Source: Bacillales bacterium (lineage in GTDB: Bacteria > Bacillota > Bacilli > JARBTR01). Taken from it: 64,000 bases of DNA. The notes beneath the pieces are model-generated. The model worked only from the letters and a program-made list of their open reading frames with translations. It did not search any database and was not told where the DNA came from. Numbering within the stretch: position 1 is the first letter of the stretch; each line of letters starts with the position of its first letter. A program made the translations under genes and the position numbers. Below, piece after piece: positions 1-64,000 of this stretch. The stretch is from the NCBI GenBank assembly GCA_029240105.1, contig JARBTR010000002.1:268394-332393 (forward strand). The letters run 5' to 3'.

Positions 1-233
1 TGTAGGAAATCCCCCCATACACTTTACTTGATGCTTATTTGTTCTAAAATTCAATTCGTGAATGCATTACACTCATAAATTTTAAAACTAAAGTAAGCTT
101 TCTAGGCTTTAAAATGAACACATACCAACATATGCGGGTCAAACGTCTAGTGTGCAAGAATCTACGTTTATTTCCTATTCACTTACAAAGAATGTTTATT
201 TAATTTTTGGCTCCGTAAATGTTCAAATACAGC

Positions 234-818
234 TTAAACAACTTCTGAAATATTGTAACTAAGGGATGCTGGATCTTTTACAAAAAACAGAGATGTCCTT
301 TGATCTAAATGGTATTGCCCCTCTTTTGAACTTTCTTTTTGGTTTCCAATTATGGCTTCTATTTGAATTTTTTTTAATTCAAGGCAGCGATGGTAATATG
401 ACTGAATGGATTTAAATTTACCATCTATTTCGATATGATCACCATTTAGAAAACATATTCTTGATCTTTTGTTGTGCATATTTTTAATTTGCTTCGTATG
501 TGCAGCTGAAATCCAAACTGCTTCATGATTCTTCATAGCTGTTGATGTATAAAAGAAAATGTCCAACTTACTACAAATCATTATAGGTGGACGGCGAATT
601 TGACCCAGAAAATGTTGAGAGCTTCGTCTTGCTCCACTTAAATTAGAACCATATTGTAATAAGCTATTCTCTACTATTTGTGAAGGTGATTTACTCACAT
701 AGAACTGATCATTGGTTTCGATTACAAGCGCTTTCGCGCCTTCCTTTTTAAATTCTGGCAAGATTGCTGCTGTACATACATTAATGACGTAATTTGATTT
801 AATATTCATAATACTCAC
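234..818 (-). CDS. Hypothetical 194-aa protein. The C-terminal half faintly resembles a YfcE/YsnB-type metallophosphoesterase with degenerate metal-binding motifs.
   Basis: Long ORF with strong RBS AAGGAGTG 6 nt before the ATG at 818. Segments VWISAAHT and CFLNGDHIEIDGKF align loosely with the THGH and GHSH...IDGK blocks of small phosphoesterases, but the catalytic His/Asp residues are replaced. Confidence 0.5.
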   Translation of the reverse strand: MSIMNIKSNYVINVCTAAILPEFKKEGAKALVIETNDQFYVSKSPSQIVENSLLQYGSNLSGARRSSQHFLGQIRRPPIMICSKLDIFFYTSTAMKNHEAVWISAAHTKQIKNMHNKRSRICFLNGDHIEIDGKFKSIQSYYHRCLELKKIQIEAIIGNQKESSKEGQYHLDQRTSLFFVKDPASLSYNISEVV

Positions 819-1159
819 TCCTTAACTTATTAAGTAAATAGTAAGACTAAAGGAGTACGTTTTTATTTTATTAATCTAAAATATATAAAATCGACTTTAA
901 ATATTCTAATAAGAATAAAAAGAAGCAGCGACAAAACTGTTTTTATTTCGAAATTTGTTCCTTTGCTCGTTTCCCTGGAAGAAAAATAACCATTTCACGA
1001 AAGCCAATACAACACTTGGCTTGCTATACATACCTGTTGGAAAAATGGTTCCGTATGCACAAAGTTACAAATTAACTAAAAATAGTACAGAATTTGACAA
1101 CGCTTCTTAAAAGTAATCTTGATAATGTCTAAATATGACATTTAGAATTTTATTGTTGT

Positions 1160-1528
1160 TTATTTTAGTACGTTCTTTATTTCATTCGATACAGTATTTG
1201 AGATAACTGACGTTACCATTTGAAGTAATTCATTTACTTCATATTGAGAACGTTTAAATTCTTGAATAATTGGCATTTCATCCAATTCCTTGTGTAATTT
1301 ATCTAATAAGAATTCTGTTTCTCGAAGTGCAATAGTCTTCTCAACATGTTCTAAATTTACAGCTTGTTTCTGTAAGTCTTTAATCTTATCAATCAAATTA
1401 CGAACCTTTTGATTTTCGTTCAGTTGAAATTCTGCATTCTTATAAAGTGCAACCTCATCTGTTTCAACAATCAATTTTGCTAAGTCTTTCGCTTTTTCGA
1501 ATATGTCATCTTTTGAAAAATGTGACAT
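1160..1528 (-). CDS. ymcA: YmcA/RicA-like regulatory protein (biofilm/competence RicAFT family)
   Basis: Protein from the internal Met (MSHFSKDDIFEKAKDLAKLI...) matches B. subtilis YmcA over its length. RBS GAGGTG 5 nt before the ATG at 1528. Sits just downstream of miaB, as in B. subtilis. Confidence 0.7.
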   Translation of the reverse strand: MSHFSKDDIFEKAKDLAKLIVETDEVALYKNAEFQLNENQKVRNLIDKIKDLQKQAVNLEHVEKTIALRETEFLLDKLHKELDEMPIIQEFKRSQYEVNELLQMVTSVISNTVSNEIKNVLK

Positions 1529-1608
1529 TTTACACCTCAAAGTTCTTGATTTCACAAAGAGCATAAGGGATCTCAGAATAACGTTGCTGACTTTTTTGAA
1601 TGCTATTC

Positions 1609-3090
1609 TTACTCAACTATTTCTCCATCAAGTGACCACGTTTTTGCCTTCGTAATTTTTACTTTTACAATTTTTCCGATTGATTCAGTTGGCCCATTAA
1701 AATTTACTAATTTTTGCTTTGAAGTATAACCAGCTAGAACAGCATGATTTTTCTGACTTGTTCCTTCTACAAGTACTTCAACAACTTGTCCTTCAAACGC
1801 TTTATTTTTTTCTAAAGCGATTTCATTTACAAGATTATTTAAACGTTGCAAACGTACTTTCTTCACAGTCATTGGTATATTATCTTCCATTGCCGCAGCT
1901 GGTGTTCCCTCACGTGGTGAGTAAATGAACGTATAAGCTAGATCATAACTAACTTCTCGATAAAGACTTAACGTTTCCTCAAACTGTTCATCAGATTCAT
2001 TAGGAAACCCGACAATTATATCTGTAGTTAGAGCAACATTTGGAATAGCTTTTTTGATCTTCTCAACTAACTCTAAATACTGTTCACGGTTGTATTTTCG
2101 TGACATTTTCTTTAGAATTTCACTACTTCCAGATTGAACAGGTAAGTGAATATGATCCATCAAGTTGCCACCCTTGGCAAGGACTTCTACAAGTTGATCA
2201 TCAAAATCTCTTGGATGACTTGTCGTGAAACGAATTCGAGAGATATCAATAGTACGAATTTCATCCATTAGATCGCCTAGACCAAAGTTTATATCTTCAA
2301 AATCTTTTCCATATGCATTAACATTCTGTCCAAGAAGTGTAACTTCCTTATAACCTTCTGCCGCAAGTAATCTAACTTCTTGAATAATATCTTCTGGACG
2401 GCGACTTCTTTCTTTACCCCTTGTATATGGAACAATACAATACGTACAGAATTTATCGCAACCATACATAATATTAACCCAAGCCTTAATTTTTCCATTA
2501 CGGACTTTTGGAAGATTTTCGATAACATCCCCCTCTTTTGACCATACCTCAACAACCATTTCTTTTGACATATAGGCATCATTTAGGATATTTGCTAGAC
2601 GATGGATATTATGTGTTCCAAAAATCATATCTACCTGAGGGTGCTTTTGCATGATTTTGTTTACGACAGACTCTTCTTGAGACATACACCCACAAATTCC
2701 GATCAACATGTCTGGACGTGTTCTCTTAAGTGCTTTCAAATGGCCAATTTCACCAAATACTTTGTTTTCTGCATTTTCACGTATAGCACAGGTATTTAAT
2801 AATGCTACATCAGCATCTGTCATATCATCAGTTTCTACATACCCAAGTGCCATGAATATTCCAGTCATGACCTCACTATCATGTGTGTTCATTTGGCAGC
2901 CATATGTGCGAAGATAGAATTTCTTTCCTTCGCCCATACCACGAAATTCATCTGGAATAATAAAATCATGATGATATTCTACGGATGCTTTTCCACGACT
3001 TTTTGCTTCTTTAAGAGAAGGTGCTCCAAAATAATGACTATAATCTTTATCTTTTATTACAGTTGATTGTTTTCGTTGTTGTTCGTTCAT
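1609..3090 (-). CDS. miaB: tRNA-2-methylthio-N6-dimethylallyladenosine synthase (radical SAM methylthiotransferase MiaB)
   Basis: 493 aa. CxxxCxxC radical-SAM motif (CDKFCTYC) plus N-terminal MTTase cysteines and a C-terminal TRAM domain. Conserved tdh-kbl-miaB-ymcA synteny. Confidence 0.9.
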
Positions 3091-3311
3091 TTTTCAACAT
3101 GTTCCCCTGTTCATATTGTTGTTTTATTGTATTTGTTTCATTGTTTTGAGCTTTAAACTATCGTTAAAGTATACCTGTTTTCAATATTTTTCTCAATAAA
3201 GTACAAATGAACTGTCTCAATTCTATCCCATTACTTTTCTCAAACCATAATGGGGTTTTCTAAATTTAATATTTAAAACAAAAGCGTGAAACGGGCCCTT
3301 ATATAAGAAAA

Positions 3312-3331
3312 AGGTGCCTAATAAGGCACCT
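3312..3331. terminator. Bidirectional rho-independent terminator downstream of kbl
   Basis: AGGTGCCT-aata-AGGCACCT hairpin, with an A-run upstream and a T8 run downstream. Ends the tdh-kbl transcript. Confidence 0.6.
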
Positions 3332-3353
3332 AAATTTTTTTCTGAATTTTTAA

Positions 3354-4529
3354 CTAAATAATCCCTAATTCTTTACCAGCTTTTTCAAATGCATCCAATG
3401 CAACTTGAAGTTGCTCTTTAGAATGTGCAGCAGAAACAATTGTACGAATTCGAGCCTTTCCACGTGCAACAGTTGGGAAAGCAATACCCTGAGCAAAAAC
3501 ACCGTATTCTAATAGCTTATCAGATAATTGGTGAGCAAGTGACTCATCTCCAACAATGACTGGTGTAATTGGCGTCTCACTAGGGCCGGTAACAAAGCCC
3601 AAGTCTGCCAACCCCTTCTTTAAAAAGCGTGAATTATCCCAAAGTTTTTCAATTAATTCAGGCTCTTCAAGCAAGACATCAATTGCCGCCGAATTTGCTG
3701 CTACTACCCCTGGAGAATGAGAAGTACTGAATAGAAATGGACGCCCTTTATGAATTAAATAATCAATTAATGTGCGTGTAGAAGCAATATATCCACCAAG
3801 TACACCAACAGCTTTTGAAAGCGTTCCAACTTGAATATGAACTCTTCCATCTAATCCAAAGTGGTTTACTGAGCCCCTTCCATTTTGTCCTAAAACACCT
3901 GATGAATGGGCATCATCAACCATTACTAGTGCATCGTATTTTTCTGCTAATTCAACAATTTCAGGTAATGGAGCGATATTCCCATCCATTGAGAACACGC
4001 CATCTGTTACGATAAGACGCTTTCTATAACTTTGTGTTTCTTGAAGTGCTCGCTCAAGATCTTCCATATCAACATGCTTATAAACACGACGCCCAGATTT
4101 AGTAAGACGTATGCCATCAATGATAGAAGCATGGTTTAACTCATCTGAAATTACAACATCTTCAGGTGTTAAAATTGCGGAAAGCACACCTTGATTGCAG
4201 GTAAAACCTGATTGGAAGACCAAAGAAGCTTCTGTGTGTTTGAATTTTGCTAATTTATCTTCAAGAGCCAAGTGCATGGAAAATGTACCAGCAATTGTTC
4301 TTACAGATCCAGTTCCAACACCAAATTCCTCTGTTGCTTGTATAGCTGCTTTGATCATTTTTGGATGAGTTGTCAATCCAAGATAATTATTTGAGGATAG
4401 TTGGATAACTTCTTTCCCATTAATTTTTACAGTTGCTCCTGCAGAAGATTCAATCGGAACTAATTTTCGTACCAATCCTTTTTCTTTCATTTCATCAAGT
4501 TCAACTTGTAAGTATTCAAAACCTTGCAT
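3354..4529 (-). CDS. kbl: 2-amino-3-ketobutyrate CoA ligase (glycine C-acetyltransferase)
   Basis: 391 aa PLP-dependent aminotransferase class II with the pyridoxal-Lys region (GTLSKA). Adjacent to tdh. Confidence 0.9.
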
Positions 4530-4586
4530 TTAGAAATACTCCTATTCTATACGTTTTTTCAAATAGAGCCTACTATTTTCAGTATT

Positions 4587-5630
4587 TTATGGTAAAAGTA
4601 CAACTTTTCCACATTGTCCCTTAATCATTAAGTCAAATCCTTTTTCAAATTCATCCATTGGGAATGTGTGAGTAATAACATCCGATAAGTTCACTCGTCC
4701 AGATGAAACTAATTCTGAAACTTGTTTCCATGTTTTATACATCACTCGACCCGTAATGCCATGAACTGTAACTCCCTTAAAGACGATATCATTGGTTATA
4801 TCTAATGGTACCGGTTTTGTTGGAAGACTTAGGATTGATATACGGCCACCGTTTGTCACCATTTTAAATGCCTGATCCATTGCAACTGGATGACCGCTCA
4901 TTTCACAAACAACATCAACACCGTTTCCATTAGTTAACTGGCTGATCACTTCAAGTGGATTTTCATTACTTGAATTTACAACAGTTGTAGCACCCAATTT
5001 CTTTGCAAGATCCAATCGATAATCGTTTAAATCAAATGCAATAATTTGAGATGCACCCGCAGCTTTCGCTACTCCCACAGCCATAACTCCTATAGGTCCA
5101 CAGCCAATAACTGCAACTGTTCTACCTGCAACTTCACCTGATAAAACAGTGTGAACTGCATTTCCAAATGGTTCTTGAATTGATGCTACTTCATATGGCA
5201 TATCTTTCGGATTTTTCCAAATATTCGTTTCAGGTATGGCAACGTATTCAGCAAAACAGCCTTGGCGATCAACACCTAAAATTTCAGTGTTTTTACAGAC
5301 ATGAGCTTTACCTTCTAAACATTGTGGACAAACCCCACATACATAATGTGTTTCTGCAGATACGTAATCACCAATTTGTACATTCTTTACTTTGTTTCCT
5401 AGTTCAACTACCTCTCCAGAAAATTCATGTCCAAAAACATACGGAACGTTCTTGATACGACCCTCTGACCAAGCATCCCAAGTATAGATATGCACATCCG
5501 TACCACAAATCGAAACAGCTTTTACTTTTACTAAAACTTCATTATCTTCGATTTTGGGGATATCAACCGTTTGGATTTCTGCACCTTCACCTTTAATTTG
5601 TTTAACCAAAGCCTTCATTTTACCTTGCAT
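4587..5630 (-). CDS. tdh: L-threonine 3-dehydrogenase (Zn-dependent MDR family)
   Basis: 347 aa. Zn-ADH motifs (GHEFSG, CGxCxxC structural zinc site) and a Rossmann GxGxxG. RBS GGAGG before the ATG. Confidence 0.9.
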   Translation of the reverse strand: MQGKMKALVKQIKGEGAEIQTVDIPKIEDNEVLVKVKAVSICGTDVHIYTWDAWSEGRIKNVPYVFGHEFSGEVVELGNKVKNVQIGDYVSAETHYVCGVCPQCLEGKAHVCKNTEILGVDRQGCFAEYVAIPETNIWKNPKDMPYEVASIQEPFGNAVHTVLSGEVAGRTVAVIGCGPIGVMAVGVAKAAGASQIIAFDLNDYRLDLAKKLGATTVVNSSNENPLEVISQLTNGNGVDVVCEMSGHPVAMDQAFKMVTNGGRISILSLPTKPVPLDITNDIVFKGVTVHGITGRVMYKTWKQVSELVSSGRVNLSDVITHTFPMDEFEKGFDLMIKGQCGKVVLLP

Positions 5631-5803
5631 CGTAATGCCTCCATAAATTGACTAAAAGATAGAAAAACATGACAAAACTTTGTAATAATTTTACATGATT
5701 GAAATCTAAAATGATAGTTGAAAGTTAGTTTCAACATCTTATCATACGTTATAATACGCATTTTTCTCCAAAATAAAAAAAGTTCGCATTTTTCAATGCA
5801 AAC

Positions 5804-6862
5804 TTAAACTTTATTATGGCGACCAAACTTTTCTTTGTTTAACGGTAGTTCAACTATAAATTCCGATCCTTGTCCTTCAACACTAGTATAAACTAACAGT
5901 CCACCAAGAAGTTCTATTATTTTTTTACTCGTAGCTATACCCAATCCGTTACCATATTCCTTTGTTGTATAAAATAAGGTTCCTATTTTATTTAATACGT
6001 CTTCAGACATTCCGCAGCCTTCATCAATTATTTTTATGCGTAAATTGCCCTCATTTAGAGTTGTATGTAAATAAATTTTTCCGCTTTCTTTAGAAGCTTC
6101 TTCAGCATTACAAATAAGGTTTAGAAGTACTTGAAATAGTTTTTCTTTATCTGTTGAAATTATTGTATTTTCAACATGATTCTCAATATGTAATTTTTTT
6201 AGTTTAAAAGAATTCATTTTTAATAAGAGTAACTCATCAATAAGTTTTCTAATATCAACATTCTCGTAATTCAAAACTGGAACTCTTGAATAATCTAAAA
6301 GACTATCGACAACTCTATTCATTCGATCTAATTCAGATATGATAATAGGTGCAAATTTATTTAATAAATCCACATCACCAGGTTTAGCTTTTAGAAGTTG
6401 TATAGAACCCCTAATTGTTGAGATAGGATTTTTAACCTCATGAGCAATTTTTGAAATAATTTCACCAACCGTACTTAGCTTTTTTGCACGTAAAATCTCT
6501 TTCTCTTGCTCTTGAATAGTTGTAACCAATTCTTTAATAGAGTCATTCAAGATTTGACCCTCAATAAACTCAATATTTTTTATAGTTTCATATTGATTTC
6601 TAGTTTTATATTTTTCTAATGAATCAATTATTTGGTAAATAGGTTTTAGAACAACCTTTTTTTTATAGATAACTGAGAATACAGTAAAAACCATTGCACT
6701 GATACCCATAATAAAAAGTGCTATCAAGCATCCTTTTTCAAATGGGTACGTATTAAATAAATCATAAACTAGAAAACTAGTTAGAATAAATGGAAAAATA
6801 CTAATAAGAAAATCAAAAAACAAAAGACGATGATGTAACTTAAAACGCATATGTAATTCCAC
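5804..6862 (-). CDS. Orphan membrane sensor histidine kinase (HisKA + HATPase_c), with no cognate response regulator adjacent
   Basis: Two N-terminal TM helices, an H-box (IAHEVKNPIST) and N/G1/G2 ATP-lid motifs. Terminator hairpin plus U-run lies just downstream at 5775-5800. Confidence 0.75.
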   Translation of the reverse strand: MELHMRFKLHHRLLFFDFLISIFPFILTSFLVYDLFNTYPFEKGCLIALFIMGISAMVFTVFSVIYKKKVVLKPIYQIIDSLEKYKTRNQYETIKNIEFIEGQILNDSIKELVTTIQEQEKEILRAKKLSTVGEIISKIAHEVKNPISTIRGSIQLLKAKPGDVDLLNKFAPIIISELDRMNRVVDSLLDYSRVPVLNYENVDIRKLIDELLLLKMNSFKLKKLHIENHVENTIISTDKEKLFQVLLNLICNAEEASKESGKIYLHTTLNEGNLRIKIIDEGCGMSEDVLNKIGTLFYTTKEYGNGLGIATSKKIIELLGGLLVYTSVEGQGSEFIVELPLNKEKFGRHNKV

Positions 6863-6888
6863 CCTTAAACGTTTTTAAATTAGAAATA

Positions 6889-7116
6889 CTAGTTTTTTTT
6901 ATATCTATATTCTTCATACATCATCCATATTTCATCAAATAATGACATGTTTAGAATATAATCTACATTCATTTCTAAATAAGAACTTAATTCGTGATAA
7001 TCTCTAGATTGTTTAGGAAAAGAATGGTCTAAAAACACATGTTCAGCAAACAATACAATTTCATTATTTTCATTTGAATGGCGAAACGTCAACAGATATT
7101 GGTAAAAAGTAAGCAT
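6889..7116 (-). CDS. Small YozE-like (UPF0346) protein
   Basis: 75 aa. FYQYLLTFRH...FAEHVFLDHSFPK...YHELSSYLE pattern recalled from B. subtilis YozE. Identification is by memory only. Confidence 0.5.
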   Translation of the reverse strand: MLTFYQYLLTFRHSNENNEIVLFAEHVFLDHSFPKQSRDYHELSSYLEMNVDYILNMSLFDEIWMMYEEYRYKKN

Positions 7117-7308
7117 TTATCGAATTCAACCTCATTTTGTATTAAAATAACATATTACGACTTAAATGTAAAAAATTTCACTACATTTTGTTTATAATTA
7201 TTAATTTTATTATTATTTTCAGAAATAATTTAAAACATATATATTAGATATTTTAGATTTCAACGTTTCTTAACATAAATTTATAAAAAAAAATGAACCG
7301 AAATAAGA

Positions 7309-7332
7309 AGAGGCTGCAACAAAACAGCCTCT
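7309..7332 (-). terminator. Rho-independent terminator after the FAD-protein gene
   Basis: AGAGGCTG-loop-CAGCCTCT hairpin, followed on the minus strand by a U-rich tract. Confidence 0.5.
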
Positions 7333-7338
7333 AATTCG

Positions 7339-8778
7339 TTATACTAATTTTTCAATGATATCTCTAGCAGCCCAGACGCCACAAGCACTTGCCTGTGCCA
7401 AACCACGTGTTACACCTGCGCCATCTCCACCAACGTAAAGACCTGAAATTTCTGTTTCAAATTTGTCGTTTAACTTTGGTCTAGCAGAATAGAATTTTGC
7501 TTCTACACCATAGAAAAGCGTGTGCTCAGAAGCTATTCCAGGTGTTACTTTATTAAGTGCTTCGGTCATTTCAATTAAGCTTTTTAATGTGTAATATGGT
7601 AAAACTAACCCCAAGTCACCTGGGACAGCTTCCTTCATAGTAGGTTCAAGAAATCCCTCTTGAATACGTTTTGCTGTTGAACGTCTTCCTTTTAAAATAT
7701 CTCCATATTTTTGAACAATAATTCCGCCATTCGTTAGTGAATTTGCTAGTTTTGAAACTTCTATTGCAAATTCATTGGGTTTGTCAAACGGTTCGGAAAA
7801 AGAATGAGATACTAGCAAAGCAAAGTTTGTATTTTCTGAACCAAGTTTAGGATCCTTATATGCATGCCCGTTTGCTAACATAACACCTGAATGATTTTCT
7901 ACTACAACATGACCAGATGGATTTGAGCAAAATGTTCTTACTTTTGTACCTACAGAAGTATTAAATACAAATTTCCCTTCATAAAGGTGTTTATTAATAT
8001 CTTCCATAACTAAATTAGAAGTCTCAACTCGGACACCTACATCTACTTGGTTATTCATCATATTTAACTTACGCTTTTTTAGTATACTTGATAGCCAAGT
8101 AGAGCCATCACGACCAGGCGTTATTATGACTTTTTGAGCAGAAATTTCCTCACCGTTTTTAAGTTTGATACCTCTTACAAAATAGTGATCATTATCCTTT
8201 TCAGTTAAGATGTCTTCAACCTCTGTTTTGAAAACCATGTCTATTTTCGTTTTTAGGAATTCAAAAATACTTTTTAGAATTTCTAAATTCTGCTCGGTTC
8301 CTAAATGTCTAACTTGTGCTCGCAATAATTTTAAACCTGCTGCATATGCTTGTCGTTCAATTTCTTTTACTTCTGGTGTTAATGGATCTGTTATTGATTC
8401 AGTTGCACCATGTGATAAATTAATTGAGTCAACATACTTGATTAAATCTATAACAGTAGAATTTGGAAGATAGTCTGTCATCCACCCACCAAATTCGCTT
8501 GTAATATTATATTTTCCATCTGAATAGGCACCGGCTCCGCCAAATCCGTTTGTAATTGAACAAGCTGGAAGACATCCTGCATGCTCTTTTCTTCCAGCTG
8601 GTGGAGGGCATTTATGGATTTTCTTTTGAAGAATAGGACACTTTCGAAGATAAATATCATGTCCTTTATCAATTAAAAGCACTCGAGCCTCGGGTTTTTT
8701 TACACTTAATTCATAACAAGCAAAAATTCCAGCTGGCCCAGCACCAACAACGACTACATCATAGTTTTTTTCCATCAT
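7339..8778 (-). CDS. FAD-dependent oxidoreductase (COG2509-type uncharacterized FAD-dependent dehydrogenase)
   Basis: N-terminal dinucleotide fold (DVVVVGAGPAGIF) and a C-terminal FAD-dependent-protein domain. Start probably at MMEKNYD (ATG 8778 or 8775), with RBS GGGAGA upstream. The ORF-track start at 8829 has no RBS. Confidence 0.75.
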   Translation of the reverse strand: MMEKNYDVVVVGAGPAGIFACYELSVKKPEARVLLIDKGHDIYLRKCPILQKKIHKCPPPAGRKEHAGCLPACSITNGFGGAGAYSDGKYNITSEFGGWMTDYLPNSTVIDLIKYVDSINLSHGATESITDPLTPEVKEIERQAYAAGLKLLRAQVRHLGTEQNLEILKSIFEFLKTKIDMVFKTEVEDILTEKDNDHYFVRGIKLKNGEEISAQKVIITPGRDGSTWLSSILKKRKLNMMNNQVDVGVRVETSNLVMEDINKHLYEGKFVFNTSVGTKVRTFCSNPSGHVVVENHSGVMLANGHAYKDPKLGSENTNFALLVSHSFSEPFDKPNEFAIEVSKLANSLTNGGIIVQKYGDILKGRRSTAKRIQEGFLEPTMKEAVPGDLGLVLPYYTLKSLIEMTEALNKVTPGIASEHTLFYGVEAKFYSARPKLNDKFETEISGLYVGGDGAGVTRGLAQASACGVWAARDIIEKLV

Positions 8779-9006
8779 TTCTCTCCCAATAATTTTATTG
8801 ATTGGCATTGAACAAATTAATCGTCTCAAAAAGACTTGTTCACTATATCAAACTAGCAACTTAAGGTCAATCTCGTTTCTTGATGTTTTTTAACAAAAAT
8901 GGATTTCATGACAGTAAAAAAGTCCAGACGAATTTGTCTGGACTTTAAATAGTTTGTAATCGAACTATTTGGTTGTTCGTTAGCCACTAAAATTCTTCTT
9001 TCACAA

Positions 9007-9156
9007 TTAACAAATGAAAGAAGCACCAATTATGATTAACAAGATAAAGAGAACGACAATGATCGCAAAGCCTGATCTTCCGCATCCACATCCATGTCCA
9101 TAACCATAACCCATTTGTGTACAACAACCATCAAAACCATAAGCACCGTATCCCAT
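9007..9156 (-). CDS. YjcZ-family small sporulation protein (49 aa), absent from the ORF track
   Basis: Translates as [49 protein letters not shown]: a Gly/Cys-rich head followed by a hydrophobic [13 protein letters not shown] tail, typical of the YjcZ family. RBS AGAGGTG 6 nt before the ATG. Confidence 0.55.
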
Positions 9157-9286
9157 TTAGAACACCTCTCGTCAGTTACTAAGTACTCTACAAAGTATGT
9201 GACGTTTGACTAGATGGTCTAGGCATATGCCCAAATAAAATAAGAAAAGAAGAAGGTACACATTGATTTTCAATTTGAAGTTTAGT

Positions 9287-10351
9287 TTAACGCTTTTTAC
9301 TAATTTGAGAATATTGTGCCTTACTAATTTGCTTCCATTTTTTCTTTTCTTCTGCCATAAGCTTTGCATCATTTTTTCGAAGTGAATACGCTTCCTCACG
9401 AAGAAGTTTTAAATAACTTGTGTATCTCTCTTGCGTAAGACTTCCATTCCTTAATGCATTTTGAATAGCACAACCAGGTTCATTCTTATGCGTACAATCA
9501 GTAAATCGACACTGAAGAGCCAATTCTGTTATTTCTTTGAAAGAAGTAGAAACACCCTCTTCAGAGCCAAATAATGCAAATTCTCTCATTCCCGGAGTAT
9601 CAATGACACAATATCCAAATTCAGAATAATACAAATCTCTTGTCGTTGTGCAATGTTTACCTTTGTCATCGCCAAAGCGTATATCCGTAGTTTCCTGTAC
9701 GTCTCTCCCCAAAAGGAAGTTTGTTATTGTTGATTTTCCCACACCCGATGAACCAACAAGAACATACGTCTTATTCTTTAAAAGCAACGATTGAAGATTC
9801 TTCATTTTCTCTAAATCAGTAGCACTTGTTATAATAATTTGAGTTCCGAATGAAATAGCTTCCACAGCTTTCATTTTTTCATCTAAATCATTACATAAAT
9901 CAGCTTTATTTAAAACAATAATCGGTGTTGCTCCACTATCCCAAACTGCAGTTAAATACCGTTCTAAACGGCGAATGTTAAAATCCAGATTTAAAGCCAT
10001 CACTATTAAGCAATAATCAACATTTGCTGCAATAATTTGCTCTCCAAATTCTGTTCCAGCCTTCGCTCGTGAAAGTTTACTTGTACGTGGAAGAATTTCG
10101 TGAATAACTGCTTCATCCTGTAAATTTGACTTCGATGTTATAACCCAGTCTCCTACGACTGGCATATCTTCCTCAGATACTACTTGAAATGAAAATTTAC
10201 CTGAGACCTTGGCTAATTTTTCTCCGTCAGTAGTCCATACTTTAAAAACATTTCGATAACAACTCGAAATTCGAGCTATTTCAAACAAATTTGAATCATA
10301 CTTCTTGTAAAATTCAAGCGTTGATTCATTTAAAACAAATTCATTTCCCAA
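9287..10351 (-). CDS. rsgA: RsgA/YjeQ-like circularly permuted ribosome-small-subunit GTPase (paralog)
   Basis: 354 aa. G4 (NKADL), G1 (GSSGVGKST) and DTPG motifs in permuted order, plus a C-terminal Zn-finger (CRFTDCTHKNEPGC). Confidence 0.8.
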   Translation of the reverse strand: MGNEFVLNESTLEFYKKYDSNLFEIARISSCYRNVFKVWTTDGEKLAKVSGKFSFQVVSEEDMPVVGDWVITSKSNLQDEAVIHEILPRTSKLSRAKAGTEFGEQIIAANVDYCLIVMALNLDFNIRRLERYLTAVWDSGATPIIVLNKADLCNDLDEKMKAVEAISFGTQIIITSATDLEKMKNLQSLLLKNKTYVLVGSSGVGKSTITNFLLGRDVQETTDIRFGDDKGKHCTTTRDLYYSEFGYCVIDTPGMREFALFGSEEGVSTSFKEITELALQCRFTDCTHKNEPGCAIQNALRNGSLTQERYTSYLKLLREEAYSLRKNDAKLMAEEKKKWKQISKAQYSQISKKR

Positions 10352-10608
10352 ACAGAAACCTCCTTGATGATTTTATACTTTAACACCTCGATTAAAATTT
10401 TCCATAAAACATCACCTATCCTTTCTGTTTGATACGAACATTATATCCTTATGTTTTTAAATTGAAAAGGCTAAAACCACTTATATTCAAGATTTATATA
10501 ACCAAATCTTTTAGTTAACTATTCAAGCATTGAATCGAAAACAAATAATAAAGAAAAAGACATCCATATCTTACGAAAATGGATGTCTAATTTATTATAA
10601 TTGATCTA

Positions 10609-11445
10609 CTATTCAACCATATACGTAAAGGAAATAGCTCCCGGTCCTGTATGAGTGCTTATAGTCGGACAAGTATGATGAATATAAATTTGTTCTTTTT
10701 TTACATAATCTTTAATTGCATCACAAAGATTATTTACATGTTCAAGGCCATCAGCATGTGCAATGCCTACATATTTAATTGTTTTTCCTTTAATATCCTC
10801 AGCAAATTGTTTTGCAAGAAACTTTATTACTTGCGAGTAACTACGAACCTTTGCTACAGGAGTATATTCACCACCTGCAAGGCTTGCGATTGGTTTAATA
10901 TTTAACATTGAACCAAGGAATCCCATACTTTTGCTAACTCGCCCACCTTTTACAAGGTTCTCCAAACGGTCGACAACGATGTAAAGTGATGTGCACTCAC
11001 GAACTTTATCTAATCGTTCCAAAATAGCATCAATACTAAAACCTTTTCTAGCCATTTCTACAGCTTCACGAATCTGGTAACTCATAGCATGTGAAATGTA
11101 TTGCGAATTATAACAAGTCACTTTTGAATTAGAAATTTCCGATGCAGCAACAGCAGAGTTATGTGTACCACTCATTTTGGTTGTGAGATTAATCGCTAGT
11201 ATTTCACTGCCATCTTTACCTAGTTCATCAAATACTTCTACAAATTTTCCGACAGGAGGCTGCGAAGTCTTTGGCAACTCCTTAGCGTTTGCCATGATTT
11301 GCATATAGTCTTCAGCTGAAAAATCAACACCGTCTATATATGAAAACCCATCAATAGTTGTTGATAGGGGCACTACAGTAATACCAAGTTCATCTATTGT
11401 TTCTTTACTTAAATCAACCGTTGAATCAGTGACAATTTTAATCAT
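10609..11445 (-). CDS. DegV family fatty-acid-binding protein
   Basis: 278 aa, MIKIVTDSTVDL... typical of DegV/FakB. Confidence 0.85.
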   Translation of the reverse strand: MIKIVTDSTVDLSKETIDELGITVVPLSTTIDGFSYIDGVDFSAEDYMQIMANAKELPKTSQPPVGKFVEVFDELGKDGSEILAINLTTKMSGTHNSAVAASEISNSKVTCYNSQYISHAMSYQIREAVEMARKGFSIDAILERLDKVRECTSLYIVVDRLENLVKGGRVSKSMGFLGSMLNIKPIASLAGGEYTPVAKVRSYSQVIKFLAKQFAEDIKGKTIKYVGIAHADGLEHVNNLCDAIKDYVKKEQIYIHHTCPTISTHTGPGAISFTYMVE

Positions 11446-11600
11446 TCATATACCACCTATTAATTGTTAGTCGAAGTTTATTATACATTCTTTCATAAAA
11501 TGTATATAGCCTTTCTCAAAAAAATACATATTTTTATTTGATAGTACTAGACATATATTTTTTAAAGAACCCAACATTAAGCATAAGCTTATAAAAAAAA

Positions 11601-11616
11601 GTGGCGTTTAAGCCAC
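11601..11616 (-). terminator. Rho-independent terminator ending the hya-hyp operon
   Basis: GTGGC-gtttaa-GCCAC hairpin, followed on the minus strand by a U9 run, 40 nt after the hypE stop. Confidence 0.5.
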
Positions 11617-11658
11617 TCGGATTTTTAAAAATTAATTTTTTTTTTGTTATTTGTTATT

Positions 11659-12660
11659 CTAACAAATTCTTGGAAGCATAACTCCAGCCAAGCGCGATAA
11701 TCTACGCTTTGCTCCAAGTGGTGTTTCAAGCATAAGTTGTCCAATCCCAATTTCAGAAACGGATCCAATTTTAGTGGCATTTTGACCGGTTTTAAATTCT
11801 TTCATGATAGTAAGTACTTTTTCTTCGTCCTCTTGTGCGCAAATAATAATAACTTTACCTTCATTGGCCATATAGAGTGGATCAAATCCTACAATATCAC
11901 ATGCTCCGTGAACTTCATTACGAATAGGAATATTACGTTCTTTAATAATTATCTTACATTGAAAATCTTCTGCAATTTCCACTAAGGATGTTGCAAGTCC
12001 ACCTCTAGTAGGATCACGCATAATTCTTATTGAAGCAACTTCAGCTTGGAGTTTGTCAATCATATCAGTCAAGACTGCACAATCACTTTCAATATCCGAA
12101 GTAATACCAAGTTGTCCCCTTGCTGTCATAAGGGCGACGCCATGATCACCGATCGTTCCATTAATTAAAACAGAATCTCCAGCCTGAATTTCATATGGAT
12201 TTGGTCGTTTATGAACGTACATTCCAACTGCAGTAGTATTGATAAACATACCATCAGCACTACCCTTTTCAACTACCTTTGTATCTCCTGCAACAATTTT
12301 AACCCCAAATTTATCTGCTTCATCACGCATCGATTTAACTATTGTTTTTAGGTCATCTACTGAAAATCCCTCTTCAATAATAAATCCGCAAGTAAGATAC
12401 ATTGGTTTCGCACCAGATACAGAAATATCATTTAATGTACCGGTAATCGCAAGTTTTCCAATGTTACCTCCTGGAAAGAATAAAGGTTTTACAACAAATG
12501 AATCTGTTGACATAACTACTTCACCACTTGTCCATGGCATAGTTGCAGCGTCAAAAATTGCTTCTTTTTCACTTGAAAATGGCTCAACAAATACAGCTTG
12601 AATCAATTCATGAGACTGCTCTCCGCCATCTCCATGTGCCATCGTTATAAATTTTTCCAT
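11659..12660 (-). CDS. hypE: [NiFe]-hydrogenase maturation protein HypE (carbamoyl dehydratase)
   Basis: 333 aa. AIR-synthase-like fold and the conserved C-terminal PRIC. Confidence 0.9.
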   Translation of the reverse strand: MEKFITMAHGDGGEQSHELIQAVFVEPFSSEKEAIFDAATMPWTSGEVVMSTDSFVVKPLFFPGGNIGKLAITGTLNDISVSGAKPMYLTCGFIIEEGFSVDDLKTIVKSMRDEADKFGVKIVAGDTKVVEKGSADGMFINTTAVGMYVHKRPNPYEIQAGDSVLINGTIGDHGVALMTARGQLGITSDIESDCAVLTDMIDKLQAEVASIRIMRDPTRGGLATSLVEIAEDFQCKIIIKERNIPIRNEVHGACDIVGFDPLYMANEGKVIIICAQEDEEKVLTIMKEFKTGQNATKIGSVSEIGIGQLMLETPLGAKRRLSRLAGVMLPRIC

Positions 12661-12678
12661 GGTTCTAGTTTCTCTCCT

Positions 12679-13788
12679 TTATTCCTCACGCATAAAGTTG
12701 TAGTAGGCAGCACAAGATCCCTCAGATGATACCATACAAGGTCCTATTGGATTCACTGGTTTACACGCCTTACCAAACAATGGACATGCTGGTGGCTCTA
12801 TCAATCCACGAATAATTTCCCCACATTTACACTTTGTTTTTCTTGCTTCTGGTATCTCAATATCAAACTTTCTCTTAGCATTAAATTGGTTAAATTCCGG
12901 TTTAAAGTCCATTCCACTTTTTGAAATAACACCCATTCCACGCCAAGGTTCATCAGCTATTTCAAAAAATTCAGCCATTAAATCTTGGGCTACTTTGTTC
13001 CCTTTTTTCGATACTACAAATGGATAGTCATTAATGATTTCTGCTTTTCCGCTAAGTAAACAATGTGTGAGTCGGTAAAGTCCACTCAATAGTTCAACTG
13101 GCTCAAATCCACTAATAATACCTGGTACATTGTACTCGTCTCTTAAAAAGTGATAAAACTCTTCACCAGTGACAATTGAAACATGGCCCGGCAACAAAAA
13201 TCCGTCCACTTTTACTTCACCTAAGCTAATTAGGTAACGTAAAATTGGCTCAACCAACTTTGTATTCATCCAAATTGAATAATTTTCTACATCTAATCTC
13301 ACAGCTTCTTTAATAGATGCTCCAAGAAGTGGAATCGTAGTCTCAAACCCTATACCAAGGAAAACAACTTCCTTAGTTGGATTTTCACGTGCAATTTTTA
13401 CAGCATCCAATGGACTATAAACGATTCGTACATCTTTACCTTGAGATTTTGTTTGCATCAATGTGTAGCGACTTCCAGGTACACGCATCATATCTCCAAA
13501 AGTGCAAACGATAACATTTTCTTTGTTCGATAATTCTATCATCGAATCTATAGAGGTTTGGTCTGTAACACAAACTGGACATCCAGGGCCAGCTATTAAG
13601 TGAACATGATCTTTGATTGCATACTTTACCCCGGATTTTGCAAATGCCTGCGTGTGAGACCCGCAAACTTCCATCAAAACAGGCTTTCGTCCGTGTTTTG
13701 CGTAAAATAAATCAGCAACTTCTTTTACTTTATCTAGCAACTCAATGGAAAAATCAGCATCGCTAAACTTTTCTAAAATTTCTTTCAT
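12679..13788 (-). CDS. hypD: [NiFe]-hydrogenase maturation protein HypD
   Basis: 369 aa with conserved CGxH, GPGCPVC and CPVC motifs. Confidence 0.9.
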   Translation of the reverse strand: MKEILEKFSDADFSIELLDKVKEVADLFYAKHGRKPVLMEVCGSHTQAFAKSGVKYAIKDHVHLIAGPGCPVCVTDQTSIDSMIELSNKENVIVCTFGDMMRVPGSRYTLMQTKSQGKDVRIVYSPLDAVKIARENPTKEVVFLGIGFETTIPLLGASIKEAVRLDVENYSIWMNTKLVEPILRYLISLGEVKVDGFLLPGHVSIVTGEEFYHFLRDEYNVPGIISGFEPVELLSGLYRLTHCLLSGKAEIINDYPFVVSKKGNKVAQDLMAEFFEIADEPWRGMGVISKSGMDFKPEFNQFNAKRKFDIEIPEARKTKCKCGEIIRGLIEPPACPLFGKACKPVNPIGPCMVSSEGSCAAYYNFMREE

Positions 13789-13811
13789 TCGGATACTCCT
13801 TCAGATAGAGA

Positions 13812-14081
13812 TTAACGGTTTACAACGGGATTACTTTCCCCAATTGGTGATTGCCCACCAGCTTCACGTGCTTCTGTTATCATTTTCCATGTTTCTAAGC
13901 TTTCTAAAGCTGCTTCTTCATCAATAATGGACATAGCTTGTCCTGCATGTACGATGACATAGTCTCCCACTTTAACATCCTGAACAAATATGATGCCTAC
14001 AGTCATTTTTGATCCCATAACATCTACAACAGCTTGGTATTCTTCCTTTTCAATAACTTTTGCAGGTACTCCAACACACAT
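13812..14081 (-). CDS. hypC: [NiFe]-hydrogenase maturation chaperone HypC
   Basis: 89 aa starting MCVGVPAKV (the essential N-terminal Cys2). Confidence 0.85.
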   Translation of the reverse strand: MCVGVPAKVIEKEEYQAVVDVMGSKMTVGIIFVQDVKVGDYVIVHAGQAMSIIDEEAALESLETWKMITEAREAGGQSPIGESNPVVNR

Positions 14082-14125
14082 TTGTAAAATCCCCTTTTTT
14101 TACTAAAATTTGAATTACTATTGCA

Positions 14126-16372
14126 TTAAACTCTTATTGCAGCTGCTGCAACAAGTTGACCATAAGATAGACCACCATCGCCTGTTGGCACATTTATATG
14201 ATGGTAAACATCATAACCGAATCTAGTTAGTTCTTTTGTTAATTCACTTAGAAGATACATATTGTGAAAACTACCACCAGATAGGACAACTTTACCAGGC
14301 TGTAGAGCATATAATTTTTTAATAAAGCTTTCTACTATCGTTTTTTGGAACTTCCCAGCAATTTTACTTATAGGAACCCCTTCATTTTTATCTCGAATGA
14401 TTTCAGTAATCATTTTTCCAAAATGTAAGGTATCATCAATCCAGTGGATAGAATAAGTTTCATTTGTTTCTTCCGCAACTTCTGATAGTAAAATAGCAGC
14501 TTGTCCATCATATGTGCTTATTTCACAAATTCCTAATATCGCACTAACAGCATCATATAAACGTCCACAAGATCCGGCTAGTGGTGAATTGATACCCTTT
14601 TGGACCATCTCATTCATGACTGAAATCAGATTTTCTTTACCTGGAAATTGTTGATTAGCCATTTTATATCCGACTTGTCCATATAAATGGATTAGCATCC
14701 CTACTGCATTTCTCCATGGCTCACGAACAGCTTTGTCCCCACCTGGTAGTGGCGTATAATTCAAATGGCCAATTCTATTAAACTCTCTCTTGTTACCATA
14801 GAAAATTTCATATCCCCAAATATTGCCGTCAAGCCCAAACCCTGTGCCATCTAATATGATTCCATAACAATTTTCAGATATATTATTTTCTTCCATGCAT
14901 CCAGCCATATGTGCATGGTGGTGCTGAATTTCAATAACCTCATTGAATGAGTATGATTTTGCTATATTTCTAGTGGCATAAAGTGGATGTTTATCGATAA
15001 CAGCAGTTTGATTAGGAACAGTTGTCCATTGCATTAAATGATAAAGCTCATTCTTGAAATGATCCTCCATTTCAATATGATCCATTTCACCAATATGTGG
15101 ACCTATAATAATCTGTTCGCCACGACCTATTGCAAAAGTATTTTTCATCTGCCCACCAAAGGCAACAATACCGTTCACATCCTGTGAAGCGTTTAAGGGA
15201 TCAGGTGAAAATCCTCTTGAACGCCTGATAATAGTAAGCTCTTCTCCATTACATTCAACAACAGAATCGTCAATCGGATGAAGAATTTCTCTGTTATGCA
15301 TTAAAACACAGTCAGCTATATCTTTTACATATTCAAATGCCTCTGAATCTCTGTATAGAATTGGCAATCCAGAAGGGTTTGCACTAGTTGCAATAATAAA
15401 TGGCAATGTTTTTTCATCTAACAACAGGTGATGCATAGGTGTATATGGTAGCATAATCCCTATCTTACTTGTTCCAGGTGCAACTGAATTTGCTATCGTT
15501 TCAATACTATTCTTTTTTAATAATACAATTGGTGCTTCAGGAGATGTTAAGATACTTTCCTCAAACTGAGATATATTTGCAATTTTTTGAGCAAACTGTT
15601 TTGAAATCGCCATAATAGCCAATGGTCGGTCAGGACGATTTTTTCTTAATCTTAAAAGTCTAACAGTTTCTTCATTAGTTGCATCACAACACAGGTGGTA
15701 ACCACCAATCCCTTTTATAGCAACTATTTTACCTTCTAATAACAACTTTCTTGTTTCATGAACAATATCGTTCACTTGAATTTCATTTCCTGTAATTTCA
15801 TATAATTTGAGCTGTGGACCACATTTTGGACATGCAATCGGTTGGGCATGATGCCTTCTATTTAGAGGATCATTGTACTCTTTTGCACAATCGTCACACA
15901 TCGGAAAGTTTTTCATTGAAGTTACAGGGCGATCGTAAGGAAGACTAGAAATTATCGTATATCTTGGACCACACTGAGTACAGTTTATAAAAGGATAATT
16001 ATATCGGAAATTTGAGGGGTCCCTCATCTCTTCCAAACATTCGTCACAAACAGCAGCGTCAATTGGGATAACTAACGAAGAACTTCCCTTTGATTCACTC
16101 GGAATAATTGTAAAATCATCAAATGCTTCATATGAAGCTTCAAATGATTTTATTTCTGTGATTTTTGATAGTCTTGGGGATTTCAGTCTAATATCTGAAA
16201 CAAAAGACTCTAGATTTTGAAAACTGTCTGACTCAACATGAATTTTTACACCATCCATGTTGTTTTGAACTGTACCTTTTAGTCTATATTGATCGGCTAG
16301 TGAAAAAATAAAAGGACGGAATCCAACACCTTGAACCCGCCCCTTTACTGTTACTTTTATTGCTTTTGACAT
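14126..16372 (-). CDS. hypF: Carbamoyltransferase HypF
   Basis: 748 aa. Acylphosphatase domain, two Zn-finger CxxC pairs, YrdC and Kae1-like domains. Overlaps hypB by 16 nt. Confidence 0.9.
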   Translation of the reverse strand: MSKAIKVTVKGRVQGVGFRPFIFSLADQYRLKGTVQNNMDGVKIHVESDSFQNLESFVSDIRLKSPRLSKITEIKSFEASYEAFDDFTIIPSESKGSSSLVIPIDAAVCDECLEEMRDPSNFRYNYPFINCTQCGPRYTIISSLPYDRPVTSMKNFPMCDDCAKEYNDPLNRRHHAQPIACPKCGPQLKLYEITGNEIQVNDIVHETRKLLLEGKIVAIKGIGGYHLCCDATNEETVRLLRLRKNRPDRPLAIMAISKQFAQKIANISQFEESILTSPEAPIVLLKKNSIETIANSVAPGTSKIGIMLPYTPMHHLLLDEKTLPFIIATSANPSGLPILYRDSEAFEYVKDIADCVLMHNREILHPIDDSVVECNGEELTIIRRSRGFSPDPLNASQDVNGIVAFGGQMKNTFAIGRGEQIIIGPHIGEMDHIEMEDHFKNELYHLMQWTTVPNQTAVIDKHPLYATRNIAKSYSFNEVIEIQHHHAHMAGCMEENNISENCYGIILDGTGFGLDGNIWGYEIFYGNKREFNRIGHLNYTPLPGGDKAVREPWRNAVGMLIHLYGQVGYKMANQQFPGKENLISVMNEMVQKGINSPLAGSCGRLYDAVSAILGICEISTYDGQAAILLSEVAEETNETYSIHWIDDTLHFGKMITEIIRDKNEGVPISKIAGKFQKTIVESFIKKLYALQPGKVVLSGGSFHNMYLLSELTKELTRFGYDVYHHINVPTGDGGLSYGQLVAAAAIRV

Positions 16373-17016
16373 GCGTTATAGGCGTCCTTTATCCACTGAA
16401 TCCATGTGTCAAATCCTTCTCCACTTCGAGCTGAAAGTGAAATAATAGAAGAATTCGCATTTAATGCTTCTAAATCTTTTTTAGCCATTTCAATATCAAA
16501 ATCAACAAAAGGTAATATATCAATTTTGTTCAATAACACCAATTCTGTTCTCATAAACATGGTTGGATACTTTGGAATTTTATCATTTCCTTCTGGCACG
16601 CTTAAAACAGCTACCTTATGTGTTTGCCCTAAATCATATCCTGAAGGACAAACAAGGTTACCAACATTCTCAATAAAAAGAATATCAACCTCAGAAAAAT
16701 CAAACTCTGGTAATACGGATGCAATCATACGTGCATCTAAATGACAACCACCATGTGTATTAATCTGCACAGCTTGTGCGCCAGTTTCACGGATACGATC
16801 TGCATCTTGACTCGTCGCTAGGTCACCTTCAATTACAGCAATCTTAAATTCTGAGGATAATCTTCGGATTGTTTCACAAAGAGTTGTTGTCTTACCAGCA
16901 CCTGGTGAACTCATTAAGTTCACTACTAAAGTGTTTGTTTTTGTGAACAAATCTCTGTTGAAATCAGCAGACAAATTGTTATTTGTCAAAACATCAGTAC
17001 GAAGTTCTACTTTCAA
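16357..17016 (-). CDS. hypB: Hydrogenase nickel-incorporation GTPase HypB
   Basis: 219 aa with P-loop GAGKTT and a CH motif. No His-rich stretch. Confidence 0.85.
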   Translation of the reverse strand: MKVELRTDVLTNNNLSADFNRDLFTKTNTLVVNLMSSPGAGKTTTLCETIRRLSSEFKIAVIEGDLATSQDADRIRETGAQAVQINTHGGCHLDARMIASVLPEFDFSEVDILFIENVGNLVCPSGYDLGQTHKVAVLSVPEGNDKIPKYPTMFMRTELVLLNKIDILPFVDFDIEMAKKDLEALNANSSIISLSARSGEGFDTWIQWIKDAYNACQKQ

Positions 17017-17021
17017 AAAAA

Positions 17022-17372
17022 TTAACTCCCTTCATAGGACTTTACTTGGAAAGTCTCACCTTTGATTAAATTCCCAGTCGGCATGCCGCATCCTGGGCAA
17101 ATTGTGATCTTTCGATCTGGTATATAAGTAGTGTTGCACTCAATGCAACATGCTACAGCTTCTTCAATGTCAAATTTTATTTCTGCACTTTGATCAAAAA
17201 TGTGATTATATTGTTCTTTATAAATACTGAATGCCATTTCAAGTGCTTCTGGCATTGCTTGACTTAATTTCCCTACTGTTAATTCAACCTTTGTTACTTT
17301 TGAAAATCCTTGTCTTTGAGCATCCTCCCAAACTATCTGAAGAATGTCACCCATTAAAGCCATTTCATGCAT
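17022..17372 (-). CDS. hypA: Hydrogenase nickel-insertion protein HypA
   Basis: MHEMALMGDIL... N-terminus with a CxxC-N13-CxxC zinc site. Start is more likely the second ATG (17372, RBS AGGA 8 nt upstream) than 17381. Confidence 0.8.
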   Translation of the reverse strand: MHEMALMGDILQIVWEDAQRQGFSKVTKVELTVGKLSQAMPEALEMAFSIYKEQYNHIFDQSAEIKFDIEEAVACCIECNTTYIPDRKITICPGCGMPTGNLIKGETFQVKSYEGS

Positions 17373-17439
17373 TTTATTCATCCTACTTTATATGACATTA
17401 GTAAAACAGATGGGTTCAAGATTATTATACTTGAACCAT

Positions 17440-17856
17440 CTATTTTCTTCTAATATACCATTTTTCATTTCTTTTTTTTATTTCAGTTCTAGTAACCTCT
17501 AAGTCTCCTTCGAAATTTACTAGAGAAAGTGATTGATCACAAATAAAGCATTTTGCCTTTTTGTCAAAAGCGGTGATCATTATCAAACTTTTACAAGTTG
17601 GACATTGTTTTTTGAATGCTTGAATGTTTTCACCTTGGATTATCAAATTAAAGGATTCATCAGCAAGATAAAAATCACGAACTCCCCACTCAATAGTTGT
17701 ATCAATTGGAGGTAGCTCAGACCATTTTTCACCACTTAAAATGGATGATGCATCATCTACTTGTTCAACTTTTTCTTCTAAAAAAGGAGAAAAAATACCT
17801 TTTAATGTTTCGCCAAAGCTATTCTTCATTTCTTTCAAAAAATCACTACGATTCAT
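17440..17856 (-). CDS. Uncharacterized hydrogenase-operon protein with a C-terminal Cys4 zinc-ribbon
   Basis: 138-151 aa ORF between hyaD and hypA, in the same orientation. CPTCKS-N13-CFICDQ motif. No family recognised. Confidence 0.5.
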   Translation of the reverse strand: MNRSDFLKEMKNSFGETLKGIFSPFLEEKVEQVDDASSILSGEKWSELPPIDTTIEWGVRDFYLADESFNLIIQGENIQAFKKQCPTCKSLIMITAFDKKAKCFICDQSLSLVNFEGDLEVTRTEIKKRNEKWYIRRK

Positions 17857-18331
17857 TTGATCTCCAAGACTCAACAATTTTTTTAACTTCTTCAATAAGT
17901 AATTTTGCTGTCTCTTTACCTTGATCGGTAACTTCTGGGCAAAGCGCTAGTGAATACGGCTGCATACCTATCATTATGATATTCTTTGGATATTTATCCC
18001 TGAATTGAGCAGCAGCTAAAACTTCAGCAAACCCCATTTGGTGAATAGACATTTTTACACCAAAGTATTTAGGTATTTCTTCGCCTTCAATTCGTATGAA
18101 TGTCCCAGGCTCTTTACCAGCGTTAATAGCATCAATAATTAATAAATTTTCTGTTTCTTCAACAAAGGTTAGCAATTTCATTCCATCGGTCGAACCGTCT
18201 TCAACTAAAACATCTTCACACTCACCAAAGATTTGTTGAAGAAAGGGGATACAGTATACACCGATCCCCTCGTCTGAATAAAGAGTATTGCCAATCCCAA
18301 GTATAGTAATCTTACTTGGTGAATTATTCAT
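17846..18331 (-). CDS. hyaD: Hydrogenase maturation endopeptidase (HyaD/HybD family)
   Basis: 161 aa. ILGIGNTLYSDEGIGV motif. Overlaps the cytochrome b gene by 4 nt. Confidence 0.8.
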   Translation of the reverse strand: MNNSPSKITILGIGNTLYSDEGIGVYCIPFLQQIFGECEDVLVEDGSTDGMKLLTFVEETENLLIIDAINAGKEPGTFIRIEGEEIPKYFGVKMSIHQMGFAEVLAAAQFRDKYPKNIIMIGMQPYSLALCPEVTDQGKETAKLLIEEVKKIVESWRSNES

Positions 18332-19038
18332 TCTCTTACTAGGTAATCTTCACGGAAAGCTAAGTAGATATGAGCTACCATGAATATCATTGTTCCCCAT
18401 GCAGCACCTTGATGCCAAATGTGCAATTTTACACTGTTTCCAAACACATGCGGTACCCAACCTAAAATGTAAGTATTCATCATAAAATGTGTACCTTGTT
18501 GTGGTTCGAAGAACATGTAAAGACCTGTAATACTTAAAATGATTGAACATAATCCAAAGAAAATCCAATATGCAAATTGAGCTAAAGCGTTATGACCAAT
18601 TGTATGAGGTTTTTTGTTTGGTAAGAAAATATAAAACTTAAGAGATTCCCATAATCCACGGATAAATCCAGGTTTATAAATATCAAAAGTTGTATAACGA
18701 TTTCCTACAAAAGTCCAGTATATGCGGAATAACAGTGCCGCCATAAAGACAAATCCAGTAACGAAATGGACCCATCTTAACCATCCCATTAGGAAATCAG
18801 TTGCATGAGTTTCAAATCTTGCACTAGAGAATGCAAGAGCGATATACAAACCAGTAAACATTAAGACGATTATCGCTAAGAAGTTAACCCAGTGCCAAAT
18901 TCGAACTGGAAGTTCCCATACAAGAACCTTAACTTTTCCATCGCCTAAATCTTTAATTTTCGCTTGGCGTTTTGGATTATAAAAGTCCTCATAGTTATGA
19001 GCACCGAAGATATGATCCATTAGTCCTTTTTTCTTCAT
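18328..19038 (-). CDS. hyaC: Ni/Fe-hydrogenase b-type cytochrome subunit (HyaC-like membrane anchor)
   Basis: 236 aa with four TM helices and conserved His ligands. Positioned after the large subunit. Confidence 0.8.
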   Translation of the reverse strand: MKKKGLMDHIFGAHNYEDFYNPKRQAKIKDLGDGKVKVLVWELPVRIWHWVNFLAIIVLMFTGLYIALAFSSARFETHATDFLMGWLRWVHFVTGFVFMAALLFRIYWTFVGNRYTTFDIYKPGFIRGLWESLKFYIFLPNKKPHTIGHNALAQFAYWIFFGLCSIILSITGLYMFFEPQQGTHFMMNTYILGWVPHVFGNSVKLHIWHQGAAWGTMIFMVAHIYLAFREDYLVRE

Positions 19039-19174
19039 TCGTTTTCCCTCCTATAGTTTAGATTTAGAAGAAAATTATGCCTATCTCTTTACGCTAATTG
19101 CATATGAGTTAGATTTCTAACTCATATACAATTTTTATTAAGAAATTTATATTTTTCTTCTACTTTTGTGTCTA

Positions 19175-20899
19175 TTAACCTAACTTGATTTCAGTTGTTT
19201 GTTTGTTTTCTAAATCCGTTAAGTGAACAGCACAAGCTAAACAAGGGTCGAATGAGTGAATTACACGAATGATTTCTAATGGTTGTTCTTTATCTGCTAA
19301 AGGAGTTCCCATTAGTGAAGCCTCATAAGGTGCAATTTGGTTTTCGCCTACACCTTTAGGTGAAGCATTCCAAGTAGTTGGAACGATTGCTTGATAATTA
19401 GCAGTTTTTCCATCTTCAATAACAATCCAGTGTCCTAAGAAACCGCGTGGTGCTTCAATTAAACCGCCACCTTTAGCTGTCTTAGGCCATGTGCTTGGAT
19501 CCCATTTAGAGCTATCAAATGTAGTTGTTTGACCGTTTTTGATTGCTTTTAACAGAGCGTCCATATCTTCACGGCCCCAGTCAGCAATCAACTTCGTTTC
19601 AAGACCACGAGCAGCTGTACGTCCAAGAACTGTAAACAAAGCAGAAATAGGAAGTCCTAATTTCTCTAATGTTCCATTAACAATATCTTGAATGTCCTTT
19701 TTACCAGCAGCATAACCAACTACCATACGTGCTAAAGGACCAACTTCCATTGGATGTCCCTTCCAACGAGGAGCTTTACACCAAGTGTATTTCTTATCTG
19801 TATCAAGGTTTTTGTATTCCTTTTTAGGACCTGTGTAATTGAAAGTTGTTTCACCATCATAAGGGTGCTTACCTTTGCCACCATCTTTTCCATCATAAGT
19901 GTACCAAGCATTATCAATATACTCTTGAATTTCTGATGGATCCTCAGGGTCTACAGGTAGAACATCATTTAAGTTTCCGTTTAAGATAGCACCACGAGGC
20001 ATACGGTATGATGGAACATCATTGAAATCTTTTGGAGCAAAATCTCCAATTGATAAGAAGTTTTGGATACCGCCACCATATGTAGCATCTTTATAGAAAC
20101 TTGCAATTGCTAACAAGTCAGGAATATAAACTTCGTTAATGAACTTGATACCATCATCAATTAATTTGCTAACATGCATTAATTTCTCTGCATGGATAGC
20201 ATTGTCAGAGTTGATATCGATTGGTGTAGCCATACCACCCACTTGGAAGTGAGGATGTGGGTTTTTACCACCAAGAATTGTGTGAACTTTAACGATTTCT
20301 TTTTGCCAATCTAAAGCTTCAAGGTAGTGAGCAACAGCCATTAAGTTTGCTTCTGCAGGTAACTTGTAAGCTGGGTGGCCCCAATATCCGTTAGCAAAAA
20401 TACCAAGTTGTCCACTTGTAACTAATTTTTTCACTTTATCTTGGATATCTTTGAAGTATCCAGGTGAAGATTTACTCCAAGGTGAAATAGATTGTGCAAG
20501 TTTAGATGTTGCTTCAGGATCAGCAGAAGCAGCACTAATTACGTCTACCCAGTCCAATGCATGTAAATGGTAGAAATGCACCACATGGTCATGCATATAT
20601 TGAGCTTCAAGCATTACGTTACGTACCAAATGGCCAGCAAGCGGAATTTTAATATCTAAAGCTGCTTCAACTGAACGTACTGATGCTAAGGCATGCGTTG
20701 AAGTACAAACGCCGCAGATACGTTGAATGAAAGCCCAAACATCGCGTGGGTCACGATCTTTAACAATTAATTCTAATCCGCGCACAGCTGTACCTGAACT
20801 GTATGCCTCTTTAATTATACCTTTTTCGTCGATATCAACTTCCACACGGAGGTGGCCTTCGATACGAGTAATTGGATCGACTACGATTCTTTCAGACAT
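19175..20899 (-). CDS. hyaB: [NiFe] uptake hydrogenase large subunit (group 1)
   Basis: 574 aa. N-terminal RICGVCTSTH (L1) and C-terminal DPCLACAVH (L2) Ni-binding motifs, followed by a 15-aa cleavable extension. Confidence 0.9.
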   Translation of the reverse strand: MSERIVVDPITRIEGHLRVEVDIDEKGIIKEAYSSGTAVRGLELIVKDRDPRDVWAFIQRICGVCTSTHALASVRSVEAALDIKIPLAGHLVRNVMLEAQYMHDHVVHFYHLHALDWVDVISAASADPEATSKLAQSISPWSKSSPGYFKDIQDKVKKLVTSGQLGIFANGYWGHPAYKLPAEANLMAVAHYLEALDWQKEIVKVHTILGGKNPHPHFQVGGMATPIDINSDNAIHAEKLMHVSKLIDDGIKFINEVYIPDLLAIASFYKDATYGGGIQNFLSIGDFAPKDFNDVPSYRMPRGAILNGNLNDVLPVDPEDPSEIQEYIDNAWYTYDGKDGGKGKHPYDGETTFNYTGPKKEYKNLDTDKKYTWCKAPRWKGHPMEVGPLARMVVGYAAGKKDIQDIVNGTLEKLGLPISALFTVLGRTAARGLETKLIADWGREDMDALLKAIKNGQTTTFDSSKWDPSTWPKTAKGGGLIEAPRGFLGHWIVIEDGKTANYQAIVPTTWNASPKGVGENQIAPYEASLMGTPLADKEQPLEIIRVIHSFDPCLACAVHLTDLENKQTTEIKLG

Positions 20900-20918
20900 T
20901 TTTTAAACCCTCCTAGGA

Positions 20919-22007
20919 TTAGTGATCTTCGTGCGTATTCTTTTTATCATCGATATTTTTCTTAACTGCTGTAGCTGCCCCATGAGCAACAACTGCTGCT
21001 GTAGCAACTCCTGTTACAACACCACCAATTACAGCTGGGTCAACAGTAGCAATTTTTTGCGGTAATGGAATATCAGCTAAACGCTCTGTAAATGAACCTG
21101 CATCCCAGAATCCATCTTCTGAACAGCCAATACATGGGTTACCAGAAAGGATTGGCATTGAAGTTCCACCATTCCATCTCATTTCCATACATGAATTGTA
21201 CGTTGTTGGGCCTTTACAACCTACTTTGTATAAACAATAGCCTTGTTTAGAAGCTTCGTCATCAAAGCTCTCAACGAATAATCCAGCATCAAAATATGCG
21301 CGACGGTTACATTTGTCATGAATACGATGTTTATAGAAAGCTTTAGGTCTTCCAAAACCATCAAGTTCAGGAAGTATTCCGAAAGTTAAGTAGTGTGCAA
21401 TTACACCAGTCATTACTTCAGAAATTGGTGGGCATCCTGGTACGATCATAACAGGAGTGTCACCTGAATCAAATGCAGTTACAGGTTTAGCATTAGTAGG
21501 ATTTGGCTTAGCACCAGCAATTCCTCCCCATGCAGAACATGAACCATAAGCAATTACAGCCAAAGCATTTTTAGCTACACGCTCGTAAATTTCATTTGCA
21601 GGTTTTCCACCTACCATACAGTAAATTCCATCTTCAGGAATTGATCCTTCAGTAGCAAGGATGTATTTTCCTTTATAATGTTCAATTACTGCCTCCATTG
21701 CCTCTTCAACTTGATGTCCAGAAGCAGCAGAAAGCACTTCAGAGTATTCAAGTGAGATAAGATCTAATACTACACTTTCTGTGGTTGGATGTGATGAACG
21801 AATAAACGATTCAGAACATCCTGTGCAATCTTGGAACTGTAACCAGATTACTGGTACCTTTTCTTTTGTTTCCATTGCGTTCACAACTTTATCAGTTTGT
21901 GAAAACTCAAGACCCATTGTCGCTGCTAAAGCAGTACACATTTTTAAAAAGTCTCTTCTAGAAACCCCTCTTTCGATTGCGGATTGAAACACAGATTTTT
22001 TTTCCAT
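20919..22007 (-). CDS. hyaA: [NiFe] uptake hydrogenase small subunit with twin-arginine signal peptide
   Basis: Tat motif SRRDFLK, FeS-cluster cysteines and a C-terminal hydrophobic anchor. ATG at 22007 with RBS GGGGGAG 8 nt upstream; the ORF-track start at 22013 is a TTG. Confidence 0.9.
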   Translation of the reverse strand: MEKKSVFQSAIERGVSRRDFLKMCTALAATMGLEFSQTDKVVNAMETKEKVPVIWLQFQDCTGCSESFIRSSHPTTESVVLDLISLEYSEVLSAASGHQVEEAMEAVIEHYKGKYILATEGSIPEDGIYCMVGGKPANEIYERVAKNALAVIAYGSCSAWGGIAGAKPNPTNAKPVTAFDSGDTPVMIVPGCPPISEVMTGVIAHYLTFGILPELDGFGRPKAFYKHRIHDKCNRRAYFDAGLFVESFDDEASKQGYCLYKVGCKGPTTYNSCMEMRWNGGTSMPILSGNPCIGCSEDGFWDAGSFTERLADIPLPQKIATVDPAVIGGVVTGVATAAVVAHGAATAVKKNIDDKKNTHEDH

Positions 22008-22494
22008 CCCCAATTCTCCCCCAATTCATAATTTTTTTGCGATGTAATATAAAAATATAATTGCAAAAACACCGCAATGATTTCGTAGAGCACTATATTT
22101 ACTCTACAAAGATGCATATATAAGAAATGAACACAGTAACCCCATATCCACCTCGATATATCAATAATATAAAAAATAAACTAATTTATGTACACTAATC
22201 CTCATCTTAAATATTAGTAGTATTCAAAATTTGAAACTATGACAAATGTTACACTTTTCCAATTAGATTACTAACTTATCATATAATTTCAATTAATTTT
22301 GATATCTTTAGATTACAAAAAAAGGCTGGGACATAAAACTCTAAAATCATTTTCTGTTTCCTTCCTGTGCGAAGTTACGAGCGAGCCTTCACGGCTGAGA
22401 ATTGCATTCTCAGTCTTTCGGATTCTCTTAATCCTTCTTTCCCAAAGGAGTCAAACAGATGATTTTGAGTATTATCCCAACCACTTTAAAAGGA

Positions 22495-23265
22495 CTATAC
22501 TGCATCATTTTCAAATTGTTTTTCCAATTCAGCCTCTTTTCTCAATTTTCTTCTATATACACCCTTCGAAAGTATGACTGAAAGCTCAAATAAAAGTATT
22601 AGAGGAATTGATACTAAAAAATCTGAAATTGGATCTGGTGGAGTTATTGTTACTGCTATTACTATTAGAATAAAATAGGATATTTTTCGAGCTTTTCCAA
22701 GTGCATTTGGATTAACTATACCAATTGTAGTTAAAAACATCATAACTAAAGGCAATTCAAAAAGCACACCAAAGGGTAACGTCATGTTTATTAAAAAACT
22801 AAAATATTCAGTTGCGGTGTATTGGATATAAAATAAACCTTCACCAAAGTTAATAACAAACCCAAGAAGCATAGGAAAAATGATAAAATAAGCAAATGAA
22901 ATTCCCAAAACAAAAGAGATAAAAAATGCTGGGATATAACCCAATGCAGCTCTTTGTTCAAACCTTTTTAATGCAGGTTTTACAAACAACCAAATCTGTG
23001 TCGCTATAACTGGAATTGAAAATACCAATGCTGTTATTAATGCAATTTTAAAATATATTCCTATAGTTTCGCTAGGTCTTAACACCTGAAGTTTTAATTC
23101 ATATTTTGCTAGAGGAAGTGTTAAAAATAAATATACTTTTTTGGTATAAGCAAAGGCTACAAAAAAGAAAACTACAAATGTAATCCCTGTAACAATTAGT
23201 CTATTACGTAATTCATCAAGGTGATCTAAAATACCCTCAACCTTTTCATTAGCCATACAATTCAT
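22495..23265 (-). CDS. tatC: Twin-arginine translocase subunit TatC
   Basis: 256 aa with six TM helices and a TatC N-terminal pattern. Directly upstream of the Tat-dependent hydrogenase. Confidence 0.85.
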   Translation of the reverse strand: MNCMANEKVEGILDHLDELRNRLIVTGITFVVFFFVAFAYTKKVYLFLTLPLAKYELKLQVLRPSETIGIYFKIALITALVFSIPVIATQIWLFVKPALKRFEQRAALGYIPAFFISFVLGISFAYFIIFPMLLGFVINFGEGLFYIQYTATEYFSFLINMTLPFGVLFELPLVMMFLTTIGIVNPNALGKARKISYFILIVIAVTITPPDPISDFLVSIPLILLFELSVILSKGVYRRKLRKEAELEKQFENDAV

Positions 23266-23371
23266 TCCTTAATTAAATAAAAATTAAACGAAAAGAAAAT
23301 AGAGTTATTAAAATATAATACTACAACAAATGGTGGGTTGAAGTTCCCACCATTCACTTAAGTTATTATTT

Positions 23372-23572
23372 TTAATCTTTTTTAACTTCTTCTTTTACAT
23401 CTTTTAATTCTTCTACAACATCATTCGTCAATTCTTTTGTAGATTTTTTAAATTCTTTTAAAGTTTGTCCGAATGCACGACCCATTTCGGGTAATTTCTT
23501 AGGTCCAAAAATGATTAATGCTAAGAAAACAATAAGAACTAAACCTGGGATACCAATATTACCAAAAGGCAT
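23372..23572 (-). CDS. tatA: Twin-arginine translocase subunit TatA
   Basis: 66 aa [29 protein letters not shown]... (TM helix, hinge FGP, amphipathic helix). RBS AGAGGGGG 8 nt before the ATG at 23572. The ORF-track 5' extension is unsupported. Confidence 0.8.
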
Positions 23573-23707
23573 TTTTTTCGCCCCCTCTTCTCTTTTATTA
23601 CCTATCATCATTATAGTGACTTTGTCCAAATTATGTAGCGAATTCACAAATTGTTCACACACTTGTCATATTTTACACGAACTTTATTCGACTGTGATAT
23701 TTGTCAT

Positions 23708-24454
23708 TTATTTCAATTCGCTCTTGAGTTTTTCTCTCTCTTTACAAATTGTTGCGTGTAAATGTACAGAAAGTTCAACCATATCTCTGTTTTGTAATTC
23801 TTCATTTGCTATCGGATGTAGTATTTTTACGATTACCTTTGCAGGTTTTACTGATCTATTGTTTTTTTCAAAAATATCAGCTGTTCCATAAATTACAATT
23901 GGAACAATAGGTGCAAGTCCATCTTTTGCAAGACGTAGAGAACCTGGTTTAAATTCTAGAACTTCCTCACCACGATTTCTTGTACCTTCAGGAAAAATCA
24001 CTAATGAATGTCCTCGCTTGATATGGTCAATCGCTTCTTTTAATGAGGCAATGGCTTCTCTTCTACTTGCACGATTCATAAATACGCAACGAATAATTTC
24101 CATCCATGTTGAAATCAAAGGTAACTTCTTAGTTTCAATTTTAGCAACAAATCCAAAAGGCTTTTTTATGAACCCAAGCAATAACGGGATATCAAAATCA
24201 CTTTCATGATTTCCTACAAAAACAACAGGCCCTTCTGGAATTAATTCTTCCCCAACAATCTCAACACTACTACCCGTCTGTGCAATAAAATTTTTTCCCC
24301 ATTTTTTAACAATTACATTTAGCTCATTATCATCATTTGGATCATTTCTTTTAGAAATTTGATGCAACCTCTTCATTTCTGGTAACACTGAAATTAAAAA
24401 AATAATAAGTCTAATAACCATCTTAATTAATCTAAACATTTTTTCTCCTCTCAT
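23708..24454 (-). CDS. plsC: 1-acyl-sn-glycerol-3-phosphate acyltransferase (PlsC family, ypkP-like)
   Basis: HxxxxD motif (VGNHESDFD) and FPEGTR motif. Adjacent to dfrA, as with B. subtilis ypkP. Confidence 0.75.
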   Translation of the reverse strand: MRGEKMFRLIKMVIRLIIFLISVLPEMKRLHQISKRNDPNDDNELNVIVKKWGKNFIAQTGSSVEIVGEELIPEGPVVFVGNHESDFDIPLLLGFIKKPFGFVAKIETKKLPLISTWMEIIRCVFMNRASRREAIASLKEAIDHIKRGHSLVIFPEGTRNRGEEVLEFKPGSLRLAKDGLAPIVPIVIYGTADIFEKNNRSVKPAKVIVKILHPIANEELQNRDMVELSVHLHATICKEREKLKSELK

Positions 24455-24935
24455 ACGTTAAGAAAAAATAATCAAATGGGGTATGCTCATTTTTTACACC
24501 CAATTCTTTCTCAACTAAAACCCAATCTGATAGTTCAAATCTAGGAAAATATCGATCCCCATCAAAACAAAAATCTATAAAAGTTACATAAATTTTCTGA
24601 ACAAACGGTAATAGTTTTTCAAAAATTTGCTGTCCTCCAAAAATAAAACACTCTTCTTCAGTGTGAGAAAATCTTTGAATGATTAACTCTATATCTTGAA
24701 TAACCTCAATATTCTCATTATGTTCTTGTTTCAATGAGCCACTTTTTGAGACAACAATGTTTCTTCTACCAGGTAGTGCATGTCCTATGGATTCAAACGT
24801 TTTTCTCCCCATAACAATGGTTTTACCCATTGTAAGGTCTTTTAGTCTCTTTAAATCCTGCGGAAGATTCCAGGGAAGTTTATTGTTCACACCAATAACT
24901 CTATTACGGTCATGAGCAACAATGATAGATAACAT
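24432..24935 (-). CDS. dfrA: Dihydrofolate reductase
   Basis: 167 aa, MLSIIVAHDRNRVIGVNNKLPW...GRKTFESIG. Confidence 0.9.
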   Translation of the reverse strand: MLSIIVAHDRNRVIGVNNKLPWNLPQDLKRLKDLTMGKTIVMGRKTFESIGHALPGRRNIVVSKSGSLKQEHNENIEVIQDIELIIQRFSHTEEECFIFGGQQIFEKLLPFVQKIYVTFIDFCFDGDRYFPRFELSDWVLVEKELGVKNEHTPFDYFFLTYERRKNV

Positions 24936-25005
24936 AAACGCTCCTCTTGAAAAATTTTATCTTTAAATAGAATAACAAATTATCATGGTTTTGAAAAAAG
25001 AAAAA

Positions 25006-25025
25006 AGCTGACATTGATGTCAGCT
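25006..25025. terminator. Bidirectional terminator (perfect 20-bp palindrome AGCTGACATTGATGTCAGCT)
   Basis: Flanked by an A-run on one side and a T-run on the other. On the minus strand it follows the 188-aa acidic protein gene, with UUUUUUCUUUUUUC after it. Confidence 0.6.
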
Positions 25026-25090
25026 TTAAAAGATTTCAGATATTTATAAGTTATTTACCAAAAAAGAAGTACTTTTTTCTTATTTATTGT

Positions 25091-25657
25091 CTAAGTACTT
25101 TCCTCATCCAAATAATTATCTGGATTTGTTTTATCGGTGTCTACTTCAATAACATCTACTTTTTTTATTTGACTTTTTAGTATGTCTTTAAGGACATCTT
25201 GTGCCATCTCTAAAATTGAAATAGATTCATAGATATTTGGTTCTTCCTCTTCCTTTAATTCAATTTCAACACTTTCATCGATGTCATTCAATTGAACTGA
25301 TTTAGTGAAGATAGAATTTAAATCTAAAGTAGAGTCTGGATTGGAGACAGAATCCATTAAATTTTTAATTAACACATCTGGATCCTGTGTCAAATCAAAT
25401 AACGTGAAATTTGTTGACTGGTTTGATACAGGCTCAATGATTTCAAAATTTAATTTCTCCGGTTTTTTTTCATTTTCCTTTTTTTCTTTATACTCTTCAA
25501 TTGCTTGTTCTTCTAGTACATTTTTAGTTTCATTTTTATTTAATTTATCTCGATTTGGTTTTCTGTAATGGAAAACCGTTTGCATTTTAGGTTGCTCTGC
25601 ACTAAAACTTGGTTGCTTGATGTTGATGAGAGGCTGATCTTTTTTATGGCTAACCAT
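25091..25657 (-). CDS. Hypothetical highly acidic, Lys/Glu/Asp-rich protein
   Basis: 188 aa. Basic N-terminus then a long acidic low-complexity region (EEEEPNIYES...DTDKTNPDNYLDEEST). Terminator downstream. Confidence 0.5.
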   Translation of the reverse strand: MVSHKKDQPLINIKQPSFSAEQPKMQTVFHYRKPNRDKLNKNETKNVLEEQAIEEYKEKKENEKKPEKLNFEIIEPVSNQSTNFTLFDLTQDPDVLIKNLMDSVSNPDSTLDLNSIFTKSVQLNDIDESVEIELKEEEEPNIYESISILEMAQDVLKDILKSQIKKVDVIEVDTDKTNPDNYLDEEST

Positions 25658-25786
25658 TTAACTCCCCCACTTCTTTTACTATAAAGTGATGGGTGCCGAT
25701 AAGTGAAACTCCCATCAACTAAAGGATATGCAGAAGGAATTTAATTTACAATCCCCGTACTATGATTTTAAAAAATTTTTGATCCA

Positions 25787-26560
25787 TTAAATTATCGAAA
25801 TAAACCCAAAGTGAACTTTCGAAGTTTTTCGAGCGGAAACATTAAAACCTAATCGTTTAAATAAAGGGCTTTGATAATGTGCTTTTAGTACCACTCGTTT
25901 TCGAGCAACTCTAATTGCATGTTCAAGGATATCCTTTGTTAATTCCACATCAAACGCAAAATTTTTCAAGCTATTTAACGCACTGCTTTCATCAATCGTT
26001 AGTTCAAACATGGGATCAAAATAAACAATATCAAAACTTTTATCAGGGGCATTTTTTAAGAATTTTTGATAATCCTCATTTAAACATTTAATTCGACTTA
26101 GTGCATTCTTCATTTCTTCAAAATCACACTCATATTCTACAAGACGTTGTTTTAAAATGTATGCCCAAATTGGATTCATTTCTAATCCTGTCACACTACC
26201 ACCATTACCAACCATATGCGCAGCAATAATGGCATCCGAAGCAAAACCTAAGGTACAGTCAAGTACTTGATCTCCAGGAGCTATCATAGCAGCACTGAGG
26301 AATGTGTCTTCTTCACCTTTTAGTATTCTTTTTAATCTAACTTGAGCAAGATTGGGGTGAAAGAAAACTGACTGCCCTGTATGAAAGGAATACAAAACAA
26401 GATCATTCCCAACAACTAGGCAATCAGATTGATAACGATTCATTAATTTTTTTATTGTAATACGGTTTCGAACAACAAAAGAAAGATTTAATTCCCTTGC
26501 CACTAACCTTGCCTTTTCGTTAAAAACTTCATTTGTTCTTTCAATAGTTGTTACAAACAT
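25787..26560 (-). CDS. Class I SAM-dependent methyltransferase (YpiP/RsmJ-like)
   Basis: 257 aa. SAM motif I (VLDCTLGFASD) and motif IV region. Confidence 0.7.
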   Translation of the reverse strand: MFVTTIERTNEVFNEKARLVARELNLSFVVRNRITIKKLMNRYQSDCLVVGNDLVLYSFHTGQSVFFHPNLAQVRLKRILKGEEDTFLSAAMIAPGDQVLDCTLGFASDAIIAAHMVGNGGSVTGLEMNPIWAYILKQRLVEYECDFEEMKNALSRIKCLNEDYQKFLKNAPDKSFDIVYFDPMFELTIDESSALNSLKNFAFDVELTKDILEHAIRVARKRVVLKAHYQSPLFKRLGFNVSARKTSKVHFGFISII

Positions 26561-26575
26561 TTTTTCACCAAAAAA

Positions 26576-27049
26576 TTACAACAGTTTCTCTATTTCACTT
26601 TTAATTGCTTCAGGTTTGGTAGTAGGAGCAAAGCGTTTCACAACTTTGCCATTTCGGTCAACAAGAAACTTTGTAAAATTCCATTTGATTTTTGAACCTA
26701 GAATACCAGATTTTTTACTTTTTAGATAAGCAAAAAGCGGATGAGTCTGTTCTCCATTGACGTCAATTTTCGAGAAAATTGGAAAAGTAACGCCGTAGTT
26801 AATTTTACAAAAGCTTGTTGTTTCTTTAATATCATTGAATTCTTGTTTAGCAAATTGATCACACGGAAAACCTAGTATAGTAAATTTTTGGTCTTTATAC
26901 TCATCATAAAGTTTTTGAAGACCATCAAATTGTGGTGTAAGACCACATTTACTAGCAGTATTAACAATTAATAGCACATTATCTTTATATTCGGACAGCT
27001 TTACTTCTTGTCCATTCGTTTTTTTTACATCTATTGTATATAAACTCAT
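26576..27049 (-). CDS. bsaA: Glutathione peroxidase family protein (BsaA-like)
   Basis: 157 aa. Catalytic Cys/Sec-position motif NTASKCGLT, plus the FPCDQF and WNFTKFL motifs. Confidence 0.85.
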   Translation of the reverse strand: MSLYTIDVKKTNGQEVKLSEYKDNVLLIVNTASKCGLTPQFDGLQKLYDEYKDQKFTILGFPCDQFAKQEFNDIKETTSFCKINYGVTFPIFSKIDVNGEQTHPLFAYLKSKKSGILGSKIKWNFTKFLVDRNGKVVKRFAPTTKPEAIKSEIEKLL

Positions 27050-27129
27050 GTTTTCACCTCAAAATTAGTATACAATTTAATCATGACTTTAATATGAACT
27101 TTCAGTACTAACAGGTGGTGTGATCTTTC

Positions 27130-27510
27130 TTGGTAATTGTATATTTTGATGGTGCCAGCAAAGGCAGTCCCGGGGCGAGTGCAATCGGAGTTTTTATTAA
27201 TAATCACGGTAGTGTTCAAACATTTAAAAGTTCGATTGGTGTAATGACAAATCACGAAGCTGAGTGGAAAGCATTTATTAAAGCTTTAGAGATATGCGTT
27301 GAAAATAACTACACAGAAGCTTTATTTCATAGCGATTCCAAAATCATTGTAGACTCTGTTGAAAAAAATTATGTAAAAAGTGAACTTTTTAAAATGGATT
27401 TAGGAATGTCGCTTAACCTAATTAAAAAATTCGATCAGTTTTTTTTGAAATGGATTCCTTCAAAAGAAAACAAAGCAGATCCCCTCGCCAGAGAGGCTCT
27501 GCATCTTTGA
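27130..27510 (+). CDS. RNase H-like (ypeP-type) small nuclease domain protein
   Basis: 126 aa, VYFDGASKGSPGASAIGVFI...HEAEWKAFIKALE (RNase HI fold DEDD residues). Starts with TTG at 27130; RBS AGGTGGTG 9 nt upstream. Confidence 0.7.
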   Translation: MVIVYFDGASKGSPGASAIGVFINNHGSVQTFKSSIGVMTNHEAEWKAFIKALEICVENNYTEALFHSDSKIIVDSVEKNYVKSELFKMDLGMSLNLIKKFDQFFLKWIPSKENKADPLAREALHL

Positions 27511-27823
27511 ATCTTATCCATTTTCATTTTTGGAATCTTTTTTTGAAAATCTGGTGTTTTTGCTATTTAAAATTATTATTTCACGCATTTCATCGTTATT
27601 GCATTTCTCGCATTTTTTATCATGTTTTTGCATGACTAAACATTTTGTACAATAAAATAACCTCATGTTGCATTTTCCTTTTCATCTTAATTCAATGATT
27701 ATATGCAACAGTTTAAAAAAGTTTACAATATGAAAACTTGTCTTATTATAAATGGGCTAGTTTCTAAAAATATACTCTGTCAAAGCAGTACCGTTATTAA
27801 ACAGAGCCCAATTATAGATCTAG

Positions 27824-28963
27824 TTATGTTCTTGGTTTTTTGACGCCCCAATATTGATAGAAATTCGTTTGAATAAATCCATTAAATAGCTTGCGTTTTT
27901 TTGTGGCTTTTTTACCATAGTGTTCTTCAAAATCTTCTAAAGATGTAATCATGTATATTGACCATGTATCCAAGCATTTATATGTTTTCCCAAGGTCTTT
28001 ATAAAGATTAGCAACCTTTTCACGGTCATCCAAACGTTCACCATATGGTGGATTTCCTAAAATAACGCCATTTTCCTTGTTTGTTGTAAAATCCTTAGCT
28101 TGCATTTGCTTAAATTGTATTACCTCTGCTAAACCAGCTTCCGCTGCATTTATCTTAGCAATTTCTATCATACGATGATCGATATCGCAAGCAAGAATAT
28201 CTAATTCTTGATCATAATTTGCTAAACTGTCTGCTTCATCACGAGCCTTTTCCCAAATATCCGGAGAAAACCAATTCCATGTTTCAGAAACAAAATCACG
28301 ATTAAATCCTGGTGCTATATTTTGACCAATCATCGCAGCTTCAATAGCGATTGTTCCTGATCCACAAAATGGATCAACAAAAGGACGACTTGGGCTCCAT
28401 TTTGTTAATAAAACAAGTGCTGCAGCCAAAGTTTCTTTTAAAGGTGCTTCCCCTTGTTCAACTCGAAATCCACGTTTATGTAATCCTGCTCCGGTTGTAT
28501 CAATCGTTAGTGAAACAACGTCTTTTAAAATTGCTACCTCTATTTTGTACAGGCCACCTGTTTCAGGCAACATTCCTTCTTTGTTATGAGCCATTTTTAA
28601 ACGTTCAACAATAGCTTTCTTAACAATGGCTTGACAATCAGGAACACTGAATAACGTTGATTTAATGGATTTTCCCGATACTGGGAATTCTCCATTTTCT
28701 TCAATGAAATTTTCCCAAGGAAGCGCCTTAGTTTTCTCAAAAAGTTCATCAAATGTCTTAGCTGTGAAATCCCCGACTAGAATTTTTACGCGATCCGCAG
28801 TACGTAGCCATAGATTTGCTTTTGCAATCGCAGTCTCGTCCCCTTTGAAGGTAATTCTTGCGTTGTCAACTTTACAGTCATATCCTAACGCCCTTACTTC
28901 ATCTGCTACGATTGATTCTAATCCCATAGCTGCTGTAGCAATTAATGTAAATTCCATAATCAA
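27824..28963 (-). CDS. ypsC: THUMP-domain class I SAM-dependent RNA methyltransferase (RlmKL/YpsC-like)
   Basis: 379 aa. N-terminal THUMP domain, a C-terminal methylase with DPFCGSGT and NPPYG motifs. Adjacent to rnpB/gpsB as in B. subtilis. Confidence 0.8.
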   Translation of the reverse strand: MIMEFTLIATAAMGLESIVADEVRALGYDCKVDNARITFKGDETAIAKANLWLRTADRVKILVGDFTAKTFDELFEKTKALPWENFIEENGEFPVSGKSIKSTLFSVPDCQAIVKKAIVERLKMAHNKEGMLPETGGLYKIEVAILKDVVSLTIDTTGAGLHKRGFRVEQGEAPLKETLAAALVLLTKWSPSRPFVDPFCGSGTIAIEAAMIGQNIAPGFNRDFVSETWNWFSPDIWEKARDEADSLANYDQELDILACDIDHRMIEIAKINAAEAGLAEVIQFKQMQAKDFTTNKENGVILGNPPYGERLDDREKVANLYKDLGKTYKCLDTWSIYMITSLEDFEEHYGKKATKKRKLFNGFIQTNFYQYWGVKKPRT

Positions 28964-28982
28964 TTCTCTTTTCTTTTTATAC

Positions 28983-29609
28983 CTATTTTATTGATTGAAC
29001 AAAAATCTTCTCAAAATCGGTTTTCATTTTATCTTTACCTTTTAATTGAAGATGTATATCTTTTAATGCCTCACAATTTTTCTTTGTTTGAAGCCATAGC
29101 TTTAAATATCCATTTTCGCCATATTTTTCTTCAATATGCTGATACGTTCTTTCAAAATGGTCTTCTTTACTTAGTTCTGGATAATGTTTTAATCCAAACT
29201 GAATGGTTCTAAAAAGGATTGTGTTGTAGTCAATCAAACGGTCTGCTTCTGCAACAATCATACCATATAGACTTCTAGGGGCTGTTTTATTGGATGCACG
29301 ATGATCCTCAACAGCTTCTTTCATCTGTTCAAGTTGTTCGTTATTAAACCACTGCTTTAACTTCTGGTCCTCTATAAGTAACTTACCTGAATTTATCTCA
29401 TGTTTTTCTCTTCCAAACTGGAGTCCCAAATCATGGTAGGCTGCAATCACATAAACCATTTCCATATCTACAGGATATTCCTTAGCTATTTCAAGGCTTT
29501 GGTCAATAACTATCCTTGCATGATCTATCTGATGTGCTTTATCGAATTGTGAATAAGTTGGAAGAATAGTATTTTCTATATATTTTTGTATTTCTTTTCT
29601 AATATTCAT
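28983..29609 (-). CDS. HD-domain phosphohydrolase (YpgQ-like)
   Basis: 208 aa with an HD motif (AAYHDLG). Confidence 0.75.
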   Translation of the reverse strand: MNIRKEIQKYIENTILPTYSQFDKAHQIDHARIVIDQSLEIAKEYPVDMEMVYVIAAYHDLGLQFGREKHEINSGKLLIEDQKLKQWFNNEQLEQMKEAVEDHRASNKTAPRSLYGMIVAEADRLIDYNTILFRTIQFGLKHYPELSKEDHFERTYQHIEEKYGENGYLKLWLQTKKNCEALKDIHLQLKGKDKMKTDFEKIFVQSIK

Positions 29610-29684
29610 CTAAAAATCTCTTTCGATTTACAGAGTATAAACAAAAAAAATGCCCTCAATCAATTGAAAGCAATTAAAGATTTG

Positions 29685-29955
29685 AAGGTTAACGTCTTAT
29701 AAGCCATGTTCTGTTCCATTGCACTACATTCGGCTACGCCTCGTGCTTTGGTGATAATCATCTATCTTCAGATTGCTCTGACCTTCCCGCCATTTAATTC
29801 TTTTAGGAAGATTCCCCTACCAATTTTGGGTTTCTAACTGCCCTAGCTTATGACTTCACTAGGCACGAACACTACTGCCATCTCAGGACAGTGCGAGCAT
29901 GGACTTTCCTCAACGCATTCTAGATGCGCAGCAATTATCCAGACGTTAATTCAAT
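29685..29955 (-). ncRNA. rnpB: RNase P RNA (type B catalytic domain only; apparently lacks the P7-P12 specificity domain)
   Basis: The reverse complement reads 5'-UUAACGUCUGGAUAAUUGCUGCGCAUCUAGAAUGCGUUGAGGAAAGUCCAUGCUCGCAC...ACAGAACAUGGCUUAUAAGACGUUAA-3'. P1 pairs UUAACGUCU with AGACGUUAA. Both P4 strands are present (AGGAAAGUCCAUGCUC and ACAGAACAUGGCUUA). P5.1, P15-P19 segments align with B. subtilis rnpB. A U8 run follows. Position between ypsC and gpsB matches the B. subtilis rnpB locus. Confidence 0.8.
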
Positions 29956-29977
29956 TATAAATCATAAATCAACTTTT

Positions 29978-30322
29978 TTATTCAAAAAGTTTATTTCCAA
30001 ATACTGCCTTTTCAAGATTCGAAATACGTTTTAAAATATCGTAATTTGTTGCAGAGCCTATTTGGCTTGATGAAGTATTTACTGTAACACGAGATTTTAA
30101 CTCTTGAGAAACATCAGCAGATTTTGCATCACTAATTTGCTTCTTTAGCTTAGTATTTTCTATAGTTAAACGCTCAACTTCCATTCTAAAAACTTCATAA
30201 TCTTTAATTATTAAATCTAAGAATTCATCAACTTCTTCTTTTTTATATCCATTAAGACCTGTTTTAAAATCTTTTTCAATTATATCTTTTTCGGTTAATT
30301 GAATTCCTAACATCCTGTTCAC
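29978..30322 (-). CDS. gpsB: Cell-cycle protein GpsB (DivIVA-domain)
   Basis: 114 aa, MLGIQLTEKDIIEKDFKTGLNGYKKEEVDEFLD... with a C-terminal coiled coil. Confidence 0.8.
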   Translation of the reverse strand: MNRMLGIQLTEKDIIEKDFKTGLNGYKKEEVDEFLDLIIKDYEVFRMEVERLTIENTKLKKQISDAKSADVSQELKSRVTVNTSSSQIGSATNYDILKRISNLEKAVFGNKLFE

Positions 30323-30442
30323 TCCTAAATTTAGTGCATTATCTTATTTTTTCAAAAAAAGTCTTAAATGTCAATTTAGTTTTTTTGCAGACATTGATGT
30401 TAGCTTATTTTAATTTAATAATTTATTTTTTAATATAAAAAA

Positions 30443-30456
30443 GCACCCGAAGGTGC
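30443..30456. terminator. Bidirectional terminator (GCACC-cgaa-GGTGC) after cotD-like gene
   Basis: A6 run upstream and T4AT2 downstream. Confidence 0.6.
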
Positions 30457-30469
30457 TTTTATTAAAAAA

Positions 30470-30742
30470 CTAACAGCCTCTAATAGTTGGATAAGGATTC
30501 CCAAAATAAGACTGTTGAGTAACTGCATTATTGTAAGCTTGAACTTGATGCGGGAAATAATGCTGGTTTTGGTAAACATGTGTTGTTAAAACAGTTTCAT
30601 TCACTGGGTGGATGTGAGGAACTATATGTGTGAATGTATTATGCTTTACATAATTAATTGGAGGATGACAGACTGGCGGGCAACAATTTGTAGCACAACA
30701 GCCTGGAACTGGAATCATCGGACGAGGACAACTAGGATGCAT
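30470..30742 (-). CDS. cotD: Spore coat protein CotD-like (His/Pro/Cys-rich)
   Basis: 90 aa, MHPSCPRPMIPVPGCCATNCCPPVCHPP...HIVPHIHPVNETVLTTHVY. Neighbour of a yppG-like gene and recU, as in B. subtilis. Confidence 0.6.
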   Translation of the reverse strand: MHPSCPRPMIPVPGCCATNCCPPVCHPPINYVKHNTFTHIVPHIHPVNETVLTTHVYQNQHYFPHQVQAYNNAVTQQSYFGNPYPTIRGC

Positions 30743-30915
30743 CGAAATTCTCCTTTCTTTATTTCGAATTCATTTATAGAATATGTGATTTTCTAGTTCA
30801 TTGTACTAGTAACAAAGCCCATATGTATAAGGAATCAAAAACAATTTATTCAAGAAAAGTACCCCTTTTTATGTCCATTGCATATTTTATTTTGATAAAT
30901 TCAAGGGGTGATACG

Positions 30916-31329
30916 ATGACCACTGAGAAAAAGAATGATTTAATGGATCAGTTCCACACTTTTACAAAGAATATGGATGAAATTGTTAAAAAAAAGTTTG
31001 GCAACGGGCTCTTTCAATCCATTGAAAATTTTATGCAAAATATTTCTCTATCCAGCGACATGCAAGTTGAATGGGTAGAAACAGATTCTGAATTTCTTTT
31101 AAAGGCTAAAATAGCTGGAGTTCCAAAGGAAAGTATTGCAATTGATTTACTTGGAAATCAAATTAAAATATCCTATTTTTTGGATAATGAAGACTCGAAA
31201 AAACACGTTTCAAAATGTTTCAATTTTCACTATCCTGTTGAAGAGGAAAAAATTGAAGCCTCCCATAAGGATGGATTACTTACTATTAAAATACCTAAAT
31301 CTAAAAAGAAAAATATACAAATAAAATAA
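30916..31329 (+). CDS. Hsp20/alpha-crystallin-like small protein (possible spore coat CotM/CotP-type)
   Basis: 137 aa from the ATG at 30916 (RBS AAGGGGTG 5 nt upstream). C-terminal alpha-crystallin-like beta-sandwich signature (SHKDGLLTIKIPK). Terminator hairpin at 31335-31352. Confidence 0.55.
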   Translation: MTTEKKNDLMDQFHTFTKNMDEIVKKKFGNGLFQSIENFMQNISLSSDMQVEWVETDSEFLLKAKIAGVPKESIAIDLLGNQIKISYFLDNEDSKKHVSKCFNFHYPVEEEKIEASHKDGLLTIKIPKSKKKNIQIK

Positions 31330-31385
31330 GCTGCCTTATGGCAGTTTTTATTTTATTGAATTTTTTATCATAACTATTTAAACAT

Positions 31386-32066
31386 CTAAGTCTTGAAAAT
31401 TCCGCTTAAACCTTTAATAATACCTGAAACTTGACTTACGGCATTAACCATTTGCCCTGCAGTATTCATCATTTTATTGATATCCACAGATCCATTTTGA
31501 GACTTAAATTGATTTAAAACGTTACTGAATCCTGAGTTTTGATTATTCATCATTGCATTTGGCTGTAAAGGCTGTTGGAAATAAGGATTCACTTGAAATG
31601 GGTTAGGTTGAATTCCCTGCTGTACTTGACCATTCGGATAATATCCTTGTCCTGACCATCCTTGTTGATAGGGTTGAAACGTATTTGCATATTGTCCACC
31701 ATTTGGATAGAGAGCATTTTGAGATTGTCCATTAAACGAGGAATTGTAATAATTAGAATCCACTGCGAGTGGGTTTCCATAGAATGGTTGAGTAACTGGA
31801 TCTCTTGGTTGAGCATATGAATTATTTTGATACTGCCAATCTGATTTTATTGGTGTCTCATTCAAATAATTATCTGAGAAATTAAATTGCGTCTCATTCA
31901 AATAATTATTTGAATACTGTTCATCCATACTCAACTGGCGAAAATCAGCTTGATTCTCATTTAATGGATAATATTGAAAACTTGGCTGTGGAGTATGATA
32001 AGGGGCATTAATCCAATGGTTACTACGATTTCTTTTCTTATTAAGAAATTTATCTATAATCCCCAT
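31386..32066 (-). CDS. Gln/Asn/Tyr/Pro-rich low-complexity protein (YppG-like spore coat candidate)
   Basis: 226 aa. Repeated NNYLNETxxNFSDNYLNET and QPY/QPNP-type repeats. Located where yppG sits in B. subtilis, next to cotD. Confidence 0.5.
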   Translation of the reverse strand: MGIIDKFLNKKRNRSNHWINAPYHTPQPSFQYYPLNENQADFRQLSMDEQYSNNYLNETQFNFSDNYLNETPIKSDWQYQNNSYAQPRDPVTQPFYGNPLAVDSNYYNSSFNGQSQNALYPNGGQYANTFQPYQQGWSGQGYYPNGQVQQGIQPNPFQVNPYFQQPLQPNAMMNNQNSGFSNVLNQFKSQNGSVDINKMMNTAGQMVNAVSQVSGIIKGLSGIFKT

Positions 32067-32263
32067 ATTCTTCCAACCTCACTTTAATGACCAATATATA
32101 ATTCGTTTTAGTATATGGAAAGATATCAAAATAGGTGCTTATCACTAATCAAAAAATGAAGCCCAATACAAGAACTGAGCGTAATATTGTAAAGAATGCT
32201 AAAATGTATGGTAATGAACGATTGACAAACAGTCACCCAATATATTGTAAGTGAGGCAATTGC

Positions 32264-32878
32264 ATGGCTATAAATTACCCTAATGGCAAACAATTCTTAA
32301 TCAAAACAAAAATAGGAAAAAATGATAACTCAAAACCAATTAAAAAGGTAAATTACTCAAATCGCGGGATGTCGTTGGAAGACTTTTTAAACGAAACAAA
32401 CATTTACTACATGGAACATAGAATCGCTTTGATCCATAAAAAGCCAACTCCGATACAAGTCGTAAAAGTAGATTACCCTCAAAGAAGTGCAGCAGTAATT
32501 AAAGAAGCTTATTACAAACTAGCTTCTACGACTGATTACAATGGGGTATTTAAAGGAAAATATATAGATTTTGAGGCGAAAGAGACAAATCAGCAGTCCT
32601 TCCCTCTCAAAAATATGCATGAACATCAAATCAAACATATGAAACAAGTAGTAGAACATGGAGGAATTGCTTTTGCACTAATCTATTTTACGAGTTTCGA
32701 AGAAATTTATTTGATTCCTGCGGATAGAATGATAGTGTTTTGGGAAAGAATGATTTCAGGGGGCAGAAAGTCTGTTACGAGAACAGAATTCGCTGCAAAT
32801 GGTAGTCTTATTAAACTAGGTTTTTTACCCAGAATAGATTACCTAAAAGAAATAAATCATATGTTTTTTGAAGGTTGA
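32264..32878 (+). CDS. recU: Holliday junction resolvase RecU
   Basis: 204 aa, close to B. subtilis RecU (YPNGK...NRGM.LEDDLNETN...DYNG...DFEAKET). Confidence 0.9.
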
Positions 32879-32890
32879 GGGCTGATTTAA

Positions 32891-35299
32891 ATGACTGATC
32901 AAATAAAGTCTCGAATTGCAAGACGACAAACAAAGAAAAAAATCAAAGGTAAATATAAAAAATGGAAAATAGCCATATATTCTATACTCACAGTTTTTGT
33001 AGTAGTTGGAGCTGTAGTACTTGGCATTTTTATAAAATGGATCGGAGAAGCACCAAACCTGAATGTGGCTCGTCTAAAAGATCCAATTGCCTCGAAAATC
33101 CTTGATAAAAATGGAGAAGTGTATACCGAAGTTGGTGCTCAAGATAGAATCTACACAAAATATAATGAAATACCTAAATTAGTAGAAAACGCCCTGTTAG
33201 CTACGGAAGACTCGCGTTTTTACAAGCATCATGGAATTGATATTATTCGTTTAGGTGGCGCAGTAATTAGTAATATTACAGATGGTTTTGGTTCGCAAGG
33301 CGGAAGTACTTTAACGCAACAAGTAATAAAAATGTCCTTCCTAACGTATGAAAAAACACCAAGACGTAAAGTACAAGAAATGTATATGGCATATAATCTT
33401 GAAAACAAATATACAAAACATCAAATCTTAGAAATGTATTTTAATAAAGTAAATATGTCTGAGTACTCTTATGGGATTGGAACAGCATCACAAACATATT
33501 TTAGTAAACCTCTAAAAGAACTTGATTTAGTAGAAGCGGCCTTTCTTGTAGGGATGCCACAAAGTCCAAATCGCTATAACCCTTACGTAAATCCGGATTT
33601 AGCAAATAAAAGAAAAAATACGGTATTACACTTGATGAATTTGCACGGTTATATTACTGAAAAGGAAATGAAAGAAGCCCAAAAAGTAGATATAACAACT
33701 AGATTAGTGGCAAGAAATTCTTCCCCCAAAAATGCAAGACAAGTGAATGCCATTGTTGACCAAGTAATTAACGAAGTTTCAGCACTAGGAGATTACGATA
33801 TTTACAGTGATGGACTAACAATCTATACAACAATTGACCCTGATGCTCAAGATTTGGTTGAGAAGATTTTAGAAACTGATGAATATGTTAAGTTCCCAAC
33901 AGAACAGGAAAATCCACTTCAAACTGGTGTTGTTTTATTAGATACTGCAACTGGCGAAGTAAGAGCAATTGGTGGTTGGAGAAAATCAAATGTAGTTCGC
34001 GGATTTAACTATGCAACTGATTTAAAAACTCGCCAACCAGGGTCAACAATTAAACCAATCTTGGATTATGGTCCAGCATTAGAGTATCTAAAATGGTCTA
34101 CCTACCAGCAAATTGTTGATGAACCTTACAAGTATTCAGATGGGACGCCTCTTAAAAATTCAGATAATAAGTACAGTGGCAATATTTCAATTCGTTATGC
34201 AATACAAAGATCAAAAAATGTTCCTGCTGTAAAAACATTTCAAAAAGTTGGAATTGAAAAAGCACATGGATTTGCAAAAACATTGGGTATTACTCTTGAT
34301 GAACAAATCTACGAAGCAGCTGCTATAGGTGGAGTTGTAAATGGCCCATCTCCTTTCAAATTGGCAGGTGCTTATGCGGCTTTTGGAAATAACGGTATTT
34401 ACAATGCGCCACATACCGTAACGAAAATAGTAACAATGGATTCAAACAAAACAATTGATTTGAAACCAAAATCTATTGTTGCTATGAAGCCTTCTACAGC
34501 CTACATGATTACAGATATGTTAAAAACTGTTGTACAATCACCAGGTACAGGGGTTAGCGGTAATGTTCCAGGCTTACCTATGGCAGCAAAAACCGGAACA
34601 ACAAATTATAGTGAAGATGAAATTACTAAGAATAAAAATTTAAAGGGTAAATCTCCAGACTCATGGTATGTTGGATATACATCAAAGTATACATCTGCTG
34701 TTTGGGTAGGTTATGGTAATAGAAACACACCAATTACGAATACATCAATTGCAGCTCAAATTAGCAAAGCTTTATTAGGAACCATTTCTAAAAATATTGA
34801 AACACCTGATTTTAAAATGCCAAATACAGTTGTAAGGTTACCTGTTATAAAGGGCTCGAACCCTCTTAAAGTTGGTACTGATCTAACTCCTAAAGACTTA
34901 GTAAGTTATGAGTTATTTGTAAAAGGTACAGAACCTGCAGTTACAGAAGAATTTAATCCAAAACTGGAATTTACAAATCCAAAGGCTGAGTTGGACACGG
35001 CAACAAACCAAGTAGTATTAACATGGGATGTAACCAATGTTGGCTCAAAAAAACCTGAATTTAACATAACATACACTATTGATAATGGTTCACCCCAATC
35101 ATTACCAAAAACGACTGAAAAAATTATTGAGATAGATAAACCTAAACCTGGATCTGTTTATAAGTTTACTATTTCAACATCAGATGGCCAAAGCACCGCA
35201 ACAGTATCTTTTACCGTTCCAGAAAATAACACAGTTCCAAGCGGCGAAGATCAACAAAATCAAGAAACAACAGGTACGCCAGCACCAACCACTCAATAA
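32891..35299 (+). CDS. ponA: Bifunctional class A penicillin-binding protein (PBP1A/1B; transglycosylase + transpeptidase)
   Basis: 802 aa. N-terminal TM helix, GT51 motifs (EDSRFYKH, GGSTLTQQ), transpeptidase SxxK/SxN/KTG motifs, and a C-terminal low-complexity tail. recU-ponA operon arrangement. Confidence 0.9.
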   Translation: MTDQIKSRIARRQTKKKIKGKYKKWKIAIYSILTVFVVVGAVVLGIFIKWIGEAPNLNVARLKDPIASKILDKNGEVYTEVGAQDRIYTKYNEIPKLVENALLATEDSRFYKHHGIDIIRLGGAVISNITDGFGSQGGSTLTQQVIKMSFLTYEKTPRRKVQEMYMAYNLENKYTKHQILEMYFNKVNMSEYSYGIGTASQTYFSKPLKELDLVEAAFLVGMPQSPNRYNPYVNPDLANKRKNTVLHLMNLHGYITEKEMKEAQKVDITTRLVARNSSPKNARQVNAIVDQVINEVSALGDYDIYSDGLTIYTTIDPDAQDLVEKILETDEYVKFPTEQENPLQTGVVLLDTATGEVRAIGGWRKSNVVRGFNYATDLKTRQPGSTIKPILDYGPALEYLKWSTYQQIVDEPYKYSDGTPLKNSDNKYSGNISIRYAIQRSKNVPAVKTFQKVGIEKAHGFAKTLGITLDEQIYEAAAIGGVVNGPSPFKLAGAYAAFGNNGIYNAPHTVTKIVTMDSNKTIDLKPKSIVAMKPSTAYMITDMLKTVVQSPGTGVSGNVPGLPMAAKTGTTNYSEDEITKNKNLKGKSPDSWYVGYTSKYTSAVWVGYGNRNTPITNTSIAAQISKALLGTISKNIETPDFKMPNTVVRLPVIKGSNPLKVGTDLTPKDLVSYELFVKGTEPAVTEEFNPKLEFTNPKAELDTATNQVVLTWDVTNVGSKKPEFNITYTIDNGSPQSLPKTTEKIIEIDKPKPGSVYKFTISTSDGQSTATVSFTVPENNTVPSGEDQQNQETTGTPAPTTQ

Positions 35300-35357
35300 A
35301 TACAAAAAAGCTGCAAGTTAAGCTCCATTACTGGAGTTATACATGCAGCTTTTAATT

Positions 35358-36224
35358 TTAAATAAATTCTGACATTAGTTTTTCAAAGTGTTCTTGTTCT
35401 AATTGTAGATTAGCTTCTGTCAAAGGTTTATCAGAATATCCTTTGATTAATTCCTGGTAAGAGGGTCTTTCCTTATTTTGATAAATAAGTCCAGTAACAA
35501 GTCCTCTATTTTTCATTAATGTCTTCATTGCTAAATTGACATTACTTGAATCGTAACCTTCTATATCTTCAACCTTAACAAGATTTTCTTTAAACCAATC
35601 ATAGGTGTTGATTTTATTATATGTAACACATGGGCTAAAAACATTAATTAATGAAAATCCTTTATGTGCAATGCCGGCTTCAATAATTGCTGTAAGACCT
35701 TTTAAATCACTAGAAAAACTCTGTCCAACAAATGTAGCTCCTACAGTTAGTGCCATTTCCATTGCAGAAATCGATTGTTCTATTGATCCCTTTGGGGTGG
35801 ATTTGGTTACAAAACCTGCATCAGATCGTGGAGACGTTTGTCCTTTTGTTAATCCGTATATATGATTATCCATTACGATGTATGTGACATCTATATTACG
35901 GCGAATGGCATGTACAGTATGGCCAGTTCCAATTGCAAATCCATCGCCATCACCTCCAGATGCTATAACAGTTAACTCTTTATTTGCCATCTTTAACCCC
36001 TGGGCTACTGGCAATGCTCTTCCGTGGATGGAATGAAATCCATAGGAATTTACATACCCTGAAATTCTTCCGGAGCATCCAATGCCAGAAATGATTGCTA
36101 ATTGCTCTGGTTCTATTCCACTATTTGCAACCGCACGTTGAATAGCAGATAAAACAGAAAAGTCACCACAACCAGGGCACCAATTTGGTTTTACATCATT
36201 TCGAAAATCATTTAAGGTAGCCAT
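35358..36224 (-). CDS. korB: 2-oxoacid:ferredoxin oxidoreductase beta subunit (TPP-binding)
   Basis: 288 aa with a TPP-binding GDGxxxxxG-type motif (GGDGDGFAIG) and a Cys cluster near the N-terminus. Confidence 0.85.
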   Translation of the reverse strand: MATLNDFRNDVKPNWCPGCGDFSVLSAIQRAVANSGIEPEQLAIISGIGCSGRISGYVNSYGFHSIHGRALPVAQGLKMANKELTVIASGGDGDGFAIGTGHTVHAIRRNIDVTYIVMDNHIYGLTKGQTSPRSDAGFVTKSTPKGSIEQSISAMEMALTVGATFVGQSFSSDLKGLTAIIEAGIAHKGFSLINVFSPCVTYNKINTYDWFKENLVKVEDIEGYDSSNVNLAMKTLMKNRGLVTGLIYQNKERPSYQELIKGYSDKPLTEANLQLEQEHFEKLMSEFI

Positions 36225-37960
36225 TACATCATCTCCTTACTCTTCGAATAAACTTCTTCAGGTAGGAATGGATTTCCATCATATCTAAGCATACTAACTA
36301 TTTTATTTGTATGGCCAACATTCATTTTAATAATATTTGCTAATTGTGCTGTTGCATTATTTTCAACAACAATGACCTTCTTAGCGCTTTCAATTAACGG
36401 GGTGATACTTTCTGATGGAAACGGATGTACCAAACGAATATGGGCATGATTTACCTTTACCCCTTCTCTATTTAGCTTTTCCATCGCTTCTTCAATAGCA
36501 CCTCTTGTTGAATTAAAACCAACAAATAAAATATCTGCTTTTTCATGTGGTGTATGTATATGTACAGCGTTTGGCATTTTTAAACTATTTAACTTCCGCA
36601 TACGCTTATTCATTTGAGTGATACGATTTTTTGTTGATTCGCTTGGACGACCTGTTTGATCATGTTCAACACCGGTAACATGGTGTATTCCATTCTTCAT
36701 TCCTGGAATAACCCGAGGGGATATTCCATCTTCATTCTCTTCATATCTTTTGAACAACGCTTTCCCTTCGCGTTCTGGAATTGGTTGGTCTACCAATTTT
36801 CCTCGTCGGATAAGGACTTTATTCAAATCAAGTATTTCTATAGTTTGTTTGCCTAATGAAAGTTGCAAATCCGTTAATAAGATAACTGGACATTGATATT
36901 CCTCAGCTAGATTAAACGCTTCGGCAGCATCATAAAAAGCTTCTTCGGCTGTACTTGGAGCTAATACAATTTTAGGTATTTCACCATGTGTACCATAAAT
37001 CATCGCCATTAAATCTGATTGTTCTTGCTTCGTAGGTAGACCTGTAGACGGACCACCCCGTTGTACATTAACAATTACTAAAGGAGTTTCTGTCATTCCT
37101 GCTAATCCAATGGACTCCATCATTAATGAAAGCCCTGGACCAGAAGATGAAGTTAACGAACGAACGCCGCCATAATTAGCTCCTATAGCCATTGCACATG
37201 CTGAGATTTCATCTTCCGTTTGAATAACGGTTCCGCCAACCTCAGGTAGGCGTTTGATTAAATATTCCATAATTTCTGTTGCAGGAGTTATTGGATATGC
37301 TGCCATAAAACGAGCACCACCTGCCATACACCCCATTGCAATTGCATCATTTCCAATCATGAATAATCTTTTTTTACCATCAGCTTTTTCTAATTGAAGC
37401 CCAAAATTTTTCTTATGTAAAAGTTCGTTAACGAAGTTCAGTCCAGATTCTACGGCTTCAATATTTTTTTGAACAACAGACTCCCCTTTTCTTTCAAAAA
37501 GTTCTTTTACAACTTCTGAAAATATAGACTTGTCCAAATTCATGAGAGCAGCTGATGCTCCTATTGCTACCATATTTTTCATTAAGGATGTTCCAAGTTC
37601 AGTTGCGATTTGAGTAAATGGAACCACCAAAAGTGTAGCTTCACAGTTTTCAGGAAGAACGGGATTAAATTTTGCATCTGCTAAAATCATTCCATTTGAT
37701 TGTAGCTCATGGCTGTTTAAATCTATTGTTTCTTGATCAAAAGCAACTAAAATATCTAAGTTTTTTGATATTGAACGGATTTCAGATGTACTTACTCGAA
37801 TTTTATTATTCGTATGCCCACCCTTAATACGTGAAGAAAAATGCCTATACCCATATAGAAAATAACCTAGACGATTTAGCGCAATACAGAAAATTTCTCC
37901 TGTACTCTCTATCCCTTCGCCTTGCTGTCCGCCTACTTTCCATGACAATTGTTTTAGCAT
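36224..37960 (-). CDS. korA: 2-oxoacid:ferredoxin oxidoreductase alpha subunit (fused alpha/gamma)
   Basis: 578 aa with pyruvate-flavodoxin/ferredoxin oxidoreductase domains. Stop overlaps the korB start. Confidence 0.85.
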   Translation of the reverse strand: MLKQLSWKVGGQQGEGIESTGEIFCIALNRLGYFLYGYRHFSSRIKGGHTNNKIRVSTSEIRSISKNLDILVAFDQETIDLNSHELQSNGMILADAKFNPVLPENCEATLLVVPFTQIATELGTSLMKNMVAIGASAALMNLDKSIFSEVVKELFERKGESVVQKNIEAVESGLNFVNELLHKKNFGLQLEKADGKKRLFMIGNDAIAMGCMAGGARFMAAYPITPATEIMEYLIKRLPEVGGTVIQTEDEISACAMAIGANYGGVRSLTSSSGPGLSLMMESIGLAGMTETPLVIVNVQRGGPSTGLPTKQEQSDLMAMIYGTHGEIPKIVLAPSTAEEAFYDAAEAFNLAEEYQCPVILLTDLQLSLGKQTIEILDLNKVLIRRGKLVDQPIPEREGKALFKRYEENEDGISPRVIPGMKNGIHHVTGVEHDQTGRPSESTKNRITQMNKRMRKLNSLKMPNAVHIHTPHEKADILFVGFNSTRGAIEEAMEKLNREGVKVNHAHIRLVHPFPSESITPLIESAKKVIVVENNATAQLANIIKMNVGHTNKIVSMLRYDGNPFLPEEVYSKSKEMM

Positions 37961-38134
37961 TTTGACACCTCAGTTAAGCCATCAGGCCTTATCTCTATCT
38001 TTTTGCAATCCATTGTTAAATGTTCCTAGTTTATGTCCAGAAACCACAAAACGAACAGCTAAAATGTAGTGTTCGTTTTAATGATACTGTTTTGCCAGTA
38101 TTATATCAATTATAAAAATAAAGTTCTAAGATAT

Positions 38135-39067
38135 TTATAAGCCAGTACGGGCCAATTTTTTTGCAAAATTATCGTACATAAATCCTCTAACTTCCGATTC
38201 ACTATAGTACTTTAATAATTCATTAACCAAATTAGGAAAGTCACTTGGATTTTTCAAATACATCGGTAGCATTTCTGTTCCGTCAAAATCTGAGCCAATT
38301 CCAATATGCTCTACTCCACCCAATTCACAAAAATGCTCAATATGACGAATAACATCTGAAATTTGACTATTTGATTTTTCTGTCAAGAATGGCGTATGAA
38401 AATTTATTCCAACAACACCCTTTCGTTCAACAAGAGCTTTGAATTGCTCATCTGTTACATTTCGAGGGTGGGGTGTTAGAGCCCGCGAATTAGAATGTGA
38501 AGCAATTGGAAAATCTGCAAGTTCAATAACATCCCAAAATCCTCTATCTGATAGATGGGAAACATCACACCAAATCTTATTTTCATTTAAAACTTCAATA
38601 ATTCCCCTTCCAAATAAACTGAGTCCTGCTCCTCGTGGCTCCATTGCGCCATCTGCTACTAAATTAGCAAAATTCCAAGTTAGGCCAACGGATCTGACGC
38701 CCATTCTTAACAGTGTTTGAAGTTTGAGTATATCTTGATCAATACAATCACACCCTTCAAGTGCTAACATGGCTCCAATTTCATTATCTTCAAGCTTTTG
38801 AATATCTTCATGAGTTACAACTTGTTTTAATCCAGCTTCTTTAATGACTTTTTCAAAAAAGAGGTTGGCTTGGGATAACGCTGCTTCAAATCTCATCGAA
38901 GGATGAATATTGGTAGGAATATATATAGCAAATGTCTGAACTTTAACACAGCCTTCTTGTAACGACTTTAAAGTAACTTGCAAATTATCATTATCGCTTA
39001 AAAAATTGTTCGTTTTATTTTCAAAGAGTTTACTAAGCAGATCACAATGAGCATCAAAAACCTTCAA
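38135..39067 (-). CDS. Membrane dipeptidase (peptidase family M19)
   Basis: 310 aa starting MKVFDAHCDLL, with Zn-binding His/Asp/Glu positions typical of renal-dipeptidase-like enzymes. Confidence 0.8.
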   Translation of the reverse strand: MKVFDAHCDLLSKLFENKTNNFLSDNDNLQVTLKSLQEGCVKVQTFAIYIPTNIHPSMRFEAALSQANLFFEKVIKEAGLKQVVTHEDIQKLEDNEIGAMLALEGCDCIDQDILKLQTLLRMGVRSVGLTWNFANLVADGAMEPRGAGLSLFGRGIIEVLNENKIWCDVSHLSDRGFWDVIELADFPIASHSNSRALTPHPRNVTDEQFKALVERKGVVGINFHTPFLTEKSNSQISDVIRHIEHFCELGGVEHIGIGSDFDGTEMLPMYLKNPSDFPNLVNELLKYYSESEVRGFMYDNFAKKLARTGL

Positions 39068-39218
39068 ATTAAATGCACTCCTAATTTGATGTAATTTATC
39101 CTAAAAAGAAAAAATCTCATATACGTAGTTTTATTACACCTTAAATTCAGATCTTATTAAAATCTAAAATTTAGAATAACAAAACAAGTATACAAGATTT
39201 CTAGTCAATAAAATTTAA

Positions 39219-39479
39219 TTATCTTGGTTCAACAATCAGTTTAATTGCTGTACGCTCTTCACCGTCAATAAAAATATCGGTAAAAGCGGGTATGCAAATC
39301 AGATCGACACCACCAGGTGCAACAAAGCCACGTGCAATTGCAACTGCTTTTACAGCTTGATTAAGCGCCCCTGCCCCTATAGCTTGAATTTCTGCTCCAC
39401 CACGTTCCCGTAATACACCAGCCAACGCACCAGCTACGGAATTTGGATTCGATCTTGAAGAAACCTTCAATACCTCCAT
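39219..39479 (-). CDS. spoVS: Stage V sporulation protein S
   Basis: 86 aa, near-identical in pattern to B. subtilis SpoVS (MEVLKVSSRSNPNSVAGALAGVLRERG...). RBS GAGGGGG. Confidence 0.9.
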   Translation of the reverse strand: MEVLKVSSRSNPNSVAGALAGVLRERGGAEIQAIGAGALNQAVKAVAIARGFVAPGGVDLICIPAFTDIFIDGEERTAIKLIVEPR

Positions 39480-39615
39480 TATTTTTCCCCCTCAACATTC
39501 TAAGAACATGCTTCAAATGTTTCATTATAATCAATGTTTACTTTAAAATTCTATTCGTGAAATCAAGAGTTAGACCAAGCCAATTAAATACTGTTTAGAT
39601 AACTTCATTCATTTT

Positions 39616-40413
39616 TTAGAAAACAAACGGTTGGTCATCATTAATTAAGATTCGTTCTATTTTATTTGCCAATCCCGTTTTTTCGTTGATATCAATGATA
39701 ACACCACTAAGAACAGCTCGTCCTATTGTAGTTACCTCAAATTTTTGTGGTAAATACGTAGTGAATCTTTTCAAAATAATATCCTTATCCATTCCAATAA
39801 CGGAATCATACGGTCCAGTCATACCAACATCGGTAATCATTGCTGTTCCTTTTGGAAGAATTCGATTGTCAGCAGTTTGGATATGTGTGTGGGTTCCTAA
39901 AACTGCAGAAACTTTACCGTCTAAATACCACCCCATTGCTTGTTTTTCACTTGTAGCTTCCGCATGAAAATCAACAATAATATAAGATGTTCTCTTACTC
40001 ACTTCTTTAATAATTCGATCTGCATGCTGAAACGGATCTTCACAAGGATTCATAAATGTTTTTCCAATTAAATTTACTACAGCAATTTCAAATTGGTTGT
40101 ATTTTAAAAATTGAACACCCTTACCTGGCGTACCTTGAGGCAAATTTTCAGGTCGAACAAGGTATTTCGCGTCATCAATAAAATCAAAAATCTCTCGATT
40201 GTCCCAAACATGATTTCCCATCGTAATAGCATGAACACCATTTTTTAAAAATTCTCGATATATTTTCTCTGTAATGCCTTTCCCAGATGCAGAATTTTCA
40301 CCATTCACGATGATAATCTGCGGTGCATACTTTTCTTTAAGTTTTGGCAGATTCTCATACAGGGTTTCACGCCCTAGAGATCCAACAACATCACCTATAA
40401 ATAAAATTCTCAT
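39616..40413 (-). CDS. ymdB: YmdB-family metallophosphoesterase (2',3'-cNMP phosphodiesterase)
   Basis: 265 aa. MRILFIGDVVG...GNH motifs (TIGR00282 family). Downstream of rny as in B. subtilis. Confidence 0.85.
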   Translation of the reverse strand: MRILFIGDVVGSLGRETLYENLPKLKEKYAPQIIIVNGENSASGKGITEKIYREFLKNGVHAITMGNHVWDNREIFDFIDDAKYLVRPENLPQGTPGKGVQFLKYNQFEIAVVNLIGKTFMNPCEDPFQHADRIIKEVSKRTSYIIVDFHAEATSEKQAMGWYLDGKVSAVLGTHTHIQTADNRILPKGTAMITDVGMTGPYDSVIGMDKDIILKRFTTYLPQKFEVTTIGRAVLSGVIIDINEKTGLANKIERILINDDQPFVF

Positions 40414-40729
40414 TTCTATACCCCAAAAATCTGCAATAAACTATCAAACATGTGTAGTTCCATTTTCTTTTCATGCCTTTAAAACATATAAAAAACTTAG
40501 AAATTTTCCAAAAACTAAAATTTAATTAAGATTTTACCAAACATTAGTATATGATACTAGTTTTAAGCCTTCTATAAGAAATTCATTCGTCATTGTCTAT
40601 TTATTTTTTTCATAAAGGCTCTGTTTAGGTTTAATGTTGATTTTTTAATCAGAACAGAAATGCCATGTTGTTAATTGGTAAAAATCAAATTTATCTACAG
40701 CAAATTTGAACAGAGCCTTCATTAAAGAT

Positions 40730-40749
40730 AAAAAAACAAGAGAGTTTTC
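40730..40749. terminator. Bidirectional terminator after rny (ACAAGAGA-gttt-TCTCTTGT)
   Basis: A7 upstream and T6 downstream, 20 nt after the rny stop. Confidence 0.6.
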
Positions 40750-40768
40750 TCTTGTTTTTTAAAATTTT

Positions 40769-42328
40769 TTACTTTGCATATTCTACTGCACGAGTTTCTC
40801 GTATTACCGTTACTTTAATATGACCTGGATACTCTAATTCATCTTCGATACGTTTACGAATATCTCGCGCAAGTCGATGAGCTTCTAAATCATCAATTGC
40901 ATCAGGGCGAACAACAATACGTACTTCACGTCCAGCCTGAATTGCAAAAGATTTTTCAACGCCTTCAAATGAATCTGAAATATCTTCAAGTTTTTCTAAA
41001 CGACGAATATAATTCTCAAGTGTTTCACTTCTTGCGCCAGGTCGTGCAGCTGATAAAGCATCTGCTGCAGCAACAACTACTGAGATGATTGATGTTGGTT
41101 CAACGTCTCCGTGATGTGAAGCGATTGCATTACGAATAATTTCGTTTTCTTTGTACTTAGCTGCTAATTCAGCACCAATTTCAACATGGCTTCCTTGAAC
41201 TTCATGGTTTATTGCTTTCCCTATGTCATGCAATAACCCAGCTCGTTTCGCAATATTGACATCAAGTCCTAATTCACCAGCCATTAATCCGGCTAATTGA
41301 GCCACTTCTATTGAATGATTTAATACATTTTGTCCATAACTTGTACGGTACTTTAATCGACCTAAAATCTTAATCAAATCAGGATGAATACCATGTACAC
41401 CAACATCAAATGTAGCTTGTTCGCCCACTTCACGGATGTACTCATCCACCTCACGGCGTGATTTGTCAACCATCTCTTCAATTCGTGCAGGATGGATTCG
41501 TCCATCTTGAACTAATTTATCAAGTGCTAGTCGAGCAATCTCTCGTCTAATTGGATCGAAACCAGATAGTATTACTGCTTCTGGTGTATCATCGATGATT
41601 AAATCAATTCCAGTTAGTGTTTCTAAGGTACGAATATTACGGCCCTCACGACCTATAATCCTACCTTTCATCTCATCATTTGGTAAATTTACAACTGACA
41701 CAGTCGTTTCAGCAACATGATCTGCAGCACAACGTTGAATTGCAGTTGACAAAATTTCTTTTGCCTTCTTATCGCCTTCTTCTTTTGCACGAGTCTCAGC
41801 TTCTTTAACCATTACAGCTATATCGTGTGAAAGCTCTTCTTCAATTTTGTTTAAAATATAAGTTTTTGCTTCTTCACGAGTCAAGCCGGAAATTTGATGC
41901 ATTTTTTCTTCTTGTGCATGCACAAGCTCTTCCGCTTTGCTCTTTAGTGTTTGAACTTCCAGTTGTTTAGAAATGAGTTCCATTTCTTTATCCACTAAAT
42001 TTGTTTCACGTTTATCAAGGCCTTCCCCCTTACGATCAAGGTGTTCCTCTTTTTGTAATAAACGTTGCTCTTGTTTTTGAACTTCAGCACGACGTTCTTT
42101 AACGTCTTTCTCAGCATCATTACGCAATTTATAAATTTCGTCTTTTGCTTCTAAAAGTGCTTCTTTTCTTAAAGAATCAGCTTCTTTTTGTGCATCTTCG
42201 ATAATACGTATGGCTGCATTTTGTGCACCACCAATTTTCGATTCAGCAATGGATTTTCTCATTAATACACCAATTACTAGTCCAATAATTAGCGCTGCAA
42301 AAGCGGAGATGATGATTTCAATGCCCAT
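40769..42328 (-). CDS. rny: Ribonuclease Y
   Basis: 520 aa from [20 protein letters not shown] (N-terminal TM helix), then a coiled coil, KH domain and HD domain (LLHDIGKA). RBS GGAGGTG before the ATG at 42328. The ORF-track extension to 42424 lacks an RBS. Confidence 0.9.
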
Positions 42329-42594
42329 CAGACACCTCCAAAAATATCTTTTCTCTTTTTTTTCGGTTTTTAACCATTCAAATACTTTAATAATATAAAA
42401 ATCTGTAATGGATATTTTATCCAATTACCCAACATAAAAGAAGATTATACAGACCTATTTTAAGTTATGCATCCAAAGAATGTCAAGAAAGCGTCAGATT
42501 ATAATGGGTTAAAATATTTTAAAAATTCAATATTATCAAAAAAATAGGATTTTTAAATAAAAAAGCGCATCCAAAATCGATGCGCAAATCGTTC

Positions 42595-43623
42595 TTAACC
42601 TTCTAATCCTACACTATTTTCTACACTTTCATCTGAATCAATTCCGTAGGCTTCACGTATTTTGTTAGAAATATCTTGGAAAATTGCTGGATTTTCTTTT
42701 AGGAAAACTTTTGCATTTTCACGACCTTGACCTAGCTTATCACCATTGTATGAATACCAAGCACCACTTTTCAATACAATATCCATTGCACTGCCTAAGT
42801 CAAGTACTTCTCCTTCTTTAGAAATACCTTCACCATACATGATATCAACTTCAGCTACTTTAAATGGAGGAGCCACTTTATTTTTAACAACCTTAATCTT
42901 TGTTTTATTACCTACCATCTCATCACCAAGTTTTAACTGTTCACCTCTTCTAACTTCCAAACGCACAGATGCGTAGAATTTGAGGGCACGACCACCTGGT
43001 GTTACTTCTGGGTTTCCAAACATAACGCCAACTTTTTCACGAATTTGATTAATAAAGATAGCGAGAGTTTGTTGTTTGTTGATAGTACCAGAAAGTTTTC
43101 TCATCGCTTGTGACATTAAACGTGCTTGTAAACCAACGTGACTATCTCCCATATCTCCTTCAATTTCTGCTTTTGGTACTAGAGCAGCAACAGAGTCAAC
43201 AACGATAATTTCAACAGCACCGCTTCGTACAAGAGCTTCAGCAATTTCCAGTGCTTGCTCTCCAGTGTCTGGTTGTGAAAGTAAAAGCTCATTAATATCT
43301 ACACCTAGCTTTTGTGCATAAACAGGATCTAATGCATGTTCAGCATCTATGAAAGCTGCGATTCCACCTCTAGACTGAACTTCAGCAATTGCATGCAATG
43401 CAACAGTTGTTTTACCAGAGCTTTCTGGGCCGTAGATTTCAATAATACGTCCTCTAGGATATCCACCTACACCAAGTGCAGCATCTAGTGCAAGAGATCC
43501 ACTGGAAACAGTAGCTACTCGGCGCTCTGTGTGTTCTCCTAGTTTCATGATCGAACCTTTACCAAATTGTTTTTCAATGTCCTTTAACGCTCTTTCAAGA
43601 GCAGCTTTGCGGTTGTCGTTCAT
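42595..43623 (-). CDS. recA: Recombinase RecA
   Basis: 342 aa with Walker [10 protein letters not shown] and L1/L2 loops. Confidence 0.95.
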
Positions 43624-43868
43624 TTCTATTCCTCCAAAATTAGTTCAACATGTATTTATAAATTCAGTGAAATTTGTTGAATTTCATAAATCGTTTCAAA
43701 TCCCAAAATTATTATAACGTGTACTTTTTATAAAAACAAGAAAAAAATCGAACATTCATTCGTTTTTTTGGAACAGTTGAATGGTCGATTTTTTATATAT
43801 GAGTTCTTTTTTTCGATAAAAAATAAGAATTCTCTGCTAGATTTTAATTTTCTCATCTTCTGAAACAA

Positions 43869-45104
43869 TTATTTCAATTGTTGTATTAAAAGGTGATATG
43901 CGTTTTTAACACTTCGTATTCTATTTAAATCCCTATTATTTCCTAAAGTGAGGTGTATGGCGATTGATTCTTTTCCTAAAATAGAAATCCCAACATAAAC
44001 AGTACCAACAGGCTTTCCTTCTAACTCTTCTGGACCCGCAACACCTGTAAAACTTATTCCAATATCGGTACCGAATTTTTCTCTAACACAATCAGCCATT
44101 TCAATTGCACATTCGTTACTTACGACCCCATGAGCCATTATTGTCGCTTCCCTTACATCAAGAATGGTGATTTTGGCCTCATTTGAATAGGTGACAACTC
44201 CACCTTTAAAAATGTTACTGGCACCAGGAATACTTGTGATTTCTTGTTGGAACAATCCGCCTGTAAGGCTTTCCGCAGCAGAAATTGTTAGGTTCTTCTC
44301 CTTTAATGTTAGAAAAACTTTCTCCAAAAGGGTGGTTTGATTATATCCGTAAAAAAAGTTACCTAATCTATTTTGAATTTGTTGTTCCGTTTTATCTAAT
44401 AACGACTTTAGAAAATCATCATCAGATCCATTTGCAGTGAGTCGCAACGTTACTTCACCATCATTTGCTAATGGAGCGATTGTTGGATTGGTTTGTCCTT
44501 CCAACAAATCAAGAATTCGAGTTTCTAGCTCTGCTTCTCCAATACCAAAAAAACGTAAAACCCTTGAAACTATTTTACCCTTAGACTCTAGTAAATGATT
44601 TAAATAAGGAATTACACTTTCTATCACCATTGGTTCCATTTCACTTGGTGGCCCCGGTAAAAAAATATATGTTTTACTAGTATTTCTGTATGCAAATCCA
44701 GGTGCCATTCCATACTTATTTGTAAATACAGTTGATCCTTCAAAAACGGTTGCTTGTTTTTTGTTATTTTCAGTCATCAAACGATTTACTCGTTTAAAAT
44801 AATCTTCAATACTTTTGAGAGCCTCATTAGAATAAACAAGTTTGCATGTTAAATACTCTGCAACTGTTTCCTTTGTCAGATCATCCTTCGTAGGTCCTAA
44901 ACCTCCAGTAAAAATAATAATATCAGCTCTAGACTCAGCTATTTTTACAGCTGATAAAAGCCTTCCTGGATTATCTCCTACTACAGTATGAAAAAATATA
45001 CTGATACCCATTTCAGCTAGTTTTTGAGATAAAAAACGGGCATTCGTATTCACGATCTGCCCTAGTAAAAGTTCTGATCCAACAGCAATAATTTCAGCGT
45101 TCAT
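43869..45104 (-). CDS. cinA: Competence/damage-inducible protein CinA (MocF-like NMN deamidase domain + CinA C-terminal)
   Basis: 411 aa, MNAEIIAVGSELLLGQIVNTNA... Confidence 0.85.
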   Translation of the reverse strand: MNAEIIAVGSELLLGQIVNTNARFLSQKLAEMGISIFFHTVVGDNPGRLLSAVKIAESRADIIIFTGGLGPTKDDLTKETVAEYLTCKLVYSNEALKSIEDYFKRVNRLMTENNKKQATVFEGSTVFTNKYGMAPGFAYRNTSKTYIFLPGPPSEMEPMVIESVIPYLNHLLESKGKIVSRVLRFFGIGEAELETRILDLLEGQTNPTIAPLANDGEVTLRLTANGSDDDFLKSLLDKTEQQIQNRLGNFFYGYNQTTLLEKVFLTLKEKNLTISAAESLTGGLFQQEITSIPGASNIFKGGVVTYSNEAKITILDVREATIMAHGVVSNECAIEMADCVREKFGTDIGISFTGVAGPEELEGKPVGTVYVGISILGKESIAIHLTLGNNRDLNRIRSVKNAYHLLIQQLK

Positions 45105-45125
45105 AGACAGAAACCTCTTATTAAA

Positions 45126-45701
45126 TTATTTTGAGTTTAAAAATGCTTGACGGTTTACCCAGAAAACATCCCAACCTGACCATAGTGTAAAAATTAATGC
45201 GACATACATGGATATTTGGTCCATAGGTAAGTGAATTGCTTCAAACGGAACATTATTTAGCAAACAGATACAAACAGCAACAATTTGAACCCATGTTTTA
45301 ATCTTACCCAACATAGCAGCAGCCACTACTTCACCTTCACCTGCAAGTACAAGGCGCATACCAGTTACTGCAAATTCTCTCGCGATAATTGCTGCGGTGA
45401 TCCATGTTGAAGCTAAATGTAAATCTACCAGTACGATCAAAGCTGTACCAACCAATAATTTATCAGCTAATGGGTCTAAAAATTTCCCCAAATTCGTAAC
45501 CAGGTTATTTTTTCGTGCAATATAACCATCAACCCAATCAGTTACTGAAGCTAGTATAAAGATAAGCGTCGCAATGAAATGTGAAATTTCTAGAGACATA
45601 CCCCAGAAATCAAATGTACCCCAATCTGGTACTAACATAATAAACATAAAAATTGGAATTAATAAGATGCGTAAAACAGTAATTTTATTAGGTAAATTCA
45701 T
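45126..45701 (-). CDS. pgsA: CDP-diacylglycerol--glycerol-3-phosphate 3-phosphatidyltransferase
   Basis: 191 aa with the CDP-alcohol phosphatidyltransferase motif DxxDGxxAR...G...D (DWVDGYIARK). Confidence 0.85.
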   Translation of the reverse strand: MNLPNKITVLRILLIPIFMFIMLVPDWGTFDFWGMSLEISHFIATLIFILASVTDWVDGYIARKNNLVTNLGKFLDPLADKLLVGTALIVLVDLHLASTWITAAIIAREFAVTGMRLVLAGEGEVVAAAMLGKIKTWVQIVAVCICLLNNVPFEAIHLPMDQISMYVALIFTLWSGWDVFWVNRQAFLNSK

Positions 45702-45722
45702 TTTTTTCCCCTTGATTCAGGA

Positions 45723-46595
45723 CTAAGAACCAAACTTAATGGTAACTGTTTGTGTTACATTTCCCGTGTTATTTGCATTAAATGGAATCTCTTCTCCATT
45801 TATAAAAATTTGTGTCTCTACAGATTTACCAGTAACAATTGTTGCTTCTTGATTTCCAGCCAAATCAAATTCCTTGAATTCAGGCGCTTTAAGAATTCCT
45901 TGGAATAGCGATTCACTATTTTGTTTTTTTACGCTAATCCAAGCTGAACCTGTAGACGCAATTTTCAACATAAATTGACTAGCATTCTTTACTTCAAAAA
46001 TAGAGCCGCGTGCATCAGTCGAAACTTGTGTCACGGTTTGTTTTGGTACTTCTACTGTTTTTTCTTCTTCTTTATTACCAGTGTTTTCTTCATTCTCTAC
46101 TTTTTCTGTTTCGTTTTTCTTATCTTTATTTTTTGTATTCTCTTCAATAAACACTGGCCCAGAATCATCATTCTTAGTGTTTTTGTCTGTGCCATTAAAA
46201 TCATATTTAGAAATAAGGAAGTAGATAAAAACAGAAACAGCAATGGTAAATAAAATTAAAACTATTTTAGGTAACACCTCTAACCATTTCGAATGGTTGA
46301 TCGGTATTGATCTCTGGGTTTGAACACGAGAAAATGAAGTAACCTCTTCGCTCTTTTGACTACTTTGAAGTTGCATACCAAATTCATTGAGTAATGCCTC
46401 AACATTTAACCCAACTGCTTCTGCGTATAATTTGATAAATGCACGAACATAAAATTTTCCAGGGAGTAAATCAAAATCATTTTTCTCAATTGCAATCAAA
46501 TATCTTTTTTGAATCTTGGTATGTTCCTGAAGTTCATCAAGAGACATGCCTTTCTCTTCTCTTGCTAGACTTAGGACTTGTCCAATGTTTTCCAT
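45723..46595 (-). CDS. rodZ: Cytoskeleton protein RodZ (YmfM-like; HTH + TM + Lys/Glu-rich linker)
   Basis: Start at MENIGQVLSLAREEKGMSLDEL (ATG 46595, RBS AGGAAGGTG), then a TM helix and a charged low-complexity region. The ORF-track start at 46670 overlaps ymfK. Confidence 0.75.
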   Translation of the reverse strand: MENIGQVLSLAREEKGMSLDELQEHTKIQKRYLIAIEKNDFDLLPGKFYVRAFIKLYAEAVGLNVEALLNEFGMQLQSSQKSEEVTSFSRVQTQRSIPINHSKWLEVLPKIVLILFTIAVSVFIYFLISKYDFNGTDKNTKNDDSGPVFIEENTKNKDKKNETEKVENEENTGNKEEEKTVEVPKQTVTQVSTDARGSIFEVKNASQFMLKIASTGSAWISVKKQNSESLFQGILKAPEFKEFDLAGNQEATIVTGKSVETQIFINGEEIPFNANNTGNVTQTVTIKFGS

Positions 46596-46623
46596 TCTAC
46601 ACCTTCCTAATATGAAATTCTGC

Positions 46624-47391
46624 TCAATAGTCTGGATTTCCGTAAAACATTTGTTGAATGATTTCAACACTATCTATCATTTCATCAGGATAGTTTCGAA
46701 GTTCAATAATATAATCAAAATCCTCTATTTTCACGGATGAATTCTTACAAAAAAAATCAGGATGTTCAATCACTTTGACAGCATCAAGGGCCAAAATTTC
46801 TCTAACTAATTGTTTGTGGCGATCATTTCGGCTTTGACAAGATATGATACCATCAATGATAAAAACATTATTAGAATCAAACTCATCACGCATAAGTGAC
46901 TCTCTTAAAGTTTGTTTGATCATTGTGGATGAAATAAAAATCCAGTGTTTGTTTGCACAAACACTTGCTGCAATAAGTGATTCTGTTTTCCCAGCACGAG
47001 CTGACCCTCTTATACCAATCAACCGATGTTTGTTTTCTTTTAAAAGTTCTGCTAGAAAATCTACTAGAATACCTAGTTCACTTCTTAAAAAACTAAATAT
47101 ACGTTTGTTTTCCTCATTATATTTTATGTACCGTCCATGACGAACTGCTAATCGATCTAGTAACTTCGCTTCACGTAATTTAATCAACTTTATATTTTCC
47201 ATAAGTAATAAATTGGATTCTAAAGTTTCATAAATATCCGATTTATTACATTGAATCAATAGTCCTCGTCGATTGTTACTAACACCATTAATTGTATCAA
47301 TATTTATTGATAAATTTCCTAATAAAGTAGAAATGTCTCCCAATATTCCTGGTTTATCATTTAAAATCTCATATTCTAAGTAATATTCCAT
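46624..47391 (-). CDS. YmfK-like protein: N-terminal ACT-like domain + P-loop (DUF3388-like)
   Basis: 255 aa with a Walker A-like motif GIRGSARAGKTES. Occupies the ymfK position upstream of rodZ. Confidence 0.5.
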   Translation of the reverse strand: MEYYLEYEILNDKPGILGDISTLLGNLSINIDTINGVSNNRRGLLIQCNKSDIYETLESNLLLMENIKLIKLREAKLLDRLAVRHGRYIKYNEENKRIFSFLRSELGILVDFLAELLKENKHRLIGIRGSARAGKTESLIAASVCANKHWIFISSTMIKQTLRESLMRDEFDSNNVFIIDGIISCQSRNDRHKQLVREILALDAVKVIEHPDFFCKNSSVKIEDFDYIIELRNYPDEMIDSVEIIQQMFYGNPDY

Positions 47392-47602
47392 ATATGGTTT
47401 TAGTTATACTCCTCAATATGATAAGTAAAATATGAATCCATTTTCATTAAAAACGATTCCAACTTCATTAAAAGCATTGTAACTACACCGTTACCTTTTT
47501 TCACCATTATATAATCATAAAATAAATGTTTTTTAGATAAAAGAGTTTTTTAAAAAATTAATACAAAAAACCCCGAAATTACAATGAATTGTACAATAAT
47601 TC

Positions 47603-48334
47603 TTATTTTGTATACCATCCACCATTAACACCGATGACTTGACCAGTAATGTAACTGGATTTATCGGATGAAAGGAATAAAATTACATCTGCAATTTCGT
47701 TTGGTTCACCAAGTCTTCCCATTGGGATCTCATCTGAAATATCATGTAGTTCTACAGTCGAAAATCTATTTAACATTTTAGTACGTATTGCTCCTGGAGA
47801 AACAGCATTTACTCGGATGCTAGAAGGCGCTAATTCTTTGCTTAAGGCTTTCACAAAGGAATTTTGTCCCCCTTTTAGAATGGAATAAAGAACCTCACAT
47901 GAAGCACCGACTTCACCCCAAATAGATGTTACAAAAATAATAGATCCCGATTTTTGTGATACCATTTTAGGAACAAGAGATTTAACAAGCAAAAATGGTG
48001 TAGTCAACAGTTGTTGAATGAGCAGATTACTTTCTTCGTCTGTAATATCCGTTATTAACCCATAATGACTCTTTCCATCTGCAAAAACAAGAAGATCAAT
48101 ATCATGAATAGAATCCACGATTTTTTTATAACTAAAAGGTTGAGAAAAATCGGATTGAATTTTTACGACGGCTAAATTGTAATGTCTTAACTCTTCAATA
48201 AGAAAATCCATTGCAATTTCATTCTGATTATAATGTAGATATAAGTTATACCCTTCTTCAGCAAGTTTAAGTGCAATTGCCCTTCCAATATCCCCGCTAG
48301 CCCCTGTTACAAGTGCAAATCTTTTTCTTTCCAT
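47603..48334 (-). CDS. Short-chain dehydrogenase/reductase (YmfI-like, 3-oxoacyl-ACP reductase family)
   Basis: 243 aa with TGASGDIG Rossmann motif and YxxxK catalytic region. Confidence 0.8.
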   Translation of the reverse strand: MERKRFALVTGASGDIGRAIALKLAEEGYNLYLHYNQNEIAMDFLIEELRHYNLAVVKIQSDFSQPFSYKKIVDSIHDIDLLVFADGKSHYGLITDITDEESNLLIQQLLTTPFLLVKSLVPKMVSQKSGSIIFVTSIWGEVGASCEVLYSILKGGQNSFVKALSKELAPSSIRVNAVSPGAIRTKMLNRFSTVELHDISDEIPMGRLGEPNEIADVILFLSSDKSSYITGQVIGVNGGWYTK

Positions 48335-48540
48335 TATTTTTCCTCATTTTTCAAATTCTACTTAAAGAATTATAAAAGAAATTGAGTGGAATGCAAACAA
48401 ATTAAGAAAAACTAATATATTTACTGTTCGTTCATTCACATAGCATGCAAATTTCATTAATGTGCCAAACATTTAAAAAACACATCATTTATAGGATTTA
48501 AGGCCTTAAAAATGATGTGTTTGCTTAAATGTTATTTAAA

Positions 48541-49436
48541 TTAACGTTTACCCTTTACATAAGGAGTTCCAGAAGCTGCAGGTCCTTCTGCTTTGCCTAT
48601 GAATCCTGCTAATGCAAAAATGGTTAAAACATATGGCAAAATGTACAAGACTACTTTTGGAAGTGTTTCAAAGAATGGGAGGTTGTTCCCAACTATACTT
48701 AGAATTTGTGCAAAGCCAAAGAATAATGCTGCTCCCATTGCACCAATCGGATGCCATTTCCCAAAGATCAATGCTGCTTTGCACCACCCAATCCGCCAAA
48801 CATACCACTAATAAAAACAGCAATATAACGCATTCTTGTTACGTTGATACCCATTGTGTCAGCTGCCATTGGATGTTCTCCGACAGCACGTAGACGTAAA
48901 CCAAACGCTGTTTTATAGATGATATACCAAGACACAAATGCTAGTAAAATTGCGATGACAGAAGTCCATGGAATTTCATGAAAAAACAACTTTCCTATAA
49001 ATGGGATATCACTTAAAAAAGGAATACTATTTTTAGTTGAAAAATAATGTTTGATAACATCTGTTTGACCCTTATTGTAGAGAACACGAACAAAGAAAAC
49101 TGCTCCGCCTAAAGCTAGCATATTTAATGCGACACCCGTAACGGTCTGGTCAGCTCTAAAAGATACAGCGGCAACTGCCAATAACAAGGCAAATATTCCA
49201 CCAATGACAACTCCTACAATAAGTGCATACCAATGAGTCATGTTACCAAAAGTTTCTGAAAATTCAAGATTGAATACGATACTTGCTAACGCACCAATGA
49301 TCATGATTCCTTCAAGTCCAATATTGACAACACCTGACTTTTCAGAAAAAACGCCTCCTAGTGCAGTGACAATAAGTGGTGCAGAATAAACTAACATAAT
49401 CGGAACGATTGTTAATAATAATTCGTAAAAACTCAA
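48541..49436 (-). pseudogene. Disrupted nucleoside/BMP-type ABC transporter permease (NupQ/YufQ-like) with an internal out-of-frame deletion
   Basis: The N-terminal 222-aa ORF ends ...GMFGGLGGAKQH* at 48768. Reading resumes immediately in the +2 frame as (A)LIFGKWHPIGAMGAALFFG... for 76 aa more. Homologs carry about 20-25 residues between GGLGGA and AAMIFGKW, so roughly 60-75 nt seem missing with a frame change. Confidence 0.65.
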
Positions 49437-50492
49437 TTATTTCGCCCCCTTTGTGAAAATTTTATCGAGCAAGGTGCGAATCGAATAGTTAGAAGCAATA
49501 AAATAGATGATTAGTGCGATAACAACCGCAACTAATTCAGTTGGTACTTGAGAGTTATATGGCATGTTCAACGAACCAAATTGTAACCCACCAAATAGGA
49601 ATGAAGCTAACACTACACCTAAAGCTGTATTAGCACCAATGAATGCTGTTGCAATACCCGTGAAACCTACGCCAGTGAAGCCACCTTTTACGGCAGCATA
49701 TTGGAATGTACCCAATCCTTCCATTGCCCCAGCCACACCTGCAAAAGCTCCAGAGATTAACATTGCTAAAATAATATTTTTACTAACATTCATACCTGCA
49801 TATTGTGATGCATGATGGTTAAATCCAACTGAGCGTAATTCATATCCCACTTTAGATTTTTCCAGTATAAACCAATAGATGAGCGCCGCAATCAAAGCAA
49901 CTAAAATACCCCAATGCAACCTAGAGAAAGCAGTCCAATCTGAAAATTGTTTCCAAGAAAGCGAAGCCGTTTGGAATACTCTTTCAGATGTGTTTGTTCC
50001 ACCACCTGCAGCCATTTTTTCTTGAATAAACCAATTAGTAACGTGTAATGCGATATAGTTCATCATGATGGTAACAACAACCTCATGTACACGTAAATAC
50101 GCTTTTAAAATACCTGGGAGTAGCGCCCATAGAGCTCCACCAACTGCTGCAGCTAAAATTGCTAAAGGCAAATGTACAACTTTAGATAAACCTTCAAAAT
50201 GAGTGCCTACATATACTGCTGCTGTCCAACCTACAATAAATTGTCCTTCAACACCAATATTAAAAAGTCCTGTTCTAAATGCAAAAGCTACTGCAAGACC
50301 GGACAAAATGAGTGGTGTGATTTTTACAATCGATTCTCCCATAAAGTAAGAATTGCTGAAAATTCCATTAAATAGTGATTGATAACCAAGAATAGCATCA
50401 TAACCACAAAGGATCATTATAATGCCACCAACAAGGAATCCAAGAAGAATAGCAACAATGGGCACCAGAATACTTTTTAAAGTACTATTCAT
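49437..50492 (-). CDS. Nucleoside/BMP-type ABC transporter permease (NupP/YufP-like)
   Basis: 351 aa polytopic membrane protein. Overlaps the upstream ATPase gene by 8 nt. Confidence 0.8.
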   Translation of the reverse strand: MNSTLKSILVPIVAILLGFLVGGIIMILCGYDAILGYQSLFNGIFSNSYFMGESIVKITPLILSGLAVAFAFRTGLFNIGVEGQFIVGWTAAVYVGTHFEGLSKVVHLPLAILAAAVGGALWALLPGILKAYLRVHEVVVTIMMNYIALHVTNWFIQEKMAAGGGTNTSERVFQTASLSWKQFSDWTAFSRLHWGILVALIAALIYWFILEKSKVGYELRSVGFNHHASQYAGMNVSKNIILAMLISGAFAGVAGAMEGLGTFQYAAVKGGFTGVGFTGIATAFIGANTALGVVLASFLFGGLQFGSLNMPYNSQVPTELVAVVIALIIYFIASNYSIRTLLDKIFTKGAK

Positions 50493-52020
50493 GAGCAGAT
50501 TCCCCCTTTGGTTCCAATTTTTTACCAGCCATTAATAAACCGAGTTCTTGCTCAGTTGTCATTTTCGGATCAACGATATCAATTATATTTCCTTCATACA
50601 TAACTGCAATTCGATCACTTACATTCATGATTTCTTCTAGTTCAAAAGACACAAGTAATACTGCCTTTCCTTTGTCTCTTTGCTCTATTAATCTATGGTG
50701 TATGTATTCAATTGCACCCACATCCAGTCCTCGAGTTGGTTGAGAAGCAATTAGAATACTTGGATTTCTATCAACTTCACGAGCAATAATAGCTTTTTGT
50801 TGGTTACCACCTGATAAAGATCGTGCTAATGCCTTTTCACTGGGTGTCCGAACATCAAATTCTTCTGCCAATTGCTTCGCTTTTTTATTTATTTCAGCAA
50901 AATTTAAAATCCCACTGCGGTTAAACGGTTTTTTATAGTACGTTTGTAGTACATAGTTTTCTGGCATCGGGAAATCTAAAACAAGACCATGCTTATGACG
51001 ATCTGATGGAATATGACCCAATCCTATCTCTGTAATTTTACGTGGTTTAAGTTTCGATGTATCTCGACCATTAATTGTAATGACCCCAGAATCAACCTTA
51101 CGCAAACCTGTTAATGCCTCTATAAGTTCAGATTGGCCGTTGCCATCAATACCAGCAATACCTACAATTTCTCCAGCTCTTACTGATAAACTAAAGTTTT
51201 TAACGGCTAAAAGACCACGATTGTCTTTTACGTTTAAGTTTTTAATTGTCAGTGTTTCTTCTGTTGGATTAGACTGGATTTTATCAGTTTTGAATGAAAC
51301 TTCTCGACCGACCATTAAACTTGCAAGTTCGTTTTCATTTGTTTCTGCGGTAACAAGAGTTTTTATCCCTTTTCCTTTACGGATAACTGTAACTCTATCA
51401 GATACTTCCATAATTTCTTTAAGCTTATGAGTAATGATAATGATGGATTTACCTTCATTTACAAGGTTTTTCATAATTTGAATCAATTCAACAATTTCTT
51501 GAGGTGTCAAAACTGCTGTAGGCTCATCAAAAATTAGGATCTCAGCACCACGGTATAAAGTCTTAATAATTTCTACTCTTTGTTGCATCCCTACAGAAAT
51601 GTTTGATACTTTGGCATTTGGATCAATATCAAGACCATAACTTACAGAAAGTTCTTTTAATTTCTTTATAGCAGATTTAATATCCACCATTGTGTTTTTT
51701 ATCGGTTCTTTACCAAGAATAATATTTTCTGCTACTGTAAACGGAGGAACTAACATGAAATGCTGATGTACCATTCCTATTCCTAAATCATTTGCAACAT
51801 TGGGATTTGAAATATTAACTTTTTTCCCTTTTACTCTGATTTCTCCTGCTTCAGGTTGATACAGTCCAAAAAGTACGTTCATTAAGGTTGATTTTCCTGC
51901 GCCATTTTCACCAAGAAGTGCATGGATTTCGCCCTTTTTCAGTTGAAGTGTAATATTGTCGTTTGCGACGAAATTTCCAAATTCTTTTCGAATATTTAGC
52001 ATTTCTATTACATATTCCAA
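50485..52020 (-). CDS. ABC transporter ATP-binding protein with duplicated ATPase domains (NupO/YufO-like)
   Basis: 511 aa, two Walker A (GENGAGKST; GIDGNGQS) and two signature regions. Confidence 0.85.
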   Translation of the reverse strand: MEYVIEMLNIRKEFGNFVANDNITLQLKKGEIHALLGENGAGKSTLMNVLFGLYQPEAGEIRVKGKKVNISNPNVANDLGIGMVHQHFMLVPPFTVAENIILGKEPIKNTMVDIKSAIKKLKELSVSYGLDIDPNAKVSNISVGMQQRVEIIKTLYRGAEILIFDEPTAVLTPQEIVELIQIMKNLVNEGKSIIIITHKLKEIMEVSDRVTVIRKGKGIKTLVTAETNENELASLMVGREVSFKTDKIQSNPTEETLTIKNLNVKDNRGLLAVKNFSLSVRAGEIVGIAGIDGNGQSELIEALTGLRKVDSGVITINGRDTSKLKPRKITEIGLGHIPSDRHKHGLVLDFPMPENYVLQTYYKKPFNRSGILNFAEINKKAKQLAEEFDVRTPSEKALARSLSGGNQQKAIIAREVDRNPSILIASQPTRGLDVGAIEYIHHRLIEQRDKGKAVLLVSFELEEIMNVSDRIAVMYEGNIIDIVDPKMTTEQELGLLMAGKKLEPKGESAHE

Positions 52021-52374
52021 AAAAAAACCTCACTTTCAAAATTGAATGAAATGATTAAATTTGTCATTTAATAATATAATCTAGAATTAATATTTTACAC
52101 ATTTATGCTTTATTCGTATAGATTTATTTTATTTGATTATATGTAAAAAGAGGAATTTATCTTAGATAATCAAAAGATTTTATCCTTCCTTACCCAGGCA
52201 AAAGTTCTCTTATAAAATTCATAACTTGTAAACTAATTTACAGCAACCTATCAAATGGAATTTGTCAAAAATTGTCCCGTATTTAGTAGACATTATAAAG
52301 CAATAGCACTAGCAATTTTGTTTCTAAGACTCTTTAAGTTTTTAGAATCATATTAATTTGTATAATAGCAAAAA

Positions 52375-52395
52375 ACGAGAGGACATGCCTCTCGT
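52375..52395 (-). terminator. Intra-operon terminator/attenuator between the binding-protein gene and the ATPase gene
   Basis: ACGAGAGG-acatg-CCTCTCGT hairpin, followed on the minus strand by UUUUUUGCUAUU, 16 nt after the BMP gene stop. A 350-nt spacer precedes the ATPase gene. Confidence 0.55.
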
Positions 52396-52410
52396 TTAGT
52401 AGTTATTTAA

Positions 52411-53481
52411 TTATTGTAATTTATCTGGTACTTTAAGTGCTCCAGATTTGATTTGTTCAGTAACTTCTTTAACTTTTGCTAAGATATCAGGAGTTAAGTT
52501 GTCTTGAGTTGGAGCGATACCAACACCATCATTCTTTAAGTTAAATTCGTAAACTTTTCCGCCTTCAAACTTTCCATCTTTACCTGCATCAGCAACAGTT
52601 TTAACTGCTACGTCAACACGCTTCATCATTGAAGTTAGTGTTACATTTGTTTTACCATCTTTTAATAATCCTTCAGCAGCTTGGTCTTTATCAACACCAA
52701 TTACCCAGATTTCTCTAGTTGGATCTGCTTCTTTAAGATTTTTAGCTTCAGTGAATACACCGTTACCTGAGTTACCAGCAGCATGATAAATTACATCGCA
52801 ATTAGCTTTGTAAAGTGCGTTAGCAGCAGCTGTACCTTTTGCAGCATCAACAAAGTCACCAGTGTAAGTTACATCGATTTTGATTGTTGGGTCAATATGT
52901 TTAACCCCAGCTTCGAAACCAGCTTGGAATTTTTTGATTAGATCTAATTCCATACCACCAACGAAACCAACACGCTTTGTCTTAGTTTTCATAGCTGCAA
53001 CAACACCTACAAGGAATGATCCTTCGTGCTCAGCAAATGTAAGAGATGCAACGTTTTTACCTTCAACAACTGAGTCAACAATTGCAAAGTTTGTGTTAGG
53101 GTTTTGAGCAGCAACTTCTTTAACAGCATCTGCTAATAAGAAACCAATACCATACACTAACTTAAAACCATTTTTAGCTAATTGGTTTAGGTTTGTTGAA
53201 TAGTCTGCATCAGAAGCAGATTGTAAATAGTCATAACCTTTACCACCTTTTTCAAGGCTATTTTCTTTACCGTAAAGTTGTAATCCTTCCCAAGCTGATT
53301 GGTTGAAAGATTTGTCATCGATACCACCAAGGTCAGTTACCATCGCTACAGTGTATTCAGTTTTTGGAGTTGCTTTGTCCTCGCCAGTTGTCTTCTTACC
53401 TTCTTCTTTATCTTTACCGCAAGCAGTAAGAAGAGAAGCAGCAACAAGCATCATTACTAAAAGTAATCCTAATTTTTTCAA
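52411..53481 (-). CDS. BMP-family (Med/Bmp) nucleoside-binding ABC lipoprotein (NupN/YufN-like)
   Basis: Lipoprotein signal LKKLGLLLVMMLVAASLLTAC. Probable TTG start at 53481 with RBS GGGGGG 7 nt upstream. The ORF-track ATG at 53529 would add 16 residues before the signal peptide. Confidence 0.8.
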   Translation of the reverse strand: MKKLGLLLVMMLVAASLLTACGKDKEEGKKTTGEDKATPKTEYTVAMVTDLGGIDDKSFNQSAWEGLQLYGKENSLEKGGKGYDYLQSASDADYSTNLNQLAKNGFKLVYGIGFLLADAVKEVAAQNPNTNFAIVDSVVEGKNVASLTFAEHEGSFLVGVVAAMKTKTKRVGFVGGMELDLIKKFQAGFEAGVKHIDPTIKIDVTYTGDFVDAAKGTAAANALYKANCDVIYHAAGNSGNGVFTEAKNLKEADPTREIWVIGVDKDQAAEGLLKDGKTNVTLTSMMKRVDVAVKTVADAGKDGKFEGGKVYEFNLKNDGVGIAPTQDNLTPDILAKVKEVTEQIKSGALKVPDKLQ

Positions 53482-53820
53482 GGTGTTAACCCCCCATTTT
53501 TTTTGTGACTTGTAAAAATTCACACTCATAAGGTAATGAAATTTTTGGAAGTCTTTCTCTTATTCTTACATATGAAAGCAAAAATATACGGAGAAAATCT
53601 CCAAATAAAATCAAACATCTATCTAGAGGTGAGTATACTCATCACCAATAATTTACCATTGATTTATAAAAAAATAAATAGCATTAGACAGAAAAGCATA
53701 TTATTTTTTTGACTAATCGACATTTTTTTTATTTTTATGTCCATAAAAAAAGCTATAAATTGAACTGTAAACTTTGTAATATCAATGATTTTTCACTGAT
53801 GTAAAAGTACACCTATTTAT

Positions 53821-53864
53821 AGCTTATTTATAACTTATTTAAAACTTACTTATAACTTACTTAA
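53821..53864. repeat. Four tandem copies of an 11-bp unit AACTTAYTTAW, flanked by 7-bp direct repeats ACACCTA
   Basis: The four copies are AGCTTATTTAT, AACTTATTTAA, AACTTACTTAT and AACTTACTTAA, phased at 11 bp. ACACCTA occurs at 53809-53815 and at 53870-53876, where it overlaps the spoIIIE stop codon. Confidence 0.6.
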
Positions 53865-53873
53865 AAATCACAC

Positions 53874-56144
53874 CTAATTCTGATTTTTTGGAACTAGAAC
53901 GGTTCTGGGCTTACTTCCCTCATATGGGCCAACCACTCCATTAGTTTCCATTTCATCAATTAACCGAGCTGCTCTGCTATATCCTATTCGGAAACGCCGT
54001 TGCAGCAGGGATACAGATGCCGTTTGCATATCTACCACCATTCTAACAGCTTCTTCATAAAGTTCATCTGAAGAATCTTGAACATTTTCTTCTATTATGT
54101 CAGGGATCATATCTTCTTGGTATTGAGCTTTTTGTTGCGTAGAAACGTACTCTACTACCTTCTCTACCTCAGAATCAGATAAGAATGCTCCTTGGATACG
54201 AGTTGGTTTGGAAGCACCAACTGGAATAAAGAGCATATCTCCTTTACCAAGTAACTTTTCTGCTCCACCCATGTCTAATATCGTTCTAGAATCTACACTT
54301 GATGAAACTGCAAAAGCAATTCGAGATGGAATGTTTGCTTTGATAACTCCAGTAATAACATCTACCGATGGTCGCTGGGTTGCAATGATTAGATGAATTC
54401 CGGCAGCACGCCCCATTTGTGCAAGTCGCATAATTGCATCTTCTACTTCTGAGGAAGCCACTAACATTAAATCTGCTAACTCATCTACTATTACCACAAT
54501 AAAAGGTAAAATTGGTTGTTTCAATTCTTCCTCTAGATTATGTCGTAAAATTTGATCATTAAAGCCCTCTATATTTCGAATACCCATTGTCGAGAAAAGT
54601 TCATAACGTCTTTCCATTTCGACAACAACTTTTTTCAATGCTTGAGCTGCTCGTTTCGGTTCAGTAACAACAGGTGTTAATAAATGTGGTATTCCGTTGT
54701 ACATGTTTAATTCAACCATTTTAGGATCGATCATCATCATTTTTACTTCATGCGGTTTTGCACGCATGAGAATACTTGTTATGATTCCATTAATACATAC
54801 ACTCTTTCCAGAACCAGTTGAACCTGCAACTAAAAGATGTGGCATTTTATTAAGTTCTGCACTTATCGGCGATCCAGAAATATCTCGTCCTAATGTTACT
54901 TTTAATAAACCTCCACGTTTATCAACTGATTGTTCTTCTAATACTTCACGTAAAGATACCATAGAAGTCTCTGAGTTTGGTACCTCAATACCAACAGCAG
55001 ATTTTCCTGGTATAGGAGCCTCTATACGAATGTCTTTTGCTGCCAAAGCGAGAGCGATATCATCGGTCAGTGATACGATTTTACTAACCTTTACACCCGC
55101 TTCAGGGTAAACCTCGTATTGAGTAACAGCTGGACCTAGATAAATCTGTGTTACTTTTGCTTTAACACCAAAGTCCTGAAGTGTTTGTTCAAGTTTCTTC
55201 GCATTTTCATTTATTTTCTGCATTGCTCCACTTTGATCAACTCTCCGTGAGTGATTCAACAATGTGAGTGGTGGCAGCATATAATCTAAATTTTCTAACT
55301 CACTCAATGATATTTTACTAAATACAACTTCTTCTTTCTTGACTGGAATTTCCTCAAAATGATCATCTGGAATTTCTATGTTGTCAGCAAAATTTTGAAT
55401 TTTAGGTCCAGGATCATGTGTTGAGTCAACTATTAGATCAACCTTCGGTTCCACTGTTTCAATATCTGTATCTTGAATCGGTTGTGGAGTTGAACTTACT
55501 GGACTTTCGAAATGGCGTTTAATATCGGATTTCATTTCCTTGCTCTGCTTTTTTAAAAAGTTAACTATAGGTAAGAATAAATTCTCAGATGTTTCTTTAA
55601 AACTTAACCCTGTTAAAAGTATTCCACCGATAATTGCGGTAATAATTGCAATGATTTTACTTCCAGCTGTATCAAATAGAAAGTGGAAAGTTGCATACAA
55701 AATAGCTCCCAACATTCCTCCGCCTAAATCTAATCCTTTTGACTCAATTACATTTGCCCAATAATGTTTCCAAGTTTGAATCACAATACTTCGATGAGTG
55801 TCATCATAAGGAATGGCCTCATTCGATATTGCAGAAATATGCGCTAAAATTAATATCGAAGCAATTAGTAGATACCCACCAAAAAATTGTCGGCTAAAAA
55901 AAGCAGGAATTTGACGTTTAATCATTAAATAGATACTTAAACCAAGTAAACCAAGAAGCAGCACAAATTCCCAATCACCCATAAATAACTGGGCAATCAG
56001 TCTAAATGCCGTTGAAATCGCTCCTAGTTTCGCTAAAGCAACAATGGAAAAACCTAATAATAGTAATCCAACGATTTCAAATCTAATAGTTGATAGTAAG
56101 GTTGACTTTGATATCTTTTTTCTTCTTCTTTTGTGTTTAACCAT
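53874..56144 (-). CDS. spoIIIE: DNA translocase SpoIIIE/FtsK family
   Basis: 756 aa. N-terminal TM segments, Walker [10 protein letters not shown], and a C-terminal gamma (winged-helix) domain. Follows rnjB and the two-component system. Confidence 0.85.
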
Positions 56145-56380
56145 GAAAAGGTCCTATATGTTCTTTAGGACCGTTCACCACCTATATTCAATATATCCTG
56201 TCCATTATAGCATAGCTATTTGGTTAAAATTGAGAATTTTCAATTTAAAAAACTTAATATATAAAAAAAGAACTGGGATAAAACTGTATTCACTTAATTA
56301 TTTAATCTATCAAATAATTAAAATGAATTTCAGTCTTATGTCCAAGCTCTTATTCCTAACCCTATTGTTAATACTTTTTA

Positions 56381-57766
56381 CTAGATATTTGTTGAAAGAA
56401 TAATTGTAAAGCAACTACCTTTTCCTAGTTCGCTTTCTACTTGAATAACTCCCTCATGGGCATCAATAATTGATTTGGAAATGGTTAAACCAATTCCAGC
56501 CCCACCTGTTTTACGATTACGAGATTTATCAGCACGATAGAATCGTTCAAATAAATGTGGTATTTCTTCTTCCGAAACACCGATTCCGGTATCTTTAAAA
56601 GAAATTTCATATTCATTTTTACGATTCAATTTCAATGAAACAATAATCTCCCCATGATCCGTATATTTTATTGCATTTGATAAAAGATTCACGAAAACCT
56701 GTGTTAATCTGTTTGCATCCCCAATATAAGGTGAAGGTTTCCCTTCTAAATGAAGTTGAATTCCTTTAGAATCAGCATCAACAAAATGTTGATTTACTAC
56801 AGATTTTAAAATACTAAATAAGTCTACCTGCGTTTTATGAATATGAATATTCTCTCGTTCTAAAATGGACAGCTGCTTTAAATCTTCCACTAGCTTATTT
56901 AATCGGACTACTTCCTCATAACAGCTTTGTATACGTTCCGGAGTTGGCTTTACTACACCATCAATCATCGCTTCAAAATTACCTTGAAGAGTTGTTAGAG
57001 GTGTTCTCAGTTCATGAGAAATATCGGATGTTACTCTTTTCTGCCACTGTTCACCGTTTTCTAATGCTAATGCTAACCCATTTATGGATTTTGCAAGTTG
57101 ATTCAGTTCAACCGTTTTACTCTGTTCATCTACTCTAGCCGAAAAGTCTCCATGCTCAATTTTTTCTGCAGTGGAAGCAGCATTTAGGATGGGTTTTGAT
57201 ATGCGGCTCGAAATGATAATTGAAACGATTGCACTTAAAATAGCAAATATGGCTCCAATCACAATAACAAATTTATTAAAAGCTGCTAAAAAATTCGACT
57301 CATTTTCCGTATAAAACAATGGACCAAAACTTTCAACGACAATTGTACCAACCTTCTTCCCATTTTGAATTAGCGGAAACTCCTCTTTCATTAATTCAAC
57401 ATGATCCATTTTATGGTTGGTTCTGGATTGGATATCTTTTATAACATCAGCACATAAGTCCAAATCACAAGCACGTGCATCCCAAACAGTTCTATTATTG
57501 TTGTCTTTTAAGACTAGTATGAATCCATCATGTAAAAATGACATTCCCAATGTTTGCACGGTTCCAGTATTGAACCGATTACGAGAGGAATCATATTGGT
57601 TTGCCATTGCAGAAACAATTTCAGTATTTTTCCTCTGAATACTATCTTTCACATAACCTGCAAATAGTTGGTTTGCTAGAATATTTGAAACAAAACTAAG
57701 TACAACAACAGCACTTATGATAACAAGAGAATATGTTAAGGCAAGTCTTGTACGTAAGTTTGTCAT
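56381..57766 (-). CDS. Two-component sensor histidine kinase (TM-HAMP-HisKA-HATPase)
   Basis: 461 aa with H-box SHELRTPLTTL and N/G1/G2 motifs. Its start overlaps the response-regulator stop by 4 nt. Confidence 0.85.
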   Translation of the reverse strand: MTNLRTRLALTYSLVIISAVVVLSFVSNILANQLFAGYVKDSIQRKNTEIVSAMANQYDSSRNRFNTGTVQTLGMSFLHDGFILVLKDNNNRTVWDARACDLDLCADVIKDIQSRTNHKMDHVELMKEEFPLIQNGKKVGTIVVESFGPLFYTENESNFLAAFNKFVIVIGAIFAILSAIVSIIISSRISKPILNAASTAEKIEHGDFSARVDEQSKTVELNQLAKSINGLALALENGEQWQKRVTSDISHELRTPLTTLQGNFEAMIDGVVKPTPERIQSCYEEVVRLNKLVEDLKQLSILERENIHIHKTQVDLFSILKSVVNQHFVDADSKGIQLHLEGKPSPYIGDANRLTQVFVNLLSNAIKYTDHGEIIVSLKLNRKNEYEISFKDTGIGVSEEEIPHLFERFYRADKSRNRKTGGAGIGLTISKSIIDAHEGVIQVESELGKGSCFTIILSTNI

Positions 57767-58461
57767 TCACTACCTCCAAATCGATAACCTAGTCCATACA
57801 CTGTTAATATATATTTAGGTGATTTCGGATCATCCTCGATTTTATGACGGAGATTTTTAACATGTGTATCTACGGTTCTATCAAATCCATCAAAATCTCC
57901 ATTCATAACAGATTGTATAATTTCATCACGTGTAAAGATTTTTTGAGGTCTTCCGATCAAAAGAACAAGAATTTTATATTCATTTGGAGTCAATGTTAAA
58001 ATTTTCCCGTTTTTTGAAACTATACGATTTTCTGTATCGACAGTAAGCTCACTTGCATTACCTGCGCTTTGATCCAATTCAATTTTGGTTCTTCTTAAAA
58101 TTGCCACCACACGAGCCACCAATTGTCTAGGACTAAAAGGTTTAGTGATATAGTCATCAGCACCAATATTTAACCCTTGAATAATACTGTCTTCATCACT
58201 CTTTGCAGTCATCATAATAATAGGGAGATTGGATTTCTCGCGCACTTGTTTGCAGATCTCTTCGCCCGTGATATCTGGTAACATAAGATCTAAGAGCATT
58301 AAAGAAATATTTTCTTGGTTTAAAATTTTCAAAGCATCTTTCCCTGTTTCTGCAGTAAATACTTGAAAGTTATTACTTTCTAAATAAGCCTTAACAATCT
58401 CAAGTATTTTAGGCTCGTCATCAACTACTAAGACATTATGTTTCTGTTCCATGTTGCTCAC
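57763..58461 (-). CDS. OmpR-family response regulator
   Basis: 232 aa with a receiver domain (DDEP...D...K) and a winged-helix output domain (LTVYGLGYRF). Confidence 0.85.
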   Translation of the reverse strand: MSNMEQKHNVLVVDDEPKILEIVKAYLESNNFQVFTAETGKDALKILNQENISLMLLDLMLPDITGEEICKQVREKSNLPIIMMTAKSDEDSIIQGLNIGADDYITKPFSPRQLVARVVAILRRTKIELDQSAGNASELTVDTENRIVSKNGKILTLTPNEYKILVLLIGRPQKIFTRDEIIQSVMNGDFDGFDRTVDTHVKNLRHKIEDDPKSPKYILTVYGLGYRFGGSE

Positions 58462-58638
58462 ATCCGTTTATAAGTTTTATTTTCACTTATATTATCAAAA
58501 AATATTGTAGAAAATATGTTTTTGAAAAAAGGCTGGGACAAACCAAAAAATCATCACGAAACATATGATAATATTTTTGAAGTTTAGTCACAGCCTAGAA
58601 TACCGTTTCATTTTATTTAATTTAAATTCTAAAATAAT

Positions 58639-60312
58639 TTATTTTACTTCCATGATAATAGGTAAAATTAGTGGTCTACGTTTTGTCTTATCGAATAAGT
58701 AACTATGTAAATTTTCTCTAACTTCATTTTTCATAGCGGACCATTCAAGTTGGTCTGAACCTAAGCGTTTTTCAATAACTTTTTTCACAATGGATTTTGA
58801 TTCAATAATTAGTTCTTCTGATTCACGAACAAAAACAAATCCTTTTGAAATGACTTCAGGACCAGCAATTATTGTCTTTGTTTGACGACTAATGGTTGCA
58901 GTCACAATCACAACACCATCCTGTGACAATGTTTTTCTGTCACGAAGGACAATCCCACCAACATCGCCAACACCAATTCCATCTATTAAGACATTACCAG
59001 AGGCTACTTTTCCCCTAACTTCTGCAAAACCATCGCCTATTTCTAATATTTCACCATTCTCTAGAAGTGGAATTTTATCAGGATCAATACCCAATGACTC
59101 TGCCATTTTTCCTAATCCCATCATTTGTTTAAAATCACCATGAACTGGGACTACATATTCTGGCCTTGTTAAATTAATCATCATTTTAAGTTCTTCTTGA
59201 GAACCATTCCCTGAAACATGGATTTTACCAGGTCCAAATACTACATTTGCACCTAAGCGAGTTAAAAGGTTAACTGTTTTAGATAAAAGTAATTCACTAC
59301 CAACCATAGGAGAAGCTGCAATAAGTACAGTGTCTTCGGATGAAATATTTATCATTCGATGTGAACCCTTAACCATTCTCTGAAGAGCTTTAAATGGTGC
59401 ACCTTGATCACCCGTAGTCAAAATAACAACTTGTTCATGAGGTAGTTTTTGAGCCTGGTTTACAGAAATAATAATGTCATTATCTACCTCCAAAAATCCG
59501 AGTTCCATTGCAATATTATAGACAGTCTCCAAACGTCTTCCTAAAATGGCAATTTTACGATTATTGGCTTTTGCTGCATTAAACACATGTTGTAGACCAG
59601 CAATATTCGATGCAAAACAAGCGACTATAATTCGGCCCTTTGCATGAAAAAATTGCTCATTCATTCTCCCAGAAACAATAGATTCGGAAATCGTGAAACC
59701 AGGTTTCTCGGCTCCATTACATTCAGAAATCAAACAAAGGACACCTTTTTCACCAATACTTGCAATTTTTCCAATTTCCGCTTGATAGATTCCTTTAGCA
59801 GATTGATCAAACTTAAAGTCACCTGTATAAACAATTGCACCGTCTTTGGTGTTTATAACTATTCCTACAGAACCTGGAATGCTGTGATTTGTTTGGAAGA
59901 AGGATACTGTTATGTTTCCGAATTCTAAAATTGAATCTTTATCAATTTCCACGCAGTTGGGCGAACTATTTTTTATTGTTTGACTAATATTTGCTTTTGC
60001 AAGCTCTAGTGTTAATTTAGTAGCATAAATTGGTACATCCAGGTCTTCTACCATATATGGAAGTGCTCCAATATGATCTTCATGCCCATGTGATAAGAAA
60101 ATACCTTGAATGCGATTTTTGTTTTCAACGAGATATTGAATATCTGGAATTACAAAATCGATTCCAAGCATCTCCGTTTCTGGATACATTATCCCCGCAT
60201 CCAATACAAAGATTTTCTTATCAACTTCAACTAGGAACATGTTTTTTCCTAACTCACTTACTCCACCAAGTGGAATAATTTTTATCTGATGATGCATTTT
60301 TTTACTCAACAA
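58639..60312 (-). CDS. rnjB: Ribonuclease J (RNase J2-like, ymfA/rnjB position)
   Basis: 557 aa with a beta-lactamase fold HxHxDH (HGHEDHIGALPY), beta-CASP and a C-terminal domain. Confidence 0.85.
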   Translation of the reverse strand: MLSKKMHHQIKIIPLGGVSELGKNMFLVEVDKKIFVLDAGIMYPETEMLGIDFVIPDIQYLVENKNRIQGIFLSHGHEDHIGALPYMVEDLDVPIYATKLTLELAKANISQTIKNSSPNCVEIDKDSILEFGNITVSFFQTNHSIPGSVGIVINTKDGAIVYTGDFKFDQSAKGIYQAEIGKIASIGEKGVLCLISECNGAEKPGFTISESIVSGRMNEQFFHAKGRIIVACFASNIAGLQHVFNAAKANNRKIAILGRRLETVYNIAMELGFLEVDNDIIISVNQAQKLPHEQVVILTTGDQGAPFKALQRMVKGSHRMINISSEDTVLIAASPMVGSELLLSKTVNLLTRLGANVVFGPGKIHVSGNGSQEELKMMINLTRPEYVVPVHGDFKQMMGLGKMAESLGIDPDKIPLLENGEILEIGDGFAEVRGKVASGNVLIDGIGVGDVGGIVLRDRKTLSQDGVVIVTATISRQTKTIIAGPEVISKGFVFVRESEELIIESKSIVKKVIEKRLGSDQLEWSAMKNEVRENLHSYLFDKTKRRPLILPIIMEVK

Positions 60313-60635
60313 TTTTTCCTCCGTGTTTTTATTTTTTTATGTAAAAGTTCATTAAAATTTATAAAAAAAGAATCTGCCAGAGATAATGCGAATCTAATAC
60401 AACAATCCGTTTTTTTATATTTTTTCCATTTTTTCAATAACTTAAATTTCATTATACTAAAAAAAGAAAATGAGGTACAACTAGAAAACCGTTATGAACA
60501 AACAAATAAAAGGTTAGTTGTTACTTTTTTATTTTTTCATTGGATTTGTTATTGTTTAATTTTGATTTTTTAATCAAACAAAAATGTCAATTGTTAATTG
60601 ATAAAATGGCGGAAATTCCTGTGGTCGGGCTGAGG

Positions 60636-60722
60636 GAAACGTATACGTTTCCTCGTTTTAAGGTCTCATTCAGCCCAGAAACGTATACGTTTCTTACCAC
60701 GGGAAAAAACATATATGTTTTT
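60636..60722. promoter_or_regulatory. Candidate operator array: two identical perfect 16-bp palindromes GAAACGTATACGTTTC (centres 42 bp apart) and a related dyad AAAAACATATATGTTTTT
   Basis: Palindromes at 60636-60651, 60678-60693 and 60705-60722, in the 560-bp dapA-rnjB intergenic region, 290-380 bp upstream of the rnjB start. Confidence 0.4.
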
Positions 60723-60874
60723 GGGATCATTTTCTCTAATGCCAACAAATTTTAACAGAGACTTAATTATAAAAATTCACATGGGCAGCAAACACAAAAT
60801 GATTATCCGAAGCGATAATAATAAAAAGAACTTAGGATTATCACCTAAGTTCCTGCTGTTGTTCTAATTATAAA

Positions 60875-61741
60875 TTATAAAAGTTTAATTAAAGTTTCCA
60901 TTTCGGTTTCATTTAATGTCACAAGCGGTAACCGAACACTACCTACGTTAATCCCCTTATAGTTTAAAGCAGCTTTTACAGGTGCTGGACTTGGAACTGC
61001 AAACATACCTTTCATAATTGGAAGAAGTTTTTGATGAAGGATAGCTGCTTGATCAACTTTGTTATCAAAATAACATGCAATCATGTCTTGCATTTCCTTC
61101 CCAATTATGTGAGATGAAACTGAGACAACTCCATTTGCACCTATCGCTAATGATGGTAATGTCAAGCAATCATCGCCACAATATAGTTCAAAATCATCAG
61201 AAGTACCAGCGATAATTTCCGTCATGGCCGACAAATCGCCACTTGCTTCCTTTACAGCAACGATGTTTGGTATTTTAGAAAGACGAATCACAGTTGCTGG
61301 TGCAAGATTAGTAACAGTTCTGCCTGGTACATTGTAAAGCATGACTGGAATGCTAACAGATTCAGCTATTGCCTTAAAGTGTTGATAAAGTCCCTCTTGA
61401 CTCGGTTTGTTATAGTAAGGGGTAACAAGTAAAAGTGCATCGACTCCTAATTGTTCTGCTTTCTTGGATATTTCTATGGTTTCCGCAGTATTATAGCTAC
61501 CAGTACCAGCAACAACTGGAACGCGTTTGTTAACGACTTTTACAACATGTGCGAAAAGATCAAATCGTTCTTCTCTTGATAATGTAGGCGATTCTCCTGT
61601 TGTTCCTGACACGACTAATGTATTTGTTCCATTTGCAAGTAGATGTTCTACTAGAGCTGTTGCTTTGTCAAAATCAACTTTTCCTTCTTCATTGAAAGGT
61701 GTTACCATTGCTGTTGAAATTCTTCCAAACCGTGACATCAT
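60875..61741 (-). CDS. dapA: 4-hydroxy-tetrahydrodipicolinate synthase
   Basis: 288 aa with Schiff-base Lys context and GTTGE motif. Confidence 0.9.
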   Translation of the reverse strand: MMSRFGRISTAMVTPFNEEGKVDFDKATALVEHLLANGTNTLVVSGTTGESPTLSREERFDLFAHVVKVVNKRVPVVAGTGSYNTAETIEISKKAEQLGVDALLLVTPYYNKPSQEGLYQHFKAIAESVSIPVMLYNVPGRTVTNLAPATVIRLSKIPNIVAVKEASGDLSAMTEIIAGTSDDFELYCGDDCLTLPSLAIGANGVVSVSSHIIGKEMQDMIACYFDNKVDQAAILHQKLLPIMKGMFAVPSPAPVKAALNYKGINVGSVRLPLVTLNETEMETLIKLL

Positions 61742-62967
61742 TCAGTCAACTCCTCTTCTAAATGTAGGTTGAAAACATCATGCAAAATATTTACCGCATC
61801 AACCATATCCTTTTCCTTCACTAAAATCCAGATGGTTGTGTGACTATCCGCTGATTGAAGAATTTGAATATTTTTTTCAGATAGTGGCGTTACAATTCTA
61901 GCAGTAACACCCGGTACACCAGATATTCCTGCCCCAACTACGGATACCTTAGCACAATTACGTTCTATTTGCGGTTCATATCCCAAATCACGTAATAAAG
62001 CTTCTGCTCGATCTACAACTTGATTTGATACGGTGTAATGCACTCCATTAGGAAATATATTAATAAAATCCACATTTATTTCTGCTTTGGCCATCGAATT
62101 GAATACTTCAGATTGAAGATTAAACTGTCCATCCACACCATGAATTTTAATTTGTGAAATATTTGATAAATGAGCAATACTTGTAACTAGTCTGTCTTTT
62201 AATTCAAGTCCTTTTAATTTCTCTTTTGTAGTCACTAAGGTACCCTCTGTTTCCAAGTAAGTTGAGCGAATTCTAATCGGTATATTGGCTTGCATAGCTA
62301 TCTCTACTGCTCTTGGATGAAGAACCTTAGCACCCTGATGTGCAAGATTACATACTTCCGTATAAGATATTGTAGAAAGAGGACGAGCTAATGGTGATAT
62401 TCTTGGATCAGCTGTCATAATTCCATCTACATCTGTAAAAATATCAATAAAGTCAGCCTGAAGTGCAACCCCTAGAGCAGAAGCAGACGTATCACTGCCT
62501 CCTCTTCCAATAGTTGTCACATCCCCAATTCCATTTATTCCTTGGAAACCCGTTACAACAACTACATCAACAGAATTTAATTCTTCAAGCAATCTTTCCA
62601 TTTTCATATCAATAATTTTGGCGTTTCTAAAATCTGAAGTTGTTCTAAATCCTGCTTGTCCTCCATTCATGGCAGAAGCAGAAACTCCGTTTTCTAGTAA
62701 AGCATTAGTAAATACAACTGCAGAAATGGTTTCACCACATGACATGAGCATATCTTGCTCACGGTTTGATACTTTTGTATCTCCGCTTCCGATTAAAGAA
62801 AGGAGTGTATCAGTTGAATAATGGTCCCCTTTACGGCCCATTGCAGAAACAACAACTACTACTTTATACCCATTGCTAATTTCTCTTCTTATATGTTTGA
62901 TAGCAAGCATTCTGCCTTCTTCATCACGTACAGATGTACCACCAAATTTTTGAATAATAATTTTCAC
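61738..62967 (-). CDS. dapG: Aspartokinase I (DAP-pathway, DapG-type) with C-terminal ACT domains
   Basis: 409 aa, MKIIIQKFGGTSV... Its stop overlaps the dapA start. Confidence 0.85.
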   Translation of the reverse strand: MKIIIQKFGGTSVRDEEGRMLAIKHIRREISNGYKVVVVVSAMGRKGDHYSTDTLLSLIGSGDTKVSNREQDMLMSCGETISAVVFTNALLENGVSASAMNGGQAGFRTTSDFRNAKIIDMKMERLLEELNSVDVVVVTGFQGINGIGDVTTIGRGGSDTSASALGVALQADFIDIFTDVDGIMTADPRISPLARPLSTISYTEVCNLAHQGAKVLHPRAVEIAMQANIPIRIRSTYLETEGTLVTTKEKLKGLELKDRLVTSIAHLSNISQIKIHGVDGQFNLQSEVFNSMAKAEINVDFINIFPNGVHYTVSNQVVDRAEALLRDLGYEPQIERNCAKVSVVGAGISGVPGVTARIVTPLSEKNIQILQSADSHTTIWILVKEKDMVDAVNILHDVFNLHLEEELTE

Positions 62968-63062
62968 AGAACACCTCTATAATTCATGAAAAACTTTAAA
63001 CTACATTCTAATTTCATGAATTAAATTCATATATTAAAATGGTTTAGTTGTTCATCTATTTT

Positions 63063-64000
63063 TTATTTAACAATTCCTTTTTTAACTAGACTTTGTGCAA
63101 TTTGTACTGAGTTCCAAGCTGCACCTTTTAATAAATTATCTGAAACAACCCATAAGTGGAAACCTCTAGGATTGTCCAAGTCTTTACGTACACGACCAAC
63201 AAATACGTCATTACAACCTACTGCATCAACAGGCATAGGATAAGCGTGGTTTTCTGGCTCGTCAACAAGCACAACTCCTGGTGCATCTTTTAGAAGTTGG
63301 TGAATTTCGCTAACAGTAGCGCCTAATTTCTCAACTTCAATATAAACTGATTCTGAATGTCCTGTTGCTATAGGCAATCTAACGCAAGTTGCAGCAACAT
63401 GTAAATCAGGCATTTCCATAATCTTTTTGGTTTCATTAATCATTTTTAATTCTTCCAAGGTATATCCGTTTTCATGAAAAACATCAATTTGCGGAATACA
63501 GTTAAAAGCAATTTGATGATGTTTTAAACCTTTTTTTACTGGTAAAACTCCCGGTTTGACTGATTCTCCAGCTAAAATTGACTTAGTTTGTCGATCTAGT
63601 TCATCTATAGCTGCAACACCAGCTCCAGAAACTGCTTGATAAGTTGAAACAACCACTTTCTTTAATCCATAAGTTTTTCTAATTGGTTCAAGTGCAGCAA
63701 CCATTTGAATCGTTGAACAATTTGGATTCGCTATGATTCCATTATGTTTAAACAGAGCATCTTCATTTACTTCTGGTACTACTAATGGCACATTCGAATC
63801 CATTCGATATGCACTTGTATTATCAACACAAATAGCGCCAGCTTTAACAGCATGAGGAATGAGCCATTTCGATACATCTCCACCTGCACTGAATAGTGCT
63901 ATATCAATTCCTTCAAAACTATTCTCTGTAGCTTCTTCAACAGTTACTGTCTTCCCCTGAAAAAGTATTTTTTTGCCTTCTGATCTCTTTGATGAAAGCA
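63063..64000 (-). CDS. asd: Aspartate-semialdehyde dehydrogenase (5' end beyond the window)
   Basis: Reading frame is open to the window edge (...KILFQGKTVTVEEATENSFEGIDIALFSAGG...AYRMDSNVPLVVPEVN...). The ORF-track start at 63803 is an internal Met. Confidence 0.85.
   Translation of the reverse strand, partial: LSSKRSEGKKILFQGKTVTVEEATENSFEGIDIALFSAGGDVSKWLIPHAVKAGAICVDNTSAYRMDSNVPLVVPEVNEDALFKHNGIIANPNCSTIQMVAALEPIRKTYGLKKVVVSTYQAVSGAGVAAIDELDRQTKSILAGESVKPGVLPVKKGLKHHQIAFNCIPQIDVFHENGYTLEELKMINETKKIMEMPDLHVAATCVRLPIATGHSESVYIEVEKLGATVSEIHQLLKDAPGVVLVDEPENHAYPMPVDAVGCNDVFVGRVRKDLDNPRGFHLWVVSDNLLKGAAWNSVQIAQSLVKKGIVK

What the first reader, a model, noticed from the sequence alone, without database searches (positions are those of the whole stretch)
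11659..23572. About 12 kb uptake-hydrogenase island: tatA-tatC followed by an 11-gene hyaA-hyaB-cytb-hyaD-orfX-hypA-hypB-hypF-hypC-hypD-hypE operon
A complete, co-oriented set for a membrane-bound group-1 [NiFe] hydrogenase sits between degV/rsgA-like genes and plsC/dfrA. It comprises a Tat-signal small subunit (SRRDFLK), a large subunit with L1/L2 motifs and a cleavable C-terminal tail, a b-type cytochrome, a dedicated maturation protease and all six Hyp proteins. A dedicated tatA-tatC pair lies immediately upstream. The operon ends in a single terminator at about 11601-11616, and several gene junctions overlap, suggesting translational coupling. No nickel transporter and no HoxA/HupUV-type H2 sensor or regulator are present in the window. 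Relative to B. subtilis, which has no hydrogenase, this is accessory DNA.
Basis: partly seen in the sequence, partly recalled or inferred. Interest (0 to 1): 0.55.

Follow-up and report, generated by a model that had tools for sequence, protein, structure and literature searches.

The report
Ordinary Bacillales uptake-hydrogenase gene cluster
This is a complete, intact gene set for a membrane-bound hydrogen-consuming nickel-iron enzyme. It is the same 13-gene arrangement already published for Parageobacillus and shared by dozens of Bacillales species at the same chromosomal site, so it is a dispensable module rather than recently imported DNA.

Summary
On the minus strand, 11659-23572 holds tatA, tatC, then hyaA-hyaB-cytb-hyaD-orfX-hypA-hypB-hypF-hypC-hypD-hypE, ending in one terminator at 11599-11618. 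The window comes from a 'Bacillales bacterium' metagenome-assembled genome. The arrangement matches the published Pha locus of Parageobacillus thermoglucosidasius gene for gene, and 65 fetched Bacillales loci keep the same 11-gene order.

The 'island' reading is only partly right. Thirty-two species carry the cluster at the same site, with thyA-dfrA(-plsC) upstream; 19 of these also have degV directly downstream. Relatives exist with only tatAC-ypmP-degV or with thyA-dfrA-degV. GC3 and codon usage match the rest of the window. There are no mobility genes, tRNAs, border repeats or close plasmid copies. It is a dispensable module at a fixed site, most simply old with repeated loss.

Two details go beyond the finding.
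- The small subunit lacks both extra cysteines that define oxygen-tolerant group 1d enzymes, as do all Bacillales orthologues examined. Yet a 70%-identical orthologue is published as HydDB group 1d, 'O2-tolerant'.
- orfX belongs to a small, uncharacterised, hydrogenase-linked family. It has a Rieske fold, CxxC...CxxC ligands and a twin-arginine-like N-terminus.

Overall this is a new member of a known kind, of low interest.

The parts
23372..23572 (-). tatA (66 aa, starting at the ATG at 23572)
   Evidence: PF02416 72.5 bits; NF011430 96.3 bits against a cutoff of 62. The family match begins at residue 33 of the longer GTG ORF, which places the start at M31.
22495..23265 (-). tatC (256 aa)
   Evidence: PF00902 201 bits; TIGR00945 186 bits against a cutoff of 133.
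22014..22494 (-). 481-nt non-coding spacer between tatC and hyaA, presumed to hold the hya promoter and leader
   Evidence: Sequence read. A sigma-70-like site lies at 22194-22166, but such sites are not enriched. No Rfam hit. The FNR-like box at 22238-22253 is at chance level.
20919..22013 (-). hyaA, [NiFe] hydrogenase small subunit. It has the Tat signal SRRDFLK, a predicted cleavage site VNA|METKEK, and a C-terminal membrane helix containing a His. The likely start is the ATG at 22007.
   Evidence: TIGR00391 443 bits; PF01058 and PF14720. The alignment to HoxK starts at the mature N-terminus and covers the C-terminal anchor. Gly replaces both supernumerary Cys (DCTGCSES, WGGI).
19175..20899 (-). 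hyaB, [NiFe] hydrogenase large subunit (574 aa)
   Evidence: PF00374 742 bits. L1 and L2 motifs and a 15-aa C-terminal extension. The best solved relative is 3myr_B at 746 bits, followed by 1d enzymes at 635-685 bits.
19097..19133 (-). 17-bp stem-loop in the 136-nt hyaB-cytb spacer, with no U-tract
   Evidence: RNA fold -21.5 kcal/mol, z = -8.6. It is conserved in L003, with one change that keeps pairing as G-U.
18328..19038 (-). cytb, b-type cytochrome membrane anchor (236 aa). It is C-terminally shortened relative to its relatives.
   Evidence: TIGR02125 162.5 bits against a cutoff of 121.5. A 68-nt deletion relative to L003 removes the conserved NGTMSSIxxGYK tail. The invariant His residues are retained.
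17846..18331 (-). hyaD, large-subunit C-terminal maturation endopeptidase
   Evidence: PF01750 98 bits; TIGR00072 125.5 bits.
17440..17856 (-). orfX (PhaE orthologue, 138 aa): a Rieske-fold protein with CxxC-x14-CxxC and the N-terminus MNRSDFLKEM
   Evidence: Syntenic in all 65 complete Bacillales loci. Invariant residues are M1, R3, F6, P24, C85, C88, C103 and C106. The AF2 domain model has pLDDT above 88. The top 50 Foldseek hits are all Rieske-domain proteins.
17022..17381 (-). hypA, nickel metallochaperone
   Evidence: PF01155 87.5 bits.
16357..17016 (-). hypB, nickel-insertion GTPase
   Evidence: TIGR00073 272 bits against a cutoff of 121.
14126..16372 (-). hypF, carbamoyltransferase
   Evidence: TIGR00143 780 bits against a cutoff of 466.
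13812..14081 (-). hypC, chaperone
   Evidence: TIGR00074 81 bits against a cutoff of 48.
12679..13788 (-). hypD
   Evidence: TIGR00075 422 bits against a cutoff of 193.
11659..12660 (-). hypE
   Evidence: TIGR02124 422 bits against a cutoff of 252.
11599..11618 (-). intrinsic terminator closing the operon
   Evidence: 7-bp stem with 4 GC pairs, followed by UUUUUUUU. -10.5 kcal/mol.

Best explanation
This is a chromosomal respiratory H2-uptake [NiFe] hydrogenase module of the type found in Bacillales (the Pha/Hup type).

Maturation. HypA-F build and insert the NiFe(CN)2CO centre into the large subunit HyaB. HyaD then cuts off the 15-residue C-terminal tail.

Export. The small subunit HyaA carries three Fe-S clusters and a twin-arginine signal. 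It carries the folded HyaAB dimer across the membrane through a Tat translocase, probably the TatA-TatC pair encoded just upstream.

Function. The enzyme is held on the outer face of the membrane by the HyaA C-terminal helix and the dihaem cytochrome b. Cytochrome b passes electrons from H2 to menaquinone.

Shown here: gene identities, motifs, gene order, the terminator, and synteny across species.

Inferred from established knowledge of these families: the catalytic direction, the export route and the quinone coupling.

Further inference. The proximal cluster has only the four canonical cysteines. The enzyme is therefore predicted to be a standard O2-sensitive type serving anaerobic or microaerobic respiration, not a true O2-tolerant 1d enzyme.

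Origin. The module sits at an old, fixed site in the thyA-dfrA...degV backbone of Bacillaceae. It has most likely been inherited vertically and lost repeatedly.
For: - Family assignments exceed curated cutoffs for 10 of the 13 genes, and Pfam or superfamily models cover HypA and HyaD. orfX has no family hit.
- L1 and L2 motifs, the Tat motif and the C-terminal tail are read directly from the sequence.
- The small subunit aligns to HoxK from its mature N-terminus through the C-terminal anchor.
- The 11 genes plus upstream tatAC match the published Pha locus (L001).
- 65 loci are colinear. 32 have dfrA upstream, 22 have degV downstream, 19 have both, and 9 have thyA-dfrA after hypE.
- Backbone and module divergence go together. 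L003: DegV 89%, HypE 89%. L086: 63% and 79%. Neobacillus: about 55% and 58%.
- Composition is not distinct from the rest of the window.
- The small subunit has Gly at both supernumerary-Cys positions. The best PDB hit is the HoxK variant that has Gly at both positions (8pou), one of the Cys-to-Gly MBH variants deposited as 8POU-8POZ.
- The same holds in 65 fetched loci (all but one Bacillales) and, at the second position, in 5 more whose first motif is SC[ST]GC. Cys6 outgroups carry CTCC and NGC.
Against: - No activity, expression or localisation data exist for this organism.
- The cytochrome b lacks a conserved C-terminal tail. This could impair it, or it could be an assembly error.
- No nickel importer or regulator lies in the window.
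- The P. thermoglucosidasius orthologue is classified by HydDB as 1d, and most of its pha genes peak at 8 h in a CO/air culture. The aerobic timing of that peak is my reading, so some O2 tolerance by other means cannot be excluded.
- Vertical inheritance is inferred from synteny and co-divergence, not from a reconciled phylogeny.
Confidence: 0.8

Rival explanations
1. The segment is a horizontally acquired genomic island, inserted recently between plsC/dfrA and degV.
For: B. subtilis has no hydrogenase (established knowledge). Relatives lacking the module at this site exist: L091 has thyA-dfrA-degV and L090 has tatA-tatC-ypmP-degV. Mohr et al. note that the locus is absent from Geobacillus and other Parageobacillus.
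Against: The module occupies the same site in 32 species across several genera. GC3 and codon usage are indistinguishable from neighbouring genes. There are no tRNA genes, integrases or border repeats. No plasmid carries a HyaB above 60% identity. Module and backbone identities fall together across relatives.
Confidence: 0.08
2. The enzyme is a genuine O2-tolerant group 1d hydrogenase that feeds H2 electrons into aerobic respiration. This is how the literature describes the Parageobacillus orthologue.
For: HydDB classifies the 70%-identical PhaB as 1d (repeated in the paper read). The architecture is 1d-like: a cytochrome b plus an anchored small subunit. The nearest non-Bacillales relatives (60-62% identity by tblastn) are Cys6 enzymes. 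phaBCDEFGH peak at 8 h in a CO/air culture.
Against: Both supernumerary cysteines, which define the Cys6 [4Fe-3S] cluster, are Gly here and in the Bacillales orthologues examined. Published work ties O2 tolerance of MBH to that cluster (abstract). No HoxR-, HyaE- or HyaF-type accessory gene is in the locus. The closest solved large subunit is the A. vinosum enzyme, not a 1d enzyme.
Confidence: 0.25
3. The locus is decaying or non-functional in this organism.
For: A 68-nt deletion at the 3' end of cytb removes a tail that is conserved across genera. No nickel transporter or regulator is nearby.
Against: The other 12 ORFs are full length, with all catalytic and ligand motifs intact. The shortened cytb keeps its four membrane-helix region and the invariant His residues, and it ends cleanly on the hyaD start (ATGA overlap). 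The deletion might also be a MAG assembly artefact.
Confidence: 0.07

Closest known systems
Pha locus of Parageobacillus thermoglucosidasius DSM 2542 (PhaA-K with upstream TatA/TatC; Mohr et al. 2018, PMC6036681)
   Same: The same 11 genes are in the same order with tatA-tatC immediately upstream. HyaB is 70% identical and HyaA 69%. PhaE is the orfX orthologue, listed as '(2Fe-2S) ferredoxin [predicted]' with no domain hit. The small subunit is also Cys4.
   Different: thyA-dfrA lie downstream of hypE there and upstream of tatA here. In the window lineage there is a 136-nt hyaB-cytb spacer with a stable hairpin, and the cytb is shortened. orfX is only 29% identical.
O2-tolerant membrane-bound hydrogenases of group 1d (C. 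necator MBH HoxKGZ, E. coli Hyd-1, Salmonella Hyd-5, H. marinus MBH)
   Same: A three-subunit design: a Tat-signal small subunit with a C-terminal anchor, a large subunit and a cytochrome b. The small subunit scores 360-400 bits against them and the large subunit 635-685 bits.
   Different: The window protein lacks Cys19 and Cys120 of the [4Fe-3S] cluster. It also lacks the roughly 15-residue N-terminal extension of the large subunit, since the alignments start at residue 17 of the 1d chains. The locus has no HoxL/O/Q/R/T/V-type or HyaE/F-type accessory genes.
Allochromatium vinosum HydSL (PDB 3myr; recalled from memory as HydDB group 1e, Isp-type)
   Same: It is the best-scoring solved large subunit (746 bits), at 59% identity in my alignment. 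The N-terminus MSERIVVDPITRIEGHLR is identical. I recall that its proximal cluster is a standard Cys4 cluster; I did not check this here.
   Different: Here hyaA and hyaB are 19 nt apart and the third gene is a cytochrome b, not isp1/isp2. In the neighbour-joining tree, A. vinosum groups with the Bacteroidota and Verrucomicrobia sequences, not inside the Bacillales clade.
HucE/HhyE, putative iron-sulfur proteins of mycobacterial group 2a/1h hydrogenases (Islam et al. 2019, PMC6883350)
   Same: They are small hydrogenase-operon proteins with a C-terminal Rieske-like motif: CxH...CxxC in HucE and two CxxC motifs in HhyE. They are required for H2 oxidation. orfX likewise has a Rieske fold with two CxxC motifs.
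   Different: HucE and HhyE have an N-terminal NifU-like domain and belong to hydrogenases without a cytochrome b. orfX instead has a Tat-like N-terminal helix and coexists with a cytochrome b.

Membership tests
Group 1 membrane-bound respiratory [NiFe] uptake hydrogenase | Large-subunit L1 (RICGVCTxxH) and L2 (DPCxxCxxH) nickel-binding motifs | tested here: met
   QRICGVCTSTH and SFDPCLACAVH in the translation; PF00374 742 bits.
Group 1 membrane-bound respiratory [NiFe] uptake hydrogenase | Twin-arginine signal on the small subunit | tested here: met
   SRRDFLK; TIGR01409 23.3 bits against a cutoff of 16.7. The HoxK alignment begins at the predicted mature N-terminus.
Group 1 membrane-bound respiratory [NiFe] uptake hydrogenase | Cleavable C-terminal extension plus a dedicated endopeptidase | tested here: met
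   15 residues follow His559. HyaD: PF01750 and TIGR00072.
Group 1 membrane-bound respiratory [NiFe] uptake hydrogenase | b-type cytochrome membrane subunit | tested here: met
   TIGR02125 162.5 bits against a cutoff of 121.5. The conserved C-terminal tail is missing.
Group 1 membrane-bound respiratory [NiFe] uptake hydrogenase | H2 oxidation coupled to the quinone pool | not testable with these tools
   Needs enzyme or whole-cell assays.
HydDB group 1d (O2-tolerant) | HydDB classifier call | not testable with these tools
   HydDB is not available here. The published call for the 70%-identical PhaB is 1d.
HydDB group 1d (O2-tolerant) | Six-cysteine [4Fe-3S] proximal cluster (supernumerary Cys19 and Cys120) | tested here: not met
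   DCTGCSES and WGGI. The best PDB match is the HoxK variant with Gly at both positions. The same is seen across Bacillales loci, while Cys6 outgroups have CTCC and NGC.
HydDB group 1d (O2-tolerant) | Extra maturation genes typical of MBH operons (HoxR rubredoxin, HyaE/HoxO, HyaF/HoxQ) | tested here: not met
   Every ORF of the locus was scanned. None matches these families.
HydDB group 1e (Isp-type) | isp1/isp2 genes associated with the structural genes, in place of a cytochrome b | tested here: not met
   The hyaA-hyaB gap is 19 nt, and the third gene is a HyaC-type cytochrome b.
Recently acquired genomic island | Composition or codon usage distinct from the host | tested here: not met
   GC3 0.231 against 0.227 (Mann-Whitney p = 0.53). 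The codon-usage distance is exceeded by 7% of random same-size gene sets.
Recently acquired genomic island | Mobility genes, a tRNA target or direct repeats at the borders | tested here: not met
   No tRNA. No border repeats. The flanks are degV, rsgA, plsC and dfrA.
Recently acquired genomic island | Presence/absence polymorphism at the site among relatives | tested here: met
   L091 has thyA-dfrA-degV and L090 has tatA-tatC-ypmP-degV, against 32 species with the full module. This is also what repeated loss would produce.
Pha-type locus of Bacillales | Colinear hyaA-hyaB-cytb-hyaD-phaE-hypA-hypB-hypF-hypC-hypD-hypE | tested here: met
   65 loci are colinear with the window. The published description agrees.
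Rieske [2Fe-2S] proteins (for orfX) | Rieske fold | tested here: met
   AF2 model residues 41-138 have pLDDT of about 83-96. The top 50 Foldseek PDB hits are all Rieske-domain proteins; the best is 8hn2_A, E = 1.8e-4.
Rieske [2Fe-2S] proteins (for orfX) | CxH...CxxH cluster ligands | tested here: not met
   CPTC...CFIC. The four Cys are invariant in 31 orthologues. Distant members have CPxD...CxxC.
Rieske [2Fe-2S] proteins (for orfX) | Pfam PF00355 above its gathering score | tested here: not met
   The window protein gives no hit even at E <= 10. The hit on the Parageobacillus orthologue is 'faint'. Distant family members P0211 and P0224 do pass, at 29.2 and 22.1 bits against a cutoff of 20.3.

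The most novel reading that the evidence does not exclude
OrfX/PhaE may represent an undescribed class of hydrogenase-specific accessory protein in Firmicutes. It would be a Rieske-fold metal protein with Cys4 (or Cys3Asp) ligands. Its strictly N-terminal M-x-R-(R)-x-F-[LF]-K-E motif imitates the twin-arginine signal of the small subunit but has no hydrophobic core.

It could act at the Tat or assembly checkpoint, for example by occupying TatC or pairing with the HyaA signal peptide until the dimer is complete. That would replace the HyaE/HybE/HoxO-type chaperones that these loci lack. Alternatively, it could be an extra redox partner.

A second, more modest reading: the whole Bacillales clade, whose Parageobacillus member is labelled '1d, O2-tolerant' in the literature, may really be a Cys4, O2-sensitive subgroup.
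Probability: 0.15. Interest if true: 0.55.

Novelty: new member of a known kind. Interest (0 to 1): 0.2.

Why it matters
As a locus it adds little. It shows that an uncultured Bacillales lineage can probably respire H2, using a gene set already described in Parageobacillus and common in Neobacillus, Anoxybacillus, Sporolactobacillus and others.

Two by-products could matter to specialists.
- The 'group 1d, O2-tolerant' label has been carried into papers on Parageobacillus. In every Bacillales orthologue examined, the small-subunit sequence does not support it. This affects how the role of this enzyme in aerobic cultures and bioprocesses is interpreted.
- The one unannotated gene is a conserved, hydrogenase-linked Rieske-fold protein with a Tat-like N-terminus. 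It can be tested genetically in P. thermoglucosidasius.

Tried and rejected
- An exact look-up of HyaB in the contig index found nothing. The organism was identified instead from a 100%-identical NCBI protein.
- FNR-like and Rex-like operator boxes upstream of hyaA: a 2-mismatch FNR-like site lies at 22238-22253. Such sites are no more frequent in the window than in shuffles (30 found, 37 expected), and most Neobacillus loci lack them. I rejected this as evidence. Sporolactobacillus, Cohnella and Paenibacillus do have 0-1-mismatch boxes.
- The sigma-70 promoter scan is not enriched (39 found against 59 expected), so no promoter is claimed.
- The long multi-cysteine proteins hit weakly by the orfX profile are unrelated zinc ribbons.
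- The plasmid search, the repeat search, the tRNA scan and Rfam gave no sign of mobility or of RNA elements. The only Rfam hit was RNase P RNA at 29695-29946.
- The metagenome scan with DegV found no very close relative; the best hit is 63% identical. The hydrogenase-negative comparators are therefore related at about family level, not strain level.

Full report
**Observation**

Between 11659 and 23572, all on the minus strand, lie thirteen intact ORFs. Profile searches identify twelve of them unambiguously.
- TatA: PF02416, 72.5 bits.
- TatC: TIGR00945, 186 bits against a cutoff of 133.
- [NiFe] small subunit: TIGR00391, 443 bits, with the Tat motif SRRDFLK.
- Large subunit: PF00374, 742 bits.
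- HyaC-type cytochrome b: TIGR02125, 162.5 bits against a cutoff of 121.5.
- Maturation endopeptidase.
- HypA, HypB, HypF, HypC, HypD and HypE.

The large subunit has QRICGVCTSTH and SFDPCLACAVH, followed by a 15-residue tail. One ORF, orfX, between the protease gene and hypA, has no family hit.

The operon ends in a hairpin plus U-run at 11599-11618. Three junctions overlap: cytb/hyaD by 4 nt, hyaD/orfX by 11 nt and hypB/hypF by 16 nt. A 481-nt non-coding gap separates tatC from hyaA, so tatAC is probably transcribed on its own.

Pfam scans of the other 38 large ORFs show ordinary Bacillaceae core genes: comK, ymcA, recU, ponA, a DivIVA-domain gene (probably gpsB), ymdB, rny, recA, cinA, pgsA, ftsK, an RNase J gene, dapA, an aspartokinase gene and asd. 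They show no nickel transporter, HupUV sensor or HoxA-type regulator. The only Rfam hit is class B RNase P RNA.

**Source and closest relatives**

A 100%-identical large subunit is on record as 'MAG: Bacillales bacterium' on a 442-kb contig. The next relatives are 94% identical (metagenomes), then about 75% (Neobacillus and 'Bacillus' species), and about 70% (Parageobacillus thermoglucosidasius, Anoxybacillus, members of the B. cereus group).

Mohr et al. 2018 described the P. thermoglucosidasius Pha locus as eleven genes, PhaA-K, flanked upstream by TatA and TatC. HydDB classified it as group 1d. Fetching that locus shows the same genes in the same order as the window.

**How widespread the arrangement is**

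A scan of one genome per species with HyaB returned 80 loci. Mapping the window's proteins onto these and three loci fetched earlier gave the following.
- 65 loci are colinear for hyaA-hyaB-cytb-hyaD-orfX-hypA-hypB-hypF-hypC-hypD-hypE. They span Neobacillus, Mesobacillus, Niallia, Anoxybacillus, Parageobacillus, Rummeliibacillus, Schinkia, Ectobacillus, Thermoactinomyces, Cohnella, Paenibacillus, Gorillibacterium and Sporolactobacillus.
- tatAC lies upstream in 43 loci and downstream in 8 (Sporolactobacillus). It was not found in 32; several of those are contigs cut short on the upstream side.

**The island question**

- In 32 loci, thyA-dfrA lies just upstream of tatA. Four of these also have the plsC-like gene between them, as in the window.
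- In 22 loci, degV follows hypE. Both flanks are seen in 19.
- In Anoxybacillus and Parageobacillus (9 loci), thyA-dfrA follows hypE instead.

- L091 has ATLF-thyA-dfrA-degV-ypmR-ypmS, with nothing inserted.
- L090 has ilvA-tatA-tatC-ypmP-degV, with tatAC but no hydrogenase operon.
- L086 has degV next to hypE in convergent orientation.

So the site shows three states on one conserved backbone. By my recollection, which I did not check here, that backbone is the thyB-dfrA-ypkP...ypm region of B. subtilis.

Nothing points to recent acquisition.
- GC3 is 0.231 inside the cluster and 0.227 outside. The codon-usage distance is exceeded by 7% of random gene sets.
- There are no tRNAs, no border repeats and no mobility genes in the flanks.
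- No plasmid in PLSDB carries a HyaB above 60% identity.
- Backbone and module identities decline together. L003: DegV 89%, HypE 89%. L086: 63% and 79%. Neobacillus: about 55% and 58%.

The simplest reading is an old module at a fixed site that has been lost repeatedly. This agrees with Mohr et al.'s conclusion of vertical maintenance with a 'more complex' history. 'Accessory' is a fair description. 'Island', in the sense of imported DNA, is not supported.

**Subgroup and oxygen tolerance**

Among solved structures, the large subunit scores best against A. vinosum HydL (3myr_B, 746 bits). It shares with that protein an identical N-terminus that lacks the extension seen in 1d enzymes. Next come Salmonella Hyd-5, H. 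marinus MBH, E. coli Hyd-1 and C. necator MBH (635-685 bits). Hyd-2 and the Desulfovibrio enzymes score about 527 bits.

The small subunit scores best against C. necator HoxK, specifically against the engineered variant in which both supernumerary cysteines are Gly (8pou). PDB entries 8POU-8POZ are the Cys-to-Gly variants of that enzyme. The window protein reads DCTGCSES and WGGI where HoxK has CTCC and WGC.

The same holds in 65 fetched loci, all but one of them Bacillales. At the second position it also holds in the 5 Bacillales loci (Thermoactinomyces and two 'Bacillus' species) whose first motif is SC[ST]GC. The nearest non-Bacillales relatives, Verrucomicrobia and Bacteroidota at 60-62% identity, carry CTCC and NGC; one (L077) has Gly at both positions.

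In a neighbour-joining tree the Bacillales sequences form their own clade. Its sister group contains those Cys6 sequences and A. vinosum. That tree is crude, has few references and is midpoint rooted, so it does not settle 1d versus 1e.

The locus has the cytochrome b of the 1d design. It has no isp1/isp2 genes and no HoxR-, HyaE- or HyaF-type genes. Published work ties the O2 tolerance of MBH to the Cys6 [4Fe-3S] cluster (abstract). I therefore infer that this enzyme is a standard O2-sensitive type. Two papers describe the Parageobacillus orthologue as O2-tolerant on the strength of the HydDB label. I found no paper in the searchable library that notes the missing cysteines. This is an inference from sequence, not a measurement.

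**orfX**

By orthology the gene starts at the ATG at 17856 and encodes 138 aa. It is present at the same position in all 65 complete loci, at only 23-36% identity.

An alignment of 31 orthologues leaves eight invariant residues: M1, R3, F6, P24, C85, C88, C103 and C106. The N-terminus reads M-x-R-(R)-x-F-[LF]-K-E, for example MRRGDFLKEM, MNRRDFFKEI and MDRRSFLKEL. This is very close to the twin-arginine consensus found on the neighbouring small subunit. However, it sits at the very first residues, and a charged amphipathic stretch follows it rather than a hydrophobic core.

An AlphaFold model built on 26 sequences gives a confident all-beta domain: residues 41-138, block pLDDT of about 83-96. 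The N-terminal helices have low confidence. All of the top 50 Foldseek PDB matches are Rieske-domain proteins: cytochrome b6f/bc-type Rieske domains, dioxygenase Rieske ferredoxins and oxygenase subunits, and NirD. The ligand positions carry CxxC...CxxC rather than CxH...CxxH.

An exhaustive profile search of 1.8 billion representatives finds only about 65 clusters at E < 1e-10, all of roughly 135-150 aa. More distant members keep the N-terminal motif, have CPxD...CxxC, and in two cases pass the Pfam Rieske threshold. Two of them were located. One sits directly before hypABFCDE and the other directly before hyaA-hyaB-cytb-hyaD. The family is therefore tied to [NiFe] hydrogenase genes wherever it was examined.

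Mohr et al. list the orthologue PhaE as '(2Fe-2S) ferredoxin [predicted]' without a domain hit. The nearest functional precedent is HucE/HhyE of mycobacteria. Their C-termini carry Rieske-like or double-CxxC motifs, and they are required for H2 oxidation. Their N-terminal NifU-like domain is absent here.

I cannot assign a function. The candidates are a metal or redox accessory for maturation, or a role at the Tat or assembly checkpoint.

**Minor features**

- The window lineage has a 136-nt hyaB-cytb spacer with a 17-bp stem-loop (-21.5 kcal/mol, z = -8.6) and no U-tract. It is conserved in the 94%-identical relative, with a change that keeps pairing. In the two loci with gene calls (L001, L002) cytb starts 12 nt after hyaB. 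The hairpin is probably an mRNA-stability or processing element that separates hyaAB from downstream genes.
- The window's cytb is 236 aa against 259-268 aa elsewhere. A 68-nt deletion just before hyaD removes the conserved tail NGTMSSIxxGYK while leaving the invariant histidines. This may be real or an assembly artefact.

**Verdict**

The functional interpretation is supported. The 'island' label is only partly supported, because the segment is a dispensable module at a conserved, old site. The locus is a new member of a known, published kind, and the overall interest is low. Two modest leads remain: the Cys4 small subunit against the '1d, O2-tolerant' label, and the uncharacterised Rieske-fold OrfX/PhaE family.

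Noticed in passing
window 18328-18345 (3' end of cytb): A 68-nt deletion relative to the 94%-related locus L003 removes the last ~23 codons of the cytochrome b. The lost tail NGTMSSIxxGYK is conserved across genera. The shortened gene ends on an ATGA overlap with hyaD.
   Followed up: partly
window 19097-19133, minus strand: A perfect 17-bp stem-loop (-21.5 kcal/mol, z = -8.6) sits in an unusually long hyaB-cytb spacer, with no U-tract. It is conserved in L003 with a G-U-compatible change. In L001 and L002 the cytb gene call starts 12 nt after hyaB.
   Followed up: partly
window 17440-17856; L084 8001-8432; L085 2086-2511: The orfX/PhaE family has a Rieske fold, CxxC...CxxC (or CPxD...CxxC) ligands and a Tat-consensus-like extreme N-terminus. 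There are only about 65 clusters among 1.8 billion representative proteins. In the loci examined it is always next to hyp or hya genes.
   Followed up: yes
window 20919-22013 and the hyaA genes of L001-L072: All Bacillales small subunits examined have Gly at the second supernumerary-cysteine position of O2-tolerant enzymes, and 64 of them were also matched as Gly at the first (5 have SC[ST]GC there). The P. thermoglucosidasius orthologue is described as group 1d, O2-tolerant in the papers read.
   Followed up: yes
L090 837-3189; L091 470-2657: Two metagenomic relatives share the backbone but lack the hydrogenase operon. One keeps tatA-tatC-ypmP-degV. The other has thyA-dfrA-degV directly adjacent.
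   Followed up: partly
window 22014-22494: The tatC-hyaA gap is 481 nt, against about 220-300 nt in most relatives. It contains a chance-level FNR-like box (22238-22253) and a weak 13-pair hairpin (22154-22124). No Rfam family matches.
   Followed up: partly
window 48334-49436: The BPD_transp_2 permease ORF at 48768-49436 is short (222 aa, covering profile positions 5-195 of 269). A gap of about 430 nt separates it from the next gene. It may be a frameshift or a pseudogene in an ABC transporter operon.
   Followed up: no
window 29695-29946, minus strand: Class B RNase P RNA (151 bits). It lies between the HD-domain gene at 28983-29609 and a DivIVA-domain (gpsB-like) gene. The class is consistent with a Bacillales chromosome.
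   Followed up: no
window 25091-25657: A 188-aa ORF between dfrA and a methyltransferase gene. Its only match is a weak, sub-threshold hit to spore coat protein CotO.
   Followed up: no
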